Source: an uncultured Verrucomicrobiae bacterium (GTDB lineage Bacteria; Verrucomicrobiota; Verrucomicrobiia; Chthoniobacterales; JAATET01). From it: a stretch of DNA of 64,000 bases. Each line of letters opens with the position of its first letter. The stretch's first letter is position 1. The stretch spans positions 646 through 64,645 of the forward strand of contig CAVUDH010000015.1 of NCBI GenBank assembly GCA_963740185.1, in the 5' to 3' direction. The notes beneath the pieces are model-generated. The model was given only the letters and a program-made list of their open reading frames with translations, ran no database searches and was not told where the DNA came from. Both the position numbers and the translations under genes were made by a program. Positions 1 to 64,000 of the stretch are shown one piece after another.

Positions 1-1374
1 GTCTTCGGCGTTCCCCATCGGCACGTGCGCACGGCAGCCCCGCGAGCTTGCGCGGGATCGATGTCGATCCCGAGCACCGACTCGCCGCGGGTGTGGAGGT
101 CTTTCGCCATCCGGCGACCAAGGGTGTTCATGCCGACGATGATGACGTGGTCCCCGCCATCCGGTCGGTCGCGATCTCGGTATCCTCCTCTGCGCCCCAA
201 ACGGACGCAACGCCCACGCCGTGATCGCCCGGTCGAATTGGATGGCAACGACGACGCCGAGATAGTCCGATCAGGCCCACCAGCCCCGCGAGCGCCACCA
301 GTTCCTCGTCGACCAATCCCACCGCGAACGCCAACGCCAGGAACAGGAAGGAAAACTCACTGATTTGCGACAGCGAGATGCCGGCGAGGAGAGCCATCCA
401 GCACCATCTGGAATCGCAAGATCCGCACGATCACTGCCACGACGAGGGGTTTCACCAGCAGCGCCAGACGCGCTCGCCAGCCAGGCCATCGGCCATTGCG
501 GCGAGCGCATCGCCGAGCTCCGTCCCCATTCCCAGCGTCACCGAAGAAGATGGCGATGAAGAACCCCGTCAGCGGGATCACGCGCCGTGCAGGTCCCGGT
601 TGTATCGGCAATTGCGCCGAGACTGATCCCGGCCAGAAAGCCCCAGCCTCGTGCGACAAATGGAAGACGTGCGCCGCGCTCACGAGGAGAAAACGCCACG
701 CCAGACTCCAGATGAGCGAACCTGCGGCGATCGCGCTGCGCTCGTGAACAGGGGCGGCAACACCCACCTCCCGGCGACAAACACCACGACCAGCAGCACC
801 CCCAGTCCACCCAACGCGACGCCCAATCCCTTCGCGATGTGGGCCAATTCAAAACTCCCCCCGCCCTTCAGTCCCGCCAGCAGTGTGAGCAGCACGATGA
901 CGAAGCGATCCTGCGACGAGGAGCTCCCACCGCGATCCGACCGTGAACGAGTCCGTCGCCTTCTTCTCGTCCAGCAACTTGATCAGCCACGACCGTGCTG
1001 CTCAGCGTGAGGGCCACCCCGAAGAGGCCGCTTCCAAGGCCCCGAATTCCAGCAAGTTCGCCACCCAAATCCCGCCGCCAACGTCACGCCGACCTGACCC
1101 ACGCCCGCGAGCACCCCGACCTTCCCGAGCACGCGGATCTTTTCCACGTTCATCTCCAGACCGACCAGGAACAGCATCAGCGCAATGCCCACGTGCGACA
1201 CCGTCTCGAGCGATTCCGAGGTGCCACCAGCCCGGTCGCCGGGCCCACCGCCAGTCCCGCCACCAGATACATCACGATGGTCGGAATGCGCAGCCGCCCG
1301 CCCGCGAAGGAAAATACAAACGCCGCGATCACGATGGTCGCCAGCGCTTTCAGAAATTCGCTCCCGACCTCCAT
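1..1374 (-). pseudogene. Kef/CPA2-type cation:proton antiporter with C-terminal TrkA-N-like domain; 3' end runs off the window start; frame broken at least 5 times
   Basis: Minus-strand pieces in different frames (ORFs 1177..1485, 983..1384, 868..1068, 680..895, 128..397) read MEVGSEFLKALATIVIAAFVF, HVGIALMLFLVGLEMNVEKIRVLGKVGVLAG, ALTLSSTVV, LLTLLAGLKGGGSFELAHIAKGLGVALGG and ISLSQISEFSFLFLALAFAVGLVDEEL. HVIIVGMNTLGRRMAKDLHTRGESVLGIDIDP (Rossmann/TrkA-N-like) follows at about 40..135. Confidence 0.7.
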
Positions 1375-1602
1375 GGGCCGCCACGCTGACAGACGAAAAT
1401 TTTCACCGCAACCCCGTAGCGGCGGGCTTCCGGACTGTCGGGGTATCGGGCAGGCTCCACGTCGACCGGCTACGCGTTCCCACACTCGGCCGCATCGAAG
1501 TGACGGTAGACGCGGAGGTAACGATGATCGGCCCTGGGCACCGCGTCACCCACGCGCACGTCGCTAAAGAAGTCCGGCGGATCACCTTGATACATAAAAT
1601 TT

Positions 1603-3144
1603 ATGCACTCCCGCCCTCTCGACACGATCATGAACGAACCACATCTCCCCCACGTGCCCGGTCGACGCCGGGTTCCGCTCAGGACGAAGGTCATCTGGGG
1701 TTTCGGCGGAATGGCCGACAACTTCATGTTCAACACGCTCACGGCGCTGGGCACGTTGGTTTACGTGAATCACTTCGGCCTCACGCCGGCGTTGGCCGGA
1801 CTCGCGCTGGCCCTGCCGCGGTTGATCGACGCCTTTACCGATCCGTGGATCGGCAACGTCTCGGACAATCTGAAAACCCGCTTCGGGCGAAGGCGACCGC
1901 TCATGTTTTTTGGCGTGATCGGGTGCGCGCTGCTGCTGCCCCTGCTGTGGACGCCGCTGGGCGCGGAGACGGCGCAGATCCGTGGTTCAGCAACATCCCG
2001 TTCTTTTACATCGTGATGATCGGCAGCCTGCTGGCCGTCGCTTACACGCTCTTCGTCGTGCCCTACACCGCTCTGGGCTTCGAACTGTCGTCGGATTACG
2101 ACGAGCGGACCCGCGTGATCGTTTGGCGGATGTATATCGGCCTCATCGCATCGGTCGCGGCGGGGTGGCTGTTCCGATTGGCGGCGGCGGACATGTTTCC
2201 GGATCTCGGAGCGGGTGCGTTCTGGGTGTCGGTGGGCGTGGCTGTAATCGTGTTGATGTCGGGGATGATTCCCGTCTTCGGCTGCCGTGAGGACCTCGAA
2301 GCGGAGAAGCAGGAGTCCATCCGACTGATCCCGGCGATCAAATACACGATGACGAACAAGCCATTCGTCATTCTCTTCGTCGCCTACACGACCATCATCG
2401 TCGCGCTGTTCGTGTCGCAGAAGCATCGCACCGCTGCTGATTCAACACTACGTTTACCAGGGCAGCACCAAGGCGATTGGGAACTTTCAAGGCTGGCTCA
2501 TGACGCTCGCCGTCGTGCTCTCCTACGCGAGCATGTTTCTGATCACGTGGATTTCCACGCGCCGCAGCAAGCGGATCGCGATGGTCGTCGGCCTCTCGAT
2601 CGTGCTCGTCGGCACGGTCGTGAATTACTTCGCGATCGATCCGCGCTGGCCGTGGATGATGTTCGTCGCCGGCGGCATCACGTTTCTGGGACTTCAGGGG
2701 TGCTGGTTGATGATCGACTCGATGGTCGCGGACGTCTGCGACGACGATGAATTGGCGACCGGTCGTCGGCGCGAGGGAATGTTCAGCGCGGTGAAGGGCT
2801 TCGCGCTCAAGGCAGCGCAGGCGATCACCTTCGGCATCGGCGGCTACATGGCGACGGCGGTCGGCTACGATCCCGCGGTGGTCGATGCGGCCGGATTGGA
2901 TGAGGCGACGGCGATGCGGATGAAGTTGGCGCTGGTCGGTTTCCAATCGCTCGGGCTTGTCCTCTCGATCGGCCTCGTCTGGCTCTACCCGATCAGCCGC
3001 GCCCGCGCCGCCGAGACGCAACGGCTACTGGAGGAGCGGGCCTCGGGGTCTCGGACGACGATCCGCCGGATTCGGTCACGACACAATTGCCGTGATCCAA
3101 GGTCCGATGACCGCGGATGGCGGATTTCCTCTTGCCATACGTAA
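1603..3144 (+). pseudogene. GPH-family (glycoside-pentoside-hexuronide):cation symporter, MFS superfamily; two frame changes (about 1975 and 2420)
   Basis: Three frames join into one transporter. The pieces are VIWGFGGMADNFMFNTLTALGTLVYVNHFGL..RLIDAFTDPWIGNVSDNLKTRFGRRRP, then PWFSNIPFFYIVMIGSLLAVAYTLFVVPYTALGFELSSDYDERT, then MIDSMVADVCDDDELATGRRREGMFSAVKGFALK. This is the typical MelB/GPH signature layout. Confidence 0.75.
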
Positions 3145-4667
3145 CGTTCAGTTTCAGCTTACCTCTTCCTCTTCCCGATCATGCCGACGTAAAAGTCATC
3201 TCTCACATCCTTCTCGCTTTCTCCCTCGGATCCGCGGCTCTCGCCGCCGACGACGGGAGGAAGCCGAACATCGTCGTCATCTTCACCGATGACTGGGGGC
3301 ACGGGGACGTCGGCGTGCACGGGGTGCTGGACGACATCAAGACACCGCACCTCGACCGTCTGGCGAAAGACGGGGCACTCTTCACGAATGGTTACGTCAC
3401 CTCGCCGCAGTGTGCCCCTTCCCGGGCAGGCCTGATCACCGGTCGCTATCAGGCGCGGTTCGATTTCGACTTCATCGGCTTGGGCCCACTGCCCCTTGAA
3501 GAGATGACCATCGCGCAGCGCCTGCAGAAAGCCGATTACGTGACCGGCATGGTCGGCAAGTGGCACCTGGAGCCGACTGCGCCGGACGTGCGTTGGGCGT
3601 CGGACCACCATCCGGAACTGATCGAAAATGGCCGCATCGTCAGCCTCCCGTATGAGGCCATCGCACCTTATCTCCCCGGGAAGCGCGGCTTTCAGGAATT
3701 CTATTGGGGGTTCCACAGCCCCTATTTCACCAACTTCGACCGCGAGGGCCGGGATCGCACGAAGGAAGGCAAGTGGGAAGCCACCGAAGACTATCGGATC
3801 GCGGTGAAAACCGAGGCTGCGCTTGCGTTCATCGAGCGAAACAAAACCAAACCATTCTTCCTTTACGTGGCCTACGCCTCACCGCACGTCCCGCTGGAGG
3901 CACCGAAGGAATACCTGGACCGTTTCCCCGGCGAGATGCCCGAGCGCCGTCGCTACGCACTGGCGATGATGGCCGCCATGGACGACGGGATCGGCGAGAT
4001 CGTCGCCGCACTCGAAGCGGCGGACTTACGGAAAACACGTTGATCGTGTTTGCGAGTGACAACGGAGCGCCTCTGGGAACGCAACTCGGCGAGCGCTTCG
4101 GTGACGTGATGCCGCTCGATACGAAAACAGCCCACTGGGACGGATCGCGAAACGATCCTTACAGCGGCGAGAAAGGAATGCTCGCAGAGGGCGGCATTCG
4201 CGTGCCGTTCGTCATGACGTGGCCCGGGACCATCCCGGCAGGACAAAGGATCAACTCTCCCGTCATCACCCTCGACATCGCCGCGACGGCGAATGCGATC
4301 GCCGGATTGCCGGACGATCCGACTCTGGACGGAATCAACCTGCTGCCGTATCGTCACGGAAAACGCGGGGAAGCGCCGCAGCGGGATTTGTTCTGGAAGT
4401 TCTGGGCGCAGGCGGCGGTTCGCTCCGGCGACTGGAAACTGATCGAGGTCGAGGGCCAATCGCTGCTATTCGACCTGGCGAACGACGCCGAGGAAACACT
4501 GAACTTAGCGGAAAAGAATCCTGAAAAGGTCGCCGAACTCCGGGAGAAACTCATCCTGGGCCGAGCAGATGCAGCCGCCCGGCGTGCCGGATCGGGACGC
4601 GAACGGGCAGGAAGAGATCTGGTTTGACCACTACTTCGGGCTGGATTTGAAGGGCTCGAGGCGCTAG
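3117..4667 (+). pseudogene. Formylglycine-type sulfatase (canonical C-A-P-S-R); frame changes near 3190, 4020 and 4555
   Basis: PNIVVIFTDDWGHGDVGVHG and SPQCAPSRAGLITGRY in the first frame; TENTLIVFASDNGAPLG..GGIRVPFVMTWPG in the second; WAEQMQPPGVPDRDANGQEEIWFDHYFGLDLKGSRR-stop (4667) in the third. The likely true start is ATG 3181 (MPT.KVISHILLAFSLGSAALAADD signal peptide), with an indel in the aaaa run at 3191. Confidence 0.8.
3139..3148 (+). promoter_or_regulatory. ACGTAACGTT motif copy, 33 nt upstream of the probable sulfatase start (3181)
   Basis: Reads ccatACGTAACGTTcag. The same core ACGTAACG recurs at 13142..13149, 15205..15212 and 17028..17035 (see findings). Confidence 0.3.
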
Positions 4668-4842
4668 CCCGCGTCCGCCCACCTCCGAGGGCAGCAAATC
4701 ATCTCAGCATCGGCGAACGATTTCAAAATACCCCAATTCTGATTGACATACATAACCTTCCGTGTATTTTCTCATCGCACGTGGCTGCCCGACCCGAAGT
4801 GTCTGTGGCACAACCCCCATGCCTCAAACTCAGACTCCAGAA

Positions 4843-5795
4843 ATGAAAATGCTCCCCATCCTCCGAATTCTCCCCGTTCTCTCGATCGGGTTCCTTGCCA
4901 CTACTGGCTCTGCCTCCGCGCAAACTAAATATGACGGAGGTCCAACCGGGACCGGCACAAACTACCTGACGCCCGAAAACTGGGCTAGTGATTCCGTTCC
5001 ACTTGGGACGGATATCGCGGTGATTGATGAGAATTTCACCACGTCTCTTACCGGTGCCGCTGGAGCGAATCGACTCGTTTTGGGCAATAATGCTGCGATG
5101 ACCGTGGCGTCTGGCGGGACGATGACTATCGGCGCCGCAGACCTCTACCTTGGAGCGAGTGGAGTTGCGGGGGTCACGGACGGGGGCGACGCGTCGCTGA
5201 CCGTGTCTCCGGTGGAACGTTGACTGCCCAGCGTCACACCTACATCTCATCGCAGAATCCTTTTGGCCGCAACGCGACGCTGACTCTCAACGGTGGAACG
5301 GTCACTGCGACGGATCGCTTTTGGGTCGGTAACGCCGCAGTCAACGATGCAGTTACCGGAACGGTTTCCGTGAACGGATCGACCGTGAATTGGACAACGG
5401 CCTCCGCTCGACATGAATCTTGGGCGGCGGCAACGGTTTCGCCACCATCAACTTCACCGCCGGATGCTATGGGCGTCAGCACACTATCCGCAGTTGCCCT
5501 GACTCTTGGCGGCGCGAAGGCGACACTGAACGTCGACTTCACGGGATATTCCATCGCAGGTTCGTCGACTCTGAATCTCTTCAATTATTCGGGAGCTCTG
5601 TCGGGGACTTTTGGCACGGTCAACTTCATTGGTCTCGGTGCGGGCGAGTCCGCTTCGATCGACTACGGCACGGGATTGAACAGCGTCATCTCGGTCACAG
5701 CAGTGCCGGAGCCCAGCACTTACGGCCTGATTCTGGCGGCGGGAGCGATCCTTGTCGGCCTGACCCGGGCGCGCTCGAAGCGGCGCTCGGCGTAA
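4843..5795 (+). pseudogene. Secreted PEP-CTERM sorting-domain protein (parallel-beta/passenger-like); about 3 frame changes (5215, 5405, 5460)
   Basis: Signal peptide MKMLPILRILPVLSIGFLATTGSASA. C-terminus is VTAVPEPSTYGLILAAGAILVGLTRARSKRRSA (PEP motif + TM + basic tail). Paralogous along its length to 14322..15186. Confidence 0.75.
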
Positions 5796-5815
5796 TCGGG
5801 AAATCCTCGACCTTC

Positions 5816-5856
5816 AAGAGGCGGCTGGGTTCGATCCAGGCCGCCTCTTCTGTTCC
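5816..5856 (+). terminator. Putative intrinsic terminator hairpin after the PEP-CTERM gene
   Basis: AAGAGGCGGC (5816..5825) pairs with GCCGCCTCTT (5840..5849) around a 14-nt loop. It is followed by a T-containing tract (ctgttcct), not a clean U-run. Confidence 0.4.
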
Positions 5857-6052
5857 TGCCCCCGCTGGATAGATCGGGTGACTGGTTGCCGGTGCCAGCG
5901 GGCCAACAATCAGACCCGCCATAAGATTGGTCGACCCACGTTGCACCAGGCGACATTGCTTGCGAAAATCCCAGAGACGATATACATATCGTTTAATAGA
6001 CATTGAAGAGATCTTGGTGTCTTCCCTTCTTCAGATCCCATCCCCCCGAACA

Positions 6053-6838
6053 ATGAATCTCAGATCGTCATTCTCTTTTCCGCCCGTCAAGTCCAGCGAA
6101 AGAGCCTTCACCCTCATCGAAATACTCGTGGTCGTTTCGATCATCGCGATCCTGGCGTCTCTGATTTTTGCGAGCGGTAAGCGGAATACAGAAGAAGGCC
6201 GTCGCCGCGAAGTGCCTGTCCAACATGAAGAGCGTGGTCACGGCGGCACATCTTTTCGCGAATGACAACGACGGAAAGCTGCCTCCGCTCTACACGGCGA
6301 AGGCGATCTTTCCGCAGCAGGCCGCCGATTCGAGATCCGGTGGCCATCGGTGCCGGCGTGCTGGCGTGGCCGGATATCCTCAGCGCCTACGGTTGCGAGG
6401 CGGCCCACGTGTCGTGCCCGGCTCTGCACACGTCGGCCACGCCGGGCGACGGGGGCATTTCGAGCACCAAGAGCCCTCTGGGGATCGGCATCAATTTCCC
6501 GAGCCTGGCTTCGATGTGGGTGACGCCGTCGGCGTTCGAGCGACAGATGCGGATCGGACGACCATCGAAGACTGTTTATTTCGCCGATGCGGGCGGCGGG
6601 CCGAAGCTCCGGCGGGCCGTTTGATAAACGAGAAGATACGCCGGGCCGGGGGGCCACGTTTTTCCGGGGCGCGCGTGACGAAGGAGTCAATGTGATGCCG
6701 CGGCATTCCGGGAAGGCCAACGTCGTATTCGTCGACGGGCACGCCCTCGCCGTCGATCCGAACGACATCGACTGGGGACCGCGCAATCCCTCGTTCACCG
6801 ATGCCATTGGTTGGAGCGACGCGACGGCGGAACGTTAG
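6053..6838 (+). pseudogene. Prepilin-type N-terminal cleavage/methylation domain protein, DUF1559 / H-X9-DG family; about 3 frame changes
   Basis: N-terminus AFTLIEILVVVSIIAILASLI. Then KKAVAAKCLSNMKSVVTAAHLFANDNDGKLP. C-terminal RHSGKANVVFVDGHA has the exact H-X9-DG spacing. Confidence 0.8.
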
Positions 6839-6853
6839 CCGACCTCTTATGTT

Positions 6854-8361
6854 ATGAAAATTCATCCCCACCTCCGCACCGTGATGTGTTCCGCGGGATT
6901 CCTGGTACTCCTGTCTTCCGGTCCGTTTTCCAGCCAATGCCCAGACGGACACTCTCGCCGGATAACGTGGACGGTGATCAGCCGGAAGTGGCCATGCCTG
7001 ATCCGGAACTTACTGCCAATACATTTAAGCCCAGTCCGAAGTCCTCCGATTCGGCGGCGCGGGCGAACGTGCGCCACCCCGCCATTCAGTCCGGCCTCGA
7101 AATCACTCCCTCTCCGGAAGGCGTGAAGGTCGCGGCGGGGTCGCTCGAGTTGAACGGCAACGAAATCGCGGTGGAGGGTGTCATTCTCGAGGTAAAATCC
7201 CCGCCATCGCTGCCCGTGAAGGGCCAGGCGATCCGGCTCTCCAAAGCACCCTTCGACGAGTGGAAGAGCCGGACGCTGCTCGCGGGACAGCCGCTGGGCA
7301 TGAAGAAGTGATGCCCGGATCGCTCATTTCAGAAAGCGTCGAGATCACGACCAGCGACGGTCGGAAGCTGGTGGCGGGGAAGGATTTCGTTCTCGATCCG
7401 GCGTGGAACGCCGTGGCGTTGACGGCAGCCACCGACTTTGCGGAAGGGCCGGGCTACACCGCCGACTACCAACTCGGCCCCCGGCGGGTCGATGCGGTGT
7501 GCGTGTCGAAGACGGGCGAAATTTCCTTGCGCGCCGGGGAAGCCGACCTGGCGTCGCCGCCCGTTCCCGAAGCCGCTGACGGAGACATCGTGCTGGCTCA
7601 CGTCTACTTTCCCGGCGGCGACGTCTCGGAGGTCCAGCCGGAGAACATTTTCCCCGTGGGCGACCCATCGCCGGATGCCCGACCGGAACTTGCGCTTGAG
7701 CGATTGGAGAAGACTCGCGCGAAACTCGAGAGTGGCGAACCGGTCACCATCGTCTGCTGGGGGGATTCCGTCACCGTCGGCGGCGACGCGGAGCCCATGG
7801 AGGAGATGCGTTACTCCGCCGTCTTCGAGCGGGCGCTCCGGCAGCACTATCCGAAGGCCCGCGTGGAAACGATCGCCAAGGGCGCTTCGACGAATGCCAT
7901 GTGGTTCAATCCGAAGCACGATCTCTCGAAGCGATGGAAGGACATCGAGGCGGCGAAGCCGGACCTGGTGACGTTGGAGTTCGTGAACGACTCGTATCTG
8001 ACGAAATGGCCGCAGTTCAAAAATCAGTATGACCGGATCCTCCAGAAAGTGAATGCGATGGGCGCGGAACTCCTGCTGATCACGCCGCATTTTACGATGA
8101 TGGAGAAGATGGGGCACCAAGACCTCCGCGGAGCCGGAGTCGCGACCCTACGTCACCCATCTCCGCCGATTCGCCGACGAAAATAACGTGGCGCTGGCCG
8201 ACGCTTCGAAGCGCTGGGAGCAGCTCTGGCGACAGGGTATTCCGTATGAGATTTATCTTAAGAACGGGATTAACCATCCCGACAATCGCGGCCATCAAAT
8301 CTTCGCCGATGCGCTGATGGAATGGTTCGCCGGAAGGCGGCGAAAAGCTACAAGTAGCTAA
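6854..8361 (+). pseudogene. Secreted SGNH/GDSL-family hydrolase with an N-terminal beta-rich domain; about 3 frame changes (6935, 7300, 8140)
   Basis: Signal peptide MKIHPHLRTVMCSAGFLVLLSSG. Block I is VTIVCWGDSVTVGG; then TLEFVNDSY. The last frame gives NGINHPDNRGHQIFADAL (DxxH block V) and stops at 8361. Confidence 0.7.
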
Positions 8362-8370
8362 AAATGCAGG

Positions 8371-8460
8371 GGCCTCACGCGGAGGCGGAGAGACGCAGAG
8401 GGAAGGATGTTTCGATTTTGCGTGAAATTCTCCAAGCCTCTGCGGCTCTGCGCGAGATTC
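8371..8460. repeat. REP-like palindromic intergenic element, copy 1 (between convergent gene ends)
   Basis: ggggcctcacgcgg..GAGAGACGCAGAGG..(loop)..CCTCTGCGGCTCTGCGCGAGATtc. It shares GGGCCTCRCGC, AGAGACGCAG and TCTGCGCGAGAT with 28930..29001. Confidence 0.6.
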
Positions 8461-8467
8461 GGAATCA

Positions 8468-10664
8468 TTAGCACGAGGTGACGGAAAACAGCCCGTGCGA
8501 GCGTTCGTTGGGGACGACTTGGAAATACTCGTCCAGAAATGCCTCAGGGTTCGCCGCCAGGACCTCGCGCGCTTTCCCAATGGCCTGCCCCCCATCGCCC
8601 GCGCCCTGCGTGCCCCACGGTTGATCGCCGTAGGTGGCCAGCGCGACGGCAGTTCGCGCGGCGGTGCCATGGGGTTCGAGCGCGACCTGCCAGGTCGCGT
8701 CGGACGGGATTCGCTCGGTGCCCTCGGGCGTGGCGATTTCGATCATCGCGCAGCAGGCGGGGCGTTCGTAGAGCGAACCGGCCTTGAAAATTTGCAGCGT
8801 GACGGTGTTTTCGCCTTCGCGGAGAAGCGGACCGATCTCCGCCCGATAGGGCGGTGGACCGTCGCCGAACATCTCGACCCGCTGCCCATTGACCCATGCC
8901 CGCACGAGTCGGTCGGAACTCGTACGCCGTGAGCCGGGCCTGCGCCGGGCCTGCGGCGGACTGCGTCTCGAAGGTCCGCGGAGAAGTATCGCGATGCCCA
9001 CGGGAGGTTCGACTTGAAGGTAGTCGCGTCCTCCCAGATCCATTGCGCTCCCGCAAGCGCGTCGGCTCCTTGTTCGGCGAATGCCTCACGTTGATTCTCG
9101 TGGTCCTCCGCGAGCAGTGTCGCGAGTTCGTCGATCAGGAATTTCGGTAGCGCCTCGCCCGACTGCCGGGTCGTCCGCAGCAGGCTCGCGAGATTCGTCT
9201 CGCGCGCGTGCAGCCGGTAGGCGCGGACTCGACGGAGCAGGTGGTGGGTCTCGCGGATGCTGGCCTCGAAAGATTACCCGATGGCTGGGGGAGATCCGAT
9301 CGATCACGGGCTCGAGTGCCTCGAGCGCCTGCTCGATTCGCTTCTCCGCAAAGCCGAAGCGAAGCTGGACGTCCTCCAGCATCCACGGGTGCGGCGGCGC
9401 GTCGTCGTTCTTCATGAAGATCGCGCGTCGGGTCGATTCCCAGGATGGGGTGGGGACCTGCGCACCGCGCAAGCCGGCGGCGGTGAGGGCATGGGAGACA
9501 TCGGACGTCCCGAACTCGCGCAGATACCAGGAGAGGTCCCACGGAAGAAATTCCTGGGCTTCGCTGAAGAGGCGCCACGCTTCGATCGACGGCGTCGGCA
9601 GCGTCGCCGAAGGGTGCCGCCAAGTCCCGGACGATGGTGGCTTCAGTGATCTCCTCGTCCGCCATCATGGCGCGCGCGCCGGCCGAGAGGTTAGCGTCCC
9701 ATTTGGTGGGGTTTAGCCCGTAGTATTCCTTGATACCAGTGACACCAGGCACGCTGGCAATCGTCCGCACTTGGCGGATCACCGCGTGAGGGTGCATCGA
9801 GATATTGATAGGGTTCGAGCTCCTCACTCATTGCTCCGAGGAAGCTCTCGACGAGGACGGGGATGTTTTTCTGGCTGGCGAGGCGGACGGTGTTTTTCAG
9901 CCAACGGTCGACGGGCAGAGTGAGCATGGTTTCCGCGACGTTCGGATGGAGGTCGAGGCCGAGGCCGAACGACTCGAAATCGGTCGACGCATTCGTAGAC
10001 CTGCCCGGCGGACAGTTCCCACGGCGACCACCAGAGCCATCCGTCGGCGTGGACGCCCGCCATTCGTCCGCCAGAGCCGCGACGAAGGGGACGACTTGCT
10101 CGGCGAGGGTGTGGCCGCGGGTTTTGGCGCAGGTGCCAAACTCGCTCGTGACCCAGGCGTCTTGGTCGTAGGTGTAGACGAGAATGTCGTCGACGCCGGG
10201 AAAGTCGGCGTCGAAGGCCCGGATCATCTCGCGGTAGTATTGAGCGTGGTCTCGGGGTCGAGCAGGCTGCGGGGCTGGGGTCCGTCGAAGTCGGTGTCGA
10301 TGCCGTATTGCGCGTTGAAGGGCGCGCCGAAGTGGAAAATGGTGCGCAGGCCCAGGTCGCGGCAGAGCGCGATCCGGTGGGTCAGTTGGGCTCGGCGTTC
10401 GTCGCGCCGCTCGGGGACGCTGCGCGGCGGGAGGTCGGGCTGGTTCGAATTCCGCGAGGCGGGCGGGCGGAAGCGACACGAGGTCTTCGAGATTGAGGGG
10501 TTCATCACCGGGTCGACCGCCCCAGGCGACGTTGAGCTGGACGGTGTTGAACCCGAGATCGCGGAGTCGGGTGAGATTGTCCTCGTTCCATTCGACGTCG
10601 GGATGCGAGGGGCAGTCCGACGAGTGGCGACTCGGTATCGAAAGGGCTAGGTGGAATGGGTCAT
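8468..10664 (-). pseudogene. Glycoside-hydrolase-like protein (TIM-barrel-like N-terminal part, C-terminal beta-sandwich sugar-binding-like domain), family unassigned; at least 6 frame changes
   Basis: Fragments: HPDVEWNEDNLTRLRDLGFNTVQLNVAWGG; RIALCRDLGLRTIFHFGAPFNAQYG; YYREMIRAFDADFPGVDDILVYTYDQDAWVTSEFG; DGWLWWSPWELSAGQVYECV. The C-terminus is WIWEDATTFKS..VRAWVNGQRVEMFGDGPPPYRAEIGPLLREGENTVTLQIFKAG. The ATG at 10664 overlaps the upstream stop (ATGA). Confidence 0.45.
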
Positions 10665-13099
10665 GGACGATCGGCGCGGATCGTGCGGACTCGTTCGATC
10701 TCGATTCGCCCCGGGGCGTTGGTCGGGATCGATTCGGAATTGATTGATCGTTCCTTCCCACTGCGGGCTCTGGGCCAGGTCGACCGGTAGGTTTGAAATT
10801 CGTCGCCGGACTGCGACGGAAAAGGTGATGCAATGCTCTGGCGTCCACTTCGCCGATCTTTTCGGCGGTCCAGAAGATCGATCCCCGCGTGCCCGTTCTC
10901 GACTTCATGGTGATCTCGATGAGCGTCGAACCTCTCGGCGGCGAAGCTGCAGCATCGGCGGGCGAGAGGAAGGCGGGGTCCTCGCCGACGCTCACGGCGA
11001 TTTCGCGACCCTCCTCGAGTGCGACGTCCGTCACCCCTTGAAGTGGCCGCAGGTAGAGGCTGGCTTCGCCGGATTCGAAGTTCGAGATCGAGACCGTTTT
11101 CCGGCAGACCCAACTTCCGTCGCGTAGCGTTCGCTGTAGACGGAATGCACGTCGGCCCACTTGGCGTCGGTCTCGAAACCTGGCACTTCCGCGGCCGGCG
11201 GGAGCGGTATTGCGTAGGGGCCGCGACGATCGGAGAGGACGTCGCGGATGGCACTGAGTTTGCCGAAACCTTCCTCTGCCGAAGGTTCGACGTGGCCACC
11301 TTCGCCCCATTCGTTCCAGGCTTCGAAGAGCGCAAGGCGGGGCTCGTCCTCGACGTAAGTCGGGCAACTCTCGAGCATTCGGCGAAACGCGCCGGGCGTG
11401 TTTCCGTCGTGCGGACGGAGCCTTCCGGCGAGCGGCCGTAGTCGTCCCAGCCCACCCAAGCGACCGGGATGTAATCGAGACCCTGCTCGTGCGCCTCGGC
11501 CTGAGCGGTCGCGTAGGCTTCGCGGTGACGCGGGATCAGGGCGGGGTAGGGGAGCTCGAATCCGCTCGCGATCGACGGTCTTCGCCACGTCGCGGAAGCC
11601 GTAGGCATACGCGGTGACGCAGTCGAACCCGGCGGCGTCGAAGTCGACAGGTAGGGCATGATGTGGACGGCGACGAAGTAGACGCCTTCGTGGCCGCCTT
11701 GGACTTGGCGAATGGCCCGCATGCGGTCGAGCGCTCGCTCATCTTCGCGAGGCCGCCGATTTCCCGATGATCTTGATCGGGGTGTGGAGGAAGACGACGG
11801 GTTTGCCGTCGACCTTCAGGTAATTCGGTTGGCTGAAATATTTGTCGCAGAGGATCGTCATCGCGTCGGCGAGCGCTTCGTCGGAGAACGACTCGGGCTT
11901 GAATTCCGCGGCGTGATTTTCGGTGCACCAATTGACGGCGAATTCCATCTGCGACGAGAAGCGGCTCTTCGAGGAACCCCTCGTCGAGCGCGTCGTTGAG
12001 GTATTCCATCCCCTGGTTCTGATACCAACAGAAGATGAAGAAGGAGATGCCGTGCTCGATGGCCCACCAGGTGTGCCAGTCGGCGACCTCGGGCAAGGCC
12101 TCGTCGTAGTAGCCGAGTAGGGGGTCCAGGTAGGGGACGTCGCGAACGCCCCAGTCGGCGCGATCCCAATCGAGGGTGACGGGAAGATAGTAGGCTCCGA
12201 GTTTCATGTCCATCTTCGGGGAGGACGGGTGGGGGAGGTCCTTGGTGGCGAGTCTCGATTTCCTCGGCGAAGGTGACGAAGGGGAGGGTGGTGACGGTGA
12301 GACGTTTTTGGTTCTCCACCGACTTTCGCGGTGACGTTGGCGGTGATCGGTTTCGAGAGATCTTCGGGAAACCGGTGAGCGGGATTGCGCGCTCGTACGT
12401 CTCTCCGTAGCCGAGCCGACCGATATCCAGGTGACTTGTGTCCGCCGTCGAGAGACCGGCGGGGAGGTCGAGATTTGATCTCGAGACGTCGTCGTAGACC
12501 GCGAGCCGCGGTTTTCCACGCGGAGGTCGAGCGTGGCGTCCTGGCCGGCATTTTTGCGGATCTGTGAGCAGACGAGGTCGACGGAGAGGCTGTCGGGGCG
12601 GACGGTGGCGGGCTGGAGGGTGAAGTCGGCGAAGTCGGCGGCCCACCCGGATGGGATGTAGATGACGATTCGCGCCTTGACCGCCTGCTCCGGCGCGATG
12701 ACTTCGTAGCGGTAGGGAGTCCATTGGCCAGGGATCATCACGCCCATCATGGCGTATTCGGTGCCGAGTTCCCGGCCCTTCGCGTCGAGCCAGACGAGGT
12801 GGGCGCTGAAGTTCATCTCGCCTTCGATGTGCCCGATCTGGACGCTGAAGTCGTAGCCTTGGAGCGGCTGGACCGCGAAGGGCCTGGATCCCACGTTGAG
12901 CGGGCCGGTCCCGCGAGCGTCGACTCGCAGCACGAATGGATTCGTTTCATCGCCGGATTCGATGGCGACGTGACCCTCGTGCTGCGGCGCGACGTTCCAC
13001 GACTCGAGGGAGGTGTCCAGATTTGAAAGATCGGCTGCCGAGCCCGGTGGATGAAACCAAAACGGTAATAACGAGAGAGTAAACCGGGAAAAAACGCAT
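10661..13099 (-). pseudogene. Secreted multidomain protein: CBM-like + CARDB-like + GH99-like (WbsX-type) catalytic-like domain + C-terminal beta domain; at least 8 frame changes
   Basis: Signal peptide MRFFPVYSLVITVLVSSTG. Next, LRVDARGTGPLNVGSRPFAVQPLQGYDFSVQIGHIEGEMNFSAHLVWLD. The WbsX/GH99-like blocks are MKLGAYYLPVTLDWDRADWG, PLLGYYDEALPEVADWHTWWAIEHGISFFIFCWY, FAVNWCTENH, YLKVDGKPVVFL, DYIPVAWVGWDD and LFEAWNEWGEGGHVEP. Confidence 0.6.
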
Positions 13100-13135
13100 A
13101 TCGAGACTGGGTGGTGATGGCTACTGCTGTCCGAT

Positions 13136-13149
13136 AGTAAACGTTACGT
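13136..13149. promoter_or_regulatory. Candidate LacI-type operator / ACGTAACG motif copy in the divergent region between 10661..13099 and lacI-family 13268..14347
   Basis: aGTAAACGTTACGT has an AACGTT palindromic core and GTAA/TTAC arms. It lies 40-50 nt upstream of ATG 13099. Confidence 0.3.
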
Positions 13150-13267
13150 GTCAAGGGCGGTCAGGTTCAGCCGTTCCGATGAGGCTTGCGGGTGGTTTCG
13201 GAGCGTCATAGAAGGACTCCCAGCCTATGTGCGACGCCCGCTTCCCCGAGTCCCCCGGTTCTCCTTC

Positions 13268-14347
13268 ATGAAAACCACCGTCGGTCGGAGATCGAGTGGC
13301 CGAATCACGCTACGGGACATCGCGAAGGACGCGGGGGTTACGGCGGCGACGGTATCCGACATTTTGAACGAGCGTGAGCGGTGCTGGGCCTCGGCGGAGA
13401 CGAAGGAGCGCGTGCGGGCCGCGGCTGATCGGCTCGGATATCGTGTAAACCGCGCGGCGCGCCTGCTGCGGACCGGCAATTCCGGTCTCATGGGCATCCT
13501 CATCAGCGACATCTTGAATCCTTTTTACATCTCCCTCGCGCATTCTCTGGAGGTCTCGCTGGAAGCCGCTGGCTACGAGGTCGTGATCGAGGACTGCGCC
13601 GGGGACCCGGCGCGGGAGGCGCGAGCCATTCGCAATCTTCTCTCGCTGAGCGTGGACGGCATGGTCTGCGCCACGCAGTTCTCCGACGAGAACATCGCGA
13701 CCTTGCGAGAATACCGGCAGTCGGGGCAGCGGCTGGTTTTCGTCGGCACGCCGCCCGCGCAGCTCGAAGTCCGGACCGTTCGAGTGGACGACAACGACGC
13801 GTTTGCCGACCTCGCGGAGTTACTGCGGGCCACGGGCCACGAGCGCATCGCTTACGTCTCAGCCCAGCGACTTCCCGCGAAAGATTCCACTCGGGAGGAG
13901 CGTCTGCGGCGGGCCCTCGAGGGCGTCGGTCTCTCGCTCGCCAAGGACTTGGTCGCGGAGTGTCCCCCCTCGCTCGACGAAGTCGCCCGCGCCGTGCGCG
14001 AGCTGTGCGAACTCCCCGCCCGCCGACGTCCCACGGCGATCTGCGCGATCAACGACATCACCGCCGTGGCCGTGGTCCGTGCCATTCTCGACACTGGCCT
14101 GCGGTTTCCGGAGGACATTTCGGTCGTTGGCTTCGACGACATCGACCTCGCACGCTGGCTGCCGTGCCGGTTGACGACGATCTCACAAGGCTACGGGCTG
14201 ATCGCTGAGGAGAGCGTGCGCTTGCTGCGGGAAGATTCCGACGCGGCGGGCGTCGTGCCACCGATTGTTGTCACCGCGAAATTGATGATCCGGGACTCCG
14301 TGGTCCCGGTTGCTCAACCGGTCAGTGCTTCTCGATCTCAAGGCTGA
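13268..14347 (+). CDS. LacI-family transcriptional regulator (intact)
   Basis: HTH ITLRDIAKDAGVTAATVSDILNERERCWASAETKERVRAAADRLGYRVNRAARLLRTG, followed by a periplasmic-binding-like fold (GILISDILNPFY..VVGFDDIDLARW). Confidence 0.9.
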   Translation: MKTTVGRRSSGRITLRDIAKDAGVTAATVSDILNERERCWASAETKERVRAAADRLGYRVNRAARLLRTGNSGLMGILISDILNPFYISLAHSLEVSLEAAGYEVVIEDCAGDPAREARAIRNLLSLSVDGMVCATQFSDENIATLREYRQSGQRLVFVGTPPAQLEVRTVRVDDNDAFADLAELLRATGHERIAYVSAQRLPAKDSTREERLRRALEGVGLSLAKDLVAECPPSLDEVARAVRELCELPARRRPTAICAINDITAVAVVRAILDTGLRFPEDISVVGFDDIDLARWLPCRLTTISQGYGLIAEESVRLLREDSDAAGVVPPIVVTAKLMIRDSVVPVAQPVSASRSQG

Positions 14348-15186
14348 CCGCCCCGTTATCGCCTGAGCCATAATCGACGGTCCCGGTGAAGCCATCTGGC
14401 AATCCCTCGATGAAGACGTCGCCAAATTCTCCGGTGAGCTTGCCGGAATACGTGATCAGCGGATAAGTCGCGTTATCCGTCGGCGCGAGGGCTTCGGCGT
14501 TCACTTTGAGCGTCGCGTTTTCGCCACCCAGCGTGACGTTGACCGCCTCGATTTTGCTGATGCCCGAGGCGTCGAAAACGAGATTGATGATCGCCTTACC
14601 GCCGACGCTACCCAGGTCCACATCCGCCGTCGGCGTCCCCCACGCCAGACCACTGCCTTCGATGGTCAACTCGCCGACGACTGCTTGATTCATAGCATCC
14701 GAGCCGACCCAGAAACGATCGGAAACTACGACCGCCCCGCCGGAGAACTTCACCATTGCGCTGCGCCCGTGGGGATTGGTCGCGGCGAGGTAAAATTTCG
14801 GTGCCGCGATGCGGCCGCCCTCCTTTAGATCGAGCGACGCCGTGCCGGTGCCGCTCACGCCATTGAAGCCACTGAATCCCACGTAGAGGTTGTTCTTCCC
14901 GACTTCGAGGTGCCCGCCGGAATCGACGATCAGCCCGGAATTATTGCCGAGTGCCAGCCGCGCAACCTCGGCGGGCTCGGAGAGCGTCGCGGAGTGTGCC
15001 TCGTCGAGCACGGCGGCGTCGTTGATCCCGGGTGGGCCGTCGGGGCTCCAGTTTCCGGGCTCGAGGAAGCTCCCGCCGTCCTCACCGGTAAATTTGAAAT
15101 CGGCGGCGGAGGCCCAGGGGGCACTCAGCGCGGCGGCGAGAGCGAAGAGCGGACAATAAGCGACGGGAGGGACGAAGATTCAGCAT
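14322..15186 (-). pseudogene. Secreted paralog of the 4843..5795 PEP-CTERM protein, lacking the PEP-CTERM anchor; 1 frame change near 15160
   Basis: ATG 15186 (MLNLRPSRRLL), then a shifted frame gives FALAAALSAPWASAADF (signal peptide). The body aligns with 4843..5795 (DRFWVGSDAMNQAVVGELTIEG vs DRFWVGNAAVNDAVTGTVSVNG; YSGKLTGEFGDV vs YSGALSGTFGTV). It ends AVSLEIEKH-stop exactly where the paralog continues VTAVPEPS. Confidence 0.65.
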
Positions 15187-15197
15187 ATCAAAGAGGG

Positions 15198-15214
15198 AAC
15201 GTTGCGTTACGTAT
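15198..15214. promoter_or_regulatory. ACGTAACG motif copy (AACGTTGCGTTACGTAT), 12-28 nt upstream of ATG 15186
   Basis: On the coding (minus) strand it reads tatACGTAACGCAACGTTccc. Confidence 0.3.
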
Positions 15215-15238
15215 AACCGCATTGACCGGTGCGGCAAT

Positions 15239-15268
15239 TGCAAAGTGGGCGGGTGCAAAGTGGGCGGG
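15239..15268. repeat. Perfect 15-bp tandem duplication TGCAAAGTGGGCGGG x2
   Basis: The units at 15239..15253 and 15254..15268 are identical. They sit 53-82 nt upstream of ATG 15186 (minus-strand gene). Confidence 0.9.
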
Positions 15269-15293
15269 AGATCACCCGGGCGGCAGCGCGGTA

Positions 15294-15501
15294 TGTGTTT
15301 AGCGAGTTAGACTGACTCAAGGAGCAGGGTTGAGTGTTGATGGAGGTTGAGTGTTGATTGGAATACGACAACGAGAAGTTCCCGTCGTGCGAGGCATTGG
15401 AAGCTCCCACTCAACCTTCAACAATAGCCACTCAACATCCTGCGGGCACTGGACGCAGGCATTGTTGGCGGCTGGAAGCCGCCACTCCGGGCGCTAAACA
15501 C
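15294..15501. other. About 210-bp non-coding element bounded by 11-bp inverted repeats and containing nested hairpins (MITE-like or structured RNA)
   Basis: TGTGTTTAGCG (15294..15304) pairs with CGCTAAACACA (15492..15502). GGTTGAGTGTTGAT occurs twice (15328, 15345), facing CACTCAAC twice (15408, 15430). Further hairpins are CCTGCG..CGCAGG (15439..15459) and GGCGGCtggaaGCCGCC (15468..15484). Confidence 0.4.
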
Positions 15502-15523
15502 ACACGTAGCCCGGTGGCCGCCA

Positions 15524-17026
15524 TCATTTCAACGTCTTGGCGTCAGCCGCGTGCAGCTCGCGCATTCTCTCGAGCTCCGCGGTGAATGCCGGGTTGGCGG
15601 CCAGATTCGTGAGTTCCTGCGGATCGTTTTTCCAATCGAAGAGTTCCTCGTAAACCGGCTTGCGGTCGATGTAGCGGATGTATTTCCATTTCCGGTCGAA
15701 GACGGCTTCCGTCGGCAGGATTTGGCCCGCGTGCCGGTAGGGATGCTCGAAGAACGCGTGCGTGCGCCAGCCAGGTCGGCCGGTCAGAGCGTCGTAAATG
15801 TCGCCTCCCTGCATGGTCGGTGGCACCGGGACGCCCGCGAGCGCGAGCATGGTGGTCGTGAAATCGATCGTCAGGATCATCGCGTCGCTGGTGGCGGGAA
15901 GATCAATGCCGGGCCGCAGATCATGAACAAACCCCGGAACTCGGATCGACGGATCGTAGGTCAGCCATTTTCCCGTGAGCCCGAACTCGCCGTGAAAATA
16001 TCCGTGATCCGAGGTGAAGAGGATCACGGTGTTGTCCGCCAGTCCGCGCGCTTCGAGTTCCTTCACGAGTTGACCGACGGCGTCGTCCACGCTCATGACG
16101 AGCCGCGCCTCAGCCCGGATGTTCCCCTGCAGTAGTCCCTTTTTATCCAAATACTTTTTGCCCTCGATCCGCCCGAGGTGTCGCTCGAAAAATTCGGGCC
16201 GCGTGTCGGCGGCGGCGTGGGTGGCCGTCGCGGGAATCGGGAGGTTCACGGTCTTGTAGGCATCCGCGAATCGCGGCTCGAAGTCGCTCACCGGGTTGTG
16301 CGGTGCCTTGAACGATACCGAGAGACAAAATGGCTTCCCTGCCGGTGCCGCGTCCAGAAACTGGCGGACCTTGATCGGGACGACCTGACCGTCGACGTGG
16401 ATCGGATCAGCGAGTCCCTTGCGCCCGAACCGGTTCTCGAATCCTTGCTTGCCGGCTTCCGGGTGCGGGCAGTCGCAGAGGTTGTCCGGGCCATTGGTTA
16501 GCACGTAGCGACAATCTTTTTCGTGCCAATAATTCGTCTGACGCGGCTGCCCTGCCCAAAAATCGAAGTAACCCGCCGCCTTCGTACTCAACTCAGGCGT
16601 GTCGCCGACGCCCCACTTGCCGATGAAGCCCGTGTAGTAACCACCTTTTCGAAGGAGGACCGGATAGAGCTCCTCACTCTGTTCCTCGGTAAAGGTCTTC
16701 ACGAAATCATCGATCCCGTGTCGGCGCGGATACTGACCGGTCAGGATGCTCGCCCGGCTGATGGAGCAGATGGGGGCTACGGCGAAGCAATTCGTGAGAA
16801 TGGTTCCCTCTCTAGCGAGGCGATCTAGGTTCGGAGTCTGGATTCGATCGTCCGCGTAGCCGATCCAGTCCCAGCGCTGATCGTCCGTGAGGAGAAAGAC
16901 GATGTTGGGAGGGGCGGGCTCTGCGGTGGTCGAAGTTTCCACTCCGAAGGTGGGCCGAGAGAAAAACAAGAGGGTCGTGAGGAGAAGAAAGCGGATCACT
17001 CGGGCAGGGGGCATCGGTGGCTGCAT
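15524..17026 (-). CDS. Sulfatase (intact) with a non-canonical C-S-I-S-R active-site motif
   Basis: PNIVFLLTDDQRWDWIGY, NCFAVAPICSISRASILTGQYPRRHG, TVILFTSDHGYFHGEFGLTGKW. The ATG at 17026 (MQPPMPPARVIRFLLLTTLLFFS signal) is preferred over the TTG at 17059. Confidence 0.9.
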   Translation of the reverse strand: MQPPMPPARVIRFLLLTTLLFFSRPTFGVETSTTAEPAPPNIVFLLTDDQRWDWIGYADDRIQTPNLDRLAREGTILTNCFAVAPICSISRASILTGQYPRRHGIDDFVKTFTEEQSEELYPVLLRKGGYYTGFIGKWGVGDTPELSTKAAGYFDFWAGQPRQTNYWHEKDCRYVLTNGPDNLCDCPHPEAGKQGFENRFGRKGLADPIHVDGQVVPIKVRQFLDAAPAGKPFCLSVSFKAPHNPVSDFEPRFADAYKTVNLPIPATATHAAADTRPEFFERHLGRIEGKKYLDKKGLLQGNIRAEARLVMSVDDAVGQLVKELEARGLADNTVILFTSDHGYFHGEFGLTGKWLTYDPSIRVPGFVHDLRPGIDLPATSDAMILTIDFTTTMLALAGVPVPPTMQGGDIYDALTGRPGWRTHAFFEHPYRHAGQILPTEAVFDRKWKYIRYIDRKPVYEELFDWKNDPQELTNLAANPAFTAELERMRELHAADAKTLK

Positions 17027-17027
17027 A

Positions 17028-17035
17028 ACGTAACG
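17028..17035. promoter_or_regulatory. ACGTAACG motif copy in the divergent region between the sulfatase (ATG 17026) and the 17131..20268 GH-like gene
   Basis: The plus strand reads cataACGTAACGatatc. It lies 96 nt upstream of ATG 17131 and 2 nt upstream of ATG 17026. Confidence 0.3.
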
Positions 17036-17130
17036 ATATCTATGAGCGATGCGCCGCAAAGCGTCAATCCAGCGACTCCATACTAATCGTTCCTTGTCAC
17101 GCTGTGTTCTCGCATTTACGCCTTCCGCTA

Positions 17131-20100
17131 ATGAGCACTCATCCCGCGACTTCCCGCCTTCTCGAACTCTGGGGCGATCCCCCTGCCGCCTATCGGGGCA
17201 AGCCGTTTTGGTCCTGGAACGGCAAATTGGAGAAGGACGAACTCCTTCGCCAGATCGGCATCCTGAAGGAAATGGGGTTTGGTGGATTTTTTATGCACTC
17301 GCGCACCGGGCTGGTCACCGAGTATCTGGGCGACGAGTGGTTCGACCTGATCAATGCATGCGCGGACGAGGCCGAGCGGCTGGGCATGGAGGCGTGGCTC
17401 TACGACGACGACCGTTGGCCGAGCGGATCGGCGGGCGGTATCGCCACGCGCGACCCCCAATACCGCATGCGCTACCTGCGGATGAAGATGACGCCTTCCG
17501 AATCGTTCGAGTGGAGCGACGGGACGCTCGCGGCGTTCACGTGCAGCCCGGCGGGCTTTCACCAGGAGGGCTTCCAATACCACGAGGGTCGGCGAATCAC
17601 TGAGACCGACGCCGCCACCCTGCCCGCGGGCAAGACCGTTCTAACCTTTCACGTCGAAGTGATGGCACCCGACACGTTCTACAACGGGTCGTCCTACCTC
17701 GACACGATGAACCCCACCGCAACGCGGCACTTCCTCGACGTCACGCACGAGCGCTACGCCGCGCGCTGTGGCGACCGCCTGGGGCGCTCCATCAAGGGCA
17801 TTTTCACCGACGAACCTCACCGCGGGATGGTGATGAGCAGCTTCGCCGACCACCCGCATTCCTCGTGGGTGATCCCGTGGACCGAGAAGCTGTGCGAGGA
17901 ATTCGAGTCCAAATTCGGAACCGACCTCGTGGCCCATCTGCCCGAGATTTTCCTCCAGCCCTTTGGCCAGAGCGTCGCTCAGGTGAAATGGCAATACATG
18001 GAGCTGCTGCAGACGCTGTTCCTTGAGAACTTCATGCGGCCCGTGCACGAGTGGTGTCAGGACCACGATCTCCTTCTCACCGGGCATCTCCTGCACGAAG
18101 ATTCCCTCTGTTGCCAGGCCGTTCCGAACGGCTCGATGATGCGAAATTACGAGTTTATGGACTTTCCCGGGGTGGACGTCCTCATGGAGGTGAACGTGAA
18201 GTTCTGGATCGTCAAGCAGCTCTCCTCTGCCGCGCGACAGCTCGGAAAAAAATGGCTGCTGTCGGAGCTCTACGGCTGCGCGGGATGGCAAATGACGTTC
18301 CAAGGGCACAAGGCGGTCGGCGATTGGCAGGCGCTTTTCGGGATCAACGTCCGGTGCCCGCACCTCTCCTGGTATACGATGGAAGGCGAGGCTAAGCGCG
18401 ACTACCCAGCGAGCATTCTTCACCAGTCCGCCTGGCATCATCATTACGGCACCGTCGAGGATTACTTCAGCCGGATTCACGTCGCGCTGGAGCAGGGCAC
18501 CCCGGTCTGTCGCCTGCTGGTGATTAATCCGGTGGAATCGGTCTGGGCGCAAATTCGTCACGGTTGGGTGAATCACCTCACCGGATCGACCGCTCCGATC
18601 CAATCTCTCGAGCGCACTTACGAGGAGGTCTTCCAGTGGCTCTCGGGCGTGCAGTTGGACTTTGACTATGGCGACGAGGATTTTCTCGCGCGCATGGCGA
18701 GTATCGACACCACGGGTGACGCCCCGGAACTGGTCGTCGGGTTGGCGCGCTACCGGGCCGTGCTTGTCGCGGGGCTCGCCACGATTCGGAGTTCCACGCT
18801 GGATTTGCTCGAAGCGTTCGTTGACGCCGGCGGGAAATTGATCTTCGCCGGAGACGTGGCCAGGCACGTCGATGCCTTGGCGTCCGACCGCGTCGCGGCA
18901 CTACGCGACCGCGCCGTTGCCGTTCCGTTCTATCAGGATGCAATGACGCGCGCCTGCCGACAGGCCGTTCCGCCGGAAGTCGAGGTGCTCGATCCCGAAG
19001 GCGGTTACAACATTCCCAGCGTCTTCGCGCAGGTGCGCGACGGGGACGACGGGCGGTTCGTGATGCTGCTGCGCACCCAGCGGGAGCGCTGTCTTCGCGG
19101 CTCTGTCGTGCGTCTGCGGGGCACCGGCCACGTGGAGGAATGGGACTGTCGCACCGGCGAGCGCTTCAACGTGGAGGCGCGGCAAGACGATGGCTGGCTG
19201 AATTTTACGACCGACTTCGCGCCCTCGGGTGAGCACCTGTATCGGATCGTCGAGTCGCCCGATCCCACGCTCGGCTGGCGCGTCGTGCCGGAGGAAATCC
19301 GACGCGAGCCGCTGGACATCGCGTTTCCGTTCCGGCTCCACGAGCCAAACATCTGCGTCCTGGATCGCGCATCTTACCGGATCGACGGCGGCGAGTGGCG
19401 GGAGCCGCAGGAAATTCTGAAAGTCGACCGGGCGATCCGATCCGCGCTCGGACTGGAATTCCGCGGCGGTCGCATGTTGCAACCGTGGTTCAGGCGAGGT
19501 TCGGAAAATCCCACGCCGACCCGCGTGGGGCTGCGTTTCGAATTTTCCGTCGAAGACCTGCCACAAACTCCGGTCGAACTCGTTCTGGAGCGACCCGAGC
19601 AGTATGTCGCGATCTCCCTCAACGGAACTCCGCTCGACGCAGACAGCGCCGCCGGGTGGTGGGTGGACAAATGCTTCGACCGGCTCCCCGTTCCGGACGG
19701 ACTTCTGCGGGAAGGAACCAACGCGATCGAACTCGAAATCGATTTCCACGGTGACGTGGACATCGAAGCGATCTACCTCGCGGGAGAATTCGGCGTGCGA
19801 GTGGCGGGCACCCGCGTGACGCTGACCCCGCTCCCCGAAAGCCTCGTGCCGGGATGTGTGACCGAGCAGGGGCTGCCATTTTACGGAGCCGCGATCACCT
19901 ACCGAATCCCCGCAAACGCAATCCCCACGGACGCCGGGCCGGGACGCGCTTGGGTGCGATTACCCAAATGTGAAGCCGCTTGCGTCCGCGTGTCCGCAGC
20001 CGGCGGCGAGCCGCAGATGATCGCCTTCGAGCCCCTCGAGGCAGACATCACCGAGTGGATCGGCACCGGGTGTGACATTGAACTTGAGGTCATCCTCACT

Positions 20101-20268
20101 CGCCGCAACACCTTCGGCCCCCTGCACCAAGTGCCGCTGCGAGTCGACTGGTATGGCCCCGAGAACTGGATCACCGAAGGCAACGCGTTCTCCAACGATT
20201 ACCGACTCCACCCCGCCGGTCTCTTGGCCGCGCCAGAGATCATCTGGAAATACACGCCCGTCCGGTGA
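17131..20268 (+). CDS. Large (1045 aa) glycoside-hydrolase-like protein, family not assignable by eye (intact)
   Basis: N-terminus GKPFWSWNGKLEKDELLRQIGILKEMGFGGFFMHSRTGLVTEYLGDEWFDLINACADEAERLGMEAWLYDDDRWPSGSAGG. This block is typical of large bacterial glycosidases annotated as glycosyl hydrolase-like. A long beta-rich C-terminal region follows. No signal peptide is seen. Confidence 0.65.
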   Translation: MSTHPATSRLLELWGDPPAAYRGKPFWSWNGKLEKDELLRQIGILKEMGFGGFFMHSRTGLVTEYLGDEWFDLINACADEAERLGMEAWLYDDDRWPSGSAGGIATRDPQYRMRYLRMKMTPSESFEWSDGTLAAFTCSPAGFHQEGFQYHEGRRITETDAATLPAGKTVLTFHVEVMAPDTFYNGSSYLDTMNPTATRHFLDVTHERYAARCGDRLGRSIKGIFTDEPHRGMVMSSFADHPHSSWVIPWTEKLCEEFESKFGTDLVAHLPEIFLQPFGQSVAQVKWQYMELLQTLFLENFMRPVHEWCQDHDLLLTGHLLHEDSLCCQAVPNGSMMRNYEFMDFPGVDVLMEVNVKFWIVKQLSSAARQLGKKWLLSELYGCAGWQMTFQGHKAVGDWQALFGINVRCPHLSWYTMEGEAKRDYPASILHQSAWHHHYGTVEDYFSRIHVALEQGTPVCRLLVINPVESVWAQIRHGWVNHLTGSTAPIQSLERTYEEVFQWLSGVQLDFDYGDEDFLARMASIDTTGDAPELVVGLARYRAVLVAGLATIRSSTLDLLEAFVDAGGKLIFAGDVARHVDALASDRVAALRDRAVAVPFYQDAMTRACRQAVPPEVEVLDPEGGYNIPSVFAQVRDGDDGRFVMLLRTQRERCLRGSVVRLRGTGHVEEWDCRTGERFNVEARQDDGWLNFTTDFAPSGEHLYRIVESPDPTLGWRVVPEEIRREPLDIAFPFRLHEPNICVLDRASYRIDGGEWREPQEILKVDRAIRSALGLEFRGGRMLQPWFRRGSENPTPTRVGLRFEFSVEDLPQTPVELVLERPEQYVAISLNGTPLDADSAAGWWVDKCFDRLPVPDGLLREGTNAIELEIDFHGDVDIEAIYLAGEFGVRVAGTRVTLTPLPESLVPGCVTEQGLPFYGAAITYRIPANAIPTDAGPGRAWVRLPKCEAACVRVSAAGGEPQMIAFEPLEADITEWIGTGCDIELEVILTRRNTFGPLHQVPLRVDWYGPENWITEGNAFSNDYRLHPAGLLAAPEIIWKYTPVR

Positions 20269-20326
20269 AGTTCCTACGAAGCGCGACCGTGACGGCCATC
20301 CGGCACCTGCCTGGACGAGCGCGGGA

Positions 20327-20779
20327 CTATACCCGCACTAACCGTCTGACCTCCCATCCCTCGCCCCGCTCGACGACCCCGACTTCGCAAAAATCCCCCT
20401 CGAATTCGGGCAATACCGTATCCCCCTCGACCTCCCGCAGCACCATTGTCAGCAACACCTCGTCACACCGCGGCAGCAGCGCCCGGTAAATCTCCGCGCC
20501 CCCGATCACAAAAACCGTCCGCCCATCGCCGACCTCCGTCACTTCATCCGGCGAACCTACCAACCGCACTCCCTCGACCGCGGTCATCGACCGCGATACC
20601 ACCACATTCTCCCGCCCGGGCAGCGGGCGGCCAATCGACTCATACGTCCGGCGCCCCATCACAACCATGTGCCCCATCGTCGTCTTCTTAAAAAACGCCA
20701 GCTCCCCCTTGAGCTTCCAAGGCAATCCCCCGTCCCGCCCAATCACCCGATTCAGAGCCATCGCCACGATCGCGGTCAC
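20327..20779 (-). CDS. folA: Dihydrofolate reductase
   Basis: MTAIVAMALNRVIGRDGGLPWKLKGELAFFKKTTMGHMVVMGRRTYESIGRPLPGRENVVVSR, 150 aa, immediately downstream of thyA. Confidence 0.9.
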   Translation of the reverse strand: MTAIVAMALNRVIGRDGGLPWKLKGELAFFKKTTMGHMVVMGRRTYESIGRPLPGRENVVVSRSMTAVEGVRLVGSPDEVTEVGDGRTVFVIGGAEIYRALLPRCDEVLLTMVLREVEGDTVLPEFEGDFCEVGVVERGEGWEVRRLVRV

Positions 20780-20824
20780 CTCTCACCTCCATCAACCATC
20801 AACCAAAAACCAAAAACCATACCC

Positions 20825-21619
20825 TCACACCGAAATCTCCGCCCGGATCGTCGGCCAAGGGTCGTAACCCACCAATTCGAAGTCCTCGAATTCAAATTCC
20901 CGGATCCCCCGCCGCTCCGGATTTAACCGCATCGTCGGCAATTTCCTCGGCTCCCGCGCCAGCTGCTCCCGAGCTTGGTCCAGATGATTGTTGTATAAAT
21001 GCAAATCCCCAAACGTGTGCACGAAATCCCCCGCCCGCAATCCGCACACCTGCGCCACCATCCGCGTCAGCAGCGCGTAGGACGCAATGTTGAACGGGAC
21101 CCCCAAAAACAAATCCGCGCTCCGCTGGTAAAGCTGGCAACTCAACTCTCCGTCGCTCACGAAAAACTGAAACATCGCGTGACACGGAGCCAACGCCATC
21201 CGATCCAGCTCCCCCGGATTCCACGCACTCACCACGAGCCGCCGCGAATCCGGATCGCGCCGGATCCGCTCGATCACCTCGTCGATTTGGTTGATTGCGC
21301 CACCCTCCGGCGTGCGCCAATCCGTCCACTGCGCGCCGTAGATTCGACCCAGATCTCCACTTTCATCCGCCCATTCGTCCCAGATCGTCACGCGATTCTC
21401 GTTCAAATACGCCACGTTCGTCTCTCCGCGCAGGAACCACAGTAGCTCGTAAATGATCGACCGCAGATGAAGCTTCTTCGTCGTCACCAGCGGGAACGAC
21501 CGCCGCAGATCGAAACGCTCCTGAGCGCCGAAGACCGACAATGTCCCGGTGCCCGTGCGATCCGCCTTCGGTCGCCCCTCCTCCAGAACCAATCGCAAAA
21601 GCCGGTGATACTGCTCCAC
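20825..21619 (-). CDS. thyA: Thymidylate synthase (ThyA type)
   Basis: [87 protein letters not shown] start at 21619 gives about 265 aa. The 296-aa ORF extension to 21715 is unlikely. Confidence 0.95.
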
Positions 21620-21714
21620 GGCGCAGAGTCCTACCGGGCCATTCCCTCCCGAGGCAATCCCCGAAGTCCGCCGACGACTCGACAATTCCCCCCCACCGAT
21701 CCAATTTACCACCA

Positions 21715-22657
21715 ATGTTCCCTCGCATTCTCATCCCTGCTCTTGCCGCAGCGCTCATCGTCCCTCACGCCACTGCAGCCACCGAACCCACCCCCGCCGA
21801 ACTCGCCGCTCTCCGCCAGACCCTCGCCGAGATCCGCGCCAAGCAGGAAGCCAGCCGCTCGACCGCTCTCTCGCAGTCCCTCGCCCAGCTCTCCGCCGCG
21901 ACCGGCTCTCCGCTCGCCGCAGTCAATGCCTACGTCGCCGCCATCGAGATCGCCGACTTTGGCGACAAGCCCGGCGCGAGTGGCGACTTCCGCGATTGGC
22001 GGCAATCCCGCTCCGACATCCTCGCCCATCCCGCGCTTCGCACCGCCGCTGCCCTCCATTTGAAATACCTCGCGCTCACGCTCGAGCGCGCGCAAACCCC
22101 CGACCAACCCGCCGATCTCGACGCCATCGTCGGCTACGTCCGCGAAGCCGCGGAAGCCAAAGCCATCTACTCCCGGCCCGACGACGACCGCCTCAATAAC
22201 GACGATCGGAAGCGACTCCACGAGGCAATTCAATCCCTCACCGATCAGCCGCTGCCCGGCAGGTCCGTTCGCCCGCGCCTACAAACTCGGACCACTCTTC
22301 GACGGCATCAAGGACTGGGAAATGGCACCCGGCAATTTCGAAGGCATCCTCAACACGACCGTCCGCCCGCTCCTTCGCGAAAAAAAGGACCCCCGCCTGC
22401 TGGAGACGTGGGATCTCCAGATCGAAGTCGAGCGTGGGCTCGCGGAGGATTGGAACCGCGAGCAACCCGAGTCGAAATTGAACTCCGAGCGACTCCCCCG
22501 CCTGACCTGGGCTCGCGCCACGGATCAACTCGCCCTCGGCGACCGCGCCGGCGGCCTTCAGTCGATGCTCCGAGTCATCCAGTCCAATCCCAGCCACCCC
22601 GACCAGCTCAAGTGGATCGACCAACTATCCAAGGAAGTCGCCCCCCCCGAGCAGTAG
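21715..22657 (+). pseudogene. Hypothetical secreted alpha-helical protein; 1 frame change near 22255
   Basis: Signal peptide [21 protein letters not shown]. The second frame continues GPLFDGIKDWEMAPGNFEGILNTTVRPLLREKKDPRLLETWDLQIEVE..IDQLSKEVAPPEQ-stop. No recognisable domain. Confidence 0.5.
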
Positions 22658-22695
22658 CGACCACCGCAGAGGCCACGACGCTCGGCGCAGTCCGC

Positions 22696-23548
22696 CTAGG
22701 GAGCGATCTCCTCGATCCACTCCTCGTCGCCGGGCGCGTTGTGATTCCAGTAGTCGAGCCGACCACTGCCCTTCAATTTCAGCGAACCACCGTCCGCCTT
22801 CTCCCACGCGCGGAGCCGATAGGGACTCGCGGGTTCGAACTCGAAGACGTCCGTTCCGCCGGCGTGGATCGACCGTCACTCGCTTGGCGTCGTCGGTCGC
22901 TTCGACCGTGAATTTCGCTGGTTCAAAGGCGAGGCCGTCCACCTTACTGGTGATCACGGAGCCGGTCAGCGGAGCGGTGAACTCCGTGACGTTGCCCCAA
23001 TCCAGCAATCGCAGCTTGAAGGGCAGTTCGTCGTAAAACAAAGCCGACTCGGGAAGGTTCACCTCGCGGTGGACCCGGTCCATGTTTTCCCAATACGTGT
23101 TCGCGTCGTAGGTCAGGCGGTTGCGGTTAATCCGCCCCTCCTTGTAGCTGTTTCCGCAGCTGTCGATGCTCGCGAGTGAGAATTTCTCCAGTTTGCCATC
23201 GGCCGCGTTCCAAAAGCCGGAATGCATCTGGTCATAGCGATAAACCCCCGTCGGCACGCGAATGATCTGATTGAGCTTGATCACCGGATACGCTCCCAGC
23301 GTCTGCCAATCGTTCGCCTTCACTTTGGTGTTGGGCAGAAAATTCTCGCGCACGAGAATGTGCCGGACCTCGCTCTCGCGCGGGACGCCGTAGCGGACCT
23401 CGGTGGCGTCGTAGAAAGAATACTCGGCCTGCCCGTCGCCCCACAGCGCCTCATCGCGAAGCAGTGTGTCGGTAAAAGGCGAAGCCAACGCGACCGAAGC
23501 CAATACGATGGAAGCCAGGGCCTGGAGAGAGAAGAGCGATACCGTCAT
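22696..23548 (-). pseudogene. Hypothetical secreted protein; 1 frame change near 22875
   Basis: MTVSLFSLQALASIVLASVALASP signal. The body is EALWGDGQAEYSFYDATEVRYGVPRESEVRHILVRENF..SIDSCGNSYKEGRINRN. The tail in another frame is HAGGTDVFEFEPASPYRLRAWEKADGGSLKLKGSGRLDYWNHNAPGDEEWIEEIAP-stop (22696). Confidence 0.5.
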
Positions 23549-23669
23549 GATTCTGAATCTACGCCGGAACCGCAGGGCCGATACTCGAAAATCGTGTGGC
23601 GAAAACGTCACACTTCGCGATTCGGTTTTTCGTTCCGCGTCTGGCAGTCGGTAGTTCAACGAAATCGTT

Positions 23670-24446
23670 ATGGCAAATTACCGAACTGGTTGGATCTCCG
23701 ACGTCCACCTCGGCACGCGCGGGTGCCAGGCCGAAGCTCTCCTCGACTTCCTCCGCGACCACGAATTCGAGACCCTCTACGTCGTTGGCGATCTGATCGA
23801 TATCTGGGCCCTCCGCCGCGCCCGCTACTGGCCGCAGGAACACAGTGACGTCGTCCAGAAGCTCCTACGCAAAGGGCGGAAAGGCTCTGAGATCATTTAC
23901 ATCATCGGGAACCACGACGAATTTCTCGCGGACTTCTTTGGAAATTTTGCCAGCGTCACGCTGCAGAAAAATGCCGTCCACACCACCGCCGACGGACGTC
24001 GGATCCTCGTCATCCACGGCCACGAACTCGACACCGTGGTGCAAAACATGGGTTGGCTCGCGCACGTCGGCGATTACGGCTACCACGCGTTGATGCGCCT
24101 CAACTGCGTCGTGAATTTCTTCCGCCGCCGCTTTGGTTTGGGCTACTGGTCGCTCAGCAAATACGTCAAAGGCGAAGTGAAAAACGTGATCAGTTTCATC
24201 GGGCAATTCGAGGAATCGGTCGTCCGCTACGCCGCCGATCACGACGTCGACGCCGTTCTCTGCGGCCACATTCACACCGCCGCAATCCACGACGTCCAGG
24301 GCGTTCCCTACTACAACACCGGCGACTGGGTGGAGAGCTGCACCGCCATCGTCGAGCACTTCGACGGGCGGATGGAACTCATTCACCACCCGATGGGCAC
24401 CACCGCAGAGATCACCGATCCAGACCTCGCTGCGGTGCCGGCCTAG
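23670..24446 (+). CDS. Calcineurin-like metallophosphoesterase, LpxH-like UDP-2,3-diacylglucosamine diphosphatase
   Basis: Metallophosphoesterase blocks WISDVHLG, VVGDLIDIW, IIGNHDEF, VIHGHELD and LCGHIHTAA. The N-terminal pattern is typical of the LpxH family. Confidence 0.7.
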   Translation: MANYRTGWISDVHLGTRGCQAEALLDFLRDHEFETLYVVGDLIDIWALRRARYWPQEHSDVVQKLLRKGRKGSEIIYIIGNHDEFLADFFGNFASVTLQKNAVHTTADGRRILVIHGHELDTVVQNMGWLAHVGDYGYHALMRLNCVVNFFRRRFGLGYWSLSKYVKGEVKNVISFIGQFEESVVRYAADHDVDAVLCGHIHTAAIHDVQGVPYYNTGDWVESCTAIVEHFDGRMELIHHPMGTTAEITDPDLAAVPA

Positions 24447-24480
24447 CCCATCCTCGGCAAACCTGCGACTGAGGACGACG

Positions 24481-25038
24481 TCAGTAAAACGTCTTCACGT
24501 GGCCATCGAGGTAGAGCCGGTTTGTCCGCTTGCCACCTCTGGGGCCGTGGACCGCTTCAAAGTCGGTGCAGAGCGAGGCGTATTGCGACGGAATGAAGCG
24601 CTGACCCCGGCGACCGTAGATCACCGGGTTGTTGACCAGCTCTTCGTCCAGCGTTGGTTTCCAAAGGTAGCTCGTCCCCTCGGCCGCGAACCATTCCTGA
24701 TCGGCGGGACACTTCAACCCTCCCTGGGTCAAACCGTAGGGTCCAAACGCCTCGATCAACGTCTGGGCTTCCGCCGCCTGCTCTCCCGTGTAGATCGGGT
24801 TACTCGGATAACCCTCGACGATCGGAAGTCGGTTGTCGTTGTCCTGCGCAAACGACAGAACTGCAACCCCCAGGCTCCGCAGGTTCGCGGCGCACGCCGT
24901 GCTCTTCGCCCGGTCCTGCATCCGGCCAAAGGCTGGCATCGCCAGCGTCACCAGCATTCCGACAATCGCCACGACGACGACCAATTCGATCAGCGTGAAG
25001 GCCCCGCGGCCCGCATGATTTGAAAGACGGTTCTTCAC
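24481..25038 (-). CDS. Prepilin-type N-terminal cleavage/methylation domain protein (DUF1559-like pseudopilin)
   Basis: GAFTLIELVVVVAIVGMLVTLAMPAF..AKSTACAANLRSLGVAVLSFAQDNDNRLP. C-terminal NRLYLDGHVKTFY. The start overlaps the upstream stop by 4 nt. Confidence 0.85.
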   Translation of the reverse strand: MKNRLSNHAGRGAFTLIELVVVVAIVGMLVTLAMPAFGRMQDRAKSTACAANLRSLGVAVLSFAQDNDNRLPIVEGYPSNPIYTGEQAAEAQTLIEAFGPYGLTQGGLKCPADQEWFAAEGTSYLWKPTLDEELVNNPVIYGRRGQRFIPSQYASLCTDFEAVHGPRGGKRTNRLYLDGHVKTFY

Positions 25039-26084
25039 GAGTTTTTCCTCTGCTGCTTACGCTCGACGTAGCGACGGGCCCGGTTCGCTTTCTTCTCCGG
25101 GCTGGAGCGATCCTCCCTCAAGCTGCGGCGCTCATCCATGCGGGCCTGAACCTTTGGATCGTTGAAGAAGGCTTCGAATTTCGCCCGGCGCTCCTCCTCC
25201 GGGAGGTCGCGCGCCTCCGCGAAGAGATCCCGCATCCGCGTGAACTCCTCCCGCGCCTCGACCTGCTGATCGGCGGGTAACATCGCGATCTGCGCCTCCG
25301 CCCGCTCCGCCATCCACTCGCGATTTGGCTCCGCCCGGTCGCCGCGCTCGCCGCGGTCGCGCTGGCCACCATCACGCCCTGCCGCAGCCTGCTGATTGCC
25401 CGACTGATCCGCGTTGGCGGTCGGCGGAGGACCGCCCCACCGGCCACCCTCGCGAAGGTAGAAGACTTCGTTCGTGGTCCCGCCCGCCGACGCGATCAAT
25501 TCACCAATCGCCTTCCGCGCCTCGCCACTCTCGGGAATTTTCGTCACGGAAGGATTCCAGTCCGTCGGCAGCAACACCGTCGCCCCCGTCTTCTGAGCAA
25601 ATTGATCCGTGTAGCCCTGCAGCTCGCCGGGCTCCATTTCACTCACCGTCCACGTCACCAACCGAGGGTCCGGCACGATGTCGCCAGATAAAGCCATGAA
25701 CGGCCCGCCACCGGCGCGAAACATCCTGAATCCTCCCTCTCGCACCGAACCGTCCACCAGCGCGTCGACCGCAACCTTGGCCTCGGCCTTCCCGGGACCC
25801 GCCGCGTAGACGACCGACCAATCGGCGTCCACCGCCGACGCCAGCACCTCGACCGCCTCGGCCACCGGCACGCGGTAGACGTCCATCCGCACCGGGGTAG
25901 TCGGATCGATCGCACTGGCAAATGTCACCCCGCCCTGGCGCTCGATGGAGCGAATGACCTTCTGTAGCGCGACACCCTTCACGTCGACGGTGACCAGTCC
26001 CCAGCCCGCGATCCAATTCCACACCAAAGCCGCAGCCAGCACGACGGCGACTCCGACCAAAATCTTCATCCGGCTTGTATTCAT
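25035..26084 (-). CDS. Hypothetical membrane-anchored protein with a secretin-N/STN-like segment and a charged C-terminal tail
   Basis: MNTSRMKILVGVAVVLAAALVW (TM). Then VTVDVKGVALQKVIRSIERQGGVTFASAIDPTTPVRMDVYRVPVAEAVEVLA. The tail is rich in R/E/D/K (REWMAERAEAQIAMLPADQQVEAREEFTRMRDLFAEARDLPEEERRAKFEAFFNDPKVQ). Confidence 0.55.
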   Translation of the reverse strand: MNTSRMKILVGVAVVLAAALVWNWIAGWGLVTVDVKGVALQKVIRSIERQGGVTFASAIDPTTPVRMDVYRVPVAEAVEVLASAVDADWSVVYAAGPGKAEAKVAVDALVDGSVREGGFRMFRAGGGPFMALSGDIVPDPRLVTWTVSEMEPGELQGYTDQFAQKTGATVLLPTDWNPSVTKIPESGEARKAIGELIASAGGTTNEVFYLREGGRWGGPPPTANADQSGNQQAAAGRDGGQRDRGERGDRAEPNREWMAERAEAQIAMLPADQQVEAREEFTRMRDLFAEARDLPEEERRAKFEAFFNDPKVQARMDERRSLREDRSSPEKKANRARRYVERKQQRKNS

Positions 26085-26154
26085 CACCGCTTCAACCACG
26101 CCTTTCGAAAAGAGTTGCGGCGCATTTCGTCGCGCGAGACTGTTTCCTCTCTCC

Positions 26155-26973
26155 ATGCTCGAAATTACCATCCTCGCCAGCGGCAGCGCGGGGAATTCCG
26201 CCCTCATTCGCTGCGGCGGCACCACGCTGCTCGTCGATGCCGGCCTCAGCGCCCGGCGACTGCGTGAGCGCCTCGACGCCTGTGGCACCGCCCCCGAGCA
26301 ACTCGACGGCATTCTCCTGACGCACGAGCACGGCGACCACACCGGAGCCCTGCGCGTGCTGTGCGCGAAGACCGAAATCCCCCTCTACGCCAACCGAATG
26401 ACCGCTGCCGCCCTCGGCTCGACCGCCCTCGCGGCCCACAAGCACTGGCGGTATTTTTCCAGCGCGCCCTTCACCATCGGCGACTGCTCGGTCGAGGCCT
26501 TCGCCGTCCCGCACGACGCCGTCGAGCCGGTCGGATTTCTCATCCACGGCTCGTCGGCCAGCTTCGGACTCGTCACCGACCTTGGCCACGCCACCCCGGC
26601 CATCCTCGACCGTCTCCGGCAGGTCGACGTGCTGTTCGTCGAGACAAATCACGACGAAGACCTCCTCACCCGCGACCTCAAGCGCCCCTGGTCCGTGAAA
26701 CAACGCATCCTCTCGAGGCACGGACATCTGTCGAACGCCGCCGCCGCCGACCTCGTTGCCGCCGTCGCCGGGGATCGTCTCCGCCGAGTTCTCATCGGCC
26801 ACCTGAGCCGCGACTGCAACAACTCCGAATTGGCCACCAACGCCATCACCAACGCCCTCGCCGCGCGCGACCGGTCCGACGTCAACGTGCACTGCAGCGT
26901 CCAGGAAACGGTCAGCCCCGCCGTGAGCATCGGCACCCCCGCCATTCCTCAGCAAGCCACCCTCGCGCTGTAG
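26155..26973 (+). CDS. MBL-fold metallo-hydrolase (YycJ/PhnP-like)
   Basis: MLEITILASGSAGNSALIRCGGTTLLVDAG, the HxHxDH motif LLTHEHGDHTG, and SRHGHLSN. Confidence 0.85.
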   Translation: MLEITILASGSAGNSALIRCGGTTLLVDAGLSARRLRERLDACGTAPEQLDGILLTHEHGDHTGALRVLCAKTEIPLYANRMTAAALGSTALAAHKHWRYFSSAPFTIGDCSVEAFAVPHDAVEPVGFLIHGSSASFGLVTDLGHATPAILDRLRQVDVLFVETNHDEDLLTRDLKRPWSVKQRILSRHGHLSNAAAADLVAAVAGDRLRRVLIGHLSRDCNNSELATNAITNALAARDRSDVNVHCSVQETVSPAVSIGTPAIPQQATLAL

Positions 26974-27387
26974 CTACCAGAATCGCGAGATCAGATACGC
27001 CCAATTCCCGAGCAGCGCCGCGACCAGGGCTGCCCGGATCACCCACCAGCCCCTCCGGCCTATTCCTCGCACGCGGATTCGCACCCGCAGCGCCAGCGCC
27101 AACGCCGCGTAAATCACGAAAGCCCCCGCGACCAGAATCGCCACCACCACACCCGGATTCCACGCCAGCGCCGTCCCCCATTCCCCCTCGGCCAGCGCCC
27201 GCACGCACCGCGTCCCACCGCACGTGAAGCACGGGATGCCGGTGACCAACCGCAGCACGCAGTGCGGAGTCGGCAATCCGAGCAGCAGCCACACGCCGCC
27301 GGCGAGAAAACCTCCCAGCAGGATGACCAATGCCAGTGCCTCCGGTCCCTCCGACGCGCTCGGAGCGCGCTTGAAGACGATTCGCAT
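26974..27387 (-). CDS. DUF2752-family small membrane protein
   Basis: GIPCFTCGGTRC motif plus 3-4 hydrophobic helices; 137 aa. Confidence 0.65.
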   Translation of the reverse strand: MRIVFKRAPSASEGPEALALVILLGGFLAGGVWLLLGLPTPHCVLRLVTGIPCFTCGGTRCVRALAEGEWGTALAWNPGVVVAILVAGAFVIYAALALALRVRIRVRGIGRRGWWVIRAALVAALLGNWAYLISRFW

Positions 27388-27400
27388 CGTCAGCGATGAG

Positions 27401-28297
27401 TTAGACCGCCGTGGACATCATCGAGATGCCGGCGTAGAGCCCGCACCCGACCAGCATCGAGATAACGACAGCCGAAGCCGCCTGCCACGCTGGCATCCGG
27501 TGGATTACCGACAGGCCCACCGAGATTCCGACCGCCAGAAAGCCGATCACGAGAGGAATCCCGCAGCACGACAGCAACTGGAACACGCCGGCCGAACCAA
27601 TCGCGTAGCAGCACACCGCAAACGTCGACACGAAGGGTGCCTTCACCGTCCCCATCGTCATCAACAGCGCGTGGATCAACCCGGCAAAGTAAAACGGCAT
27701 CAACGGCACCTTGACCACCAACCCGGTGAGCCCCAGCAGGAAGGAATTCTGAACCGAGAACGTCTCCGTAAACTGAGCGAGCTGAGGTTCCTTCATTAGC
27801 TCGGGCGTCTTCGTGATGTAATCGACCGCCATCCCCGCCAGCCAGACGTCCAGCAGCAGCGCGATGAATCCCGTGACGCTCGCCAGCAGCACGTAAAACG
27901 TGAAGGGCTTCATCAATCCATCCGTCTTCAACGCGCCAGCCAGGGTCTTCCTCGGCGTCATCAACGTCCCCTTGAGCGTCTCCACCAACGCTGCCCGGAA
28001 GCCCAGCTCCTCCGAACGTTCCCACGGCACGGCTTCCTCCGATGTTGACTCCGGCGTGGGCAACGGAACTTCCGCGTCGACCGTTTCCACGGGTTCGCCC
28101 GGGAGTGGCGGGGTCGAGGGCGGGGTCCCCGCCTCCGGCAGATCCGCGAATTCACCCAGCGGCGTCCAGGTTTCCATTCCCTCACGCCAGGCGAGATCGG
28201 TGGCCAGAAACTCGCCCGACCGCAGCCCCTCGGTGACTTCCTCCGGCGTAAACTTGCCCAACGACTGCCGATCGCGATTGACGTGAATCTTCTGCAT
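27401..28297 (-). CDS. GYF_2 (DUF4339) domain protein with a Yip1-like multi-pass membrane domain
   Basis: N-terminus QSLGKFTPEEVTEGLRSGEFLATDLAWREGMETWTPLGEF. A Pro-rich linker follows, then 5 predicted TM helices. Confidence 0.6.
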   Translation of the reverse strand: MQKIHVNRDRQSLGKFTPEEVTEGLRSGEFLATDLAWREGMETWTPLGEFADLPEAGTPPSTPPLPGEPVETVDAEVPLPTPESTSEEAVPWERSEELGFRAALVETLKGTLMTPRKTLAGALKTDGLMKPFTFYVLLASVTGFIALLLDVWLAGMAVDYITKTPELMKEPQLAQFTETFSVQNSFLLGLTGLVVKVPLMPFYFAGLIHALLMTMGTVKAPFVSTFAVCCYAIGSAGVFQLLSCCGIPLVIGFLAVGISVGLSVIHRMPAWQAASAVVISMLVGCGLYAGISMMSTAV

Positions 28298-28370
28298 CCC
28301 CCGTGCCTAACCGGACTCGCGGTCAAATTCCACGTTCAAAAGTGTCGGCCCACGCGCTATCCTCCCCGCC

Positions 28371-28925
28371 ATGGCCACCACCGCACCCGATTCCATGCCG
28401 CTGGGCACACCCGCTCCCGCTTTCACCCTCCCCGATGTCGTCAGCGACAATCCGGTTTCGCTCGAAGATTTCGCCGCCGACTCAGCGGTCCTGATCATGT
28501 TCATCTGCGCGCATTGCCCCTACGTCGTTCACGTGCGGGACGAGTTGATCCGCCTGGCCAATGATTACCAACCCAAGCGAGTCGGTTTCCTCGCGATCTC
28601 GGCCAATGACGCCGTGAAATACCCCGACGATTCCCCCGCCAAACTCCGCACCATGGCCGTCGACCACGGATTTCCCTTCCCCCTGCTCTACGACGAGACG
28701 CAGGACGTCGCTCGCGCCTACACCGCAGCCTGCACGCCGGACTTTTTCCTCTTCGGGGCGGATCACACGCTCACCTATCGCGGTCGCCTGGACGGCAGCA
28801 CGCCGGGCAATGGCCAACCCGTCACCGGCAGCGACCTCCGCTCCGCCCTCGACGCCACGCTGGCCGGCGAAGCCGTGCCAACCCCGCATTCACCCAGCCT
28901 CGGGTGCTCGATCAAGTGGAAGTAA
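28371..28925 (+). CDS. Thioredoxin-fold thiol:disulfide oxidoreductase (AhpC/TSA-like)
   Basis: PAPAFTLPDVVSDNPVSLEDFAADSAVLIMFICAHCPYV (CxxC), PLLYDETQDVARAY. Confidence 0.8.
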   Translation: MATTAPDSMPLGTPAPAFTLPDVVSDNPVSLEDFAADSAVLIMFICAHCPYVVHVRDELIRLANDYQPKRVGFLAISANDAVKYPDDSPAKLRTMAVDHGFPFPLLYDETQDVARAYTAACTPDFFLFGADHTLTYRGRLDGSTPGNGQPVTGSDLRSALDATLAGEAVPTPHSPSLGCSIKWK

Positions 28926-28929
28926 TGCT

Positions 28930-29001
28930 GGGCCTCGCGCAGAGACGCAGGAGATTTTTCTGAATTGGATTCTCTGCGCCTCTCCGTCTCTGCGCGAGAT
29001 C
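28930..29001. repeat. REP-like palindromic intergenic element, copy 2 (between convergent gene ends)
   Basis: CTCGCGCAGAGACG (28935..28948) pairs with CGTCTCTGCGCGAG (28985..28998), a 14-bp stem. Same family as 8371..8460. Confidence 0.6.
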
Positions 29002-29021
29002 ACCGCATCGTATTCCCGCCC

Positions 29022-30008
29022 CTACCGCGAGCTGAACATCCCGCTGCCCGAATTCGCGAAGCCCCACCGGATGATCCGGTCGGCGTCGTCGAAGATGTAG
29101 GACGTCTTGCTGCCGAGCTGCACCAGGATCAGGCTGCGTCCCCCGACGCTCGCGCTCGTCACCAACGTCCGCCCCGCCGCCACCGTGTAGCCGGTCTTCA
29201 TGCCGTCATACATCGGCGAATGAGCCAGCAACTTATTCGTCGCTTCGAGCGTCTTGGTGCGCCCGTCTGAATAACGAAACGTGTAGCGCTGCAGCCGCAT
29301 CATCGAGCGCAGATCGGGGTCCCGGTAGGCCGCGAAGGCGATCCGAGACATGTCCCGGGCCGTGGAGTATTGCGCCCCCGGGAGACCGTGCGGATTGGCG
29401 AAGTAGCTTGACGTCGCGCCGAGCGACGCTGCCCGGCGGTTCATCTCCTGAACGAACTGCGCCTGACTCCCCGCGTAATCTCGCGCCAGCAGCTCGGCCA
29501 CGTCGTTGCAGCTCTTCACCATGAGAGTGGTGAGCAACTCGCGGCGGGTGTAGGTCTCGCCGGCCTTCACGTAGAGCTTCGTCGGCTCGGCGCGGGTGTC
29601 GGAGGCCTGCACCGTGACCCGTCCGTCGAGATTGCCCCGCTCGGTCACCATCAGGCCGGTGAGAAGCTTCTGCGTGCTGGCGACCTGGCGGCGTTGGTCG
29701 GCGTTTTTCTCCCAGATGGTTCGGCCCGTCGTCGCGTCGATAAGAATGGCTGAATCCGCGTAAATCTGCGGCGCGTCGACTCGAGCGACGCGTTCGCTGG
29801 CGACCACCGAAGCCGCCGGAGGAGCCGGAGCCGCGAGGGAGGGCGTCTGACCGAGATAATCCGTGCGCGCCGGTCGGCGCTCCGTCTCGATCGCACTGCA
29901 TCCCGTGACGGCCAGCAGCACGCCAACCGTCAACCAGCGCCCGAGCGCTCCGTCAATTTTTCCCGTCAACACGGCGGGAATCTCGTTCAGCCAGTGCGAC
30001 GTCGCCAA
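29022..30008 (-). CDS. D-alanyl-D-alanine carboxypeptidase (peptidase S11, PBP5/6-like), probable lipoprotein
   Basis: SxxK VASTQKLLTG, SxN KSCNDVA, KTG MKTGYT. Lipobox-like LLAVTGC. Confidence 0.85.
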   Translation of the reverse strand: MATSHWLNEIPAVLTGKIDGALGRWLTVGVLLAVTGCSAIETERRPARTDYLGQTPSLAAPAPPAASVVASERVARVDAPQIYADSAILIDATTGRTIWEKNADQRRQVASTQKLLTGLMVTERGNLDGRVTVQASDTRAEPTKLYVKAGETYTRRELLTTLMVKSCNDVAELLARDYAGSQAQFVQEMNRRAASLGATSSYFANPHGLPGAQYSTARDMSRIAFAAYRDPDLRSMMRLQRYTFRYSDGRTKTLEATNKLLAHSPMYDGMKTGYTVAAGRTLVTSASVGGRSLILVQLGSKTSYIFDDADRIIRWGFANSGSGMFSSR

Positions 30009-30064
30009 GCAAAAACGGGACTCGCACCGCCCGCAGGTTTCGGTTTGCCTCAGCGTCCATCCCC

Positions 30065-30751
30065 ATGCCCCGCGCCCGCCTTCTCCTCATCTTTCTGCTG
30101 GTGATCCTGTCGAGTGGATTGATCGTCACCGCGTTCCGGTCGGACGACTGGGTCCGCGACCGCATCGTCACCTCGCAGGGCAAGGGTTGGAAAAAATCCG
30201 GCGAAGCCCGCTTCGTCGGAGCGGTCAGCCAATACGGTGACTGGCCGCAGCTCATGATCCTCGGAACGCTGGGCGCCCTACTCGCGTGGCGGCTTCGTCG
30301 GCCCGAATGGACGCGCATTCTGGTGGCCGCCATGGTCGCTTCAACGCTCGCCGGGATCCTGGCCAACACGTCGCGCCTCACCACCGGTCGGGTTCGCCCC
30401 CGCGACGAAAAGAAACAGGGCGAAGGATTTTTTGGCCCCTTCCGCGAGGGAAAGCTGTTGGTGGGGAATTCCAAATACAACGCCTTTCCGTCCGGGCACA
30501 CCGCCACGGCGGTCGGTTTCGCGGGCGTATTCCTTTTCGCCCGACCGCTCATCGGCATTGTCCCGATGATCCTCGCCCTCTTGATCGGTTGGTCCCGCAT
30601 GGCGCTCGGCGCGCATCACCTGTCGGACGTCGTCGTCTCGACGATCCTCTCGCTGGGCGTCGCGTGGTTCGTTTGGAAATATTCCCGCAGCCACGGCGAC
30701 CGGATCGCCCGCCAACTGATCGCCCGATTCCGCCGAAAACGTCGTGAATAA
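30065..30751 (+). CDS. PAP2-family phosphatase
   Basis: TGRVRPRDE, FPSGHTATAVGF, SRMALGAHHLSDVV. Six TM segments. Confidence 0.85.
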   Translation: MPRARLLLIFLLVILSSGLIVTAFRSDDWVRDRIVTSQGKGWKKSGEARFVGAVSQYGDWPQLMILGTLGALLAWRLRRPEWTRILVAAMVASTLAGILANTSRLTTGRVRPRDEKKQGEGFFGPFREGKLLVGNSKYNAFPSGHTATAVGFAGVFLFARPLIGIVPMILALLIGWSRMALGAHHLSDVVVSTILSLGVAWFVWKYSRSHGDRIARQLIARFRRKRRE

Positions 30752-32236
30752 CCGACCGGTCGCCGCCCGCCGACTCGCCGATTTCGTCGAAAGGATTCCG
30801 TCGAGCCCCGGAGCCTACCTCGCGCTCCTCGGGCTCCTCGCGGTCATCTTCGCGCTCGGCAATTTTCCCTGGCACCTCGACGAATACGACCAGGCCAAGC
30901 AGGCCTACGTCGCCTTCGAGATCGAGAAAACCGGCGAACTCCTCTACCAGACCACGCCGCAGGGACGCTCCGCCTCCAAGCCCCCGCTGATGGGCTGGAT
31001 CTCCGCCGCCGCCCACGCCGTCGGCTTGCCGTGGGCCCTCGCCCACCGGCTCCCGTCCCTCGCCTGCGCCATCGCGCTACTGGTCATCTCCATCGGGACC
31101 GGCCGGGCGCTCCTGGTCCGCCCGGCGCGTTCCTCGCTGCGGCGGCCTTCGGTCTCAATCTCCTGACCCCCCGGCTCGCGACCCTCGTCCGCACCGACAT
31201 GATGCTGGCCACCTTCATCTTCCTCATCGGCTGGATGATTTACCGCAAGGTCAACGCCGGGACCGCCTGGACGACCCGCGAGCGTTGGGTGGTCTTCGCC
31301 GCCATGCTCGCCGCCCTCCTCACCAAGGGCCCGGTCCTCTACGTCTTCCTGCTTCCCGGGATGATCGCGTTTGCGTTCCTCGCCCGACCGTCCGACCGCC
31401 GCCGCCTCGTCTGGAGCGGTTGGTGGACGTGGGCCGTCCCACTCGCGCTCTTCCTCGCGTGGGGCGTCGGCGGATTGCTGACCAACGACGCCTTCTACGA
31501 CGACGTCGTCGTGCGGGAACTTTTCTCGCGGTTCGAAGAAGGTGCGCGTGACGACGAACGCCCGCAGCCCATCTGGTTTTACCTCCCGCACGTGCTCCAC
31601 AAATTTCTCCCGTGGAGCGCCGCGCTTCTCGTGCTCCCGTTCCTGTTCCCGGCGATCCGGCGCCGCGTGCGGGAAAATCCCGGCACCCTCTGGCTCGTTC
31701 TCTGGGCAGTCGGCGGGCTGATCGTGATGACCCTCATCCCCGCCAAACGCGTGGATCGCATCTACCCAACCATCCCGCCCCTGGCGCTGCTCCTGGTGGA
31801 ATTCGCCGCCGCCATTTGGAGCGATCGGCGGGCGAGGATCGGGGCCGGAGTTCTGAGCGCGTTCGGGTTTCTCTTTTCGGGCGGCTATTTCCTCGGACTC
31901 ATCCCGTGGGGTTACGCCGTCGGGACGCCGGGACTGGTCGACTTCGCCGCCGACGTCCGCCGGACGGCCACCGAACGAGGAATCGACGAGATCACGATCC
32001 TCCGCGCTCGCGACGAAAGCCTCCTCCTGTATCTGGACACCCTCCGGTTCACCGAGAAGGGCGAGGCCTTCGAAGCGTGGCGGGCCGGGACGCCCGGGGC
32101 CTACCTGATGTCCGATCGGACGCGGCGGAACAACTTCATCAAGGAATTCGGCGAGATTCCGCCCACGCTGGAATCCGACGAACTGTTCCGCAAAAACGAA
32201 CGCCGCTACTACCTCTTCGTCCAAGAGGCCGAGTGA
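30744..32236 (+). pseudogene. ArnT/PMT-like (GT39/GT83-type) membrane glycosyltransferase; 1 frame change near 31115
   Basis: The first loop has HLDEYDQAKQAYVAFEI and GRSASKPPLMGWI. Many TM helices follow, with TKGPVLYVFLLPG. The start overlaps the PAP2 gene by 8 nt. Confidence 0.7.
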
Positions 32237-32279
32237 CCCGTCGTCCGGGGATGATGGATTCCGAGCGGGTTCCCGGTTC

Positions 32280-34514
32280 TTAAAACTCCACCTTCAACCC
32301 CGCGTACCAGTTTCGAGGGGCCGCCGGATCGATTCCGTCCGACCGGATTCGCGAGTAGTAATCCCGGTCGAACAGGTTGTTCACCCCACCGATCACGCTC
32401 ACCGTTTCCCGGTAGACCTTCGCTTCCACCGTCAAATCCCACACGTCGTAAGCCGGCACGAACCGCTGGGCCGTGTTCGAATCATCCGCGAAGCTCGCTC
32501 CCACGAAGTTGCTCATCAGCGCCACTTTGATCCGGTCCCGCCAATCGTAGACCAGCCCAAACCGCAGAATGTAATCCGGCGAATATTGCGGCGTCTTCCC
32601 GTCGTTTGGCCCGCTCACGAACTCGGCCCGCATCAACGTCAGCGCCCCGTAGGCACTCAACGACCCGTATCGATCCACCCAGTTCGAGGTAACCGGCAGG
32701 GGGTCGAACGTCTTCTTGCCATCCTTCGCTCCCGTGACCGGGGGCAGCTCGCCTGGCTGATTGAACAGTTCGTCGGCGAGACCGACGAAGTCCAGCTCCG
32801 CCGCAACGTCCCACCCGTAGGTCACCGACCGCCCGGCGTTCTCGATGATCGTGAGATTTCCGTTTTCAGCCGTGCGACTTCCGATCTGGTCGGAGCTGTC
32901 GATCACGAAGAAGCTCGTGTCCCAGTTCACCCACGGCCTCGGAGCACCGCGGAATCCGACTTCGTAATTCCACACAAAGTTCTCCTCCAGATCGCCCGCC
33001 ACCACGGTGTTCGGGCTCGTCGTGATCGCCTGCGTGAAGATCGGCGGCCGGTAGGCCTGGGAAACGTTCGCGTAGGCCGCGATCTCCGGCGTGAACGCAT
33101 ACTCCAAGCCCAGCCCGAATAGCGGCACGAAATTATGTTCGGTCTCGTCCGTCAGACTCTGCCCGGCGTCGGATTTGGCGACGTTGACCGACTCGTCCAG
33201 CGACTGCCAGATGTTCTCGAGGCGCACGCCGGGCGTGATCGAAAACTTTCCGATCTGGAACTTATTCTCCGCGAAAACGGACGTATACCAGGTCGTCCGG
33301 TCATTCTGATTCAGCGTCCGCCCGTGGTTCGCCGTCGGGCTGCTGCCCCGCTCATCCCGCCGGGGCGAGTAGGTATTGTAGAGCAGCACCCCACCTGCGA
33401 ACGTGTGCGTTTCCCCGAGCCAATCCCAGTCGTGCCGGACCCGCGGCTCGACCCCGAACGTGTAAAATTGCTGTGTCTGGATCGAATTCGTTCCCGCATC
33501 CGGCCCCGTCGGCAGCGTGCCGAAACCGCCACCGCGCTGCCGCCGACTGAAGCGCCGGTAATAATCCCACCACCCGCGCACCGTCACCAACGTCCGGTCG
33601 GTCACGTCCCACTCCGTGATCAACGTGACCGCGTATCGACTGATCCGCACCCGGTCGTCAAAGCGAGACGTCGCGTTGCGATTCTTGGTGTAATTCACCG
33701 CATCGGGTCCATCGCTCAGCGTCAGCCCACCCGGCTCCCCGTGCACCTCGTCGTAGGCGGTCAGGTTCAGGTAGGTGCGAAACGGTCCCGTCGCGTCCAG
33801 CGAGAAGGTTCCTCCCCACGCGTTGAGGAAAAAGTCGCTGTTCGCCTCGCGAAATCCATCCGTCTGCCGGTGGTTGTACCACCCGTAATAGCCGAACCGA
33901 CCGACGGTCCCTCCGACCGCAGAGAAGTTCGAGTAGTAGTCGAAGCTGCCAATGATGTTCGTCGACTCCGCGGTGAACGGAGTGTCGGTCGGCGGCTTTT
34001 TCATAACGAAATTAATCGCCCCCGCCGGCTGCGGGCCATACATCAACGCCGCCCCGCCCCGCACGAACTCGATCCGCTCCACCGCGTCCAGCGGCGGCGT
34101 GTAGTACGACTCCGGATACCCGAACATGTCCGCGTGGATCGGAATCCCATCCTCCAACACCTGGAAAAACTGCGTTCGGTGCGGCGCGTAGCCCCGGTAG
34201 CCAATGCTCAGCAGCGGCGTCGTCTCCTCCGACAAAATCAACCCCGGCGTCTTGGCGATCACCTGCCGATAATTGTCATTCGCGATCTCGGGCAGATCCG
34301 TCAGCACGATGTTGGACGTCTTTTTTCCCGCGTTGATCCGCGTCCCCTCAACGTCCGGCAAAAACGGCCCTTCGATCCGCGTGTCGTAGTCAGCCGACAC
34401 TTCCACCGTTTCCAGACGCTCCACTTCCTGCGCCCAGACCGACACTCCCGCGAGAAACAAAATCCCGACGCCACCTCGTCCCAACCTGCTCTGCCAGCTT
34501 CGCTTCAATTTCAT
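32280..34514 (-). CDS. TonB-dependent outer-membrane receptor (siderophore-receptor-like), intact
   Basis: Signal peptide. Plug: ETVEVSAD..TRINAGKKTSNIVL..NYRQVIAKTPGL..IGYRGY..DGIPI..ERIEFVRGGAALMYGPQPAGAINFV. C-terminal NWYAGLKVEF. Confidence 0.9.
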   Translation of the reverse strand: MKLKRSWQSRLGRGGVGILFLAGVSVWAQEVERLETVEVSADYDTRIEGPFLPDVEGTRINAGKKTSNIVLTDLPEIANDNYRQVIAKTPGLILSEETTPLLSIGYRGYAPHRTQFFQVLEDGIPIHADMFGYPESYYTPPLDAVERIEFVRGGAALMYGPQPAGAINFVMKKPPTDTPFTAESTNIIGSFDYYSNFSAVGGTVGRFGYYGWYNHRQTDGFREANSDFFLNAWGGTFSLDATGPFRTYLNLTAYDEVHGEPGGLTLSDGPDAVNYTKNRNATSRFDDRVRISRYAVTLITEWDVTDRTLVTVRGWWDYYRRFSRRQRGGGFGTLPTGPDAGTNSIQTQQFYTFGVEPRVRHDWDWLGETHTFAGGVLLYNTYSPRRDERGSSPTANHGRTLNQNDRTTWYTSVFAENKFQIGKFSITPGVRLENIWQSLDESVNVAKSDAGQSLTDETEHNFVPLFGLGLEYAFTPEIAAYANVSQAYRPPIFTQAITTSPNTVVAGDLEENFVWNYEVGFRGAPRPWVNWDTSFFVIDSSDQIGSRTAENGNLTIIENAGRSVTYGWDVAAELDFVGLADELFNQPGELPPVTGAKDGKKTFDPLPVTSNWVDRYGSLSAYGALTLMRAEFVSGPNDGKTPQYSPDYILRFGLVYDWRDRIKVALMSNFVGASFADDSNTAQRFVPAYDVWDLTVEAKVYRETVSVIGGVNNLFDRDYYSRIRSDGIDPAAPRNWYAGLKVEF

Positions 34515-34528
34515 AACGGCGCGCAGTG

Positions 34529-34575
34529 AATGAGATTCAGTCTCATTAACGCAAGATGAAAATGAGACTCAGTCT
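34529..34575. promoter_or_regulatory. Two copies of AATGAGAyTCAGTCT (Fur-box-like operator) in the 70-bp divergent region between the receptor and exbB
   Basis: Copy 1 at 34529..34547 is AATGAGAttcagTCTCATT (7-5-7 inverted repeat). Copy 2 at 34561..34575 is AATGAGACTCAGTCT. By hand alignment, copy 1 matches 12 of 16 positions of the E. coli Fur consensus. Confidence 0.45.
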
Positions 34576-34584
34576 TAAAAAAGG

Positions 34585-35310
34585 TTGAATTTCTGCCGCT
34601 GGGGCCGGACAAACGCCGCCGTGGACACCGAATTCTCCCTTTTCACCTACTTTCTGGCTGGAGGACCTCTCATGTGGATCCTGCTTGGCATGTCGGTCGT
34701 TTCGCTCGCGGTCATCCTCGAGCGCTCCATCGTCTACCTCCGGTACGGATTGAATCCCGACGCGTGGCTTGGCGGCACCCTCGACCTTTTACGATCCAAC
34801 CGCTTCGACGATGCGTTGCAGCGCGCCCGCTCGGCGAGTCACCCCGTCGGCCGCGTCGTCGAAACCTACCTGCTCAACGTCCGGCGTCCCACCAAGACTC
34901 GGCTCGACAACATCAAGCGGGAAGCGGCCCTCGTCCTCGAGCGAGTCGAGAAGCGACTCCGGGTCCTCGCGGCGATCGCCCACCTGGCGCCGCTCGTCGG
35001 GCTCCTCGGCACCGTGATCGGGATGGTCGTCGCCTTCGCTCAGATTCAGGCACTCGAGGGCACCGCCAACCCTGCCGACCTCGCGGGCGGCATCTGGGAA
35101 GCCCTCCTCACCACCGTCTTTGGGCTGATCGTCGCCATTCCCAGCATGGCCGCATTCCACGCGTTCGAGAGTCACGCCGACAAGATCGCCAGCCGCATGG
35201 AACTCGCCATTCCCGCCCTCGACGACCTCGTTGAACCGGAGGGATCCCTCCCGACCGAACCCACGACCGACGCCGACCGCCCCATCGACGACTGGTCGAC
35301 CATCGGCTGA
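34585..35310 (+). CDS. exbB: MotA/TolQ/ExbB-family proton channel
   Basis: GGPLMWILLGMSVVSLAVILER, LAAIAHLAPLVGLLGTVIGMV, GIWEALLTTVFGLIVAIPSMAAF. The start is either TTG 34585 or GTG 34621. Confidence 0.85.
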   Translation: MNFCRWGRTNAAVDTEFSLFTYFLAGGPLMWILLGMSVVSLAVILERSIVYLRYGLNPDAWLGGTLDLLRSNRFDDALQRARSASHPVGRVVETYLLNVRRPTKTRLDNIKREAALVLERVEKRLRVLAAIAHLAPLVGLLGTVIGMVVAFAQIQALEGTANPADLAGGIWEALLTTVFGLIVAIPSMAAFHAFESHADKIASRMELAIPALDDLVEPEGSLPTEPTTDADRPIDDWSTIG

Positions 35311-35359
35311 GCCGGTCCCTCCGCCCGTCTCAATTTCCCGAGATTCCACCGTCCGCAGC

Positions 35360-35764
35360 ATGTTCCGCCGCCCGAAACGCCCGACCCACACCATCGACAT
35401 GGCCCCGCTGATCGATGTCGTCTTCCTGCTGCTCATCTTTTTCATGCTCACCTCGGCGTTCCGCGAGCCGTCCCTGCCGCTCGAGCTCCCCTCCGCAACC
35501 GGCACGCCGGAGACACCCACCGAAGCCGTCGTCGTCAGCGTCGCCGCCGACGGTACCATCGCCATCTCCGGCGATCCCGTCACCCCCGAGGCTTTCCAGG
35601 AGACCCTTCGCGCCATCCTGGATGCGCGCGACGACCGCACCGTCAACTTCCGGGGCGACCGATCCGTCGACTACGGTATCTTCGTTGACCTGATGGACCA
35701 GGCTCGCTCCGCCGGAGCCTCCCAGTTCAATCTCGTCCACGAGTCCCGCTCCGCCGGGCCATGA
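35360..35764 (+). CDS. exbD: ExbD/TolR biopolymer transport protein
   Basis: IDMAPLIDVVFLLLIFFMLTSAF, then a periplasmic domain (VVVSVAADGTIAISGDPV..VNFRGDRSVDYGIFVDLMD). Confidence 0.85.
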   Translation: MFRRPKRPTHTIDMAPLIDVVFLLLIFFMLTSAFREPSLPLELPSATGTPETPTEAVVVSVAADGTIAISGDPVTPEAFQETLRAILDARDDRTVNFRGDRSVDYGIFVDLMDQARSAGASQFNLVHESRSAGP

Positions 35765-36486
35765 CCGCTCCCCACTCGCCACGCGGCTGGCTCCTCGCCG
35801 CCGTCCTCGCCGCTTCCCTCGTTCTTCACGGCATCCTCCTGTCCCTTCCTCCGGTCTCCGGAACCCCGCCGAAAGTCGAGCCGGAAGAAAAAACGCTCAC
35901 CGTCCCGGTTCACCTCGTCGAACCCGCTCCCGAACCCACGCCACCACCAACCCCGGAGCCGACTCCCGAGCCGACCCCGGAGCCCACGCCCCCCCCGATT
36001 TCGGAAGAGATCCTGACCACCGAACAGCCGGACGCCACCCCGGTCCCCACGCCCACTCCGACCCCGACCCCGACGCCGACGCCCACGCCCACTCCAAAAC
36101 CGACCCCCAAGCCAACCCCTCGTCCGACGCCGCAGGCGACTCCCCGCTCCGCGCCGACCGCACGACCGCAGGCCACGCCAAAGCCCGCCACTCGTCCATC
36201 GGGCACCGTCGTCGAAGCCTCCCCGGACTCCCGCCGCACCCCCGCTCCCCGCTATCCCGACACCGCTCGGCGCAACGGCTGGGAGGGAACCGTCATCGTC
36301 CGGGCAACCATCACGACCAAGGGGACCGTCCGCGCCGCCAGCGTCCAACGAAGCGCCGGCTATGGCGTCCTCGACAGTGCCGCCCTGAGTGCCGTCCGCC
36401 GCTGGCGCTTTCGTCCCCGGACAATCGGCGGGCAACCGGTCGAAAGCACCATCGAGGTGCCCGTGGAGTTCTCCCTCCGCCGATAA
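35761..36486 (+). CDS. tonB: TonB-family energy transducer
   Basis: N-terminal TM, a long Pro/Thr/Glu/Lys-rich spacer, and the C-terminal TonB domain PRYPDTARRNGWEGTVIVRATITTKGTV..SAGYGVLDSAALSAVRRWRFRP. ATGA overlap with exbD. Confidence 0.85.
   Translation: MTAPHSPRGWLLAAVLAASLVLHGILLSLPPVSGTPPKVEPEEKTLTVPVHLVEPAPEPTPPPTPEPTPEPTPEPTPPPISEEILTTEQPDATPVPTPTPTPTPTPTPTPTPKPTPKPTPRPTPQATPRSAPTARPQATPKPATRPSGTVVEASPDSRRTPAPRYPDTARRNGWEGTVIVRATITTKGTVRAASVQRSAGYGVLDSAALSAVRRWRFRPRTIGGQPVESTIEVPVEFSLRR
35920..36198 (+). repeat. Low-complexity codon repeat encoding (EPTP)n / (TP)9 / (KPTP)n in tonB
   Basis: EPAPEPTPPPTPEPTPEPTPEPTPPP ... PVPTPTPTPTPTPTPTPTPKPTPKPTPRPTP. Confidence 0.8.
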
Positions 36487-36539
36487 AGGCAAAAAGATTC
36501 ACCCCAGCCGGATCGACGCCGACCGACCGTGGGCGTCGA

Positions 36540-36865
36540 GACCCAAGCGCGACCGACATCCCGAGTGCCATGCCGAGGTAACGCATCGAGAGCCCGAACG
36601 TGACCGCGCCGATCCCCCACAGCACGCCGAAGAGCAGCGTCCAACCCAGGGCTGCGGGTGGAGAACCGGCAATCACACCGAGCAGGTCGGGCGTGGTGGC
36701 TGCCGCGAAGATCCAAGGCGTCGCCAGCCACGCGAACGCGCCCATCGCGAGGTAAAAGCACTCCCACGGCCAGCGGCGAATGAATTTGAGCGGCGCGTAG
36801 AAGCTCGCGGCAGCCGCCCCGCCGAGTGCGTGGAAAAGAAGACCGAGGAGGGGTTGCGGGGTCAT
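36540..36865 (-). pseudogene. rhaT: 5' remnant (about 108 codons) of an L-rhamnose/H+ symporter RhaT-like gene
   Basis: MTPQPLLGLLFHALGGAAAASFYAPLKFIRRWPWECFYLAMGAFAWLATPWIF..LFGVLWGIGAVTFGLSMRYLGMALGMSVALG matches the first third of RhaT (compare E. coli [39 protein letters not shown]). Similarity is lost before the tonB stop (36486). Confidence 0.6.
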
Positions 36866-36899
36866 TCGCTGTCCGAGCGGTGGGTGGGTGGGGTTATGG

Positions 36900-39195
36900 T
36901 CAAAATTCGTCGTAGACGATGTGATCCGGCGGGACGTCCAGCTCGGTCAGCATTTTTGTGCAGGCTTTGATCATCATCGGCGGCTCGCAGAGGTAATACT
37001 CGAGCGCTGCCGGGTTCGGGTGATTTTTCAGGTGTTCGCGCTGCACGACCTCGTGGATGAAACCGTTGTGGCCGGTCCAGTCGTCCTCGTCGAGAGGAGA
37101 CGAGAGGGCGATGTGAAACGCGAAGTTCGGATTTTCGGCGGCGAGCTCCTCGAAATATTCATCGTAGTAGATTTCCTGCCGCGACCGCGCGCCATACCAA
37201 AAACTTACTCGGCGCGGCGTCTTCTCCGTCTCCAGCAACCACGAGAGGTGCGCTCGCAGCGGAGCCATTCCCGCCCCTCCGCCAATGTAGACCATCTCAC
37301 GTTGCGTCGGCTTAACGTGAAAATCACCGAACGGTCCGAAGGCCGTCACGACGTCGCCGGGCCGGAGGTTGAACATCCAGGCCGAGCCAACGCCTGGCGC
37401 GCACTTCTGCCCCGGGGGCGGGGTGGCGATGCGGACGTTCAGTCGCACCGACGCCTCGTTCGCCTGGTTGCTGGCGAGCGAGTAGTTGTTGCGGCGAGTC
37501 GAATCGGGATTGTGCGCTACGTGGTCGAAGACGCGCTGCGTCCGCCAGACTTCGGCGTAGGGCTCCGGAATGTCGAAGTCGTGGAACTGGATCTCGTCGT
37601 AGGTCGGGATCTCGAATTGCAAATAATCGCCCGGCGTGAAGTCAACCTTGCCCCCGACCTCGAGCGGCTCGAGCACGAGCTCCTTGATAAACGTCGCGAC
37701 GCTGCGATTCGAGACCACGCTGAACCGATACGATTTCTCCTCGCGCGCCCCGGCGCCGCCCGCCTTCGTCGGATTGAGCCAGATGCGACCACCGCGCTCT
37801 TCGATCGGATACGTCGCGATGCCACGGCAGACCGGGACACGGGCGGGGGAGCCGTCGGCGAGGTTGAAGCGGCCGTTGTGCTTCGGGCATTCGATGATGC
37901 CGTCCTTCACGAGGCCGTTGGAGAGGTGCACGTTCCCGTGCGTGCAAATGCCATCCGTGGCGTGGAGGGTGCCTTCCTCGTCGCGGATAAGGGCGAAAGT
38001 CTTCTTTTGATAGTCGAATCGGATCACATCGGCCCGACTCAGATCGGCGGTGGCGCAAACCTCCATCCAGCCGTTGGCATCGGGCTCCGTCTGAGCGACC
38101 GGTGCACCGTGCGAAACGCGGGCGGAGCGGGAGGGAAGCGTGCGTTTGACGTGGTAAGCGGGATCTTTGACTTGACGCAACACGGCGGGCAGAATCTCGC
38201 GCCAAGCCGACAGAATCGACGGATACGGCGGCGGGCAGTCATCCTTGATGAGGCGGTGCATCTGCGGCAGCGCGTGGTAGGGCACGAGCGGGAACATGTG
38301 GTGCTCGAGGTGGTAGTTCATGTTCCAATACACGAATCGACTGAACGGATTCATGTAGACAGTGCGGCAGTTCAGCCGGTGATCGAGCACGTTCTCCGCG
38401 AGTCCCGCGTGCTGCGTGGTGTTGTGAACGATCATGAGCCATGTCCCGAAGAAGTGCGGGAGGATGAACAGAAAAATGGGAATCCAACTCTGCAGCGCGA
38501 CGGCGCTCGCGATGATGAGAAGATAGATGCCGACGATCACGCGGGCTTTCCAGAACACGCGGGGGAACTCGCTCTCGGGGAGAAACGTGCGCTCGTCCGG
38601 CGTCACCGCGCCCAGCGCGTGCCGGATCAGTCCAGGGAAATACGAACGGTACACTCCGATGGCCAGAAAACTCTGCAGGTGGGACGGGATGTCGGGTGGT
38701 CGTGAGACCTGAATCTCGGGATCGCGTCCCACGATGATTGTGTCGCTGTGGTGCCGCGTGTGGCTCCAGCGCCAGACGTCCGACTCGCGTAGGACCATGA
38801 ATGACGCGATCTCGTAGACCAGATTGTTCAGCCAATCGGTCTTGAAGGCCGTGCCGTGCCCGGCCTCGTGCCAGCGCGAATCCGACGCCGTCGCGTAGAG
38901 CACCGCGTAGAGCGCATACGGCGCAATCACCCACCACGTTCCCCAAAGAATGACCGTCGCCGCCGCCGTGATCCCGAGCAGCGAGAACCACAGGACGGTG
39001 TCGCGAATCGCCGGTGCCGTCGCGCCGCTCGAGCAGCGCTCGCAGCTTTTCGCGAGGGACATCGGTCTGATACCATTCCGCTTCGGCGAGGCCCATTTCG
39101 ATGGCCTTGGTCGCGTTCTTGCCCGTGAGTGAATAATCGAGCCGCTCGGGAGGATGTTGGAGGAGACTTGGGCCGTCGTGGGTTTCGGTGCTCAT
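36900..39195 (-). pseudogene. Fusion oxygenase: membrane fatty-acid-desaturase/hydroxylase-like di-iron domain + Rieske [2Fe-2S] ferredoxin + NqrF/FNR-type FAD/NAD(P)H reductase; single frame change near 39012
   Basis: His boxes WHEAGHG, SHTRHH, HNTTQH and NYHLEHH. Rieske motif CTHGNVHL-x-ECPKHNGRF. Reductase motifs RNNYSLAS (RxYS), GPFGDF, YIGGGAGMAPLR and YLCEPPMM. The N-terminal 60 codons (MSTETHDGPSLLQHPPERLDYSLTGKNATKAIEMGLAEAEWYQTDVPREKLRALLERRDG) are in another frame. Confidence 0.75.
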
Positions 39196-39293
39196 GGAAG
39201 GGCGAGGGTGAGGGGGAGAAAAGGGCAGGTTTTGCGCACCGTAAGGGTGAAAGTTAGCATTGCGTTACCAGATGGCAAACCGAAGCGATGCCG

Positions 39294-39325
39294 GATTTCC
39301 GCCAATCTGTTCTCGATTTCCGCCA
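39294..39325. promoter_or_regulatory. Perfect 11-bp direct repeat GATTTCCGCCA x2 spaced 21 bp (candidate AraC-type operator)
   Basis: Copies at 39294..39304 and 39315..39325, in the divergent region between the oxygenase (ATG 39195, minus) and the AraC-like gene (39333/39348, plus). Confidence 0.35.
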
Positions 39326-39332
39326 CCTTTGA

Positions 39333-40075
39333 TTGCAGAATTCGACCATGCCTTCGAGTTGGAACGGCTTCACCTACCCCTCGGTGACGGAGCGGGACGT
39401 GGAGCGGGAGATTTATCTAACGAGCGTGGGCCGGATCGCGTATGCGCCTGGCCAATCCTACCCGGCGCCCGGGCATCCACGCCGCTACCAATTCAAGCGC
39501 GGAGGCGCGCGGCGACTCAACGACTTCGCCGTCGTCTGGATCGAACAGGGGCGGGGCCACGTGGAATCCGACGCGACGGGACGACGGCCCTTCCCCGCCA
39601 ACAGCGCGTTGATCCTCCCGCCGGGCGCAGCGCACCACTATGAGCCCGACTCGAAGACGGGGTGGGTCGAGCGATGGATTTGCGCCAACGGGGCGTATCT
39701 GCACCGGCTGAGGACTGAGGGTGTTTTTCCGTCACGTCCGACGCTGCGGATTCTCACGCAGTGGGCGATGCTGAACGACGAATTCGACCGGCTGGGTGCC
39801 CTGGCCCGCGAGGGGTCGCTCCATGTCGCGGGACTCACGCTCGGCTGCCTGGCGCTCGCGCTCGGCCAGCACGAGGAACTCGACGCCGTCGCCGCGCCCA
39901 CCTCCGACCGACGGGACGCCGGAGGTCGCTGCGGCTCTGACGTTCATTCACGCTCATTGCCACCGCGAGTTGACCGTGGATGACGTCGCCCGCCACGTCG
40001 CGATTTCGCGGCGCTCGCTCGAGCGGCGGTTCGCCGAAGCGGGAACGGGCTCGGTCGCCCGGCAGACACGTTGCG
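39333..40075 (+). pseudogene. AraC-family regulator (cupin-like sensor + HTH); frameshifted near 39900 and truncated within the HTH domain
   Basis: Sensor part FAVVWIEQGRGHVESDATGRRPFPANSALILPPGAAHHYEPD. HTH part (other frame) ALTFIHAHCHRELTVDDVARHVAISRRSLERRFAEA. The second helix-turn-helix and the C-terminus are absent. Confidence 0.6.
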
Positions 40076-40747
40076 CGCCGTGTATTCCAGATAAGCCGCG
40101 CTCCAGGCAAAGAGAGCCACCCGGTCCATGTCGGCGGAATTGACCAGCCCGGGTCGGCGGTAACCGGCCCGCCGAGCCTGTTGGAGCGCAATCTGCATGT
40201 TCAGGTAATGGTTGGGCACCGCCCGATGAAACGATGGACGCCACAGCGCGTGCGATGCCGAGACCACGGTGTAGCGATTCCAGTCCAGCCGAAAATGCCC
40301 GCCCGGCCGCGCCCACGGCGTGATGAGGAGATTCGTGATGCCGCGCGCCCGGAGGACACGCTCAAGCTTTCGCCGCCGCGCCTTCCCCTTCCTCCACGAT
40401 CAGCCGATCCACCGTAAAACCCCGCTCGACCACCCGCCGCCGAGCACCCGCGACGACCCGGCCAAAATACCCGTCCTTACGCTCATCGTGATTGGGTGAG
40501 GCCGTTCCCAGGATCGCGATTGTTGAGTCGACGCGTTTCCGGCGGGGAAGTCGCAGGCGGGTCATCATGCGGCCAAGTTCAGGATCGGGTCGATAACCGG
40601 TTTCGCGAACCGCCGCCTCCACCCGAGCCCTTGTCGCTTCGGAAAAGCGGCCCCACCCCCCGCAGCACGTTCGATGCCGTCATTCGCGAACACCCCGCCG
40701 CAACGGCCACTTCCGTCAGACTCACGGACTCCCTTGGTGCTTTCATG
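40076..40747 (-). pseudogene. LacI-family regulator, at least 2 frame changes and 3'-truncated
   Basis: MKAPRESVSLTEVAVAAGCSRMTASNVLRG, ATRARVEAAVRETGYRPDPELGRMMTRLR, STIAILG..RGITNLLITPW..SASHALWRPSFHRAVPNHYLNMQIALQQARRAGYRRPGLV..WSAAYLEY. The sequence then becomes antisense of the AraC gene. Confidence 0.55.
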
Positions 40748-40748
40748 T

Positions 40749-40765
40749 TGATTTACGATAAATCA
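40749..40765. promoter_or_regulatory. Perfect 17-bp palindrome TGATTTA-CGA-TAAATCA (candidate LacI-type operator)
   Basis: It lies 2 nt upstream of the minus-strand ATG at 40747 and 84 nt upstream of the plus-strand ATG at 40849. Confidence 0.4.
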
Positions 40766-40848
40766 TTTTTCGTCCGCTGCCCAGCAATCCCAAGTTGTTG
40801 CGAAGGACGAAAAGAAGGACGTTGGTCGAAATCAACCCCCTCACCCGA

Positions 40849-42442
40849 ATGAAACATTCCCTCATCCTTCTCCTCACCGTCGCGGCGGTGACCGTTACCA
40901 CTTCCGCCCTTCGAGCCCAGAACATCATCGTGGGACACCAGTGCCGCCGCCGGTTACCAAAACGGCACCGGGACTTGGGGCGCTGACAATTTCTGGACCC
41001 CTCCGGCCGGAGCCGACTCAGGGACAACGCTCTCCGCCTGGACCCCCGGTGCCAGCGCGTGGTTCGGAGGCAATTCCTCCGTCGCAGCCACCCCAAATGG
41101 TGACTTCACCGTCACCGTTAGCGGCACCCAGAGCGCGGCGACCGTTCGTCAAATCGTCAATGGCGCCGGCAACTACACGCTCAACGGCGGCACCATCGAC
41201 CTCGGTGCCAGTGCCTCCGGCCTGCGATCCGACACCGGCACTTTCACCGTTAATTCAGTCGTCACCGGTACGGCGGGCACGGTTCAACTCAACACGGCGG
41301 GCGGCAATCTCGTCATCGGCGGCAACAATACGTTCACGGGACAGGCTGAAATCCGCGGCACTGCCGGAACGACCATTCAAATGACCAACGCCAACGCCCT
41401 TGGCGCCAACGCCAACGTTAATTTTTTCAACTCCAGCGTGACCCTCGACGTGAATGGCAACGACGTCACGAAGTCCGCCACCGTCGGAAATAACCAGACC
41501 GCCTTCATCGGCAACTCCAGCGCGACGGCGGCCACGTGGAGCGGAGGGCATCACTGCGGCAGCAGGCTCGGCGAACCTCCGGGCGGGCGGCACCGGATCG
41601 CAGCTCACCGTGAGTGGCAACATCGGGTCGTCCATCGAATCGGTCCAATCCCTCGAAAACGGCACACTGCGCCTTTCCGGCGTCAACGCCCATACCGGCA
41701 CCACCGTGGTTCGCCCGGGCGGCACTCTCGTCGTCAGCAACGCAGCCGCTCTCGGGACGACCGGCAGTGGCACGTTCGTGCAGGCCACCTCCACGCTCGA
41801 CCTCAACGGCTTCGACGTTGGCACCGAGGAGATCACGCTCCAGCAAGGAGCCGCCCGGCTCGTCAATGAAGGCGCATCGACCGCCACGGTCGGCGGTGAC
41901 GTTAACCTCATCGGCAGTAACCTCGAGATCGGCGGAGCCAATTCGACCATCGTCAACGGGAACGTCTCCGGAGCTTCCGGTTTCGAGAAAGTCGGCGCGG
42001 GCACCCTTACGTTCAACGGGACGAACACCTTCACAGGCGACGTCTCCGTGGCCGACGGCACCTTCACCCTCGGAGCCAGCGGCTCGATGAGTTTCGTTAT
42101 CGGCGTCTCCGGCACCAATAACCTGATGCAGTGGTGTCGGCACGACTCTCCTGAACGGCTGCTTTCGTCTTCGATCTCGGTAGCGCGGGCACCACGCCGG
42201 GCGACTCTTGGACAATCGTTGACGTTGGCTCGCTCGACGAGACCTTCGGCGGTACCTTCAATGTCGCCGGCTTCACCGACACCGGCGGCAACCAGTGGAC
42301 GCGCACCTTTGGCGGCGCGGATTACAACTTCAGCGAGAGCACCGGGATGTTGACGGTTGTCCCTGAGCCCGAAGTCTGGTCCCTGCTCGTTGCTGGCTTT
42401 GGTTTGCTCGTCATCCTCCGTCGCCGGGCCGTTCGAGCCTGA
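40849..42442 (+). pseudogene. Autotransporter-associated beta-strand-repeat protein with PEP-CTERM anchor; at least 4 frame changes
   Basis: Signal MKHSLILLLTVAAVTVTTSALRAQ. Repeats of the type GTLTFNGTNTFTGDVSVADGTFTLG, NTFTGQAEIRGTAGTTIQMTNANALG and LRLSGVNAHTGTTVVRPGGTLVVSNAAALG. C-terminus is LTVVPEPEVWSLLVAGFGLLVILRRRAVRA-stop 42442. Confidence 0.75.
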
Positions 42443-42476
42443 GACGAGTCGGGCTCTCACATCCTCCCCCAAAGCT

Positions 42477-43270
42477 ATGCGCCAGCCCTCGCAAATCCGT
42501 TGCGCCCGCGTGCCGACTCCACTCGGCGCTTTCACGCTCATCGAACTGCTCGTTGTCATCGGAATTATCGCCATTTTGGCCACCCTCATCGTCCCGGTCC
42601 TCGGGAGCATGCGGTCAGCGGCCCGAGACCTCGGAAAACGTCTCGCGCCTTCGGCAGAACGGGGTCGCGATCCACGCCTACGCTACCGAGCACCAGGGGC
42701 AGATCTTTTCGCTCTACGGCCCCACCCGGCGCTGGCCGGTCCTCGTCGCTCCCTACCTCGGAATCGCTTCCGAAGAACTCTCCAGCGTCGACGCCAACAA
42801 CCTCGTTTATTCCCAGAAGATGATCCGCAACGCCGAGAACGATTACATCACCGGGGAAATGCAGTCCGGTGAACGCGCGCCCGGTCCGGTCGGGACTTTC
42901 CTCCTCAATAAGTTCTTCACCCAGTATCCCAATAACCCCAACGGCGGCGTGAATCGGTGGAAGTTCATGCAGCTCGACCGCCCGTCCCAGACCCCGATGC
43001 TCGCGCTCTCGGCGTCGAATGCCGGCTGGTGGCTCAACGTCGAAACACTCAACAACGCAGCCACCGACCTTGGTTTCAAAGGACCGACCCACCCGCACGG
43101 CGCGCTTCCCGGGAAGGGCGGTCGAATGACCTACCTCATGTTCGACGGGTCGGCTCAGACCAAGCCGGCATTCTGGCCCTTCGGCGACCCCGAGTGGCCA
43201 ACTCCGTGGAAAGCCTTCCACCCGTCCGGCAACGACGCGCCCGACAGCATCACCGCCGCCGGCCCCGGTA
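42477..43270 (+). pseudogene. Prepilin-type N-terminal methylation domain protein (DUF1559-like); frame change near 42630, 3' end uncertain
   Basis: GAFTLIELLVVIGIIAILATLIVPVLG, then (other frame) NVSRLRQNGVAIHAYATEHQGQIF, ..GGRMTYLMFDGSAQTKPAFW. The only stop codons before the next gene are in a third frame (taa 43268). Confidence 0.7.
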
Positions 43271-43300
43271 AAACGGCATCTCCACCCCTACGCGTTTCTC

Positions 43301-43989
43301 ATGAACACCACCCGCCTTCTGCTCAAGACCCTCCTCGTCACGTACGGCACTCTGTCCGATCATCCGCGCCGCCGACGTCAGTTGGTCGCTCGACAGCGAA
43401 GTCCTGCGTCGACGGTCCCATCGGCCCCGTTCCCGCCCTGCAGAGCGAACCCGCCGGGCATCCGCTGATCTTCGGACGCAGCGGAGACGCACCTTCCCCG
43501 AAGCGCTTTTTTCCGGTCGCCGCCGACGGCGCGCTGCGATTCAGCGGCAAGGCGACCGCCTACGTCCCGGAGTTTTGGAAAAACCCGTCCGGCTTCACGG
43601 TCACCGTCGACGTCGAATTCGACGACGTTTCGACGGACCAAACCGTCGTCCTCGTCACCAACGTCTTCGATCTGCGACTGACCATCACCAACGGCGAGCC
43701 CGCGCTCACGCTCCACGCCATGCGCCCTCCGAAGCCCGCCGTCGCCGCACGGATCGACGGCATTGAGGCCGGACGCCTCTACCACGTCATCGCGTCGGTC
43801 TCCGACACCGGCGAGGTCTCGATCCACCTCGACGATGGCTCGACCGCCACCGCCGACCTCGAAGGCTCCTCCTCTCCGTGGGGCGCCTACCCCGACCTCT
43901 ACGTCGGCAGCGCCAACCCCGATAAGTTCTCCCGCCCGCTCCGCGGCTCCATTCACGCGCTTTCGATCTCGACCGGAACCGCCCAGTAA
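43301..43989 (+). pseudogene. Secreted LamG/concanavalin-like domain protein; about 2 frame changes in the first 100 nt
   Basis: MNTTRLLLKTLLVTYGTL (signal). Then RFSGKATAYVPEFWKNPSGFTVTVDVEFDDVSTDQTVVLVTNVFDLRLTITNGEPALTLHA..GRLYHVIASVSDTGEVSIHLDG..LYVGS..FSRPLRGSIHALSIS. Confidence 0.6.
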
Positions 43990-44014
43990 CACCCCCGCCG
44001 CGTCCCCGATCCGC

Positions 44015-45736
44015 ATGGCCCACCCCATCGTCGAATACGGCGTCATCGCCGCCTACCTCGTCCTAATGTTGGTCGTCGGCGTGGTATTCAAAAATTTCAA
44101 CAAAACCGCGGGCGACTACTTCCGCAGCGGCTGTCAGGGAACGTGGTGGATGGTCGGAATGAGTTCGTTCATGGCCGGGATCAGCGCGCTCACCTTCACG
44201 GGCAACGGCGGAGCGGCGTTCGAAGCGGGTTGGAGCGTCGTTGTGATTTACATCGCGAATTGCTGCGCGCTCCTGCTGCACGTGTTTTTCCTGGCGCCGT
44301 GGTTTCGACAGCTTCGCGTCACGACGTTCCCCGAGGCCGTGCGACTGCGCTTCGGCCCGCTCACGCAGCAGGTCTACGCCGGCATTTCGATCCTGCTCTT
44401 CGTCATCACCGGCGCGGTCTGGCTGTTCGGCCTCGCCATTTTCACCGCCAGCGCCTTCGGGTTGCCGATCCACCTCACCATCCCGGTGCTCGGACTGGTC
44501 GTGCTTTTCTACTCCACCACCGGCGGCAAGTGGGCCGTGATGGCGGCGGATTTTGTCCAGGGGCTCATCATGATGGCGATGACGCTGCTCCTGTCGCTGC
44601 TGTGCCTCATCCACTTCGGCGGCGTTGGCGGCATGCTCGCAGCCGTCGAAGAAGCCGGGCTCGGCGAGACCTTCGCCATGTTCAAAAGCGCGGATGCCTT
44701 CCCGCTCTCGAGCTACACGTGGCAGTGGGCACTGGCGGTCTTCGCCGTGCAGACCATCCTGCTCTGCTCGGCCCAGCAGGGCGTCAAATATTTCGCCGTC
44801 AAGGACGGGCGCGAGGCCCGCCGAGCCGCGCTGTTGACCATGATCCTCATGGCGCTCGGCTCGCTCATGTGGTTCATCCCGCCCATTGCGGCGCGCCTGC
44901 TCTTCGAGAACGAAGTGCTGGCCTCGGGAATGACGAAACCCGCCGAAGCCGCCTTCGCCATCGTCACCGTGAACCTTCTCCCCACGGGTCTCATCGGCAT
45001 GATGATCGTCGCCATGTTCTCCGCGACGATGAGTTCCATGGACGCGGGCCTCAACGGCAACGCCGCGATCTGCGTGCGCGACATCCTGCCGCCCATCTGC
45101 CGCTTCCTCGGCCGCGCGACACCCAGCGAGCAGGCCCAGGTGAACATCGGCCGCGTCGTCACCGTCGGCTTCGGCCTCATCGTCATTTGGCTCGCGCTAC
45201 GGCTTTCCCAGATGAAGGGCTCGGGTGTGTTCGAGTTCGTCATCGGCCTCGGCCCCATCCTCATCGTCCCGATGTCGATCCCGCTCCTGCTGTGTCTCTT
45301 CGTGCGGCGCGTTCCCGCGTGGGCCGCCATCGCGTCCATGGCGGTGACGCTCGTTCCATCGTGCCTCGCGATGTTCGCCGAGACGCCGTGGACCCTCGCA
45401 TCGAAAACGCTCTGGTCCGTCGTCACCGGCGTCGGCGTCTTTGCGCTTTCCGGCATTTTCTGGTCGCGCGCGAGCGCCGACTACCGTGCGCAGGTTGGGC
45501 AATTCTTTGACCTTATGCACCGACCGGTCGATTTCGCCGCAGAAGTCGGCGAATCCAACGACCGCACGCAACTCGTCATCCTGGGCCGGTTTGCGCTGGT
45601 GATCGGCGTCTTCATCGCGCTGCTGCTGCTCGTTCCGAATGATCCCACGGGTCGACTTTGCATCCTTGGCCTCGCTCTCTTTCTCGCCACCGTCGGTGCC
45701 GTGATGCTGCGGGCCGCCAGCCCTCGCCCGACTTAA
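44015..45736 (+). CDS. Sodium:solute symporter family (SSF) transporter, intact
   Basis: 574 aa, 13-14 TM helices. GDYFRSGCQGTWWMVGMSSFMAGISALTFTGNGGAAFEAGW, FYSTTGGKWAVMAADFVQG. Confidence 0.85.
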   Translation: MAHPIVEYGVIAAYLVLMLVVGVVFKNFNKTAGDYFRSGCQGTWWMVGMSSFMAGISALTFTGNGGAAFEAGWSVVVIYIANCCALLLHVFFLAPWFRQLRVTTFPEAVRLRFGPLTQQVYAGISILLFVITGAVWLFGLAIFTASAFGLPIHLTIPVLGLVVLFYSTTGGKWAVMAADFVQGLIMMAMTLLLSLLCLIHFGGVGGMLAAVEEAGLGETFAMFKSADAFPLSSYTWQWALAVFAVQTILLCSAQQGVKYFAVKDGREARRAALLTMILMALGSLMWFIPPIAARLLFENEVLASGMTKPAEAAFAIVTVNLLPTGLIGMMIVAMFSATMSSMDAGLNGNAAICVRDILPPICRFLGRATPSEQAQVNIGRVVTVGFGLIVIWLALRLSQMKGSGVFEFVIGLGPILIVPMSIPLLLCLFVRRVPAWAAIASMAVTLVPSCLAMFAETPWTLASKTLWSVVTGVGVFALSGIFWSRASADYRAQVGQFFDLMHRPVDFAAEVGESNDRTQLVILGRFALVIGVFIALLLLVPNDPTGRLCILGLALFLATVGAVMLRAASPRPT

Positions 45737-45738
45737 TC

Positions 45739-48700
45739 ATGATCTCCGCCCGACTCCTTGCCGCTCTCCTGCTCGTCACGACGTCCGTGCCGACGATCTT
45801 CGCCGCCTCGTCGGTGGAACTTCAGACCCGAGAAGAATCGCAATCACCCAGCGGCTGGCTCGGCTTCCGCATCCGTTTTCCCGAGGGCGTACGCCCCGGC
45901 GCCGGGCAGCCGACCATCCCGTTGGTCGGGAGCCCGCTCTTCCGCGCCTTCCTCGCACCCGACGCTCGCACCGTGAAGCTCGACCTTCGGATCACGCGCC
46001 GAGAGCCACTCTCCGCCCTTGGCGAGACGCCCAACGTCGTCGGTCTCCTGCTCGCCGGCTCGAGCCGAACCAATGGTATCACCTTGCCTTCGCTTGGGAC
46101 GTCGAGCGGGACGAGTTCACGATCTACCTCAATGGCGTCCAGCAGGAATCCGCCCGCGTCGTCGACGTGGGCTTCTGGACCGAAGGCGCACCCGACCTGC
46201 GAGGACCGGTCACGCTCGGCGCACCCGACGCCGCCGTGGAGATCGAAGACGCCCACCTCAGCGCCGAACCCCTCGATCCAGACCGACTTGCCGCCGACAC
46301 GGCTCCGCTTCCCGCGCTCGCGGGCGAAGGCCGCACGCTTTACACCGACCCGCTCGACCTCACGCCCTGGAAAAAGACGCCGCTCTACGAAAACGACTTC
46401 GACCAGCCATTGGACGTTGTCCGCGAAAGCGACGCCCCGTCGGCTCGCGAAGACCAGTGGATTCTCGAAGGTAATGGCCAGGCCATCACCCGCGACGGCG
46501 GTCTCGTGCTTTCGTCCAGCCACACCGAGCCGCCGCCCTACTTCGACGGCGAAAAGACCGTTATCACCGGGTCGGATCACGTCGTCCTGTGGCTGAACCG
46601 ACGTTTTCCCGACGGCATCCTTGTCGAATACACGATGCAGCCCCGCGACACAAATCGCGGGCTCCACATCCTCTTCTTCAGTGCCAGCCACCCGGACGGC
46701 GGCACGATCTTCGACCGGACGACAAAACCCGCAACGGCGTCTTCTCGAATTACATCCAGAATCCCGACGAGCTTCTCGCCTACCACATCTCGCTCTGGGC
46801 CTCACCCTATCGCCCCCGCGGCACGTCGAACCTCCGCAAAGACGGCACCTTCTCCCTGTTGGCCGTCGGCGACGACCGCATTACCGGCCAAGGCGATCGC
46901 CCCTATTCGGTTCGCGTGCTCAAGGACGGTCCACTCATTCAAGCTGAAGTCGATGGGCGAAAGATCATCGATTTCGAGGACACGGATCCCATCTTCACCG
47001 ACGGCTACCTCGGATTCCGCATCATGGGCGACTCCGGATCCGTCACCCTGCGCGATCTCAAAGTCTGGAAGCTCGAGCCCCCGGTCGACGAACCGACCAG
47101 CAGCATCGTCGTCCCCGAGATCACCGCCCCGCATCCCCGCCTTTTCGTCGACGCCGACGAACTCGCGACGATGAAGCGCCGCGTCGAGGACCGCCAGTTC
47201 CCTCATGCCCTCGCGTGGGACGCTCTCCGCGAGGAACTCGAGAAACCGGAGAACCCGCGGCCCTACGTCGGCTCCGAAGGGAAGACGTTTTTCAAGATCG
47301 CGAATTTCCAGGGCGGTCGCGCCCGCGATCTCGCGCTTGCGTGGTGGATCACCGGAGACGCCGCCTACGCCGACCGCGCCGTCGCTCTCATCCGCGCCTG
47401 GGCCTCCGCCCGCCCACTCCCCGGCACGGAACTCTCCAATGCGAACGCTCGGGACACACCGAACTTCGGCATCTGGATTGCTCGCGGCACGCTCCCCTTT
47501 TTCTACGCCGCCGACTTGCTCTGGAGCGCCCCCGCCTTCACCGACCAGGACCGTGCCGTCGTCTCCGAGTGGGCGCTCGCCCTCGTTCCACTCATCAAAG
47601 CCAGCAAGGCAAAATGGAAATCCGCCGACTACTACGGCCAGCAGAATTTCAATAATCACCTCGCCACCCACACCCTCGGCCTCGCCGCGCTCGGCTCGCT
47701 CCTCGGCGACCGCGACCTCGTCCAATTTGCCCTCGACAGCGACGCGAACGACCGCGACTACCGCGAGCTTTTGGAAGGCCTCATCCTCCTGCCCGGCGAT
47801 ACCGTCCACCGCCGCGAAAACCCCAACGCTCCCGCGCCGCAAGCCGGTGAGATCTACGACCGCTACCGCCACAAGACCGGTCCGCGGAAGGGCATGCAAT
47901 ACACCAACCTCAGCCTCAATTTGCTCGGAATGACCGCCGAGATCGGGCGCCACCTCGGTCTCGATCTGTGGGGCACCACCGCTCCGGGCGGTGAGAACTT
48001 GCGGCTGCCCCACGAGTTCTACTCCGACTTCTACCGCCTCGACACCACCGACATCAAAGGCGGCTTCTACTCCGGCGAGAACGACCGCCTCGGGCAGGCG
48101 GGTGACTCCGTCGCCACCTTCGAACTCGGCTTCAGCCAATTCCCCGACAGCGCGCCGCTCCGAGACCTACTCTGGGTCATGGACCGTCCCCTTCACGTCG
48201 ATCACCTCCTCGGTCCCACCGTTCTCACGCACGGAGTCGTCTTCCCCGAGCAGGCCGGTCTCGCCGCCCGCGCCACTCCCGAGACGCCCCCGGCAAATCC
48301 CGTCGACGCATCCGTCGTGGTCCCCAAGATCACCAAGCCCCACCCACGCCTCGTCCTCGACGCCGCCGGACTCGATGCCATGAAAGCTCGCGCCCTTTCC
48401 GGCGACGATCCTTGGGTCACCGCTTGGGACGCACTCCGTCGGCGTGCGGACGACGCCTTGGAGCGCCAAGGAAAATTCATACCCTACGTCGGCGGCGACC
48501 CCGCCCGTTTCTACCGCACGCTACTTCCCCAGGCCAAAGCCGCCCGCGACCTTGCGCTCACCTGGTGGATCACCGGAGACGACCGCTACGCCACCGCTGC
48601 CAACGAGATCATCGCCCGCTGGGTTTCGGCCCGCCCGCTCCCCGGCACGACGATCCCTGAAGACACGGACACGCTGAACAAGGGCATGATGATCCCGCGC

Positions 48701-49507
48701 AGTATCTTTCCCCTCATTTGGGCGCACGACATCCTCGCCGGCAAGGACGCTGTCCCGAGCGACACCTCCACCGCTTTCATCGCCTGGCTTCCCGAGCTTC
48801 TCGACCCCATTGAGCACGGTGCTCAGCTTTGGCACGAAAACAACTTCTTCGACCGGCAGTATTACCAAAATCACCAGATCGGTGAGACGATGGGCCTCAT
48901 CGCGATCGCGATCGCGACCGGCGACTCGGACCTGCTCCGCCACGCCGTTAATTCCGGCGAGGATGAGCGCGATTTCCTCGACCTCCTCGCCGGGCTCATC
49001 CTGGCTCCCGGCGACGAGGTTTACTACCGCGAACCCCCCGGCACTGCGGAGCCTCAAGCCGGTGAGATCATCGACCGCTATCGACACTTCGAACTCGCCG
49101 GACACTTCGGAGACTACGTCACTCATCCGAACCGCGGCACCCAATACAGCCTCCTCTCCACCAGTCTGCTCGCCCTCTCCGCCCAAATGCTCGCCACCAA
49201 CGGGCTCGACCTTTGGGATTACGTGGCGCTCGGCGGCGAGACTCTTCGGCAGCCCTTCGAGTTTTATGCCCCGCTCTACGCGGCCAACGACTCCTCGCTG
49301 CAGGGCGGATTCTACGCCGGCGAGACCGACCGACTCGGCAAGGGCGGCGACTCTCGGGCGATTTTCGAATTGGGTGCTCACCACTTCCCCGATTCGTCCG
49401 CCATCGCGAGCGCTTTGATCCATCCGAACCGCGCCCTTGAAGTATCCGAACTTCTTGGCAGCGAGATATTGATCTTCGGAGCGAGTGTCGATCCACCTCC
49501 CGAATAG
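45739..49507 (+). pseudogene. Secreted about 1250-aa multidomain protein: LamG-like + DUF1961-like beta-sandwich + two tandem polysaccharide-lyase-like (alginate-lyase/heparinase-N alpha/alpha-toroid type) modules; frame changes near 46070 and 46715, intact thereafter
   Basis: Signal MISARLLAALLLVTTSVPTIFA. WYHLAFAWDVERDEFTIYLNGV (LamG). DQWILEGNGQAITRDGGLVLSS..VVLWLNRRFPDGILVEYTMQP..LAYHISLW..RGTSNLRKDG..GYLGFRIMG (DUF1961-like). Module 1 is at 47102..48244 and module 2 at 48305..49507; each has PHPRL, ARDLALxWWITGD, NNH/QNH and GEIxDRYRH. Confidence 0.6.
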
Positions 49508-49569
49508 TTTCCCCTCAACGCCGAAGCCAATCTGGCTCCGGCCCAACCCCCAACCCCACAACCGCCCCC

Positions 49570-50868
49570 ATGAAAAAACCCTCCATCGCAGTCAGCTTTG
49601 CGCTGCTCATCTCCGCGTCCATCGTTCAATCACAAGTCGTTCCAGCAATCACCAACCCGCAACCGCGCATCTTTCTCAACGCCAGCGAGATTGCCACCAT
49701 CCGGGCCCGGGTTTCTTCGGGGATTCAGCCGCACGCCTCGGCTTACGCTTTCCTGAAATCGGACACGATCGCCAACATTCCATCATCGACTCGGCTGACG
49801 CCCTACCTGGGCAACGATGGCCGGTCTTTTTACAACGTCGCAACCCTCCACGGCGGATTTGCCCGGGATCTCGCCATCGCCTATCAGGTCTCCAAAGGAA
49901 TCGAGACGCCGGCGCAAACCACGGCTTACGCGAGGAAAGCGGCCAACATTCTTCGAAACTGGGCCTCCGGCTCACCCCTCCCGGGAACCGCGCTCGACCC
50001 CGGCTCGCCGGCCATCGCCAATCACGGGATGTGGTTGAGTCGTGGGATCATTCCCTTCGCTTACGCCTACGATCTGATTGGCGACTACACCGGCGACGGT
50101 GCCCTTTCGACCGCCGACCGGCTGGCCATCGAAACGTGGTTGAACGCCTTGGTTCCCCCAATTCGTGCGTCCCTCGCCGACTGGCACTCCAACCGGTACT
50201 ACAATTTTCAGAACTACAACAATCACCTCGCTGCCGACATCGCGGCTCTCGTGGCCATCGGCTATGCGGTCGGCGACCGTTCCCAGGTTCAGTGGGCTAT
50301 CAGCGTCTCGATTGCGACAAATCCGCGCGATTGGGTTGCGCTGCTCAAGGGCCTCATCCTTCGCCCGGGCGATCCAACGCACCACCGCGAGAAAGCTGGT
50401 GCGCCGTTGGTTCAGGATGGCGAGATCTACGACCGCTACCGTCACTACACCGGGCCGCTCAAGGGTCTCCAATACTCTACGCTCGCCCTCACACTCCTGA
50501 GCGTGCCCGCCGAAATTTGTCACCGCAACGGCCTGGATCTCTGGAATTACTCGGCCAGCACCGGTGAGACGCTGCGCCTGGCGTGGAGCTACTACGCGGA
50601 CTTTTATCGGCTCCAGTCCGCGACCATCAAAAGCGGCTTCTACGCGGCGGATGGAAACGGGAACTACTCCGCGGCGAACGACGAAAGTTGGCGGATCGGG
50701 ATTGCCGGCGACGACGTCGCCGTGTTCGAGCTCGCCCGCACTCGACTCCCATCCTCGGCGGAACTCAACTCGTTGATTCTCGATCTCCAATCGCGGTCAA
50801 ATCCCGCGCGCCACGAGCAGACATCCCTCCTCCTCGGCCCCGTTGCCCTGACCCACGGGACGCCGTGA
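49570..50868 (+). CDS. Secreted polysaccharide-lyase-like protein (third copy of the module in 45739..49507), intact
   Basis: Signal MKKPSIAVSFALLISASIVQS. PQPRIFLNASEIATIRARV, ARDLAIAYQVS, QNYNNHLAAD, QDGEIYDRYRHYTGPLKGLQYSTLAL, NGLDLWNY. Confidence 0.6.
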   Translation: MKKPSIAVSFALLISASIVQSQVVPAITNPQPRIFLNASEIATIRARVSSGIQPHASAYAFLKSDTIANIPSSTRLTPYLGNDGRSFYNVATLHGGFARDLAIAYQVSKGIETPAQTTAYARKAANILRNWASGSPLPGTALDPGSPAIANHGMWLSRGIIPFAYAYDLIGDYTGDGALSTADRLAIETWLNALVPPIRASLADWHSNRYYNFQNYNNHLAADIAALVAIGYAVGDRSQVQWAISVSIATNPRDWVALLKGLILRPGDPTHHREKAGAPLVQDGEIYDRYRHYTGPLKGLQYSTLALTLLSVPAEICHRNGLDLWNYSASTGETLRLAWSYYADFYRLQSATIKSGFYAADGNGNYSAANDESWRIGIAGDDVAVFELARTRLPSSAELNSLILDLQSRSNPARHEQTSLLLGPVALTHGTP

Positions 50869-50990
50869 GACTGCTCCAAGGTATCGCTCGCGTTCACTGA
50901 ACGCCATCGCCAGAAAACCCAAAGACCCGCGAGTCGCGCGCTCGCGCCGTCACCAATTCGAAGCCATCAATCGAAGTCCTGCCCTCGTGC

Positions 50991-52274
50991 CTATCGAAGC
51001 CGGATCGAAGCCGAGCGCCCGTGGGCGTCGAGGCCTTCGATGTCGGCGAAGGTTTGGATGGTTTTCAGCGATTTCTTGAGGCTCTTCTCGTCGTAGCGAA
51101 CGAGGCTGGTGCGGCGTTGAAAAGCGTCTGCGGTCAGGCCGGGGAAGGATTTTCCCGCTCCACCGGTCGGGAGTTCGTGGCTGGGCCCGGCGAGGAAATC
51201 TCCCGCAACGACGGGGCTGATTCCGCCGATGAAGATGCACCCGGTGGTCGTGAGCCGGGTAGCAATGGCGTCGGGTTTGGCCGTGGCGATGGCGACGTGT
51301 TCGGCGGCGAATGCGTTGGCGAGATCGACCGCTTGATCGAGGTTTTTCGTCTGGACCAGGGCGCAATCCTCGAGCGCTTCCCGAAGGTGCTCCGCCCGCG
51401 AAGAGGCCGCGGCCTGGCGCTTGACCGACGCCGCGACCGCTTTCAAGAGCCTGGCGCTTGGGGTGAGGAGGATGGCAACGCTCCCGTGGCCGTGCTCGGA
51501 TTGGGCGAGGAGGTCGGCGGCGATCCAGTCGGGGTTCGCGGCGGCATCGGCGATGACGAGAACCTCGGACGGGCCGGGTAGGAGGTCGATGGCGACCCGG
51601 CCGACGGCCTGCCGTTTGGCTTCGACGACGTAAGCGTTCCCGGGACCGAAGATCTTGGCGACGGGGGCGATGGTCTTCGTTCCGATGGCGAGAGCGGCGA
51701 CGGCCTGGGCTCCACCGACACGGTAGATCTCGGTCGCGCCACAAAGCGAAAGCGCGGCGAGCAGCGCCGGGTGGACTTTTTTGTCGGGACCGGCCGGGGT
51801 GACTGCGACGATCTCGGGACAACCGGCGGTGGCGGCGAGGGTGCAGGTCATCACGGCGGTGGAGACGAGCGGCGCGGTGCCGCCGGGGACGTAAATGCCG
51901 ACGCGCTGAAACGGATCGAACCGCTCGCCGACGGTGGCACCTTGTTGATTTTTCATCGACCAGTTCTTGCGGAGGCTGGCTTTGGCGAAGGCGCGGACGT
52001 TGGTCCGGGCAGCGGTGATGGCGCGGCGGGTGGCGGCGGGGAGCTCGGCCAAGGCGGCGGTGATTTCGTCGTCGGTGACGCGGAGCCTGGCGGCGGTGAG
52101 TTTGGGGCCGCCGAATTTTTCGGTGAAGCGCAGCAGGGCCCGGTCGCCCTCGGTTTCGATCGCGGCGAAAATTTCGGCGACGGTCGCCTGGACTTCGGGT
52201 GCGGGAACGGCCCGGCGGTCGAGGGTGGCGAGGGCGTGGGCGTAGTTGCGGTCAGTGGGACGGTGGATGCGCAT
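50991..52274 (-). CDS. hisD: Histidinol dehydrogenase
   Basis: 427 aa. ALLRFTEKFGG, GIYVPGGTAPLVSTAVM, GPGNAYVVEAKRQ, DLLAQSEHG, FIGGISPVVAGDFLAGPSHELPTGG. Confidence 0.95.
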   Translation of the reverse strand: MRIHRPTDRNYAHALATLDRRAVPAPEVQATVAEIFAAIETEGDRALLRFTEKFGGPKLTAARLRVTDDEITAALAELPAATRRAITAARTNVRAFAKASLRKNWSMKNQQGATVGERFDPFQRVGIYVPGGTAPLVSTAVMTCTLAATAGCPEIVAVTPAGPDKKVHPALLAALSLCGATEIYRVGGAQAVAALAIGTKTIAPVAKIFGPGNAYVVEAKRQAVGRVAIDLLPGPSEVLVIADAAANPDWIAADLLAQSEHGHGSVAILLTPSARLLKAVAASVKRQAAASSRAEHLREALEDCALVQTKNLDQAVDLANAFAAEHVAIATAKPDAIATRLTTTGCIFIGGISPVVAGDFLAGPSHELPTGGAGKSFPGLTADAFQRRTSLVRYDEKSLKKSLKTIQTFADIEGLDAHGRSASIRLR

Positions 52275-52390
52275 CGGTGTTGGGTTTTAGAAAGTGGCGA
52301 ATAATGCCCGAAGGAGGGCGTTGTCGGAAGCGAACTCTGGTGTGAGCGGGAGGGGTGGGCGGTATTTGGAATTTTGGCGGCTTGGCGTGT

Positions 52391-52431
52391 GGCTTCGGCA
52401 GGATGCCGAAGCCGACAGGCTGGAAGCCTGT
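52391..52431. repeat. Double-hairpin palindromic element in the hisD / GH divergent region
   Basis: GGCTTCGGCAggaTGCCGAAGCC (52391..52413), then ACAGGCTggaAGCCTGT (52415..52431) + TCTCC. The second hairpin resembles GGCGGCtggaaGCCGCC + ACTCC at 15468..15489. Confidence 0.6.
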
Positions 52432-52457
52432 TCTCCCCGTGGAGATGCTGGTAAGTT

Positions 52458-53606
52458 TTGCCAATGCTGATTTGTCGAATTTATCTCGTCTTGCTTGTTT
52501 GCGTGACGATTCCGATCAGGGCGGCGGATTTTCCGGTCGGCCTTCACCGCTCCAACCTGCCTTGGCACGAAGAGGGGGATCTCGGGGCGGCGGAAAAGCT
52601 GATGGATGAGATGGCGGTGGATGGAGCGGCGTTTGTGCGATTGTCGGTGAATAATCGAAAAGAGTTCGAGATGGTCGCGGCACACATCCGGATGTGCGAG
52701 GCGAAGGGGATGCGGACGGTGCTGCTGCTTTCGATCACGGGCGAGCCTTTGATCTATCCGGACGGGGCGGAGAGGCGTCCGGGCCGGGAGCCGCTCTGGC
52801 CCTCGTATCTGCATTCGCAAATCGACCCGGATCGATTCCGGGAATGGACGACGGACCTGCTCAAGCTTTTGAAAAAGGAAGATGCGATCCCCGGGGCGAT
52901 TCAGGTGGGAAATGAGATCAACTGGGCGGGATTCAACGGGGACTTCGAGATCCTGCCGGAGGGGGAAGGTTATGGGTTCGACGGGAAATCGACGTGGGAC
53001 GATCTGCCGGAATCGGTGCGGATGGGGGCTCGGAAGTGCGGGCAGATTGCGGCGATCGCGAAGGAGATCGTGGACGCGGTGTTCGCGGAAGGACGGAAGC
53101 CGGAGGTGATCCTTGGCGCGTTGAATAAACCGGAGGATGACGAGTGGTTGGCGCGAATCGGTGGGACGTACGCCGTTCCCGATGTGTATCTGGAAATTGT
53201 CGCGGGCACGCTCCCGGGGATGCCTGAGTCCGAAAAGGAGAATTTTTTAGAGAAGCTGGACGGAATCTCGGTTCACTTTTATCCGAAGATCAATCGGACC
53301 AATCTCCGGAACGCGAAACGATTCAGCCGCGAGTATCTGCGGGATTTCATGGGGCCGGTGAGCGAGGTGACGAAGTTGCCGATTTACGTGTCGGAGTTTG
53401 GTTTTCCGAAGGTTAATTTCGACGATGAGGCGGATCGGGCGGAGGCGTTCGAGGTGTTTCTCGAGGCGATGCGGGCGACGGACGACTCCTGGCGGGCGGT
53501 GGCGGTTTTCAGTTGGGACCAGATGGTGCACGCGATTCGCAACCCCGAGACGGGCACGACGGATGACGTTTTTGTCGAAGCCCTCGGGTGGGAGCGGTCG
53601 GAATGA
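52458..53606 (+). CDS. Secreted clan GH-A-like (TIM-barrel) glycoside hydrolase, family unassigned
   Basis: Signal MPMLICRIYLVLLVCVTIPIRA. Candidate acid/base IQVGNEINWAGFNG. Candidate nucleophile LPIYVSEFGFPKV. Confidence 0.6.
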   Translation: MPMLICRIYLVLLVCVTIPIRAADFPVGLHRSNLPWHEEGDLGAAEKLMDEMAVDGAAFVRLSVNNRKEFEMVAAHIRMCEAKGMRTVLLLSITGEPLIYPDGAERRPGREPLWPSYLHSQIDPDRFREWTTDLLKLLKKEDAIPGAIQVGNEINWAGFNGDFEILPEGEGYGFDGKSTWDDLPESVRMGARKCGQIAAIAKEIVDAVFAEGRKPEVILGALNKPEDDEWLARIGGTYAVPDVYLEIVAGTLPGMPESEKENFLEKLDGISVHFYPKINRTNLRNAKRFSREYLRDFMGPVSEVTKLPIYVSEFGFPKVNFDDEADRAEAFEVFLEAMRATDDSWRAVAVFSWDQMVHAIRNPETGTTDDVFVEALGWERSE

Positions 53607-53622
53607 TGGTCGCGTCGAGCAA

Positions 53623-54783
53623 CTAGTCGAGCAGATCGGCGCAGACTTTGGCGGCGTCGAGGTGGGTCTGGGCGAAGCTGCGGGCGGCGGCGGAGTGGTG
53701 GTCGTAGTTTGCCGAAACCTTGGCGATGGCGGCGGCGGATTCCTCGAGGGTCTTGAACGCGATGATGCCGCTGCCGGACGGCAGGTGATCCGTCCAGCCG
53801 GTGTCCTGGACAACGACGGGTTTACCCATGGCCAAGTAACAGGCGCTGCGGCACGAGAACCAGCCGCTGTGGCTTTTCACGTAGCCGTTTTTCGCGATGC
53901 TCCACTCGGCTTTGCTGTTGCCGAGGAAGTCGTGGTAGGTGGCGTAGTCGGGAAGGTGGACGTCGGGCTCGATGATCTGCCAGCCGGCGGCTTCGATCCG
54001 TTCCGTGGGGCGGGAGCGCCCGACGCCCTGGCCCATGGCGAGGACGAATTTCTCGTCGGTGTGCCGGGGCAGATCGAGGAAGCGGAGAAATTCGAGGTCC
54101 TTGTTGCCGTAGGTGTTGCCCTCGAATTCCTGGGGCGGGTAGCTGGCCCAATTCATGACGGTGGTCCAGGCGTCGCGGGCGACGTGGGTGGCGGTGGGCG
54201 GGAGGAGATTTTTTCGCCACCAGTCGATGGCGATGGGTTGGACGGTGGGTTTCCAATCGAAACCGGCCGTGGGGACAAGGCAACCGGGTTGGCCGACGTT
54301 CAGGCCGAAGGTGTGGTGTTCTTCGTGGGCGCGGAGGTGGTCGATGTAGCCTTGTCGGTCAAGATCGGTGAGGCCGATGTGGGTAAACATCGGATCGCCA
54401 TCGACGAAGAGCTTGCGGGGGATGGCGGCGGTGCAGTCGCGCAGCCAGCACGCTCCGGAGACGTTGACGAGGACGTCAGCTTCGCGGATCACGCGCTCGG
54501 CGTCGTCGCCGGCCGGGCCGTGGTATTTGCCGTCGGCTTCGTTGCGGTAGATCCAACGATCGCCGAGGTCGAACTCGTGCATGACCCGCTCGAGGTAGTT
54601 GACGTTATGGATGCAGTCGGCGGAGGGCTCCTGGGCGACGGGATCGTAGGCCCAGGTCGCGGTGTCCTCGAGATACCAGACGTCGTGACCCAGCTCGCGG
54701 AAGCCGAGGACGTACTGGATGTAGTCCCAAGTGACGCCTCCGAAGGCGTAGTTGCCGATGAGGCCGGTGACGAGGATGCGCAT
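53623..54783 (-). CDS. Glycosyltransferase-like protein (CgeB/GT-B-like C-terminal half), paralog of 54901..56034
   Basis: MRILVTGLIGNYAFGGVTWDYIQYVLGFRELGHDVWYLED; FVDGDPMFTH; AEWSIAKNGYVKSHSGWFSCRSACYLAMGKPVVVQDTGWTDHLPSGSGIIAF. The 670-aa ORF extension upstream of this ATG looks non-coding. Confidence 0.55.
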   Translation of the reverse strand: MRILVTGLIGNYAFGGVTWDYIQYVLGFRELGHDVWYLEDTATWAYDPVAQEPSADCIHNVNYLERVMHEFDLGDRWIYRNEADGKYHGPAGDDAERVIREADVLVNVSGACWLRDCTAAIPRKLFVDGDPMFTHIGLTDLDRQGYIDHLRAHEEHHTFGLNVGQPGCLVPTAGFDWKPTVQPIAIDWWRKNLLPPTATHVARDAWTTVMNWASYPPQEFEGNTYGNKDLEFLRFLDLPRHTDEKFVLAMGQGVGRSRPTERIEAAGWQIIEPDVHLPDYATYHDFLGNSKAEWSIAKNGYVKSHSGWFSCRSACYLAMGKPVVVQDTGWTDHLPSGSGIIAFKTLEESAAAIAKVSANYDHHSAAARSFAQTHLDAAKVCADLLD

Positions 54784-54793
54784 CTTTCTAGCT

Positions 54794-54827
54794 GGTGATT
54801 GGTGACTTGTGATTGGTGATTGGTGGG
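54794..54827. repeat. Heptamer tandem repeat TGATTGG / TGACTTG / TGATTGG / TGATTGG in the 117-bp divergent promoter region
   Basis: ggTGATTGGTGACTTGTGATTGGTGATTGGtggg. It lies 11-44 nt upstream of ATG 54783 (minus) and 74-107 nt upstream of ATG 54901 (plus). Confidence 0.7.
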
Positions 54828-54900
54828 AATGCGGGCGGCTCTCTCGCTTCGCTCGATTTGCCGTGCGCTGCAAGGTGGGAGCTTGTGTTAGTTTGTGGCG

Positions 54901-56034
54901 ATGAAAATCGTGATGGGAGTGGGGATTGCGGCGCAGCCAATCTCGGCGGTCGGGATCGCGTGGACGGCGATGAACTGGCCACTGGGTTTTCGGGAACTGG
55001 GCTGGGAGGTGTGGCTGGTGGAGGCGTTGGATTCCACGAAGTGCATTGACCCCGAGTGGAACGCGGCGCCTTTTGCGGGGAGCGCGAACGAGGCGCACTG
55101 GAAGGAGATGATGGCGGCGTTTGGGTTCGAAGTTCGGTCGACGTTGCTGGTCGACGGAAAGGCGGAGAATCTGGAGGAGTTGCGGGACTTCGCAGCGGAG
55201 GCGGACGTTTTTCTGAACTATTCCGGGCACTTCAAGTCGCCGGCGGTCGAGTTTCCCCGGGCGGTGAAGGTGTATCTGGATGGCGATCCGGCATTTTCCC
55301 AGACGTGGGTGGAGAGCTACAATTGCGACATGAACTTTGCCGCGCACGATCGGTTCGTGACGGTGGGGACGGCGTGGGATACGGCGAACCGGTTCGCGCC
55401 GGACTGCGGGATCGAGTGGGTGCCGACGTTCCCGCCGGTGACGCTGCGATACTGGCCGTTTGCGCCGCAGGAGGAGTTTGGGCGGTTCACGACGATCGCG
55501 CACTGGGAGGGCTACAAGAACGCCGAGTGGCGGGGGGAGTGGTTGACGGGCAAGCGGGAGGAATTTCAGCGCTTCGTCGACGTCCCGCGCGGAGTGTCGC
55601 GTCCGGTCGAACTGGCGATGCACGTGAACGACCACCGGCTGGAGCTGGACCCGTTCCGCGCGGCGGGGTGGGAATTTTGTGAAGCAAAAGGGGTCTGCGG
55701 ATCGCTCGAGGATTACGCGAATTACGTGCGCGGTTCCTCGGCGGAGTTCTCCGTGGCGAAGGGCGGCTACGTGCTGTCGAAAGCGGGCTGGTTCAGCGAC
55801 CGGAGCGTGTGCTACGCGGCAGTCGGACGCCCACTGGTGTTGCAGGACACGGGGGTGAGCCGATTGCTTCCCGAGGGCGAAGGCTACTTCGGGTTCACGA
55901 CGCTATCGGAAGCGGTGGCGGCTTGCGAGCGGGTGATCGGAGACTTTGCCAATCAGCAGCGGGCCGCGCGGCGGTTGGCGGAGGCTTATTTCGCCAGCGA
56001 CGTGGTGCTGCCGAAGTTGCTGGATCGACTTTAG
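54901..56034 (+). CDS. Glycosyltransferase-like protein (CgeB/GT-B-like), paralog of 53623..54783
   Basis: MKIVMGVGIAAQPISAVGIAWTAMNWPLGFRELGWEVWLVE; YLDGDPAFSQ; AEFSVAKGGYVLSKAGWFSDRSVCYAAVGRPLVLQDTGVSRLLPEGEGYFGF. Confidence 0.55.
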   Translation: MKIVMGVGIAAQPISAVGIAWTAMNWPLGFRELGWEVWLVEALDSTKCIDPEWNAAPFAGSANEAHWKEMMAAFGFEVRSTLLVDGKAENLEELRDFAAEADVFLNYSGHFKSPAVEFPRAVKVYLDGDPAFSQTWVESYNCDMNFAAHDRFVTVGTAWDTANRFAPDCGIEWVPTFPPVTLRYWPFAPQEEFGRFTTIAHWEGYKNAEWRGEWLTGKREEFQRFVDVPRGVSRPVELAMHVNDHRLELDPFRAAGWEFCEAKGVCGSLEDYANYVRGSSAEFSVAKGGYVLSKAGWFSDRSVCYAAVGRPLVLQDTGVSRLLPEGEGYFGFTTLSEAVAACERVIGDFANQQRAARRLAEAYFASDVVLPKLLDRL

Positions 56035-56037
56035 AAA

Positions 56038-56400
56038 TCAGCGCCTGTCCGAGCGGCCTGATTCGGTCCGCGTGTCGTGATCGGCTTCGTCGAGTCCCTC
56101 ACGAATGAGTGCAGCGGCGACATTCCCCTCGTCTGGGAACTGGCTGGGAGTGCGGTGGCCGACGGTCCCTGGGACAAGGTCTTCGACTGCCGGCAGCGGG
56201 GCGTCCCCGGCGACTTCCTCGGGAGCCGCTGCCTGGGACTTCGTGGCATGAAGCTGGATGCGGGCGTTCTCGAGATCGACGGCGTTGGCCTCCTGGCGCC
56301 CATCACCGATGGCGAGCTCACGCGCTCGGTTTTCGATATCTTGCTGGCTGATTTCGCCGACACCGGAGCCGGCAACTTCAATTCGTTGAGTGGTGCTCAT
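56038..56400 (-). CDS. Hypothetical acidic protein (120 aa)
   Basis: ORF with protein-like composition (EISQQDIENRARELAIGDGRQEANAVDLENARIQL..). It lies 6 nt downstream of 56407..56772. The long plus-strand ORF 56077..56811 looks like its antisense shadow. Confidence 0.4.
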   Translation of the reverse strand: MSTTQRIEVAGSGVGEISQQDIENRARELAIGDGRQEANAVDLENARIQLHATKSQAAAPEEVAGDAPLPAVEDLVPGTVGHRTPSQFPDEGNVAAALIREGLDEADHDTRTESGRSDRR

Positions 56401-56406
56401 AGTGGT

Positions 56407-56772
56407 CTACCAGAAGCGGAATTGATTGATGACGTCGGCGAGCCGTTCGCTCAGCGTCGGTTCGGGACGGAGGCGGGCTGGGAGCTGGGCGGAAATTTTG
56501 CGCCCAAGGTCGTGAGAGAGTCGGCTGGACTGCTTTCCGAGCTTATGCAGCGAACGCTGGCCGGCGTTGCGGACGGAGCATTCCGGGGTGACGGCTTGAC
56601 TGGCGGCGGCACCGATGGCGATCCCGAGCAGGAAGAGGCCTCCGGTGACGAGCCAGACGTTGTCACGGGCGACTTCGGTGGTGCGGCAGGCGGCGGACTC
56701 GAGTTTCTCGGTCGCGTCGGGGGCAGCGTGGTCGGCAGCGAGAGGATCGGCTTCGGAAGGGTGAGTATTCAT
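56407..56772 (-). CDS. Hypothetical single-pass membrane protein (121 aa)
   Basis: Central TM NVWLVTGGLFLLGIAIGAAAS flanked by charged regions. Confidence 0.45.
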   Translation of the reverse strand: MNTHPSEADPLAADHAAPDATEKLESAACRTTEVARDNVWLVTGGLFLLGIAIGAAASQAVTPECSVRNAGQRSLHKLGKQSSRLSHDLGRKISAQLPARLRPEPTLSERLADVINQFRFW

Positions 56773-56901
56773 TTTGATTCAAAAGGTTTTCCTGGGCTGA
56801 TTCGCGAATGAGTGGCCAAGTGGTCGTCCGGATAAACCAGAAAGTTTTCGATCCTCTCTCCTTGCAATTTCCGGGCGATTGATTCGAATCGTGGGCTTTT
56901 T

Positions 56902-57261
56902 ATGAACGTCCCTGCGAATCCGTCGGTCGAAGACTTCGTCAGCTCCTACGTGGTGGAGCGACTGCCTCTTGGCATTTACGATCCCAACCAACCCCGGCGA
57001 CCGCGCGTCCCGGTGGTTTCTTTCGAGATCGAATTTCTGGAGGAGGACGTCGAGTCCGGCCTGATCCACGCGGCGGGACCGGTCCTGCTGCGGACTCCCG
57101 GTGGCGAAACGGAACGCCATTTGCGGGTCTCGATGCCACTCGTTGGAAAAAATGGTGACCGCCACGTCGCGGACGAATCGGCGGTGCGGGCGGTCTACGT
57201 GGTTCTGGTCAACGAGGAGAGTGGTTCCTGCAAGGAGACCGCCGCGTTAGCCAATACGTAG
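56902..57261 (+). CDS. Hypothetical protein (119 aa)
   Basis: ORF only. The competing minus-strand ORF 56779..57165 is Arg-rich and less protein-like. Confidence 0.3.
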   Translation: MNVPANPSVEDFVSSYVVERLPLGIYDPNQPRRPRVPVVSFEIEFLEEDVESGLIHAAGPVLLRTPGGETERHLRVSMPLVGKNGDRHVADESAVRAVYVVLVNEESGSCKETAALANT

Positions 57262-57271
57262 GCGCACCTGA

Positions 57272-59666
<2,395 letters not shown>

Positions 59667-59691
59667 CGCGCGCCGGGGGACCCCGGTCCCC

Positions 59692-60402
59692 TCACTCCAG
59701 CCGGTAGCCCAGTCCGTGCACCGTCAGGAGGTGCTCGGGCCGGGCCGGTTCGGCCTCGACCTTTTGGCGGAGCTTGACGACGACCTGATCCAGGGTTCGG
59801 GTCGTCCCGTAGTAGTCGATACCCCACACTTCGTTGAGAATTCGGTCGCGCGAAACGGCATTTCCCCGCTCCCGATAAAGCAGCGCCAGGACCGCCAATT
59901 CTCGGGGCGTGAGCGAGAATTCGACTTCACCACGCCGACCCCGCAACACCCGCGTCCGCACGCTGACGTCGCCAAACTCGATCACCTCCGGCGCACCTGC
60001 GAACGCCTCATCGGCGATCCCCGCCCGCCGGAGCAGCGCGTGAACTCTCGCCAGCAACTCCCGCACGCCGAATGGCTTCGTCACGTAATCGTCCGCCCCG
60101 ATCTCGAGCCCGACCACCTTGTCGATCTCCTCACCTTTAGCCGTCAGCATCAGGACCGGCACCGGGTTTTTCTTCGCCCGCAGATCCCGGCAAACGTCGA
60201 ACCCGCTCCGCTGCGGCAACATCACGTCCAGGATCACCAACGCCGGAGACGACTCCGTGATAAGCGCAAGCGCCAGCCCACCGTCATCGCATTCGATCAC
60301 CTCATATCCCTCGCCACTCAGGGCTTCGGCCACCCCCATCCGGATGTGCGCATCGTCCTCGACCACCACGATCCGCCGACTCACCCGACCTCCCTCGCCC
60401 AC
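59692..60402 (-). CDS. OmpR/PhoB-family response regulator
   Basis: Receiver RIVVVEDDAHIR..LVILDVMLPQRSGFDVC..LMLTAKGEEIDKVVGLEIGADDYVTKPF. Winged helix LTPRELAVLALLYRERGNAVSRDRILNEVWG..RTLDQVVVKLRQKVE..TVHGLGYRL. Confidence 0.9.
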   Translation of the reverse strand: MGEGGRVSRRIVVVEDDAHIRMGVAEALSGEGYEVIECDDGGLALALITESSPALVILDVMLPQRSGFDVCRDLRAKKNPVPVLMLTAKGEEIDKVVGLEIGADDYVTKPFGVRELLARVHALLRRAGIADEAFAGAPEVIEFGDVSVRTRVLRGRRGEVEFSLTPRELAVLALLYRERGNAVSRDRILNEVWGIDYYGTTRTLDQVVVKLRQKVEAEPARPEHLLTVHGLGYRLE

Positions 60403-61647
60403 GGCACGACCAGAGTGAACGTGCTGCCGCCGCCCTCGCGGCGCTCGACTTCGATCCGCCCACCGTGCTGCGCCGCGATTTCCGCTGCCAGCGTCAATCC
60501 CAGCCCGCTCCCGGTCACTCCACTCGCCAGCGAATCGTCCGACCGGTGGAACGGCTCGAAAATTTTCCGCTCCTCACCCGCCGGCACCCCGATTCCCCGG
60601 TCCAAAACCGCCACCCGCAAGGTGTCGGCAGCGCGCCCGCTCCGGAGTTCAATTGACCGGGCATCCCCACCGTATTTCTCAGCGTTCGCCAAGAGATTGA
60701 CCACCACCTGGCCCAGGGCGTCGGCGTCTCCCATCACTTCGTAGGGGCCCGGCTCCGCGACCCATTCGCACGAAAATCCCGCCTCCCGCAGATGCTCACT
60801 CTGCGCTTCCCACAACCGCTCCAGCTCCGGGAAAAAGTCGATCCGCTCCGATTTTCGAACGCCCGACCTCTTCCCGATCCGCGAGAAATCCAGCACGTTA
60901 TTGATCAGCCGCGTCAACCGTTCGCTCTCCAGAGGCGATGATCCGAAGATACTTCGTTCGCTTCTCCGGATCGTCCACCCGCCCGTCCCGGAGCAACTCC
61001 GCGAACATCCGGATCGACGTCAGCGGCGTCTTCAACTCGTGGGAGACGTTCGAAACGAAATCCGTCTTCTTTCCGGCCAGCACCACCTGACGCCGCGCGT
61101 CCAACGCCACGAGTGATCCCCCCGCCAGGATCGCCGCCAACGCCGCGACGATGAGTAAAAGGATCGTCAACGTGACCAAACGCGCCGACCGCACGAGCTG
61201 ACCCGAGTCCAGCAGGTAGAGCGCCGCCTCCCAGTGCGGAAGGGCGTCCCCGATCTCGGTCGCCACGAAGGGTCGCTTCCAGTCCGCCTGAAACTCCGTC
61301 GCCGTCCGCGCTACCGGCAGCGCCCGCTCGTCCAGCACCGCGAGACACCCACCCTCCGGCGGCCTGACCACCCGCCCGAAGATCTCCGTGACCAGCCGCT
61401 TCACCGCGTCCGCCGAGCAAGCCACCCCGAAGACGACGCCGTCGACTTCGGGCGCTCGCGCCCAAAAGATGACCTCCAGCTCGTTCTGCACGAAACGGGC
61501 GAGAATCCCGGATCCGCCGCGTGAGGTCGCGGTCTGAAAGTCCGACACCTCCGGCGCGATCTTAAGCGTGACGGCGGGTTTTGATTCAGCCAGCTCAGGT
61601 AAGGCCAACGCCGTGAGGAGAGAGAGGACAATGGGTGGTGTTTTCAT
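60381..61647 (-). pseudogene. Sensor histidine kinase (periplasmic sensor domain, HisKA, HATPase_c); 1 frame change near 60930
   Basis: FVSNVSHELKTPLTSIRMFAELL (H box). IASESERLTRLINNVLDFS is restored by removing one G at about 60930. Also VVVNLLANAEKYG (N box), DRGIGVP and GSGLGLTLAAEIA. It overlaps the response-regulator start by 22 nt. Confidence 0.85.
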
Positions 61648-61722
61648 CGACGCCACCCTGGCTCGAACCGCCCGGTCGGTTGTCAGAACGGGATGAAATC
61701 CGTGTAAAAGAAATGTGAAACG

Positions 61723-62658
61723 TCACGACCCGCACAGCTCCCGCGCCGCCTCCTCCCACCGAGGAAACTTGAATTGAAATCCCTCGTCCAGCATCCGCCC
61801 GGGCACGACGCGGCGGCTTTTCAGAATCAATTCCGTCTCGGCTCGCATCGCCAGCGCACCGACCTCCAGCATCCAGCGGGCCGCGGGGAGGCCTGCCGGA
61901 ACCCCCGCCGCCCGGCGGAGATCCCGCATGAACTCGTCGTTCGGCAGCGGATTCGGCGACGCGAGGTTGACGATTCCCGCGACGTCGTCGTGCGCGATCA
62001 GCCACTGGGTGGCCGCGACAAAATCCGCTTCGTGAATCCAGGAAACGAATTGCCGCCCATCGCCGGCCCGCCCGCCCAGACCCAGACGGACCAGACGATG
62101 CAGGAGGTCAAACGGCCCGCCTCGTCCCCGGCCCATTACGATGGCCGAGCGGAGCAGGACTTTGCGGGTTCCGGGCGTGACGGCGTCCTCCGTCGCCCGT
62201 TCCCACGCGTTGGCGACGTCGAGACTGAACTTCCACGTGTCCGGCAGGTTCGGTTCGTCGCCGCCGAGAATCCCCGTGGCTTCGTCGTTCGCGGCATCGA
62301 AGCGATGCGCGTAAATCGTCGCTGTGCTGGCCTGCAACCACACCCGCGGCGGGCGGGGCGCCCCGGCGATGGCCTCGCCGAGGATCCGCGTCGAATCCAC
62401 GCGCGAATCCATGATCGCGCGCCGATTGGCTTCGCCGTAGCGGCAATTCACACTTCGTCCCGCGAGGTTGATGACGACGTCCGCCCCGTTGATCTCCTCT
62501 GTCCAATCGCCGGTGGTCACGCCATCCCACTGGACGGTGCGCCAGGGCGATTGTTTTGGCGAACGGCTCAGGACCACGACTTCGCGGCCGCTCCGGTGGA
62601 AGACCCAGCTCAAGAGCGTGCCGACGTGGCCGCTGCCTCCGGGAAGGATAATTTTCAT
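61723..62658 (-). CDS. NAD-dependent epimerase/dehydratase-family protein with a DUF1731-type C-terminus (YfcH/SDR39U1-like)
   Basis: MKIILPGGSGHVGTLL, VVINLAGRSVNCRY, WLQASTATIYA, C-terminal SRRVVPGRMLDEGFQFKFPRWEEA. Confidence 0.8.
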   Translation of the reverse strand: MKIILPGGSGHVGTLLSWVFHRSGREVVVLSRSPKQSPWRTVQWDGVTTGDWTEEINGADVVINLAGRSVNCRYGEANRRAIMDSRVDSTRILGEAIAGAPRPPRVWLQASTATIYAHRFDAANDEATGILGGDEPNLPDTWKFSLDVANAWERATEDAVTPGTRKVLLRSAIVMGRGRGGPFDLLHRLVRLGLGGRAGDGRQFVSWIHEADFVAATQWLIAHDDVAGIVNLASPNPLPNDEFMRDLRRAAGVPAGLPAARWMLEVGALAMRAETELILKSRRVVPGRMLDEGFQFKFPRWEEAARELCGS

Positions 62659-62698
62659 GGGATCAAGATTCGGATGACGGTGGAAGAAGCGGGTGGAC

Positions 62699-63073
62699 TC
62701 AGGCGACCGGCAGGGCAGGAGGGTCCTGATCCACCGCGCGGCGGCGCAGTTTGGTGAAGACGATAAGGTTAAAGAAGTGCATGAACCCGAGAACGAGCAA
62801 AACGATCCCGATCTTGCCGCTGAGGGCTTCGAAAACGTCCCGCGCTGTCTCAACCTGAATCCCCAACTTCAGGAACAGGCTCACGAAGCCAAAGTTCACG
62901 AGGTAAAATCCCACGACCAGCAGGTGATTCACGCTGTCGGCGAGGGGTTCGTTCCGGCGAAAACAATCGACCAGAAATATCCGCCCATTCTTCGAGAGCG
63001 TGCGGGCGACCCAGATCGTGACGCCGAGGCTGAGGGCAAGATACAGGCTGTAGGTGAGGATAATGTGGTTCAT
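62699..63073 (-). CDS. Hypothetical 4-TM membrane protein (124 aa), downstream of the GbsR-like regulator
   Basis: Hydrophobic helices IILTYSLYLALSLGVTIWVA, LLVVGFYLVNFGFVSLFL and IGIVLLVLGFMHFFNLIVF. Confidence 0.5.
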   Translation of the reverse strand: MNHIILTYSLYLALSLGVTIWVARTLSKNGRIFLVDCFRRNEPLADSVNHLLVVGFYLVNFGFVSLFLKLGIQVETARDVFEALSGKIGIVLLVLGFMHFFNLIVFTKLRRRAVDQDPPALPVA

Positions 63074-63129
63074 GGTGTTTTTGGTTGTTTGGTAGTTTCA
63101 GGAAAGAATGAAAGTTAAAGGCAAAATGT

Positions 63130-63690
63130 TTAGCCGAAGTGTTTGAGAGCGAGCTTGATCACCCGGTTTTTCTCGGACCCCGCGACCGCGTCCATCACGC
63201 GTTCGCCGACGTTGAGGAATTCGAGCAGCGACTGGATTTGCTCGTGGAATTCCCTAGCCTCGGATGAGCCGAGCGATTTGGTTTTCTCCTCGCACCGTTT
63301 GAGCACCTCGACCGCTGGCGAGATTTCGCGGCGGCGGCGCTCCCGCGTGATGATGCAGAACATTTTCCACACGTCCTTCTCCGCTTCGAAAAACTCCTTC
63401 CGCTCGCCCTTCCGCAGCACGGAACGGATCAACCCCCAACCGACGAGGTCGCGGAGATTGGTGTTGGCGTTGCCCCGGCTGATCTGAAGATCGTCCATGA
63501 TCTCGTCCGTGCTGAGTGGCTCGGGGCTCGTCATGAGCAGCGCGTGGATCTGCGCCATCGTCCGATTGATCCCCCAGGCGTTCCCGATCGTCCCCCACTG
63601 CGACACGAATTCCTCGCGGGCTTCGGTCAAGGTGGCGGCGGCGCTGGTTTCCATACTTTCAATAAATACTGAAAGTTCAGGATTGGTCAA
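63130..63690 (-). CDS. GbsR/MarR-family winged-helix transcriptional regulator
   Basis: EEFVSQWGTIGNAWGINRTMAQIHALLMTSPEPLSTDEIMDDLQISRGNANTNLRDLVGWGLIRSVLRKGERKEFFEAEKDVWKMF. Confidence 0.7.
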   Translation of the reverse strand: MTNPELSVFIESMETSAAATLTEAREEFVSQWGTIGNAWGINRTMAQIHALLMTSPEPLSTDEIMDDLQISRGNANTNLRDLVGWGLIRSVLRKGERKEFFEAEKDVWKMFCIITRERRRREISPAVEVLKRCEEKTKSLGSSEAREFHEQIQSLLEFLNVGERVMDAVAGSEKNRVIKLALKHFG

Positions 63691-63955
63691 TGGAGAAATT
63701 TAAAGACTCCACGACGATCCGCTGAGTCGGCGGCGCTTCCCACTGGTGTTTCGGGCTTGCGGAGACGGGAGGCGTGGGGTTGGTTGGGGCTGTGGCTGAT
63801 TTCGCTGACATTTTTTCGTCTGCGGTTCGGGCTGGGTTTCTCCCGGCTCGACTTGGCCTCCTTGCGTAATTTCACTGGTGACTCCCGCGATCCCGGCGAC
63901 GCGGCGTGTGCCGTGAGCCCACCCCATCTTCGCCGGGGCAACTTTCTCTTATCTT

Positions 63956-64000
63956 ATGTCAGACCAGGTCAAAATTTTTGATACGACGTTGCGCGACGGC
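63956..64000 (+). CDS. leuA: 5' end of a 2-isopropylmalate synthase / homocitrate synthase family gene (partial, continues past the window)
   Basis: MSDQVKIFDTTLRDG is the characteristic N-terminus (FDTTLRDGEQ block) of the LeuA/NifV family. Only 15 codons are visible. Confidence 0.55.
   Translation, partial: MSDQVKIFDTTLRDG

Follow-up and report, generated by a model that had tools for sequence, protein, structure and literature searches.

Do the many frame breaks at the left end of this contig record the decay of a glycan-utilisation island, or are they errors of the deposited sequence? The window (the whole stretch of 64,000 nucleotides that was analysed) opens with eight otherwise well-conserved genes which, in the first 13.1 kb, are interrupted by ~64 frame breaks of 1-2 bases each, as counted by frameshift-aware protein-to-DNA alignment. 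It is very probable that these breaks are errors of the deposited sequence, arising from thin long-read coverage, and not mutations of the organism. The features concerned are the following.

1..1374, minus strand: Kef-type CPA2 cation/proton antiporter with a TrkA_N domain, truncated by the start of the window
1630..3072, plus strand: GPH (MFS_2) sugar:cation symporter, two breaks
3181..4655, plus strand: sulfatase, breaks at 4020 and 4553 and a probable third at ~3185
4843..5795, plus strand: PEP-CTERM protein, break at 5206-5212 and +1 shifts at 5409, 5419 and 5459
6017..6838, plus strand: DUF1559-type protein, extra bases at 6173-6176, 6333 and 6604
6811..8354, plus strand: SGNH/GDSL hydrolase, breaks at 7309, 8130-8136 and 8329
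8334..8468, no strand: junction without two genes, where L001 and L002 (related genomes, see below) carry 3.4 kb more
8468..10640, minus strand: GH-like gene a, encoding a large conserved protein, ten breaks from 8924 to 10622
8924-12501, no strand: hot patch 2, 29 breaks, about one per 120 bp
10661..13155, minus strand: GH-like gene b, encoding a WbsX-like (PF14307) protein, nineteen breaks from 10727 to 12501
13268..14314, plus strand: LacI-family regulator, intact

Frame breaks and their distribution

The references for the break counts were intact orthologues from related Verrucomicrobiae genomes (L001, L002 and L003). Plain tblastn proved unsuitable since it crossed wrong frames at low identity in GC-rich DNA, and a frameshift-aware alignment was therefore written. 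The aligner reported no false positives: neither the seven gene pairs compared between L001 and L002 nor the ~20 clean window genes of equal divergence gave a single shift. Between 39 and 53 kb, where the neighbourhoods of the desaturase homologues have no gene order in common with the window, breaks were scored by codon-usage Viterbi, Pfam continuity and one homologue set. A Viterbi frame switch in TonB (36051-36199) was dismissed as false; it falls in a proline-rich region, and the ORF 35761-36486 is intact.

That the eight genes are indeed broken, as an earlier note on this DNA had claimed, is borne out by domain matches that cross the frame switches. The MFS_2 match (2-427/427) spans three frames of the symporter, the Sulfatase match (1-300/301) continues over a frame switch, and the GDSL and WbsX matches are continuous in the same way. 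All 20 breaks of Kef lie in 1-1224. Alignment of this gene with its 539-aa L003 orthologue reveals 86% amino acid identity, 20 shifts and zero stops; at the nucleotide level there are ~27 short gaps at 80-83% identity. The symporter, 93% identical in amino acids to that of L002, lacks a base at 1978 and has an extra one at 2421. In the sulfatase, a single base is lost at 4020, where GGG has become GG, just as the earlier note had read it (a G missing from a short run), and a second shift follows at 4553. The lesion that it had placed in an aaaa run at 3191 is really a base missing at ~3185, a probable one-base loss that detaches the ATG at 3181 from the gene body. The truncated sulfatase fragment of 3117-4043 (308 aa) has itself been deposited as a protein, on a public contig of 125,780 bp which also carries the exact proteins encoded at 23670-24446 and 32280-34514.

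The three +1 shifts in the PEP-CTERM protein compensate and jointly restore the frame. At its C-terminus a VPEP motif precedes a hydrophobic stretch, after which comes a basic tail, and its L001 orthologue gives weak PEP-CTERM family matches. The DUF1559-type protein has a prepilin N-terminal methylation motif and an H-X9-DG C-terminus. A family match was looked for with GH-like gene a (8468..10640) and none was found. In GH-like gene b, nine of the nineteen breaks fall inside 10727-11120. Beyond the dense zone, on its right, the LacI-family regulator is the first gene free of breaks.

The ~64 breaks found by alignment are about twice the 25-30 that had been counted by eye. To the right of the dense zone the two counts agree, with 4-5 breaks in 13.1-39.2 kb (22261, a doubtful one at 22676, 22867, 31113 and 39015) against the ~5 reported earlier, and the uninterrupted ORFs of 3.1, 2.2 and 1.5 kb described there are all three intact. 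A further 10-13 breaks, or ~0.5 per kb, occur in 39.2-64 kb. The earlier note had named a uniform indel density as one finding that would speak against its block. When computed, the density is non-uniform: the probability that at least 63 of 82 events fall inside 13.1 of 64 kb under a uniform model is 1e-27. The local difference, put at 10-fold by the note, is ~25-fold when 1-13.1 kb is compared with 13.1-39.2 kb, but the single homogeneous block that it pictured gives way to two hot patches. Counted per kb across the dense zone, breaks number 17, 4, 1, 0, 2, 4, 3, 1, 4, 4, 11, 8 and 4, and this internal heterogeneity is significant (chi-square p = 2e-7). The two hot patches together hold 49 breaks. 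Hot patch 1 (1-1224) has one break per 60 bp and hot patch 2 is the one listed above, while in the intervening 7.7 kb breaks thin out to about one per 550 bp.

Stop codons, selection and gene order

Adjacent genes interrupted in runs by frameshifts are a feature of pseudogene-rich, decaying genomes such as those of Mycobacterium leprae and of recent host-restricted symbionts, and in this respect the locus resembles them. The corresponding reading is that the genes from Kef to the GH-like pair are pseudogenes, left after a glycan-utilisation island fell from use. The breaks are present in the deposited sequence, accessory islands do decay, and 1423-20341 is an island relative to L003, one that misses two genes of both relatives. 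However, real decay also relaxes dN/dS and adds nonsense codons, mobile-element insertions and larger deletions; the broken genes show none of these, and the two missing genes may simply reflect variable gene content.

Not one of the 4002 frame-corrected codons is an in-frame stop. Random substitutions in these codons would yield a stop in 3.2% of cases, and bacterial pseudogenes gather 5-20 neutral substitutions per indel. On this neutral expectation 10-40 stops should have appeared, and the probability of zero is at most 5e-5. Insertion sequences were sought in the broken genes and none was seen; apart from in-frame ones, no indel there exceeds 2 bases.

Measures of selection point the same way. 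dN/dS lies at 0.05-0.25 in the broken genes, 0.03-0.23 in their intact neighbours and 0.06-0.28 between one relative and another; on the window branch it is 0.06-0.26, near the values of the L001 and L002 branches. Among individual genes, the symporter has 0.05-0.07 and GH-like gene b 0.17-0.25 (L001 versus L002, 0.175), while Kef has 0.109 despite its 20 breaks. Thus, even with 19-20 breaks, dN/dS is the same as in functional genes. The relaxed selection envisaged in the earlier note does not materialise, the broken genes being equal to the intact ones in this measure. They are without any sign of decay and are under purifying selection as in functional genes.

Every broken gene has an intact orthologue, in conserved gene order, in the related genomes. 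The comparison with orthologous loci, which had been proposed earlier, accordingly finds intact ORFs, with indels private to this sequence. It also shows how the dense zone lies relative to the island. In L003, Kef directly adjoins the DHFR gene, and in the window 18.9 kb separates the two. Kef, the worst-hit part of the dense zone, belongs to the conserved backbone and not to the glycan island; conversely, the right third of the island (13.2-20.3 kb) is clean. The dense zone, then, does not coincide with the glycan island. Genuine decay is also hard to reconcile with scattered breaks in housekeeping genes elsewhere in the window, for example in katG at 58970, and with a one-sided sequence bias of the insertions, described below, that has no known mutational basis. 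Taken with the stops, dN/dS and the private indels, this makes decay extremely unlikely. Between the two alternatives left by the earlier note, it is poor coverage or polishing that holds up.

A chimeric join, in which the left 13 kb came from the reads of a rarer organism and brought low depth with it, is very unlikely as well. The wide separation in the window of two genes that are neighbours in L003 speaks for it, and the GC skew of 1-19 kb is unlike that of 20-36 kb. Yet the left island boundary falls within the dense zone, which ends 7 kb short of the right one, no repeat is present at either junction, and the worst-hit gene belongs to the L003-like backbone. Kef has also diverged from L003 (dS 0.84) to the same degree as the backbone genes at 20-32 kb.

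Types of lesion and the TCGA motif

All 63 aligned shifts are of 1-2 bases. A three-way alignment with L001 and L002 over 8470-13160 reveals 38 indels private to the window, of which 33 are of 1-2 bases. Each of the two relatives has 4, with no clean coding single-base indel among them. Insertions outnumber deletions by 2:1. The earlier note had situated the lesions in short homopolymers, but 29 of the 41 inserted bases stand alone, in a run of one; 10 belong to runs of two and 2 to runs of three. The non-run fraction (71%) compares with a background of 55.5%, and deleted bases, as read from their contexts, lie in runs of at least two in 12 cases of 20 (background 44.5%). Homopolymer-type error was rejected because most inserted bases are outside runs. 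GC content was also rejected as a cause: 35-37 kb is GC-richer (0.676) yet clean. Internal repeats or paralogues overlapping the hot patches were searched for and none was detected. Insertions that create CpG number 12 of 35, as compared with ~21% expected from base composition, a weak effect that was dropped.

In hot patch 2, 9 of the 20 clean insertions are located inside the tetramer TCGA or just 5' of it, and 0 on its 3' side (0.97 TCGA-linked insertions expected, p = 1.5e-7). Those that flank the motif in this patch are divided 4 to 0 between the 5' and 3' sides. The link was found post hoc and survives correction for 256 tetramers. Outside hot patch 2, TCGA lies close to 1 of 15 clean insertions and to 3 of the 18 other break sites, a proximity that does not look above background. 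The one-sided enrichment looks like a read-chemistry signature.

Motif-linked systematic Nanopore consensus errors are documented, for example at Dcm sites (Wick et al. 2019, PMC6591954). The likeness lies in the motif, short and palindromic as methyltransferase sites typically are, and in the fixed one-sided offset. Methylation-motif errors, however, hit most copies of the motif at any depth, whereas here ~9 of the ~72 TCGA sites in the 3.6-kb hot patch 2 are affected, in that one patch, and ~600 sites elsewhere in the window are unaffected; methylation of TCGA is itself hypothetical. It could also be imagined that the indels are real and very recent, produced by an indel-only process on a strain-variable glycan island and its neighbour before substitutions or stops accrued. 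One candidate here would be error-prone repair of restriction-type nuclease breaks at or beside TCGA. We find this reading scarcely credible.

Another source of such indels, still a technical one, would be the piling together of reads from co-occurring related populations, resulting in a garbled polished consensus with spurious 1-base indels. Hot patch 2 lies mostly inside 9.3-12.9 kb, a segment in which nucleotide identity to L002 is 83-96% (most 300-bp bins reach 88-96%), against 67-78% in the flanks. Similarly L001 and L002, both Nanopore-only and from one sample, share 6.5 kb of the island without a gap at 96-98.6% identity, flanked by ~70% identity. High-identity segments in divergent flanks imply that segments are exchanged among neighbours, and these would attract foreign reads. 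In addition, the gene pair absent from the window at 8334-8468 (L001 11050-14485), ~450 bp to the left of the start of hot patch 2, hints at nearby structural variants, although it may be ordinary gene-content variation. Against mixed reads, L001 equals L002 at the insertion sites and the inserted base is not an alternative allele, so that the three-way alignment shows no signature of both alleles being kept at these sites. L001 and L002 passed their shared segment without one indel. Moreover, none of the relatives found is more similar than usual in the Kef patch, and the one-sided TCGA bias is hard to derive from a mixture. We consider this cause possible, but unlikely.

Probable thin long-read coverage

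It appears that the source of the window is a long-read assembly, with Nanopore as the likeliest platform, to judge from the closest public relatives. These are 84-96% identical in nucleotides; no conspecific sequence was found in two JGI metagenome scans, and the closest Logan contigs are 84% identical. The catalogue to which the relatives belong was produced with metaFlye and one Medaka round, with no short reads, and its authors note error effects at low coverage (PMC12313526).

In an assembly of this type, read errors of 1-2 bases would survive where too few reads cover a site. Because consensus error drops very steeply with depth, ordinary depth fluctuation is expected to yield such patches. 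The assertion in the earlier note that a uniform error process cannot explain a 10-fold local difference ignores this steep dependence. Thin coverage would lead to a background of 0.2-0.5 breaks per kb together with kilobase-scale patches near single-read error, and the indel rate of the patches, ~0.8-1.6%, would be roughly at that level. The 13-kb block would then be made up of the two hot patches and the moderately affected stretch between them. Hot patch 1 may be the contig end. Hot patch 2 probably derives from a single read, or from very few that share one orientation, both depth and orientation being what we infer here; single-orientation support would let a strand-specific, TCGA-linked read error persist. 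In an illustrative model, a mean depth of 4-5 leaves 2.6-5.9 kb of the 64 kb at a depth of at most 1, which agrees with the ~4.8 kb of hot patches. Bins under about 40-fold coverage require extra polishing (PMC9262707).

Thin coverage of this sort likens the locus to known indel errors of low-coverage Nanopore or PacBio CLR assemblies: indels of 1-2 bases split conserved genes and are absent from better-covered relatives, a background of breaks extends over the whole contig, and fragments are deposited as proteins. Such indels fragment gene calls, a problem that the IDEEL test measures and that frameshift-correcting tools are built to mend (PMC9262707). The classic residual error of long reads is homopolymer-bound and biased to deletions, whereas here insertions prevail 2:1 and 71% are outside runs. 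The hot patches also differ from it in an error density near the raw-read level. The excess of insertions away from homopolymers fits better with raw-read-level or PacBio CLR-like error.

The case is one for caution rather than for biology. In thinly covered long-read metagenome genomes, error density can vary 25- to 80-fold within a few kilobases, and such errors need not be bound to homopolymers. Artefact and decay can nevertheless be separated without reads, by means of in-frame stops, frame-corrected dN/dS and intact orthologues in the same order. Read naively, this contig would have its glycan island, a potassium-efflux gene and katG scored as pseudogenes, and the completeness of the genome would be underestimated.

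Counting the frame breaks

Because the G+C content of the window is 63%, spurious long ORFs are abundant and ORF lists alone are uninformative. Reading frames were traced with a codon-usage Viterbi model trained on the window itself. At 1-13 kb its path switches frame many times at short intervals without leaving the strand, and at 13-39 kb it stays in a single frame over long segments. Translations joined over the switches yield full-length domains (MFS_2 2-427 of 427, Sulfatase 1-300 of 301, GDSL 1-178 of 178, WbsX 48-350 of 350), indicating that the genes are really split between frames. Breaks were counted with a purpose-written local protein-to-DNA alignment allowing 1- and 2-base shifts; plain tblastn was rejected for this purpose since it ran through wrong frames. 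As false-positive controls, seven gene pairs between L001 and L002, two loci from related Verrucomicrobiae, gave no shift, nor did about 20 window genes of equal divergence.

Frame breaks in the eight genes of the block at 1-13.1 kb, from protein-to-DNA alignment
Kef-type antiporter gene (Kef), 1-1374, minus strand, incomplete at the window start: 20
GPH symporter: 2
Sulfatase: 2
PEP-CTERM protein: 4 (one break and three +1 shifts restoring the frame)
DUF1559-type protein: 3
SGNH hydrolase: 3
GH-like gene a, 8468-10640, minus strand: 10
GH-like gene b, 10661-13155, minus strand, WbsX-like: 19

The eight genes that the earlier note had listed as broken are all confirmed by alignment, but its count of 25-30 breaks was too low: the total is 63, and a 64th is probable, one base lost at ~3185 that cuts off the sulfatase start codon. 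The LacI gene (13268-14314) has none. The block averages 4.8 breaks per kb, with densities of 0.19 at 13.1-39.2 kb and 0.5 beyond 39.2 kb. The contrast between the first two, which the note had put at about 10-fold pending a computational count, is 25-fold (p = 1e-27 under uniformity), and density is not uniform. Breaks are also uneven within the block (chi-square p = 2e-7). Hot patch 1 (1-1224, in Kef) carries 16 per kb and hot patch 2 (8924-12501, in GH-like genes a and b) 8 per kb, nine of them within 10727-11120, while the 7.7 kb separating them has 1.8 per kb.

The note's estimate of about five breaks at 13.1-39.2 kb stands: the only ones detected at 20.3-32.2 kb are those at 22261, 22676 (doubtful), 22867 and 31113, and a further one lies at 39015, in a Rieske/desaturase fusion. 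The long uninterrupted ORFs it described there were also recovered, those at 15.5-20.3 and 32.3-36.5 kb being intact with full-length domains. The remaining 39.2-64 kb holds 10-13 breaks: 39906, 58970 (katG), 60933 (histidine kinase), 62103 and two uncertain calls; 46054 and 46720, which comparison to homologues confirmed; and ~41540, 42150, 42527/42618 and 43375, based on Viterbi and Pfam. Along the whole contig the background is one of isolated breaks, 0.2-0.5 per kb.

A second glycan-type cluster (PEP-CTERM/PATR-repeat protein, DUF1559-type protein, LamG protein, sodium:solute symporter, LamG+DUF1961 protein and alginate-lyase-domain proteins) occupies 40900-50900 and has ~6-7 frame breaks; in its left 6 kb they come at roughly one per kb. 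The LamG+DUF1961 protein has homologues of 450-500 aa that end at ~47083 in window terms; here (45740-49507) the frame remains open and continues through a double alginate-lyase ORF to 49507. Either a natural fusion or the loss of a stop codon could explain this. The AraC-type regulator at 39354-40355 aligns to its homologue only up to residue 238 of 308, and after it comes a 96-aa fragment on the minus strand that resembles, by eye, a LacI-type sugar-binding domain; this may reflect a real rearrangement or further errors.

Reference loci and the island

L001 and L002, found by scanning genomes with the SGNH fragment that is free of breaks, come from uncultured Verrucomicrobiae in the Microflora Danica long-read catalogue and have ~80% protein identity to the window. 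Both share the gene order of window 1626-14847. At both loci the SGNH gene and the GH-like genes are separated by a further gene pair (3.4 kb; L001 11050-14485), encoding proteins of 493 and 500 aa without Pfam match; the window lacks this pair and has ~130 bp (8334-8468) instead. A protein search with LpxH (23670-24446) met an identical protein on a 125,780-bp NCBI/ENA contig and led to a third locus, L003, which belongs to a relative at 88% identity. L003 runs colinear with the window over 1-1422 and resumes at 20342-32236, so that window 1423-20341 is an 18.9-kb island relative to L003, in which Kef directly adjoins the DHFR and thymidylate-synthase genes. This glycan-utilisation island holds the GPH symporter, two sulfatases, two PEP-CTERM proteins, the DUF1559-type protein, the SGNH hydrolase, the two large GH-like genes, the LacI regulator and a protein of 1054 aa that matches GH106 weakly. 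Its genes are present in L001 and L002 in a different context. Two further relatives' loci, L004 and L005, match 53.6-62.7 kb and 36.9-40.1 kb, respectively.

At 9.3-12.9 kb, window and L002 are 83-96% identical in nucleotides (88-96% over most of the stretch), compared with flanks at 67-78%. Similarly, L001 and L002, from the same sample, share 6.5 kb (9000-15500) at 96-98.6% identity between flanks at ~70%. The island is a mosaic, and this pattern of sequence identity points to recent exchange of its segments among co-occurring Verrucomicrobiae.

GC skew flips sign sharply at ~19-20 kb, ~50 kb and ~57-59 kb. From ~+0.1 at 9-14 kb it falls to between -0.1 and -0.3 at 20-36 and 41-50 kb, with values close to or slightly above zero at 36-40 kb; at 51-56 kb it reaches +0.23 and then turns negative again. 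These changes suggest islands or inversions. A 184-aa minus-strand ORF (36311-36865), about half the usual length and with an N-terminus resembling, by eye, RhaT-type sugar transporters, overlaps the 3' end of the TonB gene (35761-36486) and may be a truncated remnant. A 38-bp sequence in two copies at 89% identity, one just downstream of TonB (36506-36543) and one forming the last ~38 bp of a hisD-like gene (50998-51035), may be a terminator or small repeat element.

Assembly artefact or gene decay

The earlier note had left two readings of the block, a poorly covered or poorly polished stretch and genuine decay of the glycan-utilisation island. Every one of the 63 shifts involves 1-2 bases, and the 4002 frame-corrected codons contain no in-frame stop. 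Neutral decay brings 5-20 substitutions per indel and, since 3.2% of substitutions in these codons would create a stop, 10-40 stops would be expected. Nor is dN/dS raised: the broken genes have values of 0.05-0.25 (Kef 0.109), the same as intact neighbours and relative-versus-relative comparisons. All orthologues at L001 and L002 are single intact ORFs, and in a three-way alignment 38 indels are private to the window versus 4 in each relative. At 11.7-12.3 kb, with 95-96% identity between window and L002, seven single-base gaps occur in 600 bp; L001 and L002 show no gap over their 6.5 kb of high identity, so the relatives' pipeline yields a clean consensus when coverage suffices. Dense zone and island do not coincide, the worst-hit gene, Kef, belonging to the backbone and the right third of the island being clean. 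Decay is thus effectively excluded by the absence of stops, by dN/dS and by the private indels, and the frame breaks are very probably an assembly artefact with no biological feature behind them.

Character and source of the errors

Insertions outnumber deletions (41 versus 22). The homopolymer pattern proposed earlier holds for the missing G at 4020 but not in general, as 29 of the 41 inserted bases stand alone (55.5% among all bases); deletions, with contexts read by eye, mildly prefer runs. In hot patch 2, nine of the 20 clean single-base insertions are associated with TCGA (expected 0.97; p = 1.5e-7, or ~4e-5 after correction for 256 tetramers), as against 1 of 15 elsewhere. Five of the nine fall within the motif and in each case create it, four immediately adjoin it on the 5' side (plus strand), and none adjoins the 3' side. 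Two of seven clean deletions in this patch also follow TCGAC, by eye. Motif-linked consensus errors are known from Nanopore data (PMC6591954). As the motif is palindromic, the one-sided link would be the trace of a strand-specific read error if all supporting reads had one orientation; methylation-linked read error is one possibility.

Consensus error drops steeply with depth, which would leave read errors in thinly covered patches. Indel density in the patches (0.8-1.6%) is close to single-read error rates and, by an illustrative calculation, a mean depth of 4-5 leaves 2.6-5.9 kb of the 64-kb window at depth <=1. Hot patch 1 may be a contig end. For the relatives' catalogue, Nanopore reads alone were assembled with metaFlye, followed by a single round of Medaka. 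Its authors describe effects of errors where coverage is low (PMC12313526); bins below ~40-fold coverage need extra polishing (PMC9262707). A consensus built from mixed populations is a suggested variant of the technical cause, in line with the overlap of hot patch 2 with the segment 83-96% identical to L002, but the three-way alignment lacks the signature of both alleles.

The truncated 308-aa sulfatase fragment (3117-4043) is an exact entry in public protein collections, from the 125,780-bp NCBI/ENA contig, as is the TonB-dependent receptor (32280-34514). With the deposited sulfatase fragment, the artefact has spread into databases.

Follow-up and report, generated by a model that had tools for sequence, protein, structure and literature searches.

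Four exact copies of one 8-mer, ACGTAACG, lie on the two strands of the 64-kb window (the whole stretch of DNA analyzed here, from an uncultured Verrucomicrobium), at 3139-3146 (+), 13142-13149 (-), 15205-15212 (-) and 17028-17035 (+), around a gene for a LacI-family regulator. Do they mark genes controlled by this protein, as a sequence-only reading of the window had suggested? Very probably they do: the 8-mer appears to be half of an 18-bp predicted operator of the neighboring LacI protein, which would repress seven transcription units of a gene cluster that probably serves to degrade sulfated glycans.

Counts and symmetry of the motif

Recounting recovered the four copies that had been reported, and a fifth was not found on either strand of the 64-kb window. 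Chance expectation is 0.83 +/- 0.91 copies, none of 100 dinucleotide shuffles yields four, and 2.18 Mb of unrelated loci contain 0.47 copies per 64 kb. The sequence-only reading was also correct in placing every copy in 5' intergenic DNA and in the flanking sequences that it quoted, as well as in how far it put them from five ATGs (3181, 13099, 15186, 17026 and 17131). Variants with one mismatch are not enriched in the window (34 versus 37 expected). Additional real sites emerge only with a model of 18-22 nt, not with variants of the 8-mer.

The larger motif is an even pseudo-palindrome of 18 bp with the consensus AyACGTAA-CG-TTwAGTAT, and ACGTAACG corresponds to its better conserved left half-site together with the CG at the center. 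Of the eight mirrored pairs of positions in the consensus, seven are complementary. Single sites carry a mean of 4.04 complementary pairs out of eight, versus 2.76 in the null, and no value as high was obtained in 2000 shuffles. Sixteen of 19 sites have CG as their central pair, and the other three have GG or CC. Individual sites are only moderately symmetric (two to seven of eight pairs), the right half-site being distinctly the weaker one and positions -4/+5 being non-complementary (G versus A/T). At the upper end is ATACATAACGTTAAGTAT, found in front of lacI in the related loci L165 and L166, with seven complementary pairs. Conservation of the left half is partly a matter of ascertainment, since it was the exact 8-mer that led to many of the training sites. 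An AACGTT core, proposed earlier for all copies, occurs only in the first two copies and, shifted, in the third, while copy 4 reads AACGAT.

LacI-family operators are even palindromes of 16-22 nt with a central CG, usually 30-140 bp upstream and in fewer than 1% of cases within coding sequence, and roughly three in four local regulators of the family control their own gene (PMC4052901). As judged from its sequence and placement, the motif is of this published type.

Predicted operators and their target genes

A position weight matrix (PWM) trained on 15 sites, all from other genomes, identifies seven distinct sites of at least 17 bits in the window, and the next best match scores 12.9. These sites comprise all four exact copies and three new ones (17080-17097, 5982-5999 and 4748-4765). 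By chance 0.05 would be expected from 100 Markov simulations, or 0.052 per 64 kb from 1.22 Mb of unrelated high-GC DNA. All seven are confined to 3.1-17.1 kb, in non-coding DNA 19-125 nt from start codons, with one or two sites per 5' region; none lies inside coding sequence, the location whose frequency had been raised as a check on the motif. The PWM detects no site in the remaining 17.1-64 kb, where an SSF transporter and two alginate-lyase-like genes are encoded, and none in the other glycan cluster of the window (43.7-50.9 kb).

Operator 1 (3137-3154, +; ATACGTAACGTTCAGTTT; 19.2 bits on the plus and 21.2 on the minus strand) contains copy 1, and its center lies 35 nt 5' of the ATG of sulfatase-1 (3181-4627, +). 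This gene is split over frames, with Pfam Sulfatase and SGSH_C matches on two ORFs, and it matches the sulfatase of L167 in frames 3 and 2. Operator 2 (4748-4765, -; ACACGGAAGGTTATGTAT; 20.7 bits), a new site with GG rather than CG at its center, is 63 nt 5' of the ATG of a PEP-CTERM secreted paralog (4820-5795, +). The product of this gene, which has one frameshift near 5210, is about 37% identical to the 299-aa paralog of L161. Operator 3 (5982-5999, +; ATACATATCGTTTAATAG; 22.1 bits), also new, is 63 nt 5' of the ATG at 6054 of an N-terminal-methylation (pseudopilin-like) gene, which is followed by a GDSL-esterase-like gene (together 6054-8328, +). Both are frameshifted, and their L162 orthologs match N_methyl and Lipase_GDSL_2.

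Operator 4 (13134-13151, -; ACACGTAACGTTTACTAT; 27.1 bits) contains copy 2 and lies between divergent genes, 43 nt 5' of the ATG at 13099 of a WbsX-like gene on the minus strand and 125 nt 5' of the lacI ATG at 13268. It is a probable autoregulatory site of lacI. The unit on the minus strand (8471-13099), delineated by tblastn against the 805-aa and 720-aa proteins of L162, consists of the WbsX-like gene (10664-13099) and a homolog of the 720-aa protein with no assigned function (8471-10664). It is heavily frameshifted, with 35 frameshifting indels specific to the window. The only confirmation of the earlier GH99-like description of its first product is a Pfam Glyco_tran_WbsX match, seen in orthologs (the L162 and L167 proteins).

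Operator 5 (15197-15214, -; ATACGTAACGCAACGTTC; 17.2 bits) contains copy 3, 19 nt 5' of the ATG at 15186 of the secreted 299-aa paralog (14322-15186, -), in which a 1-nt insertion directly follows the start. Operators 6 and 7 share one divergent region and are 54 bp apart, center to center. Operator 6 (copy 4, site 4a; 17026-17043, +; TAACGTAACGATATCTAT; 23.4 bits) adjoins the start codon of sulfatase-2 (17026, -) and is 96 nt 5' of the ATG at 17131 of a GH106-like gene. The new operator 7 (site 4b; 17080-17097, -; ACAAGGAACGATTAGTAT; 26.3 bits) is 62 nt and 42 nt 5' of these two starts, respectively. Both genes are intact. Sulfatase-2 (15524-17026, -; Pfam Sulfatase and SGSH_C) is 92% identical to its L161 counterpart, and the 1045-aa GH106-like protein (17131-20268, +), with a weak Pfam Glyco_hydro_106 match to its N-terminus only, is 90% identical.

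Many target genes are thus frameshifted in this assembly, which is probably an artifact of the assembly itself; were the frameshifts real, some of the operators would be relics here. The ATGs at 3181, 13099 and 15186, given by the sequence-only reading as starts, are out of frame with the gene bodies in this DNA, and orthologs identify 15186 as a true conserved start.

Six of the seven sites are directed toward the downstream gene. The common gene-relative orientation claimed earlier holds for the four exact copies; it does not hold for 4748-4765 or for most sites in L165, L167 and L001. Mixed orientations are expected of a palindromic site. Orientation bears on the possibility that the motif is a core-promoter element, such as an extended -10 or part of the sequence recognized by an ECF or other alternative sigma factor. 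The prevailing direction of the window sites would suit such an element, as would the AT-rich, -10-like right half (TAnTAT), an invariant CTTG outside the 18-bp core at copy 2, and TTGACA or TGACAA sequences that adjoin sites at 13150-13155 and 4743-4748 and occur near another at 17097-17102. However, the distance from site to start varies between 19 and 125 nt, and orientation relative to the downstream gene is reversed at L165 4229 and 5683, L167 2090, L001 11930 and window 4748. Just one of the seven sites can be fitted to a -35/-10 pair whose elements are 16-18 nt apart, and dyad symmetry around a central CG is not accounted for. Moreover, no sigma-factor gene is conserved in the neighborhoods (the single case is in L162, at a distance of about 6 kb), and the motif accompanies a LacI ortholog in every locus. 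A promoter element is consequently an improbable explanation.

An RNA-level element shared by 5' UTRs, either structured or bound by a protein, is still harder to credit. The four exact copies are co-oriented with downstream genes, and some sites are close to starts (19 nt for copy 3; adjoining the sulfatase-2 ATG, on the opposite strand, for copy 4), as such an element might be. Yet an Rfam search returned no match, both orientations occur in related loci, and at the divergent site 4 the element would be needed in two transcripts of opposite sense. Dyad symmetry of the DNA and linkage to a DNA-binding regulator fit the data better.

Footprints and the likely binding protein

Phylogenetic footprinting, proposed earlier as a check on the predicted operators, reveals invariant islands within diverged intergenic DNA of five related genomes, where the surrounding regions are 51-75% identical. 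The invariant segments are AAACGtTACGTGTCAAG at copy 2 (whole region 60% identical), ACGTAACG at copy 4 (75%) and TACTAAnCGTTnCTTG at operator 7 (51%). Sites 4a and 4b are separated by 54 bp in the window and also in L001, L161 and L164; in L162 the distance is 57 bp. Operator 5 is kept in L161 and L164 and replaced in L001 by a variant of opposite orientation (23.5 bits); in L162 a site was not found 5' of the 280-aa paralog.

These footprints also bear on whether the motif recurs by chance, through base composition, or as what is left of a small repeat or mobile element. The absence of enrichment among one-mismatch variants would be in keeping with chance, and the PWM does give AT-rich false positives in unrelated loci of low GC content. 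Against this stand the excess of exact copies (4 versus 0.83) and of PWM sites (7 versus 0.05), and the retention of orthologous positions in five genomes despite diverged flanks. The copies share only about 18 bp, with neither common flanks nor terminal repeats. Counts, footprints and PWM together effectively refute this explanation.

The intact 359-aa regulator (13268-14347, +) has Pfam LacI HTH and Peripla_BP_1/3 domains, and no LacI paralog was found in the 64-kb window. Its closest solved relatives are CcpA, RbsR and PurR; the best PDB match is CcpA 3oqo (E 2.5e-37, residues 13-322), followed by RbsR (E 4e-30) and PurR (E about 1e-22), both at low identity. Orthologs are 55-91% identical overall, and the HTH and hinge are near-invariant (in residues 14-70, 38 of 57 positions do not vary).

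Scanning covered the window, orthologous loci and unrelated loci. A site is present 5' of the LacI ortholog in all ten loci with upstream DNA, down to 55-59% protein identity. In L167 it lies between lacI and a divergent sulfatase orthologous to sulfatase-1. Further sites, not used for training, are located 5' of genes in distant loci (L165 4229, L001 11930, L168 1600, L170 747 and L171 846), and another, L167 2090, is directly 5' of the WbsX-like ortholog. The sites are therefore real: they are far above chance, non-coding, conserved as footprints, typical of the family, and co-occur with this LacI clade.

Could they be operators of a transcription factor encoded elsewhere, with LacI merely a target or co-regulator? 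Unequal half-site conservation is somewhat unusual for a homodimer and would fit this idea. However, no regulator other than LacI is common to the orthologous loci compared, lacI has the site in its own upstream region in ten of ten loci, the architecture is of the LacI-family type, and conservation of the HTH parallels that of the motif. Another factor thus seems an unlikely master of these sites.

Control by LacI is supported by motif architecture, footprints, the site at lacI orthologs, the lack of another shared regulator and the motif-free second cluster. The earlier proposal that this protein governs the sulfatases, GH-like genes and secreted protein gains support from such sequence comparisons, and the predicted regulon can be extended to the PEP-CTERM paralog, the pseudopilin-like/esterase unit and probably lacI itself.

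A dimer of the 13268-14347 protein is the most likely binder of the 18-bp sites. As in other members of the family, the half-sites would be contacted by the recognition helices and the central CG by the inserted hinge helices. Like most family members, the effector-free protein would bind and repress, rather than activate, seven transcription units. These would encode two S1 sulfatases, the GH106-like protein, the WbsX-like glycan enzyme with its 720-aa partner, two secreted paralogs (at least one PEP-CTERM-anchored) and the pseudopilin-like/GDSL-esterase unit; LacI would probably also repress its own gene from operator 4, which this gene shares with the divergent WbsX-like unit. Release of LacI would be brought about by a sugar or oligosaccharide freed from the substrate, which is probably a sulfated glycan. 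Repression by occlusion is assumed, since a canonical sigma-70-like call overlaps only one of the seven sites: operator 2 lies inside the spacer of the sole strong call (TTGACA-16-TATTTT, 4743-4770). What emerges is a well-supported yet ordinary kind of bacterial gene switch.

Comparison with known regulatory systems

The predicted regulon resembles the local LacI-family sugar-catabolic regulons compiled in RegPrecise (Ravcheev et al. 2014, PMC4052901), a survey of seven phyla that does not include Verrucomicrobia. Shared features are an even palindrome with a central CG, sites upstream of starts (30-140 bp in the survey) and outside coding sequence, a regulator that is encoded beside its targets and autoregulated (here probably), and carbohydrate-active target genes. 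Seven operators, in contrast, are a high number for a regulon of the local type, and PEP-CTERM secreted and pseudopilin-like N-methyl proteins and a weaker right half-site set this system apart.

CcpA of Firmicutes has the same two-domain architecture and likewise recognizes pseudo-palindromes centered on CG. It acts globally, however, and depends on HPr-Ser-P as corepressor, whereas the window's LacI looks like a local regulator, with all its predicted sites inside the cluster that encodes it.

RbsR/PurR-type operators of Proteobacteria follow the pattern nCGnAA(A)CGTT(T)nCGn. An idealized ACGTAA-CG-TTACGT shares the CG...AA-CG-TT...CG layout of the E. coli rbs and pur operators, which are related to each other (PMC4052901). 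The proteins themselves have low identity, their recognition helices are different (TAATVSDILN in the window protein), the outer ATA/TAT positions and the targets differ too, and no orthology is claimed.

Polysaccharide utilization loci (PULs) of Bacteroidota combine co-localized, co-regulated glycan-degrading enzymes with a dedicated substrate sensor, and the predicted regulon is organized in like manner. It differs in having no SusC/SusD pair in the cluster and, as surface components, PEP-CTERM and N-methyl proteins. Its sensor would be a cytoplasmic LacI-type repressor in place of membrane-spanning PUL regulators such as SusR, hybrid two-component systems or ECF sigma/anti-sigma pairs.

The 8-mer as half of a predicted 18-bp operator

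The 8-mer ACGTAACG occurs four times in the 64-kb window, at 3139 (+), 13142 (-), 15205 (-) and 17028 (+). Dinucleotide shuffling leads one to expect 0.83 ± 0.91 copies, and all 100 shuffles yield fewer than four. The background is 0.47 per 64 kb in 2.18 Mb of unrelated loci, which include metagenome contig relatives at 36% identity or below that are too distant for footprinting. The exact count thus confirms the sequence-only reading, which had found the 8-mer four times and nowhere else in the window; its flanking sequences and distances to genes are also correct. One-mismatch variants are not enriched in the window (34 against 37 expected). The signal is therefore not a loose family of 8-mers, and the motif was modelled at 18-22 nt.

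When 19 sites from five clades are aligned on their central dinucleotide, they yield the 18-bp consensus AyACGTAA-CG-TTwAGTAT. All 19 carry A(-6), A(-2), G(+1) and T(+7). In this reduced set the central pair begins with C (position 0) in 16 sites and ends with G (+1) in all of them; three sites have a central GG (CC if read on the opposite strand). Complementarity holds at seven of the eight mirrored positions of the consensus and fails only at -4/+5 (G against A/T). Among the 26 listed sites, complementary pairs average 4.04 of 8 per site compared with 2.76 when right halves are shuffled, a value that none of 2000 shuffles equals. Single sites are only moderately symmetric. Their right half is weak and their left half better conserved, though partly through how the sites were found. 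Because the aligned sites give a mirrored, CG-centred consensus, the 8-mer combines the central CG of an even, 18-bp pseudo-palindrome with its left half, which is the better conserved of the two. Idealised as ACGTAA-CG-TTACGT, this site shares its layout with the boxes of RbsR and PurR. Two other readings, as an odd palindrome (ACGT-A-ACGT) or as a tandem AACGT pentamer, were considered and rejected, since the ninth base is not constant (T, A or C) and the even model also explains the outer ATA/TAT positions.

A 22-nt weight matrix, trained on 15 sites that all come from genomes other than that of the window, finds seven distinct window sites at 17 bits or more; the next best match scores 12.9. 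The scan recovers the four copies and adds 17078-17099 (-), 5980-6001 (+) and 4746-4767 (-). First-order Markov simulations predict 0.05 sites per window (maximum 1 in 100 runs), and 1.22 Mb of unrelated DNA with at least 58% GC contains 0.052 per 64 kb.

The seven 18-bp predicted operators are at 3137-3154, 4748-4765, 5982-5999, 13134-13151, 15197-15214, 17026-17043 and 17080-17097. All are in non-coding DNA 5' of genes, their centres 19-125 nt away from start codons (35, 63, 63, 43 (125 to lacI), 19, 96 and 62 nt, respectively). Equal frequency in coding regions would have spoken against the sequence-only reading, but none of the seven sites in the window is coding. All are confined to 3.1-17.1 kb. 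The other 47 kb of the window has no matrix site, though it includes a second glycan cluster (43763-50868) with an SSF (sodium:solute symporter) transporter (43763-45736), a 972-aa alginate-lyase-like gene that also has a DUF1961 match (46589-49507) and a 432-aa alginate-lyase-like gene (49570-50868). The motif therefore does not mark carbohydrate genes in general, and the second cluster, which lacks it, is presumably under different control.

Conservation of the sites and of the LacI protein

One close relative emerged from the genome collection, a Verrucomicrobiae MAG (L001, CAVVKW01) whose LacI is 78% identical. Over the stretch syntenic with window 6.5-20.3 kb, 76-78% of its nucleotides are identical. 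Contigs encoding LacI orthologues from the protein database (91, 78, 75 and 57-60% identity) were also compared. The exact 8-mer is present at orthologous intergenic positions in these relatives. Phylogenetic footprinting, which had been proposed as a check on the sequence-only reading, reveals invariant motif blocks within diverged intergenic DNA of five genomes. The region between lacI and the WbsX-like gene is 60% identical overall, yet the block AAACGtTACGTGTCAAG is invariant. Between sulfatase-2 and the GH106-like gene, the 8-mer and a second block, TACTAAnCGTTnCTTG, are invariant. Upstream of the 299-aa paralogue, the site is kept in three genomes, is a variant in L001 and is lacking in L162, which is contig_3246 of ERZ25039505 and reads ACGTATCG at the position of the 13142 copy. 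Conservation of the operators at 3137-3154, 4748-4765 and 5982-5999 was assessed indirectly, by way of the orthologous loci L165 and L167.

Strong sites beyond the training set are found in 5' regions at L165 4229, L167 2090, L001 11930, L168 1600, L170 747 and L171 846. The L167 site is immediately upstream of the WbsX-like orthologue, and those of L168, L170 and L171 are intergenic and immediately upstream of lacI. Matrix matches at the first lacI codons of L167-L170 (TGAAACAAAAAGTTACTTTACG, encoding the initial LacI residues ..KQKVTLR) were set aside as conserved coding sequence, not operators.

The excess of four exact copies over 0.83 and of seven matrix sites over 0.05, together with the five-genome footprints, leads us to reject chance or the remnant of a repeat element as the origin of the motif. 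An RNA-level element is rejected as well, as Rfam 15 gives no match at the gathering threshold on either strand of 1-22000.

A site is located upstream of lacI in every orthologous locus for which upstream DNA is available (the window, L001, L161, L162/L163, L165/L166, L167, L168, L170 and L171). The version directly upstream of lacI in L165 and L166, ATACATAACGTTAAGTAT, is a near-perfect 18-bp palindrome. The regulator thus adjoins its putative targets and has its own upstream site, an arrangement that makes autoregulation of lacI likely. The L164 locus carries a DDE_3 transposase gene (2516-3076) between its site (279-300) and lacI (3671). This IS element parts lacI from the presumed autoregulatory site, and LacI is truncated there to 203 aa.

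LacI is the sole regulator common to the orthologous neighbourhoods and has no paralogue in the window. A different, unlinked transcription factor is an unlikely binder of the sites, and nothing points to one. L167 lacI is flanked by orthologues of the sulfatase-1 and MFS genes of the window, and hence the gene downstream of the 3139 copy belongs to the same conserved set.

The intact lacI open reading frame (13268-14347) encodes a LacI helix-turn-helix (HTH) and a periplasmic-binding-protein-like sugar domain. PF00356 matches residues 14-61 at 46.4 bits (cut-off 27), and PF00532 and PF13377 match the sugar-binding part. An exact look-up of the protein returned no record. Its 65 relatives in the PDB include CcpA, RbsR, PurR and LacI, the closest by sequence being CcpA (E 2.5e-37), RbsR and PurR. 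Within residues 14-70, 38 of 57 positions do not vary among orthologues with 55-91% overall identity; the recognition helix T-x-ATVSDILN and the hinge VN-x-AAR-x-LRTG are part of this invariant set. In the PurR and LacI structures, a leucine of the hinge helix inserts at the central CG. The window hinge segment, VNRAARLLRTG, is conserved including L67, which by sequence pattern alone would correspond to PurR Leu54. Invariance of the recognition helix and hinge across orthologues fits an unchanged DNA specificity.

Genes of the cluster and integrity of the assembly

Genes were assigned by Pfam searches and by tblastn with intact orthologues, because GC3 periodicity is too noisy as a gene finder at the GC content of the window. 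On the forward strand, the cluster comprises an MFS_2 transporter (about 1636-3144), sulfatase-1 (3181-4627), a PEP-CTERM secreted protein (4820-5795), an N-methyl pseudopilin-like gene (from 6054), a GDSL-esterase-like gene (6991-8328), lacI and a 1045-aa protein with a weak N-terminal GH106 match (17131-20268). On the reverse strand are a 720-aa protein of unknown function (8471-10664), a WbsX-like protein (10664-13099), the 299-aa secreted paralogue (14322-15186) and sulfatase-2 (15524-17026). Another 720-aa product, unrelated to the operators, is encoded at 36900-39062 (-) as a single-ORF fusion of a fatty-acid desaturase, a Rieske [2Fe-2S] domain and an NAD-binding oxidoreductase.

In the stretch from about 1.6 to 15.2 kb, eight genes are broken into 2-5 reading frames when compared with their intact orthologues. 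A three-way alignment of 8470-13100 reveals 35 window-specific frameshifting indels, compared to 5 and 3 in the control orthologues. Most are 1-nt insertions outside homopolymers, often adjoining CGA, TCGA or GATC. No frameshifting indels are found in 15524-20250, and lacI and all genes to the right of the frameshift cluster are intact. The ATGs at 3181, 13099 and 15186 differ in frame from their gene bodies in the window assembly. Alignment with L161 and L164 identifies 15186 as a conserved true start, with one extra T in the window 45 nt downstream. Sequence 3181-3192 reads ATG CCG ACG TAA, an in-frame stop after three codons. The sulfatase-1 signal peptide resumes in the -1 frame (..VKVISHILLAFSLGSAALAA), and removal of two bases restores MPTKVISH...; most simply, this stop is another indel of the frameshift cluster. 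Protein identity to L162 is a mosaic ranging from 59% to 98%, and three related contigs are present together in one sample. We suspect that the frameshift cluster stems from a long-read metagenome consensus that is collapsed or chimeric, and not from true pseudogenes.

Two small repeats lie near the operator at 15197-15214. Directly upstream of it, a perfect tandem 15-mer (TGCAAAGTGGGCGGG x2, 15239-15268) is present as a single copy in L161 and L164. The window also has an insert of about 215 bp (15291-15505) that the orthologous intergenic DNA lacks; in L161 this spacer is only about 60 nt long. Inverted repeats of 14 nt, GTATGTGTTTAGCG and CGCTAAACACACAC, which are 93% complementary, flank the insert, and its interior contains inverted repeats and a duplicated GGTTGAGTGTTGAT. 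This insert looks like a MITE or another small structured element.

Putative mechanism and comparison with the LacI family

The evidence supports control by the intact LacI protein, as the sequence-only reading had suggested, and raises the number of predicted operators from four to seven. A LacI dimer would repress seven units from operators located at or near promoters and would be released by a sugar derived from the substrate. One operator occupies the spacer of a canonical promoter, TTGACA-16-TATTTT, at 4743-4770. Two further sites are abutted by TTGACA or TGACAA, and no -10 element matching these was found.

Such overlaps might suggest that the motif is itself a core-promoter or alternative-sigma element. 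When it is read as an ECF-type promoter (GGAAC...CGT) or as TTGACA with a -10 at 16-18 nt, only 4743-4770 fits. A sigma-70 scan of 2900-17400 gives 3 promoter-like sites compared with 2.3 expected, and again only 4743-4770 coincides with a motif site. This explanation is disfavoured because distances to start codons vary, distant loci show both orientations, the site has dyad symmetry and the motif strictly tracks LacI.

The divergent region between sulfatase-2 and the GH106-like gene contains two operators in opposite orientation (17026-17097), each close to the start of one of the two genes and upstream of the second. Their centres are 54 bp apart, or about five helical turns, in four of five genomes (the window; L001, 13479-13554; L161, 3920-3995; L164, 7187-7262) and 57 bp apart in L162 (13660-13738). 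The kept spacing may reflect cooperative binding at these predicted operators. A broader and rather doubtful proposal is that, in this lineage of soil Verrucomicrobiae, a cytoplasmic LacI-type sensor controls sulfated-glycan enzymes along with surface parts (PEP-CTERM-anchored beta-proteins and the pseudopilin-like N-methyl protein). These might form a 'PUL-like' module for capture and degradation that is not of the SusC/D type and has a regulatory code of its own, in which the 54-bp operator pair acts cooperatively.

The regulation of glycan-degradation genes in Verrucomicrobia has been little studied. For a LacI-family regulator of this phylum, these predictions provide a concrete, testable model of its operators and delimit its regulon. 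The putative regulon ties the WbsX-like, 720-aa and 1045-aa proteins, the PEP-CTERM paralogues and the N-methyl protein to the sulfatases and the GH106-like enzyme. Such ties are guilt-by-association hints for annotating opaque genes.

A survey of 1303 LacI-family transcription factors, whose coverage does not extend to Verrucomicrobia, assigned even palindromes of 16-22 nt to 1251 and a central CG to 1173 (PMC4052901, Ravcheev et al. 2014). A minority have a degenerate or other central pair. Sites in this family are mostly 30-140 bp upstream of start codons, and under 1% are in coding sequence; autoregulation is seen in more than three quarters of local regulators, and most members bind DNA in their ligand-free form (PMC4052901). 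The window motif agrees with the surveyed operators in every sequence-level respect: its consensus is even and 18 bp long, CG is at its centre, all seven sites are upstream and non-coding, and the regulator gene lies beside its putative targets with a site in front of it. The mechanism itself is textbook, and the system is of a well-known kind.

What the first reader, a model, noticed from the sequence alone, without database searches (positions are those of the whole stretch)
47102..50868. Three tandem copies of a polysaccharide-lyase-like alpha/alpha-toroid module, two fused and one free-standing
Modules at 47102..48244, 48305..49507 (same polypeptide) and 49570..50868 (separate gene with its own signal peptide) share an ordered set of blocks. 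The blocks are PHPRL(F/V) or PQPRIF; ARDLAL(A/T)WWITGD or ARDLAIAYQVS; (Q)N(F/Y)NNH or YYQNH; GEI(Y/I)DRYRH; and (L/N)GLDLW. The NNH and helical N-terminal blocks resemble the alginate-lyase (PF05426) / heparinase-N type fold. The fused protein additionally carries LamG-like and DUF1961-like beta-sandwich domains. A Na+/solute symporter lies immediately upstream. Serial duplication with divergence suggests sub-functionalisation towards different linkages of one complex anionic glycan.
Basis: partly seen in the sequence, partly recalled or inferred. Interest (0 to 1): 0.55.

Follow-up and report, generated by a model that had tools for sequence, protein, structure and literature searches.

The report
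Three tandem uncharacterised polysaccharide-lyase modules
Two adjacent genes in a Verrucomicrobia-like genome encode three old, diverged copies of an unstudied sugar-chain-cutting (lyase) module that probably targets rhamnose- and glucuronic-acid-containing polysaccharides rather than alginate. It is a solid lead to a possible new enzyme family, not a surprise.

Summary
Modules M1 (47102-48244), M2 (48305-49507) and M3 (49570-50868) are paralogues, 35-45% identical (E 7e-75 to 3e-109). All match Pfam PF05426 and keep the family's invariant Asn-His, Arg and Tyr. A high-confidence AlphaFold2 model (pLDDT 95) matches only alpha/alpha-toroid lyases (PL5, PL38, PL17 N-domain). Identity to these is 12-18% and TM about 0.6, so this is a distinct, uncharacterised clade: 182 clusters at E<=1e-30, no NCBIfam model, no close solved structure.

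The modules are ancient paralogues, not local duplicates. Another metagenome carries a two-module protein whose first and second modules pair with M1 and M2. Relatives in Verrucomicrobiota, Planctomycetota, Bacteroidota and Clostridia are usually multi-copy. They sit beside GH88/GH105 unsaturated-glucuronyl hydrolases, rhamnose mutarotase, acetylesterases, sulfatases, DUF1961 and sodium:solute symporter (SSF) genes. This points to a rhamnose/glucuronate glycan, not alginate.

The fused gene (45739-49507) is broken by two 1-nt deletions (about 46053 and 46707-46725). Repairing them gives an intact signal peptide-LamG-DUF1961-M1-M2 protein of 1257 aa. Frame breaks also hit katG, a sulfatase and neighbouring genes, so they are probably assembly errors.

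The parts
45739..49507 (+). Fused lyase gene: signal peptide, LamG-like, DUF1961, M1, Pro/Thr/Ala linker, M2. It is frame-broken twice in this assembly. Frame 1 changes to frame 0 at about 46053, and frame 0 changes to frame 2 between 46707 and 46725. The repaired product is 1257 aa.
   Evidence: Three-frame translation. Adding one base at each break gives a single ORF. The repaired N-terminus aligns without gaps to intact 456-497 aa LamG+DUF1961 proteins at 50% identity. It also aligns to P0038, an intact LamG-DUF1961-lyase protein.
45826..46380 (+). LamG-like (Laminin_G_3) beta-sandwich domain; the boundaries are approximate. It contains the first frame break, at about 46053.
   Evidence: PF13385 at 1.1e-6, 29.3 bits against a cutoff of 27.6. 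The hit appears only after repair and covers residues 109-155. The sister contig L001 has an extra A at 46053/46054 that restores 'LLLSRLEPNQWYH', matching homologues.
46452..47030 (+). DUF1961 (YesU-like) beta-sandwich domain, containing the second frame break (46707-46725).
   Evidence: PF09224 is split in the raw sequence: profile positions 15-98 in ORF 46167-47174 and 94-203 in ORF 46589-49507. After repair it is one stretch at 4.6e-25. The match to YesU (1oq1) rises from 5e-7 to 3.5e-19, with 'FDP' restored.
47102..48244 (+). Lyase module M1. QNFNNH at 47642-47659, GEIYDRYRH at 47846-47872, QYT (putative catalytic Tyr) at 47897-47905.
   Evidence: PF05426, alignments, motif coordinates. 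Closest relatives are P0021 at 58% and P0016 module 1 at 52%.
48305..49507 (+). Lyase module M2. QYYQNH at 48857-48874, GEIIDRYRH at 49061-49087, QYS at 49142-49150. It has a 10-residue insertion after RYRH.
   Evidence: The closest relative is P0016 module 2 at 47%.
49570..50868 (+). Free-standing lyase gene M3 with its own signal peptide. QNYNNH at 50209-50226, GEIYDRYRH at 50419-50445, QYS at 50470-50478.
   Evidence: PF05426 at 1.7e-16. AlphaFold2 model with pLDDT 95.4 and pTM 0.95. Foldseek hits PL5, PL38 and PL17.
44015..45736 (+). Sodium:solute symporter (SSF). Its stop codon lies 2 nt before the lyase ATG, so it is probably in the same operon.
   Evidence: PF00474 at 4.2e-39, junction sequence. 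SSF genes flank the lyases in 8 related loci.
42477..43989 (+). Prepilin-type N-methyl protein (42477 to about 43270, frame-broken near 42640), followed by a LamG-like 'x298' protein (about 43330-43989).
   Evidence: Three-frame translation shows 'FTLIELLVVIGIIAILA'. The two halves match separate genes that flank the two-module lyase P0016 in L056 (E 6e-37 and 4.5e-20). x298 is conserved next to SSF in L002-L004.
40849..42442 (+). PATR (autotransporter-type beta-strand repeat) protein with a PEP-CTERM-like C-terminus. It is frame-broken three times.
   Evidence: PF12951 at 1.4e-12 and TIGR02601. Frames shown. A PATR gene also sits among the lyases in L053, L057 and L059.
39345..40420 (+). AraC-family regulator, frame-broken, upstream of the cluster.
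   Evidence: AraC_binding at 3.6e-7 in frame 0. An HTH-like 'ISRRSLERRFAEA' lies in frame 1.

Best explanation
The locus encodes three secreted or periplasmic beta-eliminating polysaccharide lyase modules. They belong to an uncharacterised clade of the PF05426 alpha/alpha-toroid superfamily.

**Proposed mechanism (inferred from PL38 and PL5).**
- Asn218, helped by Gln214 and Arg291, neutralises the C6 carboxylate of the uronate in subsite +1.
- Tyr302 and/or His219 abstracts H5.
- Tyr302 protonates the leaving O4.
- The product carries a delta-4,5-unsaturated uronate at its new non-reducing end.

**Architecture.** In vivo the first gene most likely makes a 1257-aa protein: signal peptide, LamG, DUF1961, M1, M2. 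The beta-sandwich domains would hold the polymer. M3 is a separate enzyme. The three modules are old paralogues kept together. They probably cut different linkage or substitution contexts, or differ in endo versus exo mode, on one heteroglycan.

**Substrate and uptake.** The co-transcribed SSF symporter probably imports the products. Judging from what consistently accompanies this clade elsewhere, the substrate is most likely a rhamnose- and glucuronate-containing glycan, often O-acetylated and in marine relatives sulfated. Candidates are ulvan-like rhamnoglucuronans or Rha-alpha-1,4-GlcA motifs, not alginate.

**Shown:** paralogy, fold, conserved residues, architecture, synteny. **Inferred:** lyase chemistry, substrate class, intactness of the fused gene.
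For: **Paralogy and family membership.**
- Module paralogy is shown.
- PF05426 scores are above the gathering threshold.

**Fold.**
- The AlphaFold2 model has pLDDT 95.4.
- Its only good PDB neighbours are toroid lyases.
  - PL5 A1-III: E 7e-7, TM 0.60/0.70.
  - BoPL38: E 7e-7.
  - PL17 N-domain: TM 0.61.

**Catalytic residues.**
- Profile and phmmer alignments put N218-H219 on the NNH of 3nfv. They put R291 and Y302 on BoPL38 R292 and Y298.
- BoPL38 N242, H243, R292 and Y298 are the experimentally defined catalytic set (bioRxiv 10.1101/2024.12.11.627697).
- Across 133 family modules the residues are almost invariant: E285 133, R289 133, N218 129, H219 128, R291 127, Y302 127. All are kept in M1, M2 and M3.

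**Age of the paralogues.**
- M1 is 52% identical to P0016 module 1 and M2 is 47% identical to P0016 module 2. Within either protein the two modules are only 38-43% identical.

**Conserved neighbours in 48 genome loci.** The lyase family itself has 110 copies in these loci. Numbers of loci carrying each neighbour:

| Neighbour | Loci |
|---|---|
| rhaM (rhamnose mutarotase) | 12 |
| SASA esterase | 10 |
| GH88-like hydrolase | 9 |
| PF07470 hydrolase | 7 |
| SSF symporter | 8 |
| Sulfatase | 7 |

- The PF07470 neighbours are closest to the ulvan unsaturated 3S-rhamnoglycuronyl hydrolase 4ce7 (3e-57).
- The GH88-like neighbours are closest to GH88 unsaturated glucuronyl hydrolases 3wiw (4e-118) and 1vd5.
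- The Bacteroides PUL in L011 reads HTCS, GH88, lyase, SusC, SusD, rhaM, BACON-lyase, BACON, DUF1961.

**Link to DUF1961.**
- DUF1961 is a separate gene in 6 related loci.
- It is fused on either side of the lyase in L015 and L016.
- It is fused as LamG-DUF1961-lyase in P0038.

**Intactness of the fused gene.**
- One base at each break restores gap-free alignment to intact homologues, with no stop codons.
- L001 carries the missing base at break 1.
- Frame breaks also split katG, a sulfatase and an MFS transporter elsewhere in the window.
- They also split the AraC, PATR and prepilin genes nearby.
- This pattern points to assembly indels.
Against: - No enzyme of this clade has been assayed, so the chemistry and substrate are inferences.
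- The 64-kb window itself has no GH88/GH105, rhaM or SASA gene. The substrate inference therefore rests on relatives that are only 27-42% identical.
- Similarity to solved lyases is only at superfamily level: 12-18% identity and partial profile hits.
- The same fold and residues can support C5-epimerisation. BoPL38 also epimerises, and dermatan-sulfate epimerase is a weak fold hit.
- I could not inspect active-site geometry in the model.
- The frameshifts could be real, in which case only M3 and possibly an N-terminally truncated M1-M2 product would be made. That product would lack a signal peptide.
- The neighbour sets vary (sulfatases in some loci, esterases in others), so the clade may span several substrates.
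Confidence: 0.55

Rival explanations
1. They are genuine alginate lyases, as the Pfam name suggests, degrading mannuronate/guluronate polymers.
For: PF05426 is named 'Alginate lyase'. The best PDB neighbours are alginate lyases of PL5, PL38 and PL17.
Against: - Identity to those enzymes is only 12-18%, and profile hits are partial.
- No neighbourhood, in the window or in 48 related loci, shows alginate-pathway partners.
- The recurring partners are instead GH88/GH105 unsaturated glucuronyl hydrolases, rhaM, acetylesterases and sulfatases.
- From my own knowledge, alginate systems release unsaturated monomers with exo-lyases and do not use GH88/GH105 or rhamnose genes.
- The family occurs in gut Bacteroidales, rumen Clostridia and freshwater PVC bacteria.
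Confidence: 0.08
2. The fused gene is a true pseudogene in a decaying locus. Only M3 is functional, and the three-module arrangement is a relic.
For: There are two frame breaks in the fused gene, plus breaks in the adjacent AraC, PATR and prepilin genes. That is about 8 breaks in 7.4 kb. No independent near-identical intact copy was found.
Against: - Apart from the two missing bases the ORF is flawless. It has no stop codons, aligns without gaps to intact homologues, and keeps all their invariant residues.
- M1 and M2 keep every family-invariant residue.
- Frame breaks also split katG, a sulfatase and an MFS gene elsewhere in the window.
- The sister contig L001 has the missing base at break 1. 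It is itself indel-ridden over 40.0-47.9 kb, the stretch that contains all of the window's locus frame breaks (39.3-46.75 kb).
- Together these suggest a region that is hard to assemble.
Confidence: 0.2
3. The modules are not lyases. They are uronate C5-epimerases, or non-catalytic binding proteins built on the same toroid scaffold.
For: BoPL38 also epimerises mannuronate. Human dermatan-sulfate epimerase is a weak fold neighbour (E 5e-3). PF16332 (DSE-like_N/DUF4962) hits the relative P0007 weakly.
Against: The complete Asn-His/Arg/Tyr set is conserved. The consistent pairing with unsaturated-uronyl hydrolases GH88/GH105 only makes sense if unsaturated ends are produced. The modules are secreted and sit in catabolic PUL-type contexts with SusC/D or SSF transporters.
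Confidence: 0.07
4. They are glycosaminoglycan-type lyases (heparosan, heparin, chondroitin or hyaluronan).
For: GH88 neighbours are closest to a GH88-annotated structure (3wiw) that I recall, from memory and unchecked, to be a heparin-specific unsaturated glucuronyl hydrolase, and to streptococcal chondroitin-disaccharide hydrolases. Sulfatases occur in 7 loci. PL35, PL8, PL21 and PL12 appear as weak fold or profile hits.
Against: The rhaM association in 12 loci, together with the ulvan-type GH105 neighbour (4ce7), is not expected for GAGs. Related loci have no hexosaminidase or GlcNAc/GalNAc catabolic genes above the 3-locus recurrence threshold. The PF16889 hit is below threshold.
Confidence: 0.1

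Closest known systems
CAZy PL38 (Bacteroides ovatus BoPL38, PDB 8bdq/9fhu; also BACOVA_01668, 3nfv)
   Same: It is a single-domain alpha/alpha-toroid of about 380-400 aa. The Asn-His pair and the Arg...Tyr pair align: N218-H219 with N242-H243, R291 with R292, Y302 with Y298. It is the best or joint-best Foldseek hit.
   Different: Identity is 14-16% and TM only 0.55-0.59. Profile hits cover two short stretches (E 8e-9). This clade has its own 100%-invariant GEIxDRYR motif. The gene context is rhamnose, GH88/GH105 and DUF1961 rather than alginate.
CAZy PL5 (Sphingomonas A1-III, 1qaz; AlgL; Smlt1473)
   Same: It belongs to the same Pfam family (PF05426), has the same toroid fold and gives the best TM score (0.60-0.62 on the query, 0.70-0.73 on the target). 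It shares the NNH motif and a catalytic Tyr.
   Different: Identity is 15-16%. The profile matches only about 36 residues of A1-III (E 1e-5). The modules are about 60-80 residues longer.
CAZy PL17 N-terminal domain (Alg17c 4nei; BoPL17 8bdd)
   Same: The N-terminal toroid aligns over about 210 residues (E 2e-9), with TM 0.61.
   Different: PL17 chains are about 705-738 aa. From my own knowledge, the extra C-terminal part is a beta-sandwich domain that contributes to the active site. The window modules have no such domain.
Rha-alpha-1,4-GlcA lyases PL27 and PL42, and ulvan lyases PL24/25/28/37/40
   Same: They are candidates for the same biological job, cutting a rhamnose-to-uronate linkage. 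The downstream partners are the same kind, GH105/GH88 unsaturated glucuronyl hydrolases.
   Different: No sequence or fold match to these families was seen in any search here. From my own knowledge, PL42 is a beta-propeller. If the substrate guess is right, this is an independent scaffold for that chemistry.
Bacillus subtilis YesU (DUF1961, PDB 1oq1)
   Same: The middle domain of the fused protein matches YesU at E 3.5e-19, and the family profile matches at 2.2e-30. From my own knowledge, yesU lies in the rhamnogalacturonan operon beside a GH105 and RG lyases, which is again a rhamnose/uronate context.
   Different: YesU is a stand-alone protein of 223 aa with unknown function. Here the domain is preceded by LamG and fused to two lyase modules.

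Membership tests
Pfam PF05426 (Alginate_lyase superfamily) | HMM score above the gathering threshold (22.2 bits) | tested here: met
   The 972-aa ORF scores 119.6 bits over 3 stretches, and M3 scores 60.9 bits.
Alpha/alpha-toroid polysaccharide lyases (PL5/PL38/PL17-N type) | All-alpha toroid fold | tested here: met
   The AlphaFold2 model has pLDDT 95.4 and pTM 0.95 and is all helical. All 46 Foldseek hits with E<=1e-3 listed are toroid lyases.
Alpha/alpha-toroid polysaccharide lyases (PL5/PL38/PL17-N type) | Catalytic Asn-His, Arg and Tyr present | tested here: met
   N218-H219, R291 and Y302 align to 3nfv NNH and to BoPL38 R292 and Y298. They are conserved in 127-129 of 133 family modules and in M1, M2 and M3. 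The 3-D geometry was not inspected.
Alpha/alpha-toroid polysaccharide lyases (PL5/PL38/PL17-N type) | Beta-elimination activity producing unsaturated uronates | not testable with these tools
   The only support is indirect: GH88/GH105 neighbours in 16 related loci.
CAZy PL38 | Significant similarity over the whole catalytic domain to PL38 members | tested here: inconclusive
   The profile against BoPL38 gives E 8e-9 over two short stretches, and 3nfv gives 1e-12 over about 150 residues. Identity is 14-16%. dbCAN/CAZy HMMs were not available.
CAZy PL5 | Significant similarity over the whole catalytic domain to PL5 members | tested here: not met
   The profile against A1-III gives E 1e-5 with a best stretch of 36 residues. 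The single-sequence phmmer search found no PL5 hit.
CAZy PL17 | Two-domain architecture: toroid plus C-terminal beta-sandwich | tested here: not met
   The modules are 381-432 aa and all-alpha, and end right after the toroid.
Pfam PF16889 (Heparinase II/III N-terminus) | HMM score above the gathering threshold (22 bits) | tested here: not met
   13.8 bits, E 0.038.
Pfam PF09224 (DUF1961 / YesU) | HMM score above threshold (25 bits) as one domain | tested here: met
   The two raw fragments score 38.9 and 33.2 bits. After repair of the frame break it is one stretch of 88.6 bits. YesU matches at E 3.5e-19.
Pfam PF13385 (Laminin_G_3) | HMM score above threshold (27.6 bits) | tested here: met
   29.3 bits, but only after repair of break 1. 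There is no hit in the raw frame-1 ORF.
Alginate lyase (EC 4.2.2.3 / 4.2.2.11) | Activity on alginate, or an alginate-utilisation gene context | tested here: not met
   The context test failed: no alginate-pathway partners were found, and rhaM, GH88/GH105 and esterases were found instead. Activity cannot be tested here.

The most novel reading that the evidence does not exclude
This clade is a new polysaccharide-lyase family that uses the PL5/PL38-type toroid to cleave L-rhamnosyl-(1->4)-uronate linkages. The target would be ulvan-like, rhamnoglucuronan-type or Rha-capped GlcA glycans. That job is so far known only from unrelated folds.

DUF1961 (YesU), a domain with a solved structure but no known function, would be its dedicated partner. 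It would act either as a rhamnose/uronate-specific binding module or as a second catalytic module. The window protein LamG-DUF1961-M1-M2 would then be a multi-activity enzyme.
Probability: 0.3. Interest if true: 0.6.

Novelty: new variant of a known kind. Interest (0 to 1): 0.42.

Why it matters
If the inference holds, it defines a sizeable enzyme family: at least 182 clusters at 50% identity at E<=1e-30, and 736 at E<=1e-10. The family spans gut Bacteroidales, rumen Clostridia and aquatic PVC bacteria. Its members are currently mislabelled 'alginate lyase'.

It names concrete candidate substrates: ulvan-like glycans, rhamnoglucuronans and gum-arabic-type Rha-GlcA.

It also gives the first functional handle on DUF1961/YesU, through gene fusions in three different orders.

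There is a practical caution for annotation as well. This assembly carries frequent single-base indels, so its apparent pseudogenes should not be taken at face value.

Tried and rejected
- **L001 as an arbiter of the frameshifts.** L001 is the only near-identical contig. It is 99.7-99.8% identical over M2 and M3. Over 40.0-47.9 kb it has 12-18% mismatches and many indels. It is useful only at break 1, where it carries the missing base.
- **NCBIfam.** No model hits any module, the Bacteroides relative or DUF1961.
- **Literature.** 'DUF1961' occurs in one unrelated paper. Searches for PF05426 with rhamnose, for GH88 with rhamnose mutarotase, and for PL43-46 gave nothing relevant. I found no characterised member of the clade.
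- **Partner genes in the window.** tblastn found no rhaM, GH88/GH105, SASA or 2-hydroxyacid dehydrogenase in the 64 kb.
- **The 534-562 aa ORF coupled to free-standing LamG-DUF1961 genes.** I tested whether it is a cryptic lyase. It is not (hhalign probability 0.3, no Pfam hit).
- **Position of break 1.** I first placed it at 46066. The alignment to homologues and to L001 moves it to about 46053.
- **Promoter and terminator scan.** Nothing above the shuffled background.
- **First AlphaFold2 model.** With only 11 sequences it had a disordered catalytic loop. It was replaced by the 50-sequence model.

Full report
**1. Observation**

The + strand between 46.6 and 50.9 kb holds a 972-aa ORF (46589..49507) followed, after 62 nt, by a 432-aa ORF (49570..50868).

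- M1/M2: 43% identical, E 3e-94.
- M1/M3: 45% identical, E 3e-109.
- M2/M3: 35% identical, E 7e-75.

All quoted sequence blocks are present at the stated places.

Each module begins with the same 'S-x-VVP-x-IT-x-P-x-PR' motif. In M3 the motif follows a signal-peptide-like N-terminus. In M2 it follows a Pro/Thr/Ala linker. In M1 it follows a 7-residue linker after DUF1961. The module boundaries are therefore sharp.

Pfam PF05426 matches the long ORF (2.2e-34, three stretches) and M3 (1.7e-16). PF16889 is sub-threshold at E 0.038. The upstream gene is an SSF symporter (4.2e-39) whose stop codon is 2 nt from the lyase ATG at 45739.

**2.

DUF1961 is split between two ORFs in different frames. Profile positions 15-98 lie in ORF 46167-47174 and positions 94-203 in ORF 46589-49507. 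The signal peptide and a LamG-like segment lie in a third frame starting at 45739.

Adding one nucleotide at each of two sites yields a single 1257-aa ORF. After repair:
- DUF1961 becomes one stretch (4.6e-25).
- Laminin_G_3 passes its threshold (29.3 against 27.6 bits).
- The match to YesU (1oq1) rises from 5e-7 to 3.5e-19.

The repaired N-terminal 455 residues align without a single gap across both junctions to intact, free-standing LamG+DUF1961 proteins of 456-497 aa. These share 50% identity over 98% coverage.

The homologues show that break 1 lies at about 46053. There the near-identical contig L001 carries an extra A that restores '...LLLSRLEPNQWYH', matching the homologues' 'SRLE..QWYH'. 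Break 2 lies between 46707 and 46725.

The homologues end at '...KVWKLEPPKK*'. The window instead continues 'LEPPVDEPTS|SIVVPEIT...' straight into M1, with no room for a signal peptide. The fusion is therefore real. An independent intact LamG-DUF1961-lyase protein (P0038, 817 aa) aligns to residues 113-834 of the repaired protein.

**3. Are the breaks real?**

A GC3 frame plot and three-frame translations show about eight frame breaks between 39.3 and 46.75 kb:
- AraC regulator: 2.
- PATR/PEP-CTERM protein: 3.
- Prepilin-like protein: 1.
- Lyase gene: 2.

The breaks are not confined to this locus. Elsewhere in the window:
- katG is split. The first peroxidase domain lies in 57272-59017 and the second in another frame at 58818-59663.
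- A sulfatase is split (3111-4040 and 4025-4504).
- An MFS_2 transporter is truncated to its C-terminal half.

L001 is 99.7-99.8% identical to the window over M2 and M3, yet it has 12-18% mismatches and many indels over 40.0-47.9 kb. The noisy regions of the two assemblies overlap. The lyase ORF otherwise has no stop codons and keeps every invariant residue of its homologues. I therefore judge assembly indels about four times more likely than true pseudogenisation. This is an inference.

**4. Fold and catalytic residues**

A first AlphaFold2 model built on 11 sequences was mediocre (pLDDT 78). A model built on 50 family members is excellent (pLDDT 95.4, pTM 0.95, all helical).

Foldseek against the PDB returns only toroid polysaccharide lyases among its strong hits:

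| Family / structure | E-value or rank | TM-score |
|---|---|---|
| PL5 A1-III | E 7e-7 | 0.60-0.62 on query, 0.70-0.73 on target |
| PL38 BoPL38 | E 7e-7 | 0.55-0.59 |
| PL17 N-domain | | 0.61 |
| PL39, PL35, PL15, PL8 | lower ranks | |

Identity to all of these is 12-18%.

A family profile against PDB sequences gives only partial, superfamily-level hits:
- 3nfv: 1e-12 over about 150 residues.
- BoPL17: 2e-9.
- BoPL38: 8e-9.
- A1-III: 1e-5.

Those alignments place N218-H219 on the NNH of 3nfv. They place R291 and Y302 on BoPL38 R292 and Y298. For BoPL38, crystallography, QM/MM and mutagenesis assign these roles (10.1101/2024.12.11.627697):
- N242 binds the carboxylate.
- H243 is the base for anti-elimination.
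- R292 distorts the substrate.
- Y298 is the base for syn-elimination and the acid.

In 133 family modules, E285 and R289 are invariant. N218 (129), H219 (128), R291 (127) and Y302 (127) are nearly invariant. M1, M2 and M3 keep all of them.

**5. The family and its architecture**

An exhaustive profile search of 1.84 billion representatives finds 182 clusters at E<=1e-30, 736 at E<=1e-10 and 2965 at E<=1e-3. There is no NCBIfam model.

True two-module proteins recur: P0013, P0014, P0015 and P0016.

In an NJ tree and identity matrix of 133 modules:
- M1 is closest to P0021 (58%) and to P0016 module 1 (52%).
- M2 is closest to P0016 module 2 (47%).
- M3 groups with P0084, P0020 and P0018.
- Modules within one protein are only 38-43% identical.

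The M1-M2 fusion is therefore old and positionally conserved. The three modules are ancient paralogues rather than local duplicates. The tree has no bootstrap support, so I rely mainly on the identities.

The module also fuses to BACON, to a BNR-like propeller (P0018), to an x298-type LamG domain (P0021, P0005) and to DUF1961 on either side (L015, L016).

**6. Genomic context and likely substrate**

A scan of one genome per species found 49 loci. They come from Verrucomicrobiota, Planctomycetota, Bacteroidota, Clostridia and a few other groups. None is more than 42% identical to M3.

Clustering all neighbouring ORFs shows 110 family copies in 48 loci, so multi-copy is the rule. Up to six lyase-cluster ORFs stand in a row in Planctomycetes GWF2_41_51. 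That count comes from single-linkage clustering, so some of these ORFs may be LamG-only proteins.

Recurrent partners are:

| Partner | Loci |
|---|---|
| SusD | 16 |
| SusC | 14 |
| rhaM (rhamnose mutarotase) | 12 |
| SASA-type acetylesterase | 10 |
| GH88-like hydrolase | 9 |
| PF07470 hydrolase | 7 |
| SSF symporter | 8 |
| Sulfatase | 7 |
| 2-hydroxyacid dehydrogenase | 5 |
| LacI | 4 |
| Prepilin-type N-methyl protein | 4 |
| DUF1961 | 9 |

The PF07470 partner is closest to the ulvan unsaturated 3S-rhamnoglycuronyl hydrolase 4ce7 (3e-57). The GH88-like partner is closest to GH88 unsaturated glucuronyl hydrolases 3wiw (4e-118) and 1vd5 (3e-57).

A Bacteroides PUL (L011) reads HTCS, GH88, lyase, SusC, SusD, rhaM, BACON-lyase, BACONx2, DUF1961.

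The PVC-type version matches the window: regulator, PATR protein, prepilin and LamG proteins, SSF, several lyases. It is seen in a marine contig (L053) and around P0016 (L056).

Unsaturated-glucuronyl hydrolases only make sense downstream of a lyase. rhaM implies that rhamnose is released. I therefore favour a Rha/GlcA-type glycan that is often acetylated or sulfated, and I reject alginate as the main substrate.

Known Rha-GlcA lyases are PL27 and PL42, and nothing here resembles them. The window itself lacks the hydrolase, rhaM and esterase genes, so this step is inference from relatives.

**7. Verdict**

The finding is real and correctly read as three toroid-lyase modules.

It is best described as a member of an uncharacterised, family-level clade of the PF05426 superfamily. 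The clade has a conserved multi-copy, multi-domain habit and a newly visible link to DUF1961.

Its interest is moderate. It is a good candidate for a new PL family and a handle on DUF1961, but not a mechanistic surprise.

Noticed in passing
window 39300-46750, 57272-59663, 2353-4504: Single-base frame breaks are frequent in this assembly. They affect the AraC regulator (2), the PATR/PEP-CTERM gene (3), the prepilin-like gene (1) and the lyase gene (2). They also affect katG (two peroxidase domains in different frames), a sulfatase (3111-4040 and 4025-4504) and an MFS_2 transporter (only the C-terminal half is in frame). Apparent pseudogenes here should be treated with caution.
   Followed up: partly
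L001 (ENA ERZ25039505 contig_15113) against window 40066-51036: The contig has mosaic quality. It is 99.7-99.8% identical with 0-4 indels over M2 and M3, but has 12-18% mismatches and dozens of indels over 40.0-47.9 kb. This noisy stretch contains the window's own frame-broken region. That suggests strain heterogeneity or a region that is hard to assemble.
   Followed up: partly
window 53626-54795 (-) and 54895-56031 (+): Two divergently transcribed paralogues of about 380-390 aa share 32% identity (E 2e-53). Neither has a Pfam hit, and their function is unknown.
   Followed up: partly
window 40849-42442: A PATR-repeat protein ends in a PEP-CTERM-like sorting signal ('VVPEPEVWSLLVAGFGLLVILRRR'). 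PATR genes recur inside related lyase clusters (L053, L057, L059).
   Followed up: no
L057 10001-13014; L059 10001-13110: Free-standing LamG+DUF1961 genes, 50% identical to the window's N-terminus, overlap by 4 nt with unknown 534-562 aa ORFs. These ORFs have no Pfam hit and are unrelated to the lyase. The clusters also contain a beta-helix protein, a sulfatase, GDSL esterases, SSF, and SDR, GFO/IDH/MocA and 2-hydroxyacid dehydrogenase genes.
   Followed up: partly
L007 and L008/L027 (Planctomycetes bacterium GWF2_41_51): Arrays of up to six consecutive ORFs of the lyase cluster are interrupted by a prepilin-type N-methyl gene and followed by SSF. In L008, LacI, a URO-D-like gene and rhaM lie upstream.
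   Followed up: no
window 42477-43989: The long ORF 42553-43989 appears to merge two genes that are separate elsewhere (L056). One is a prepilin-type N-methyl protein and the other an 'x298' LamG-like protein. They are joined by a low-complexity stretch that looks like read-through or another frame problem.
   Followed up: partly
window 17029-20265 (+), 15530-16909 (-): A 1079-aa protein with a weak GH106 (alpha-L-rhamnosidase) N-terminal hit (1.7e-7) and an intact sulfatase lie about 26-30 kb upstream. They may be part of the same rhamnose-glycan metabolism. This was not examined.
   Followed up: no
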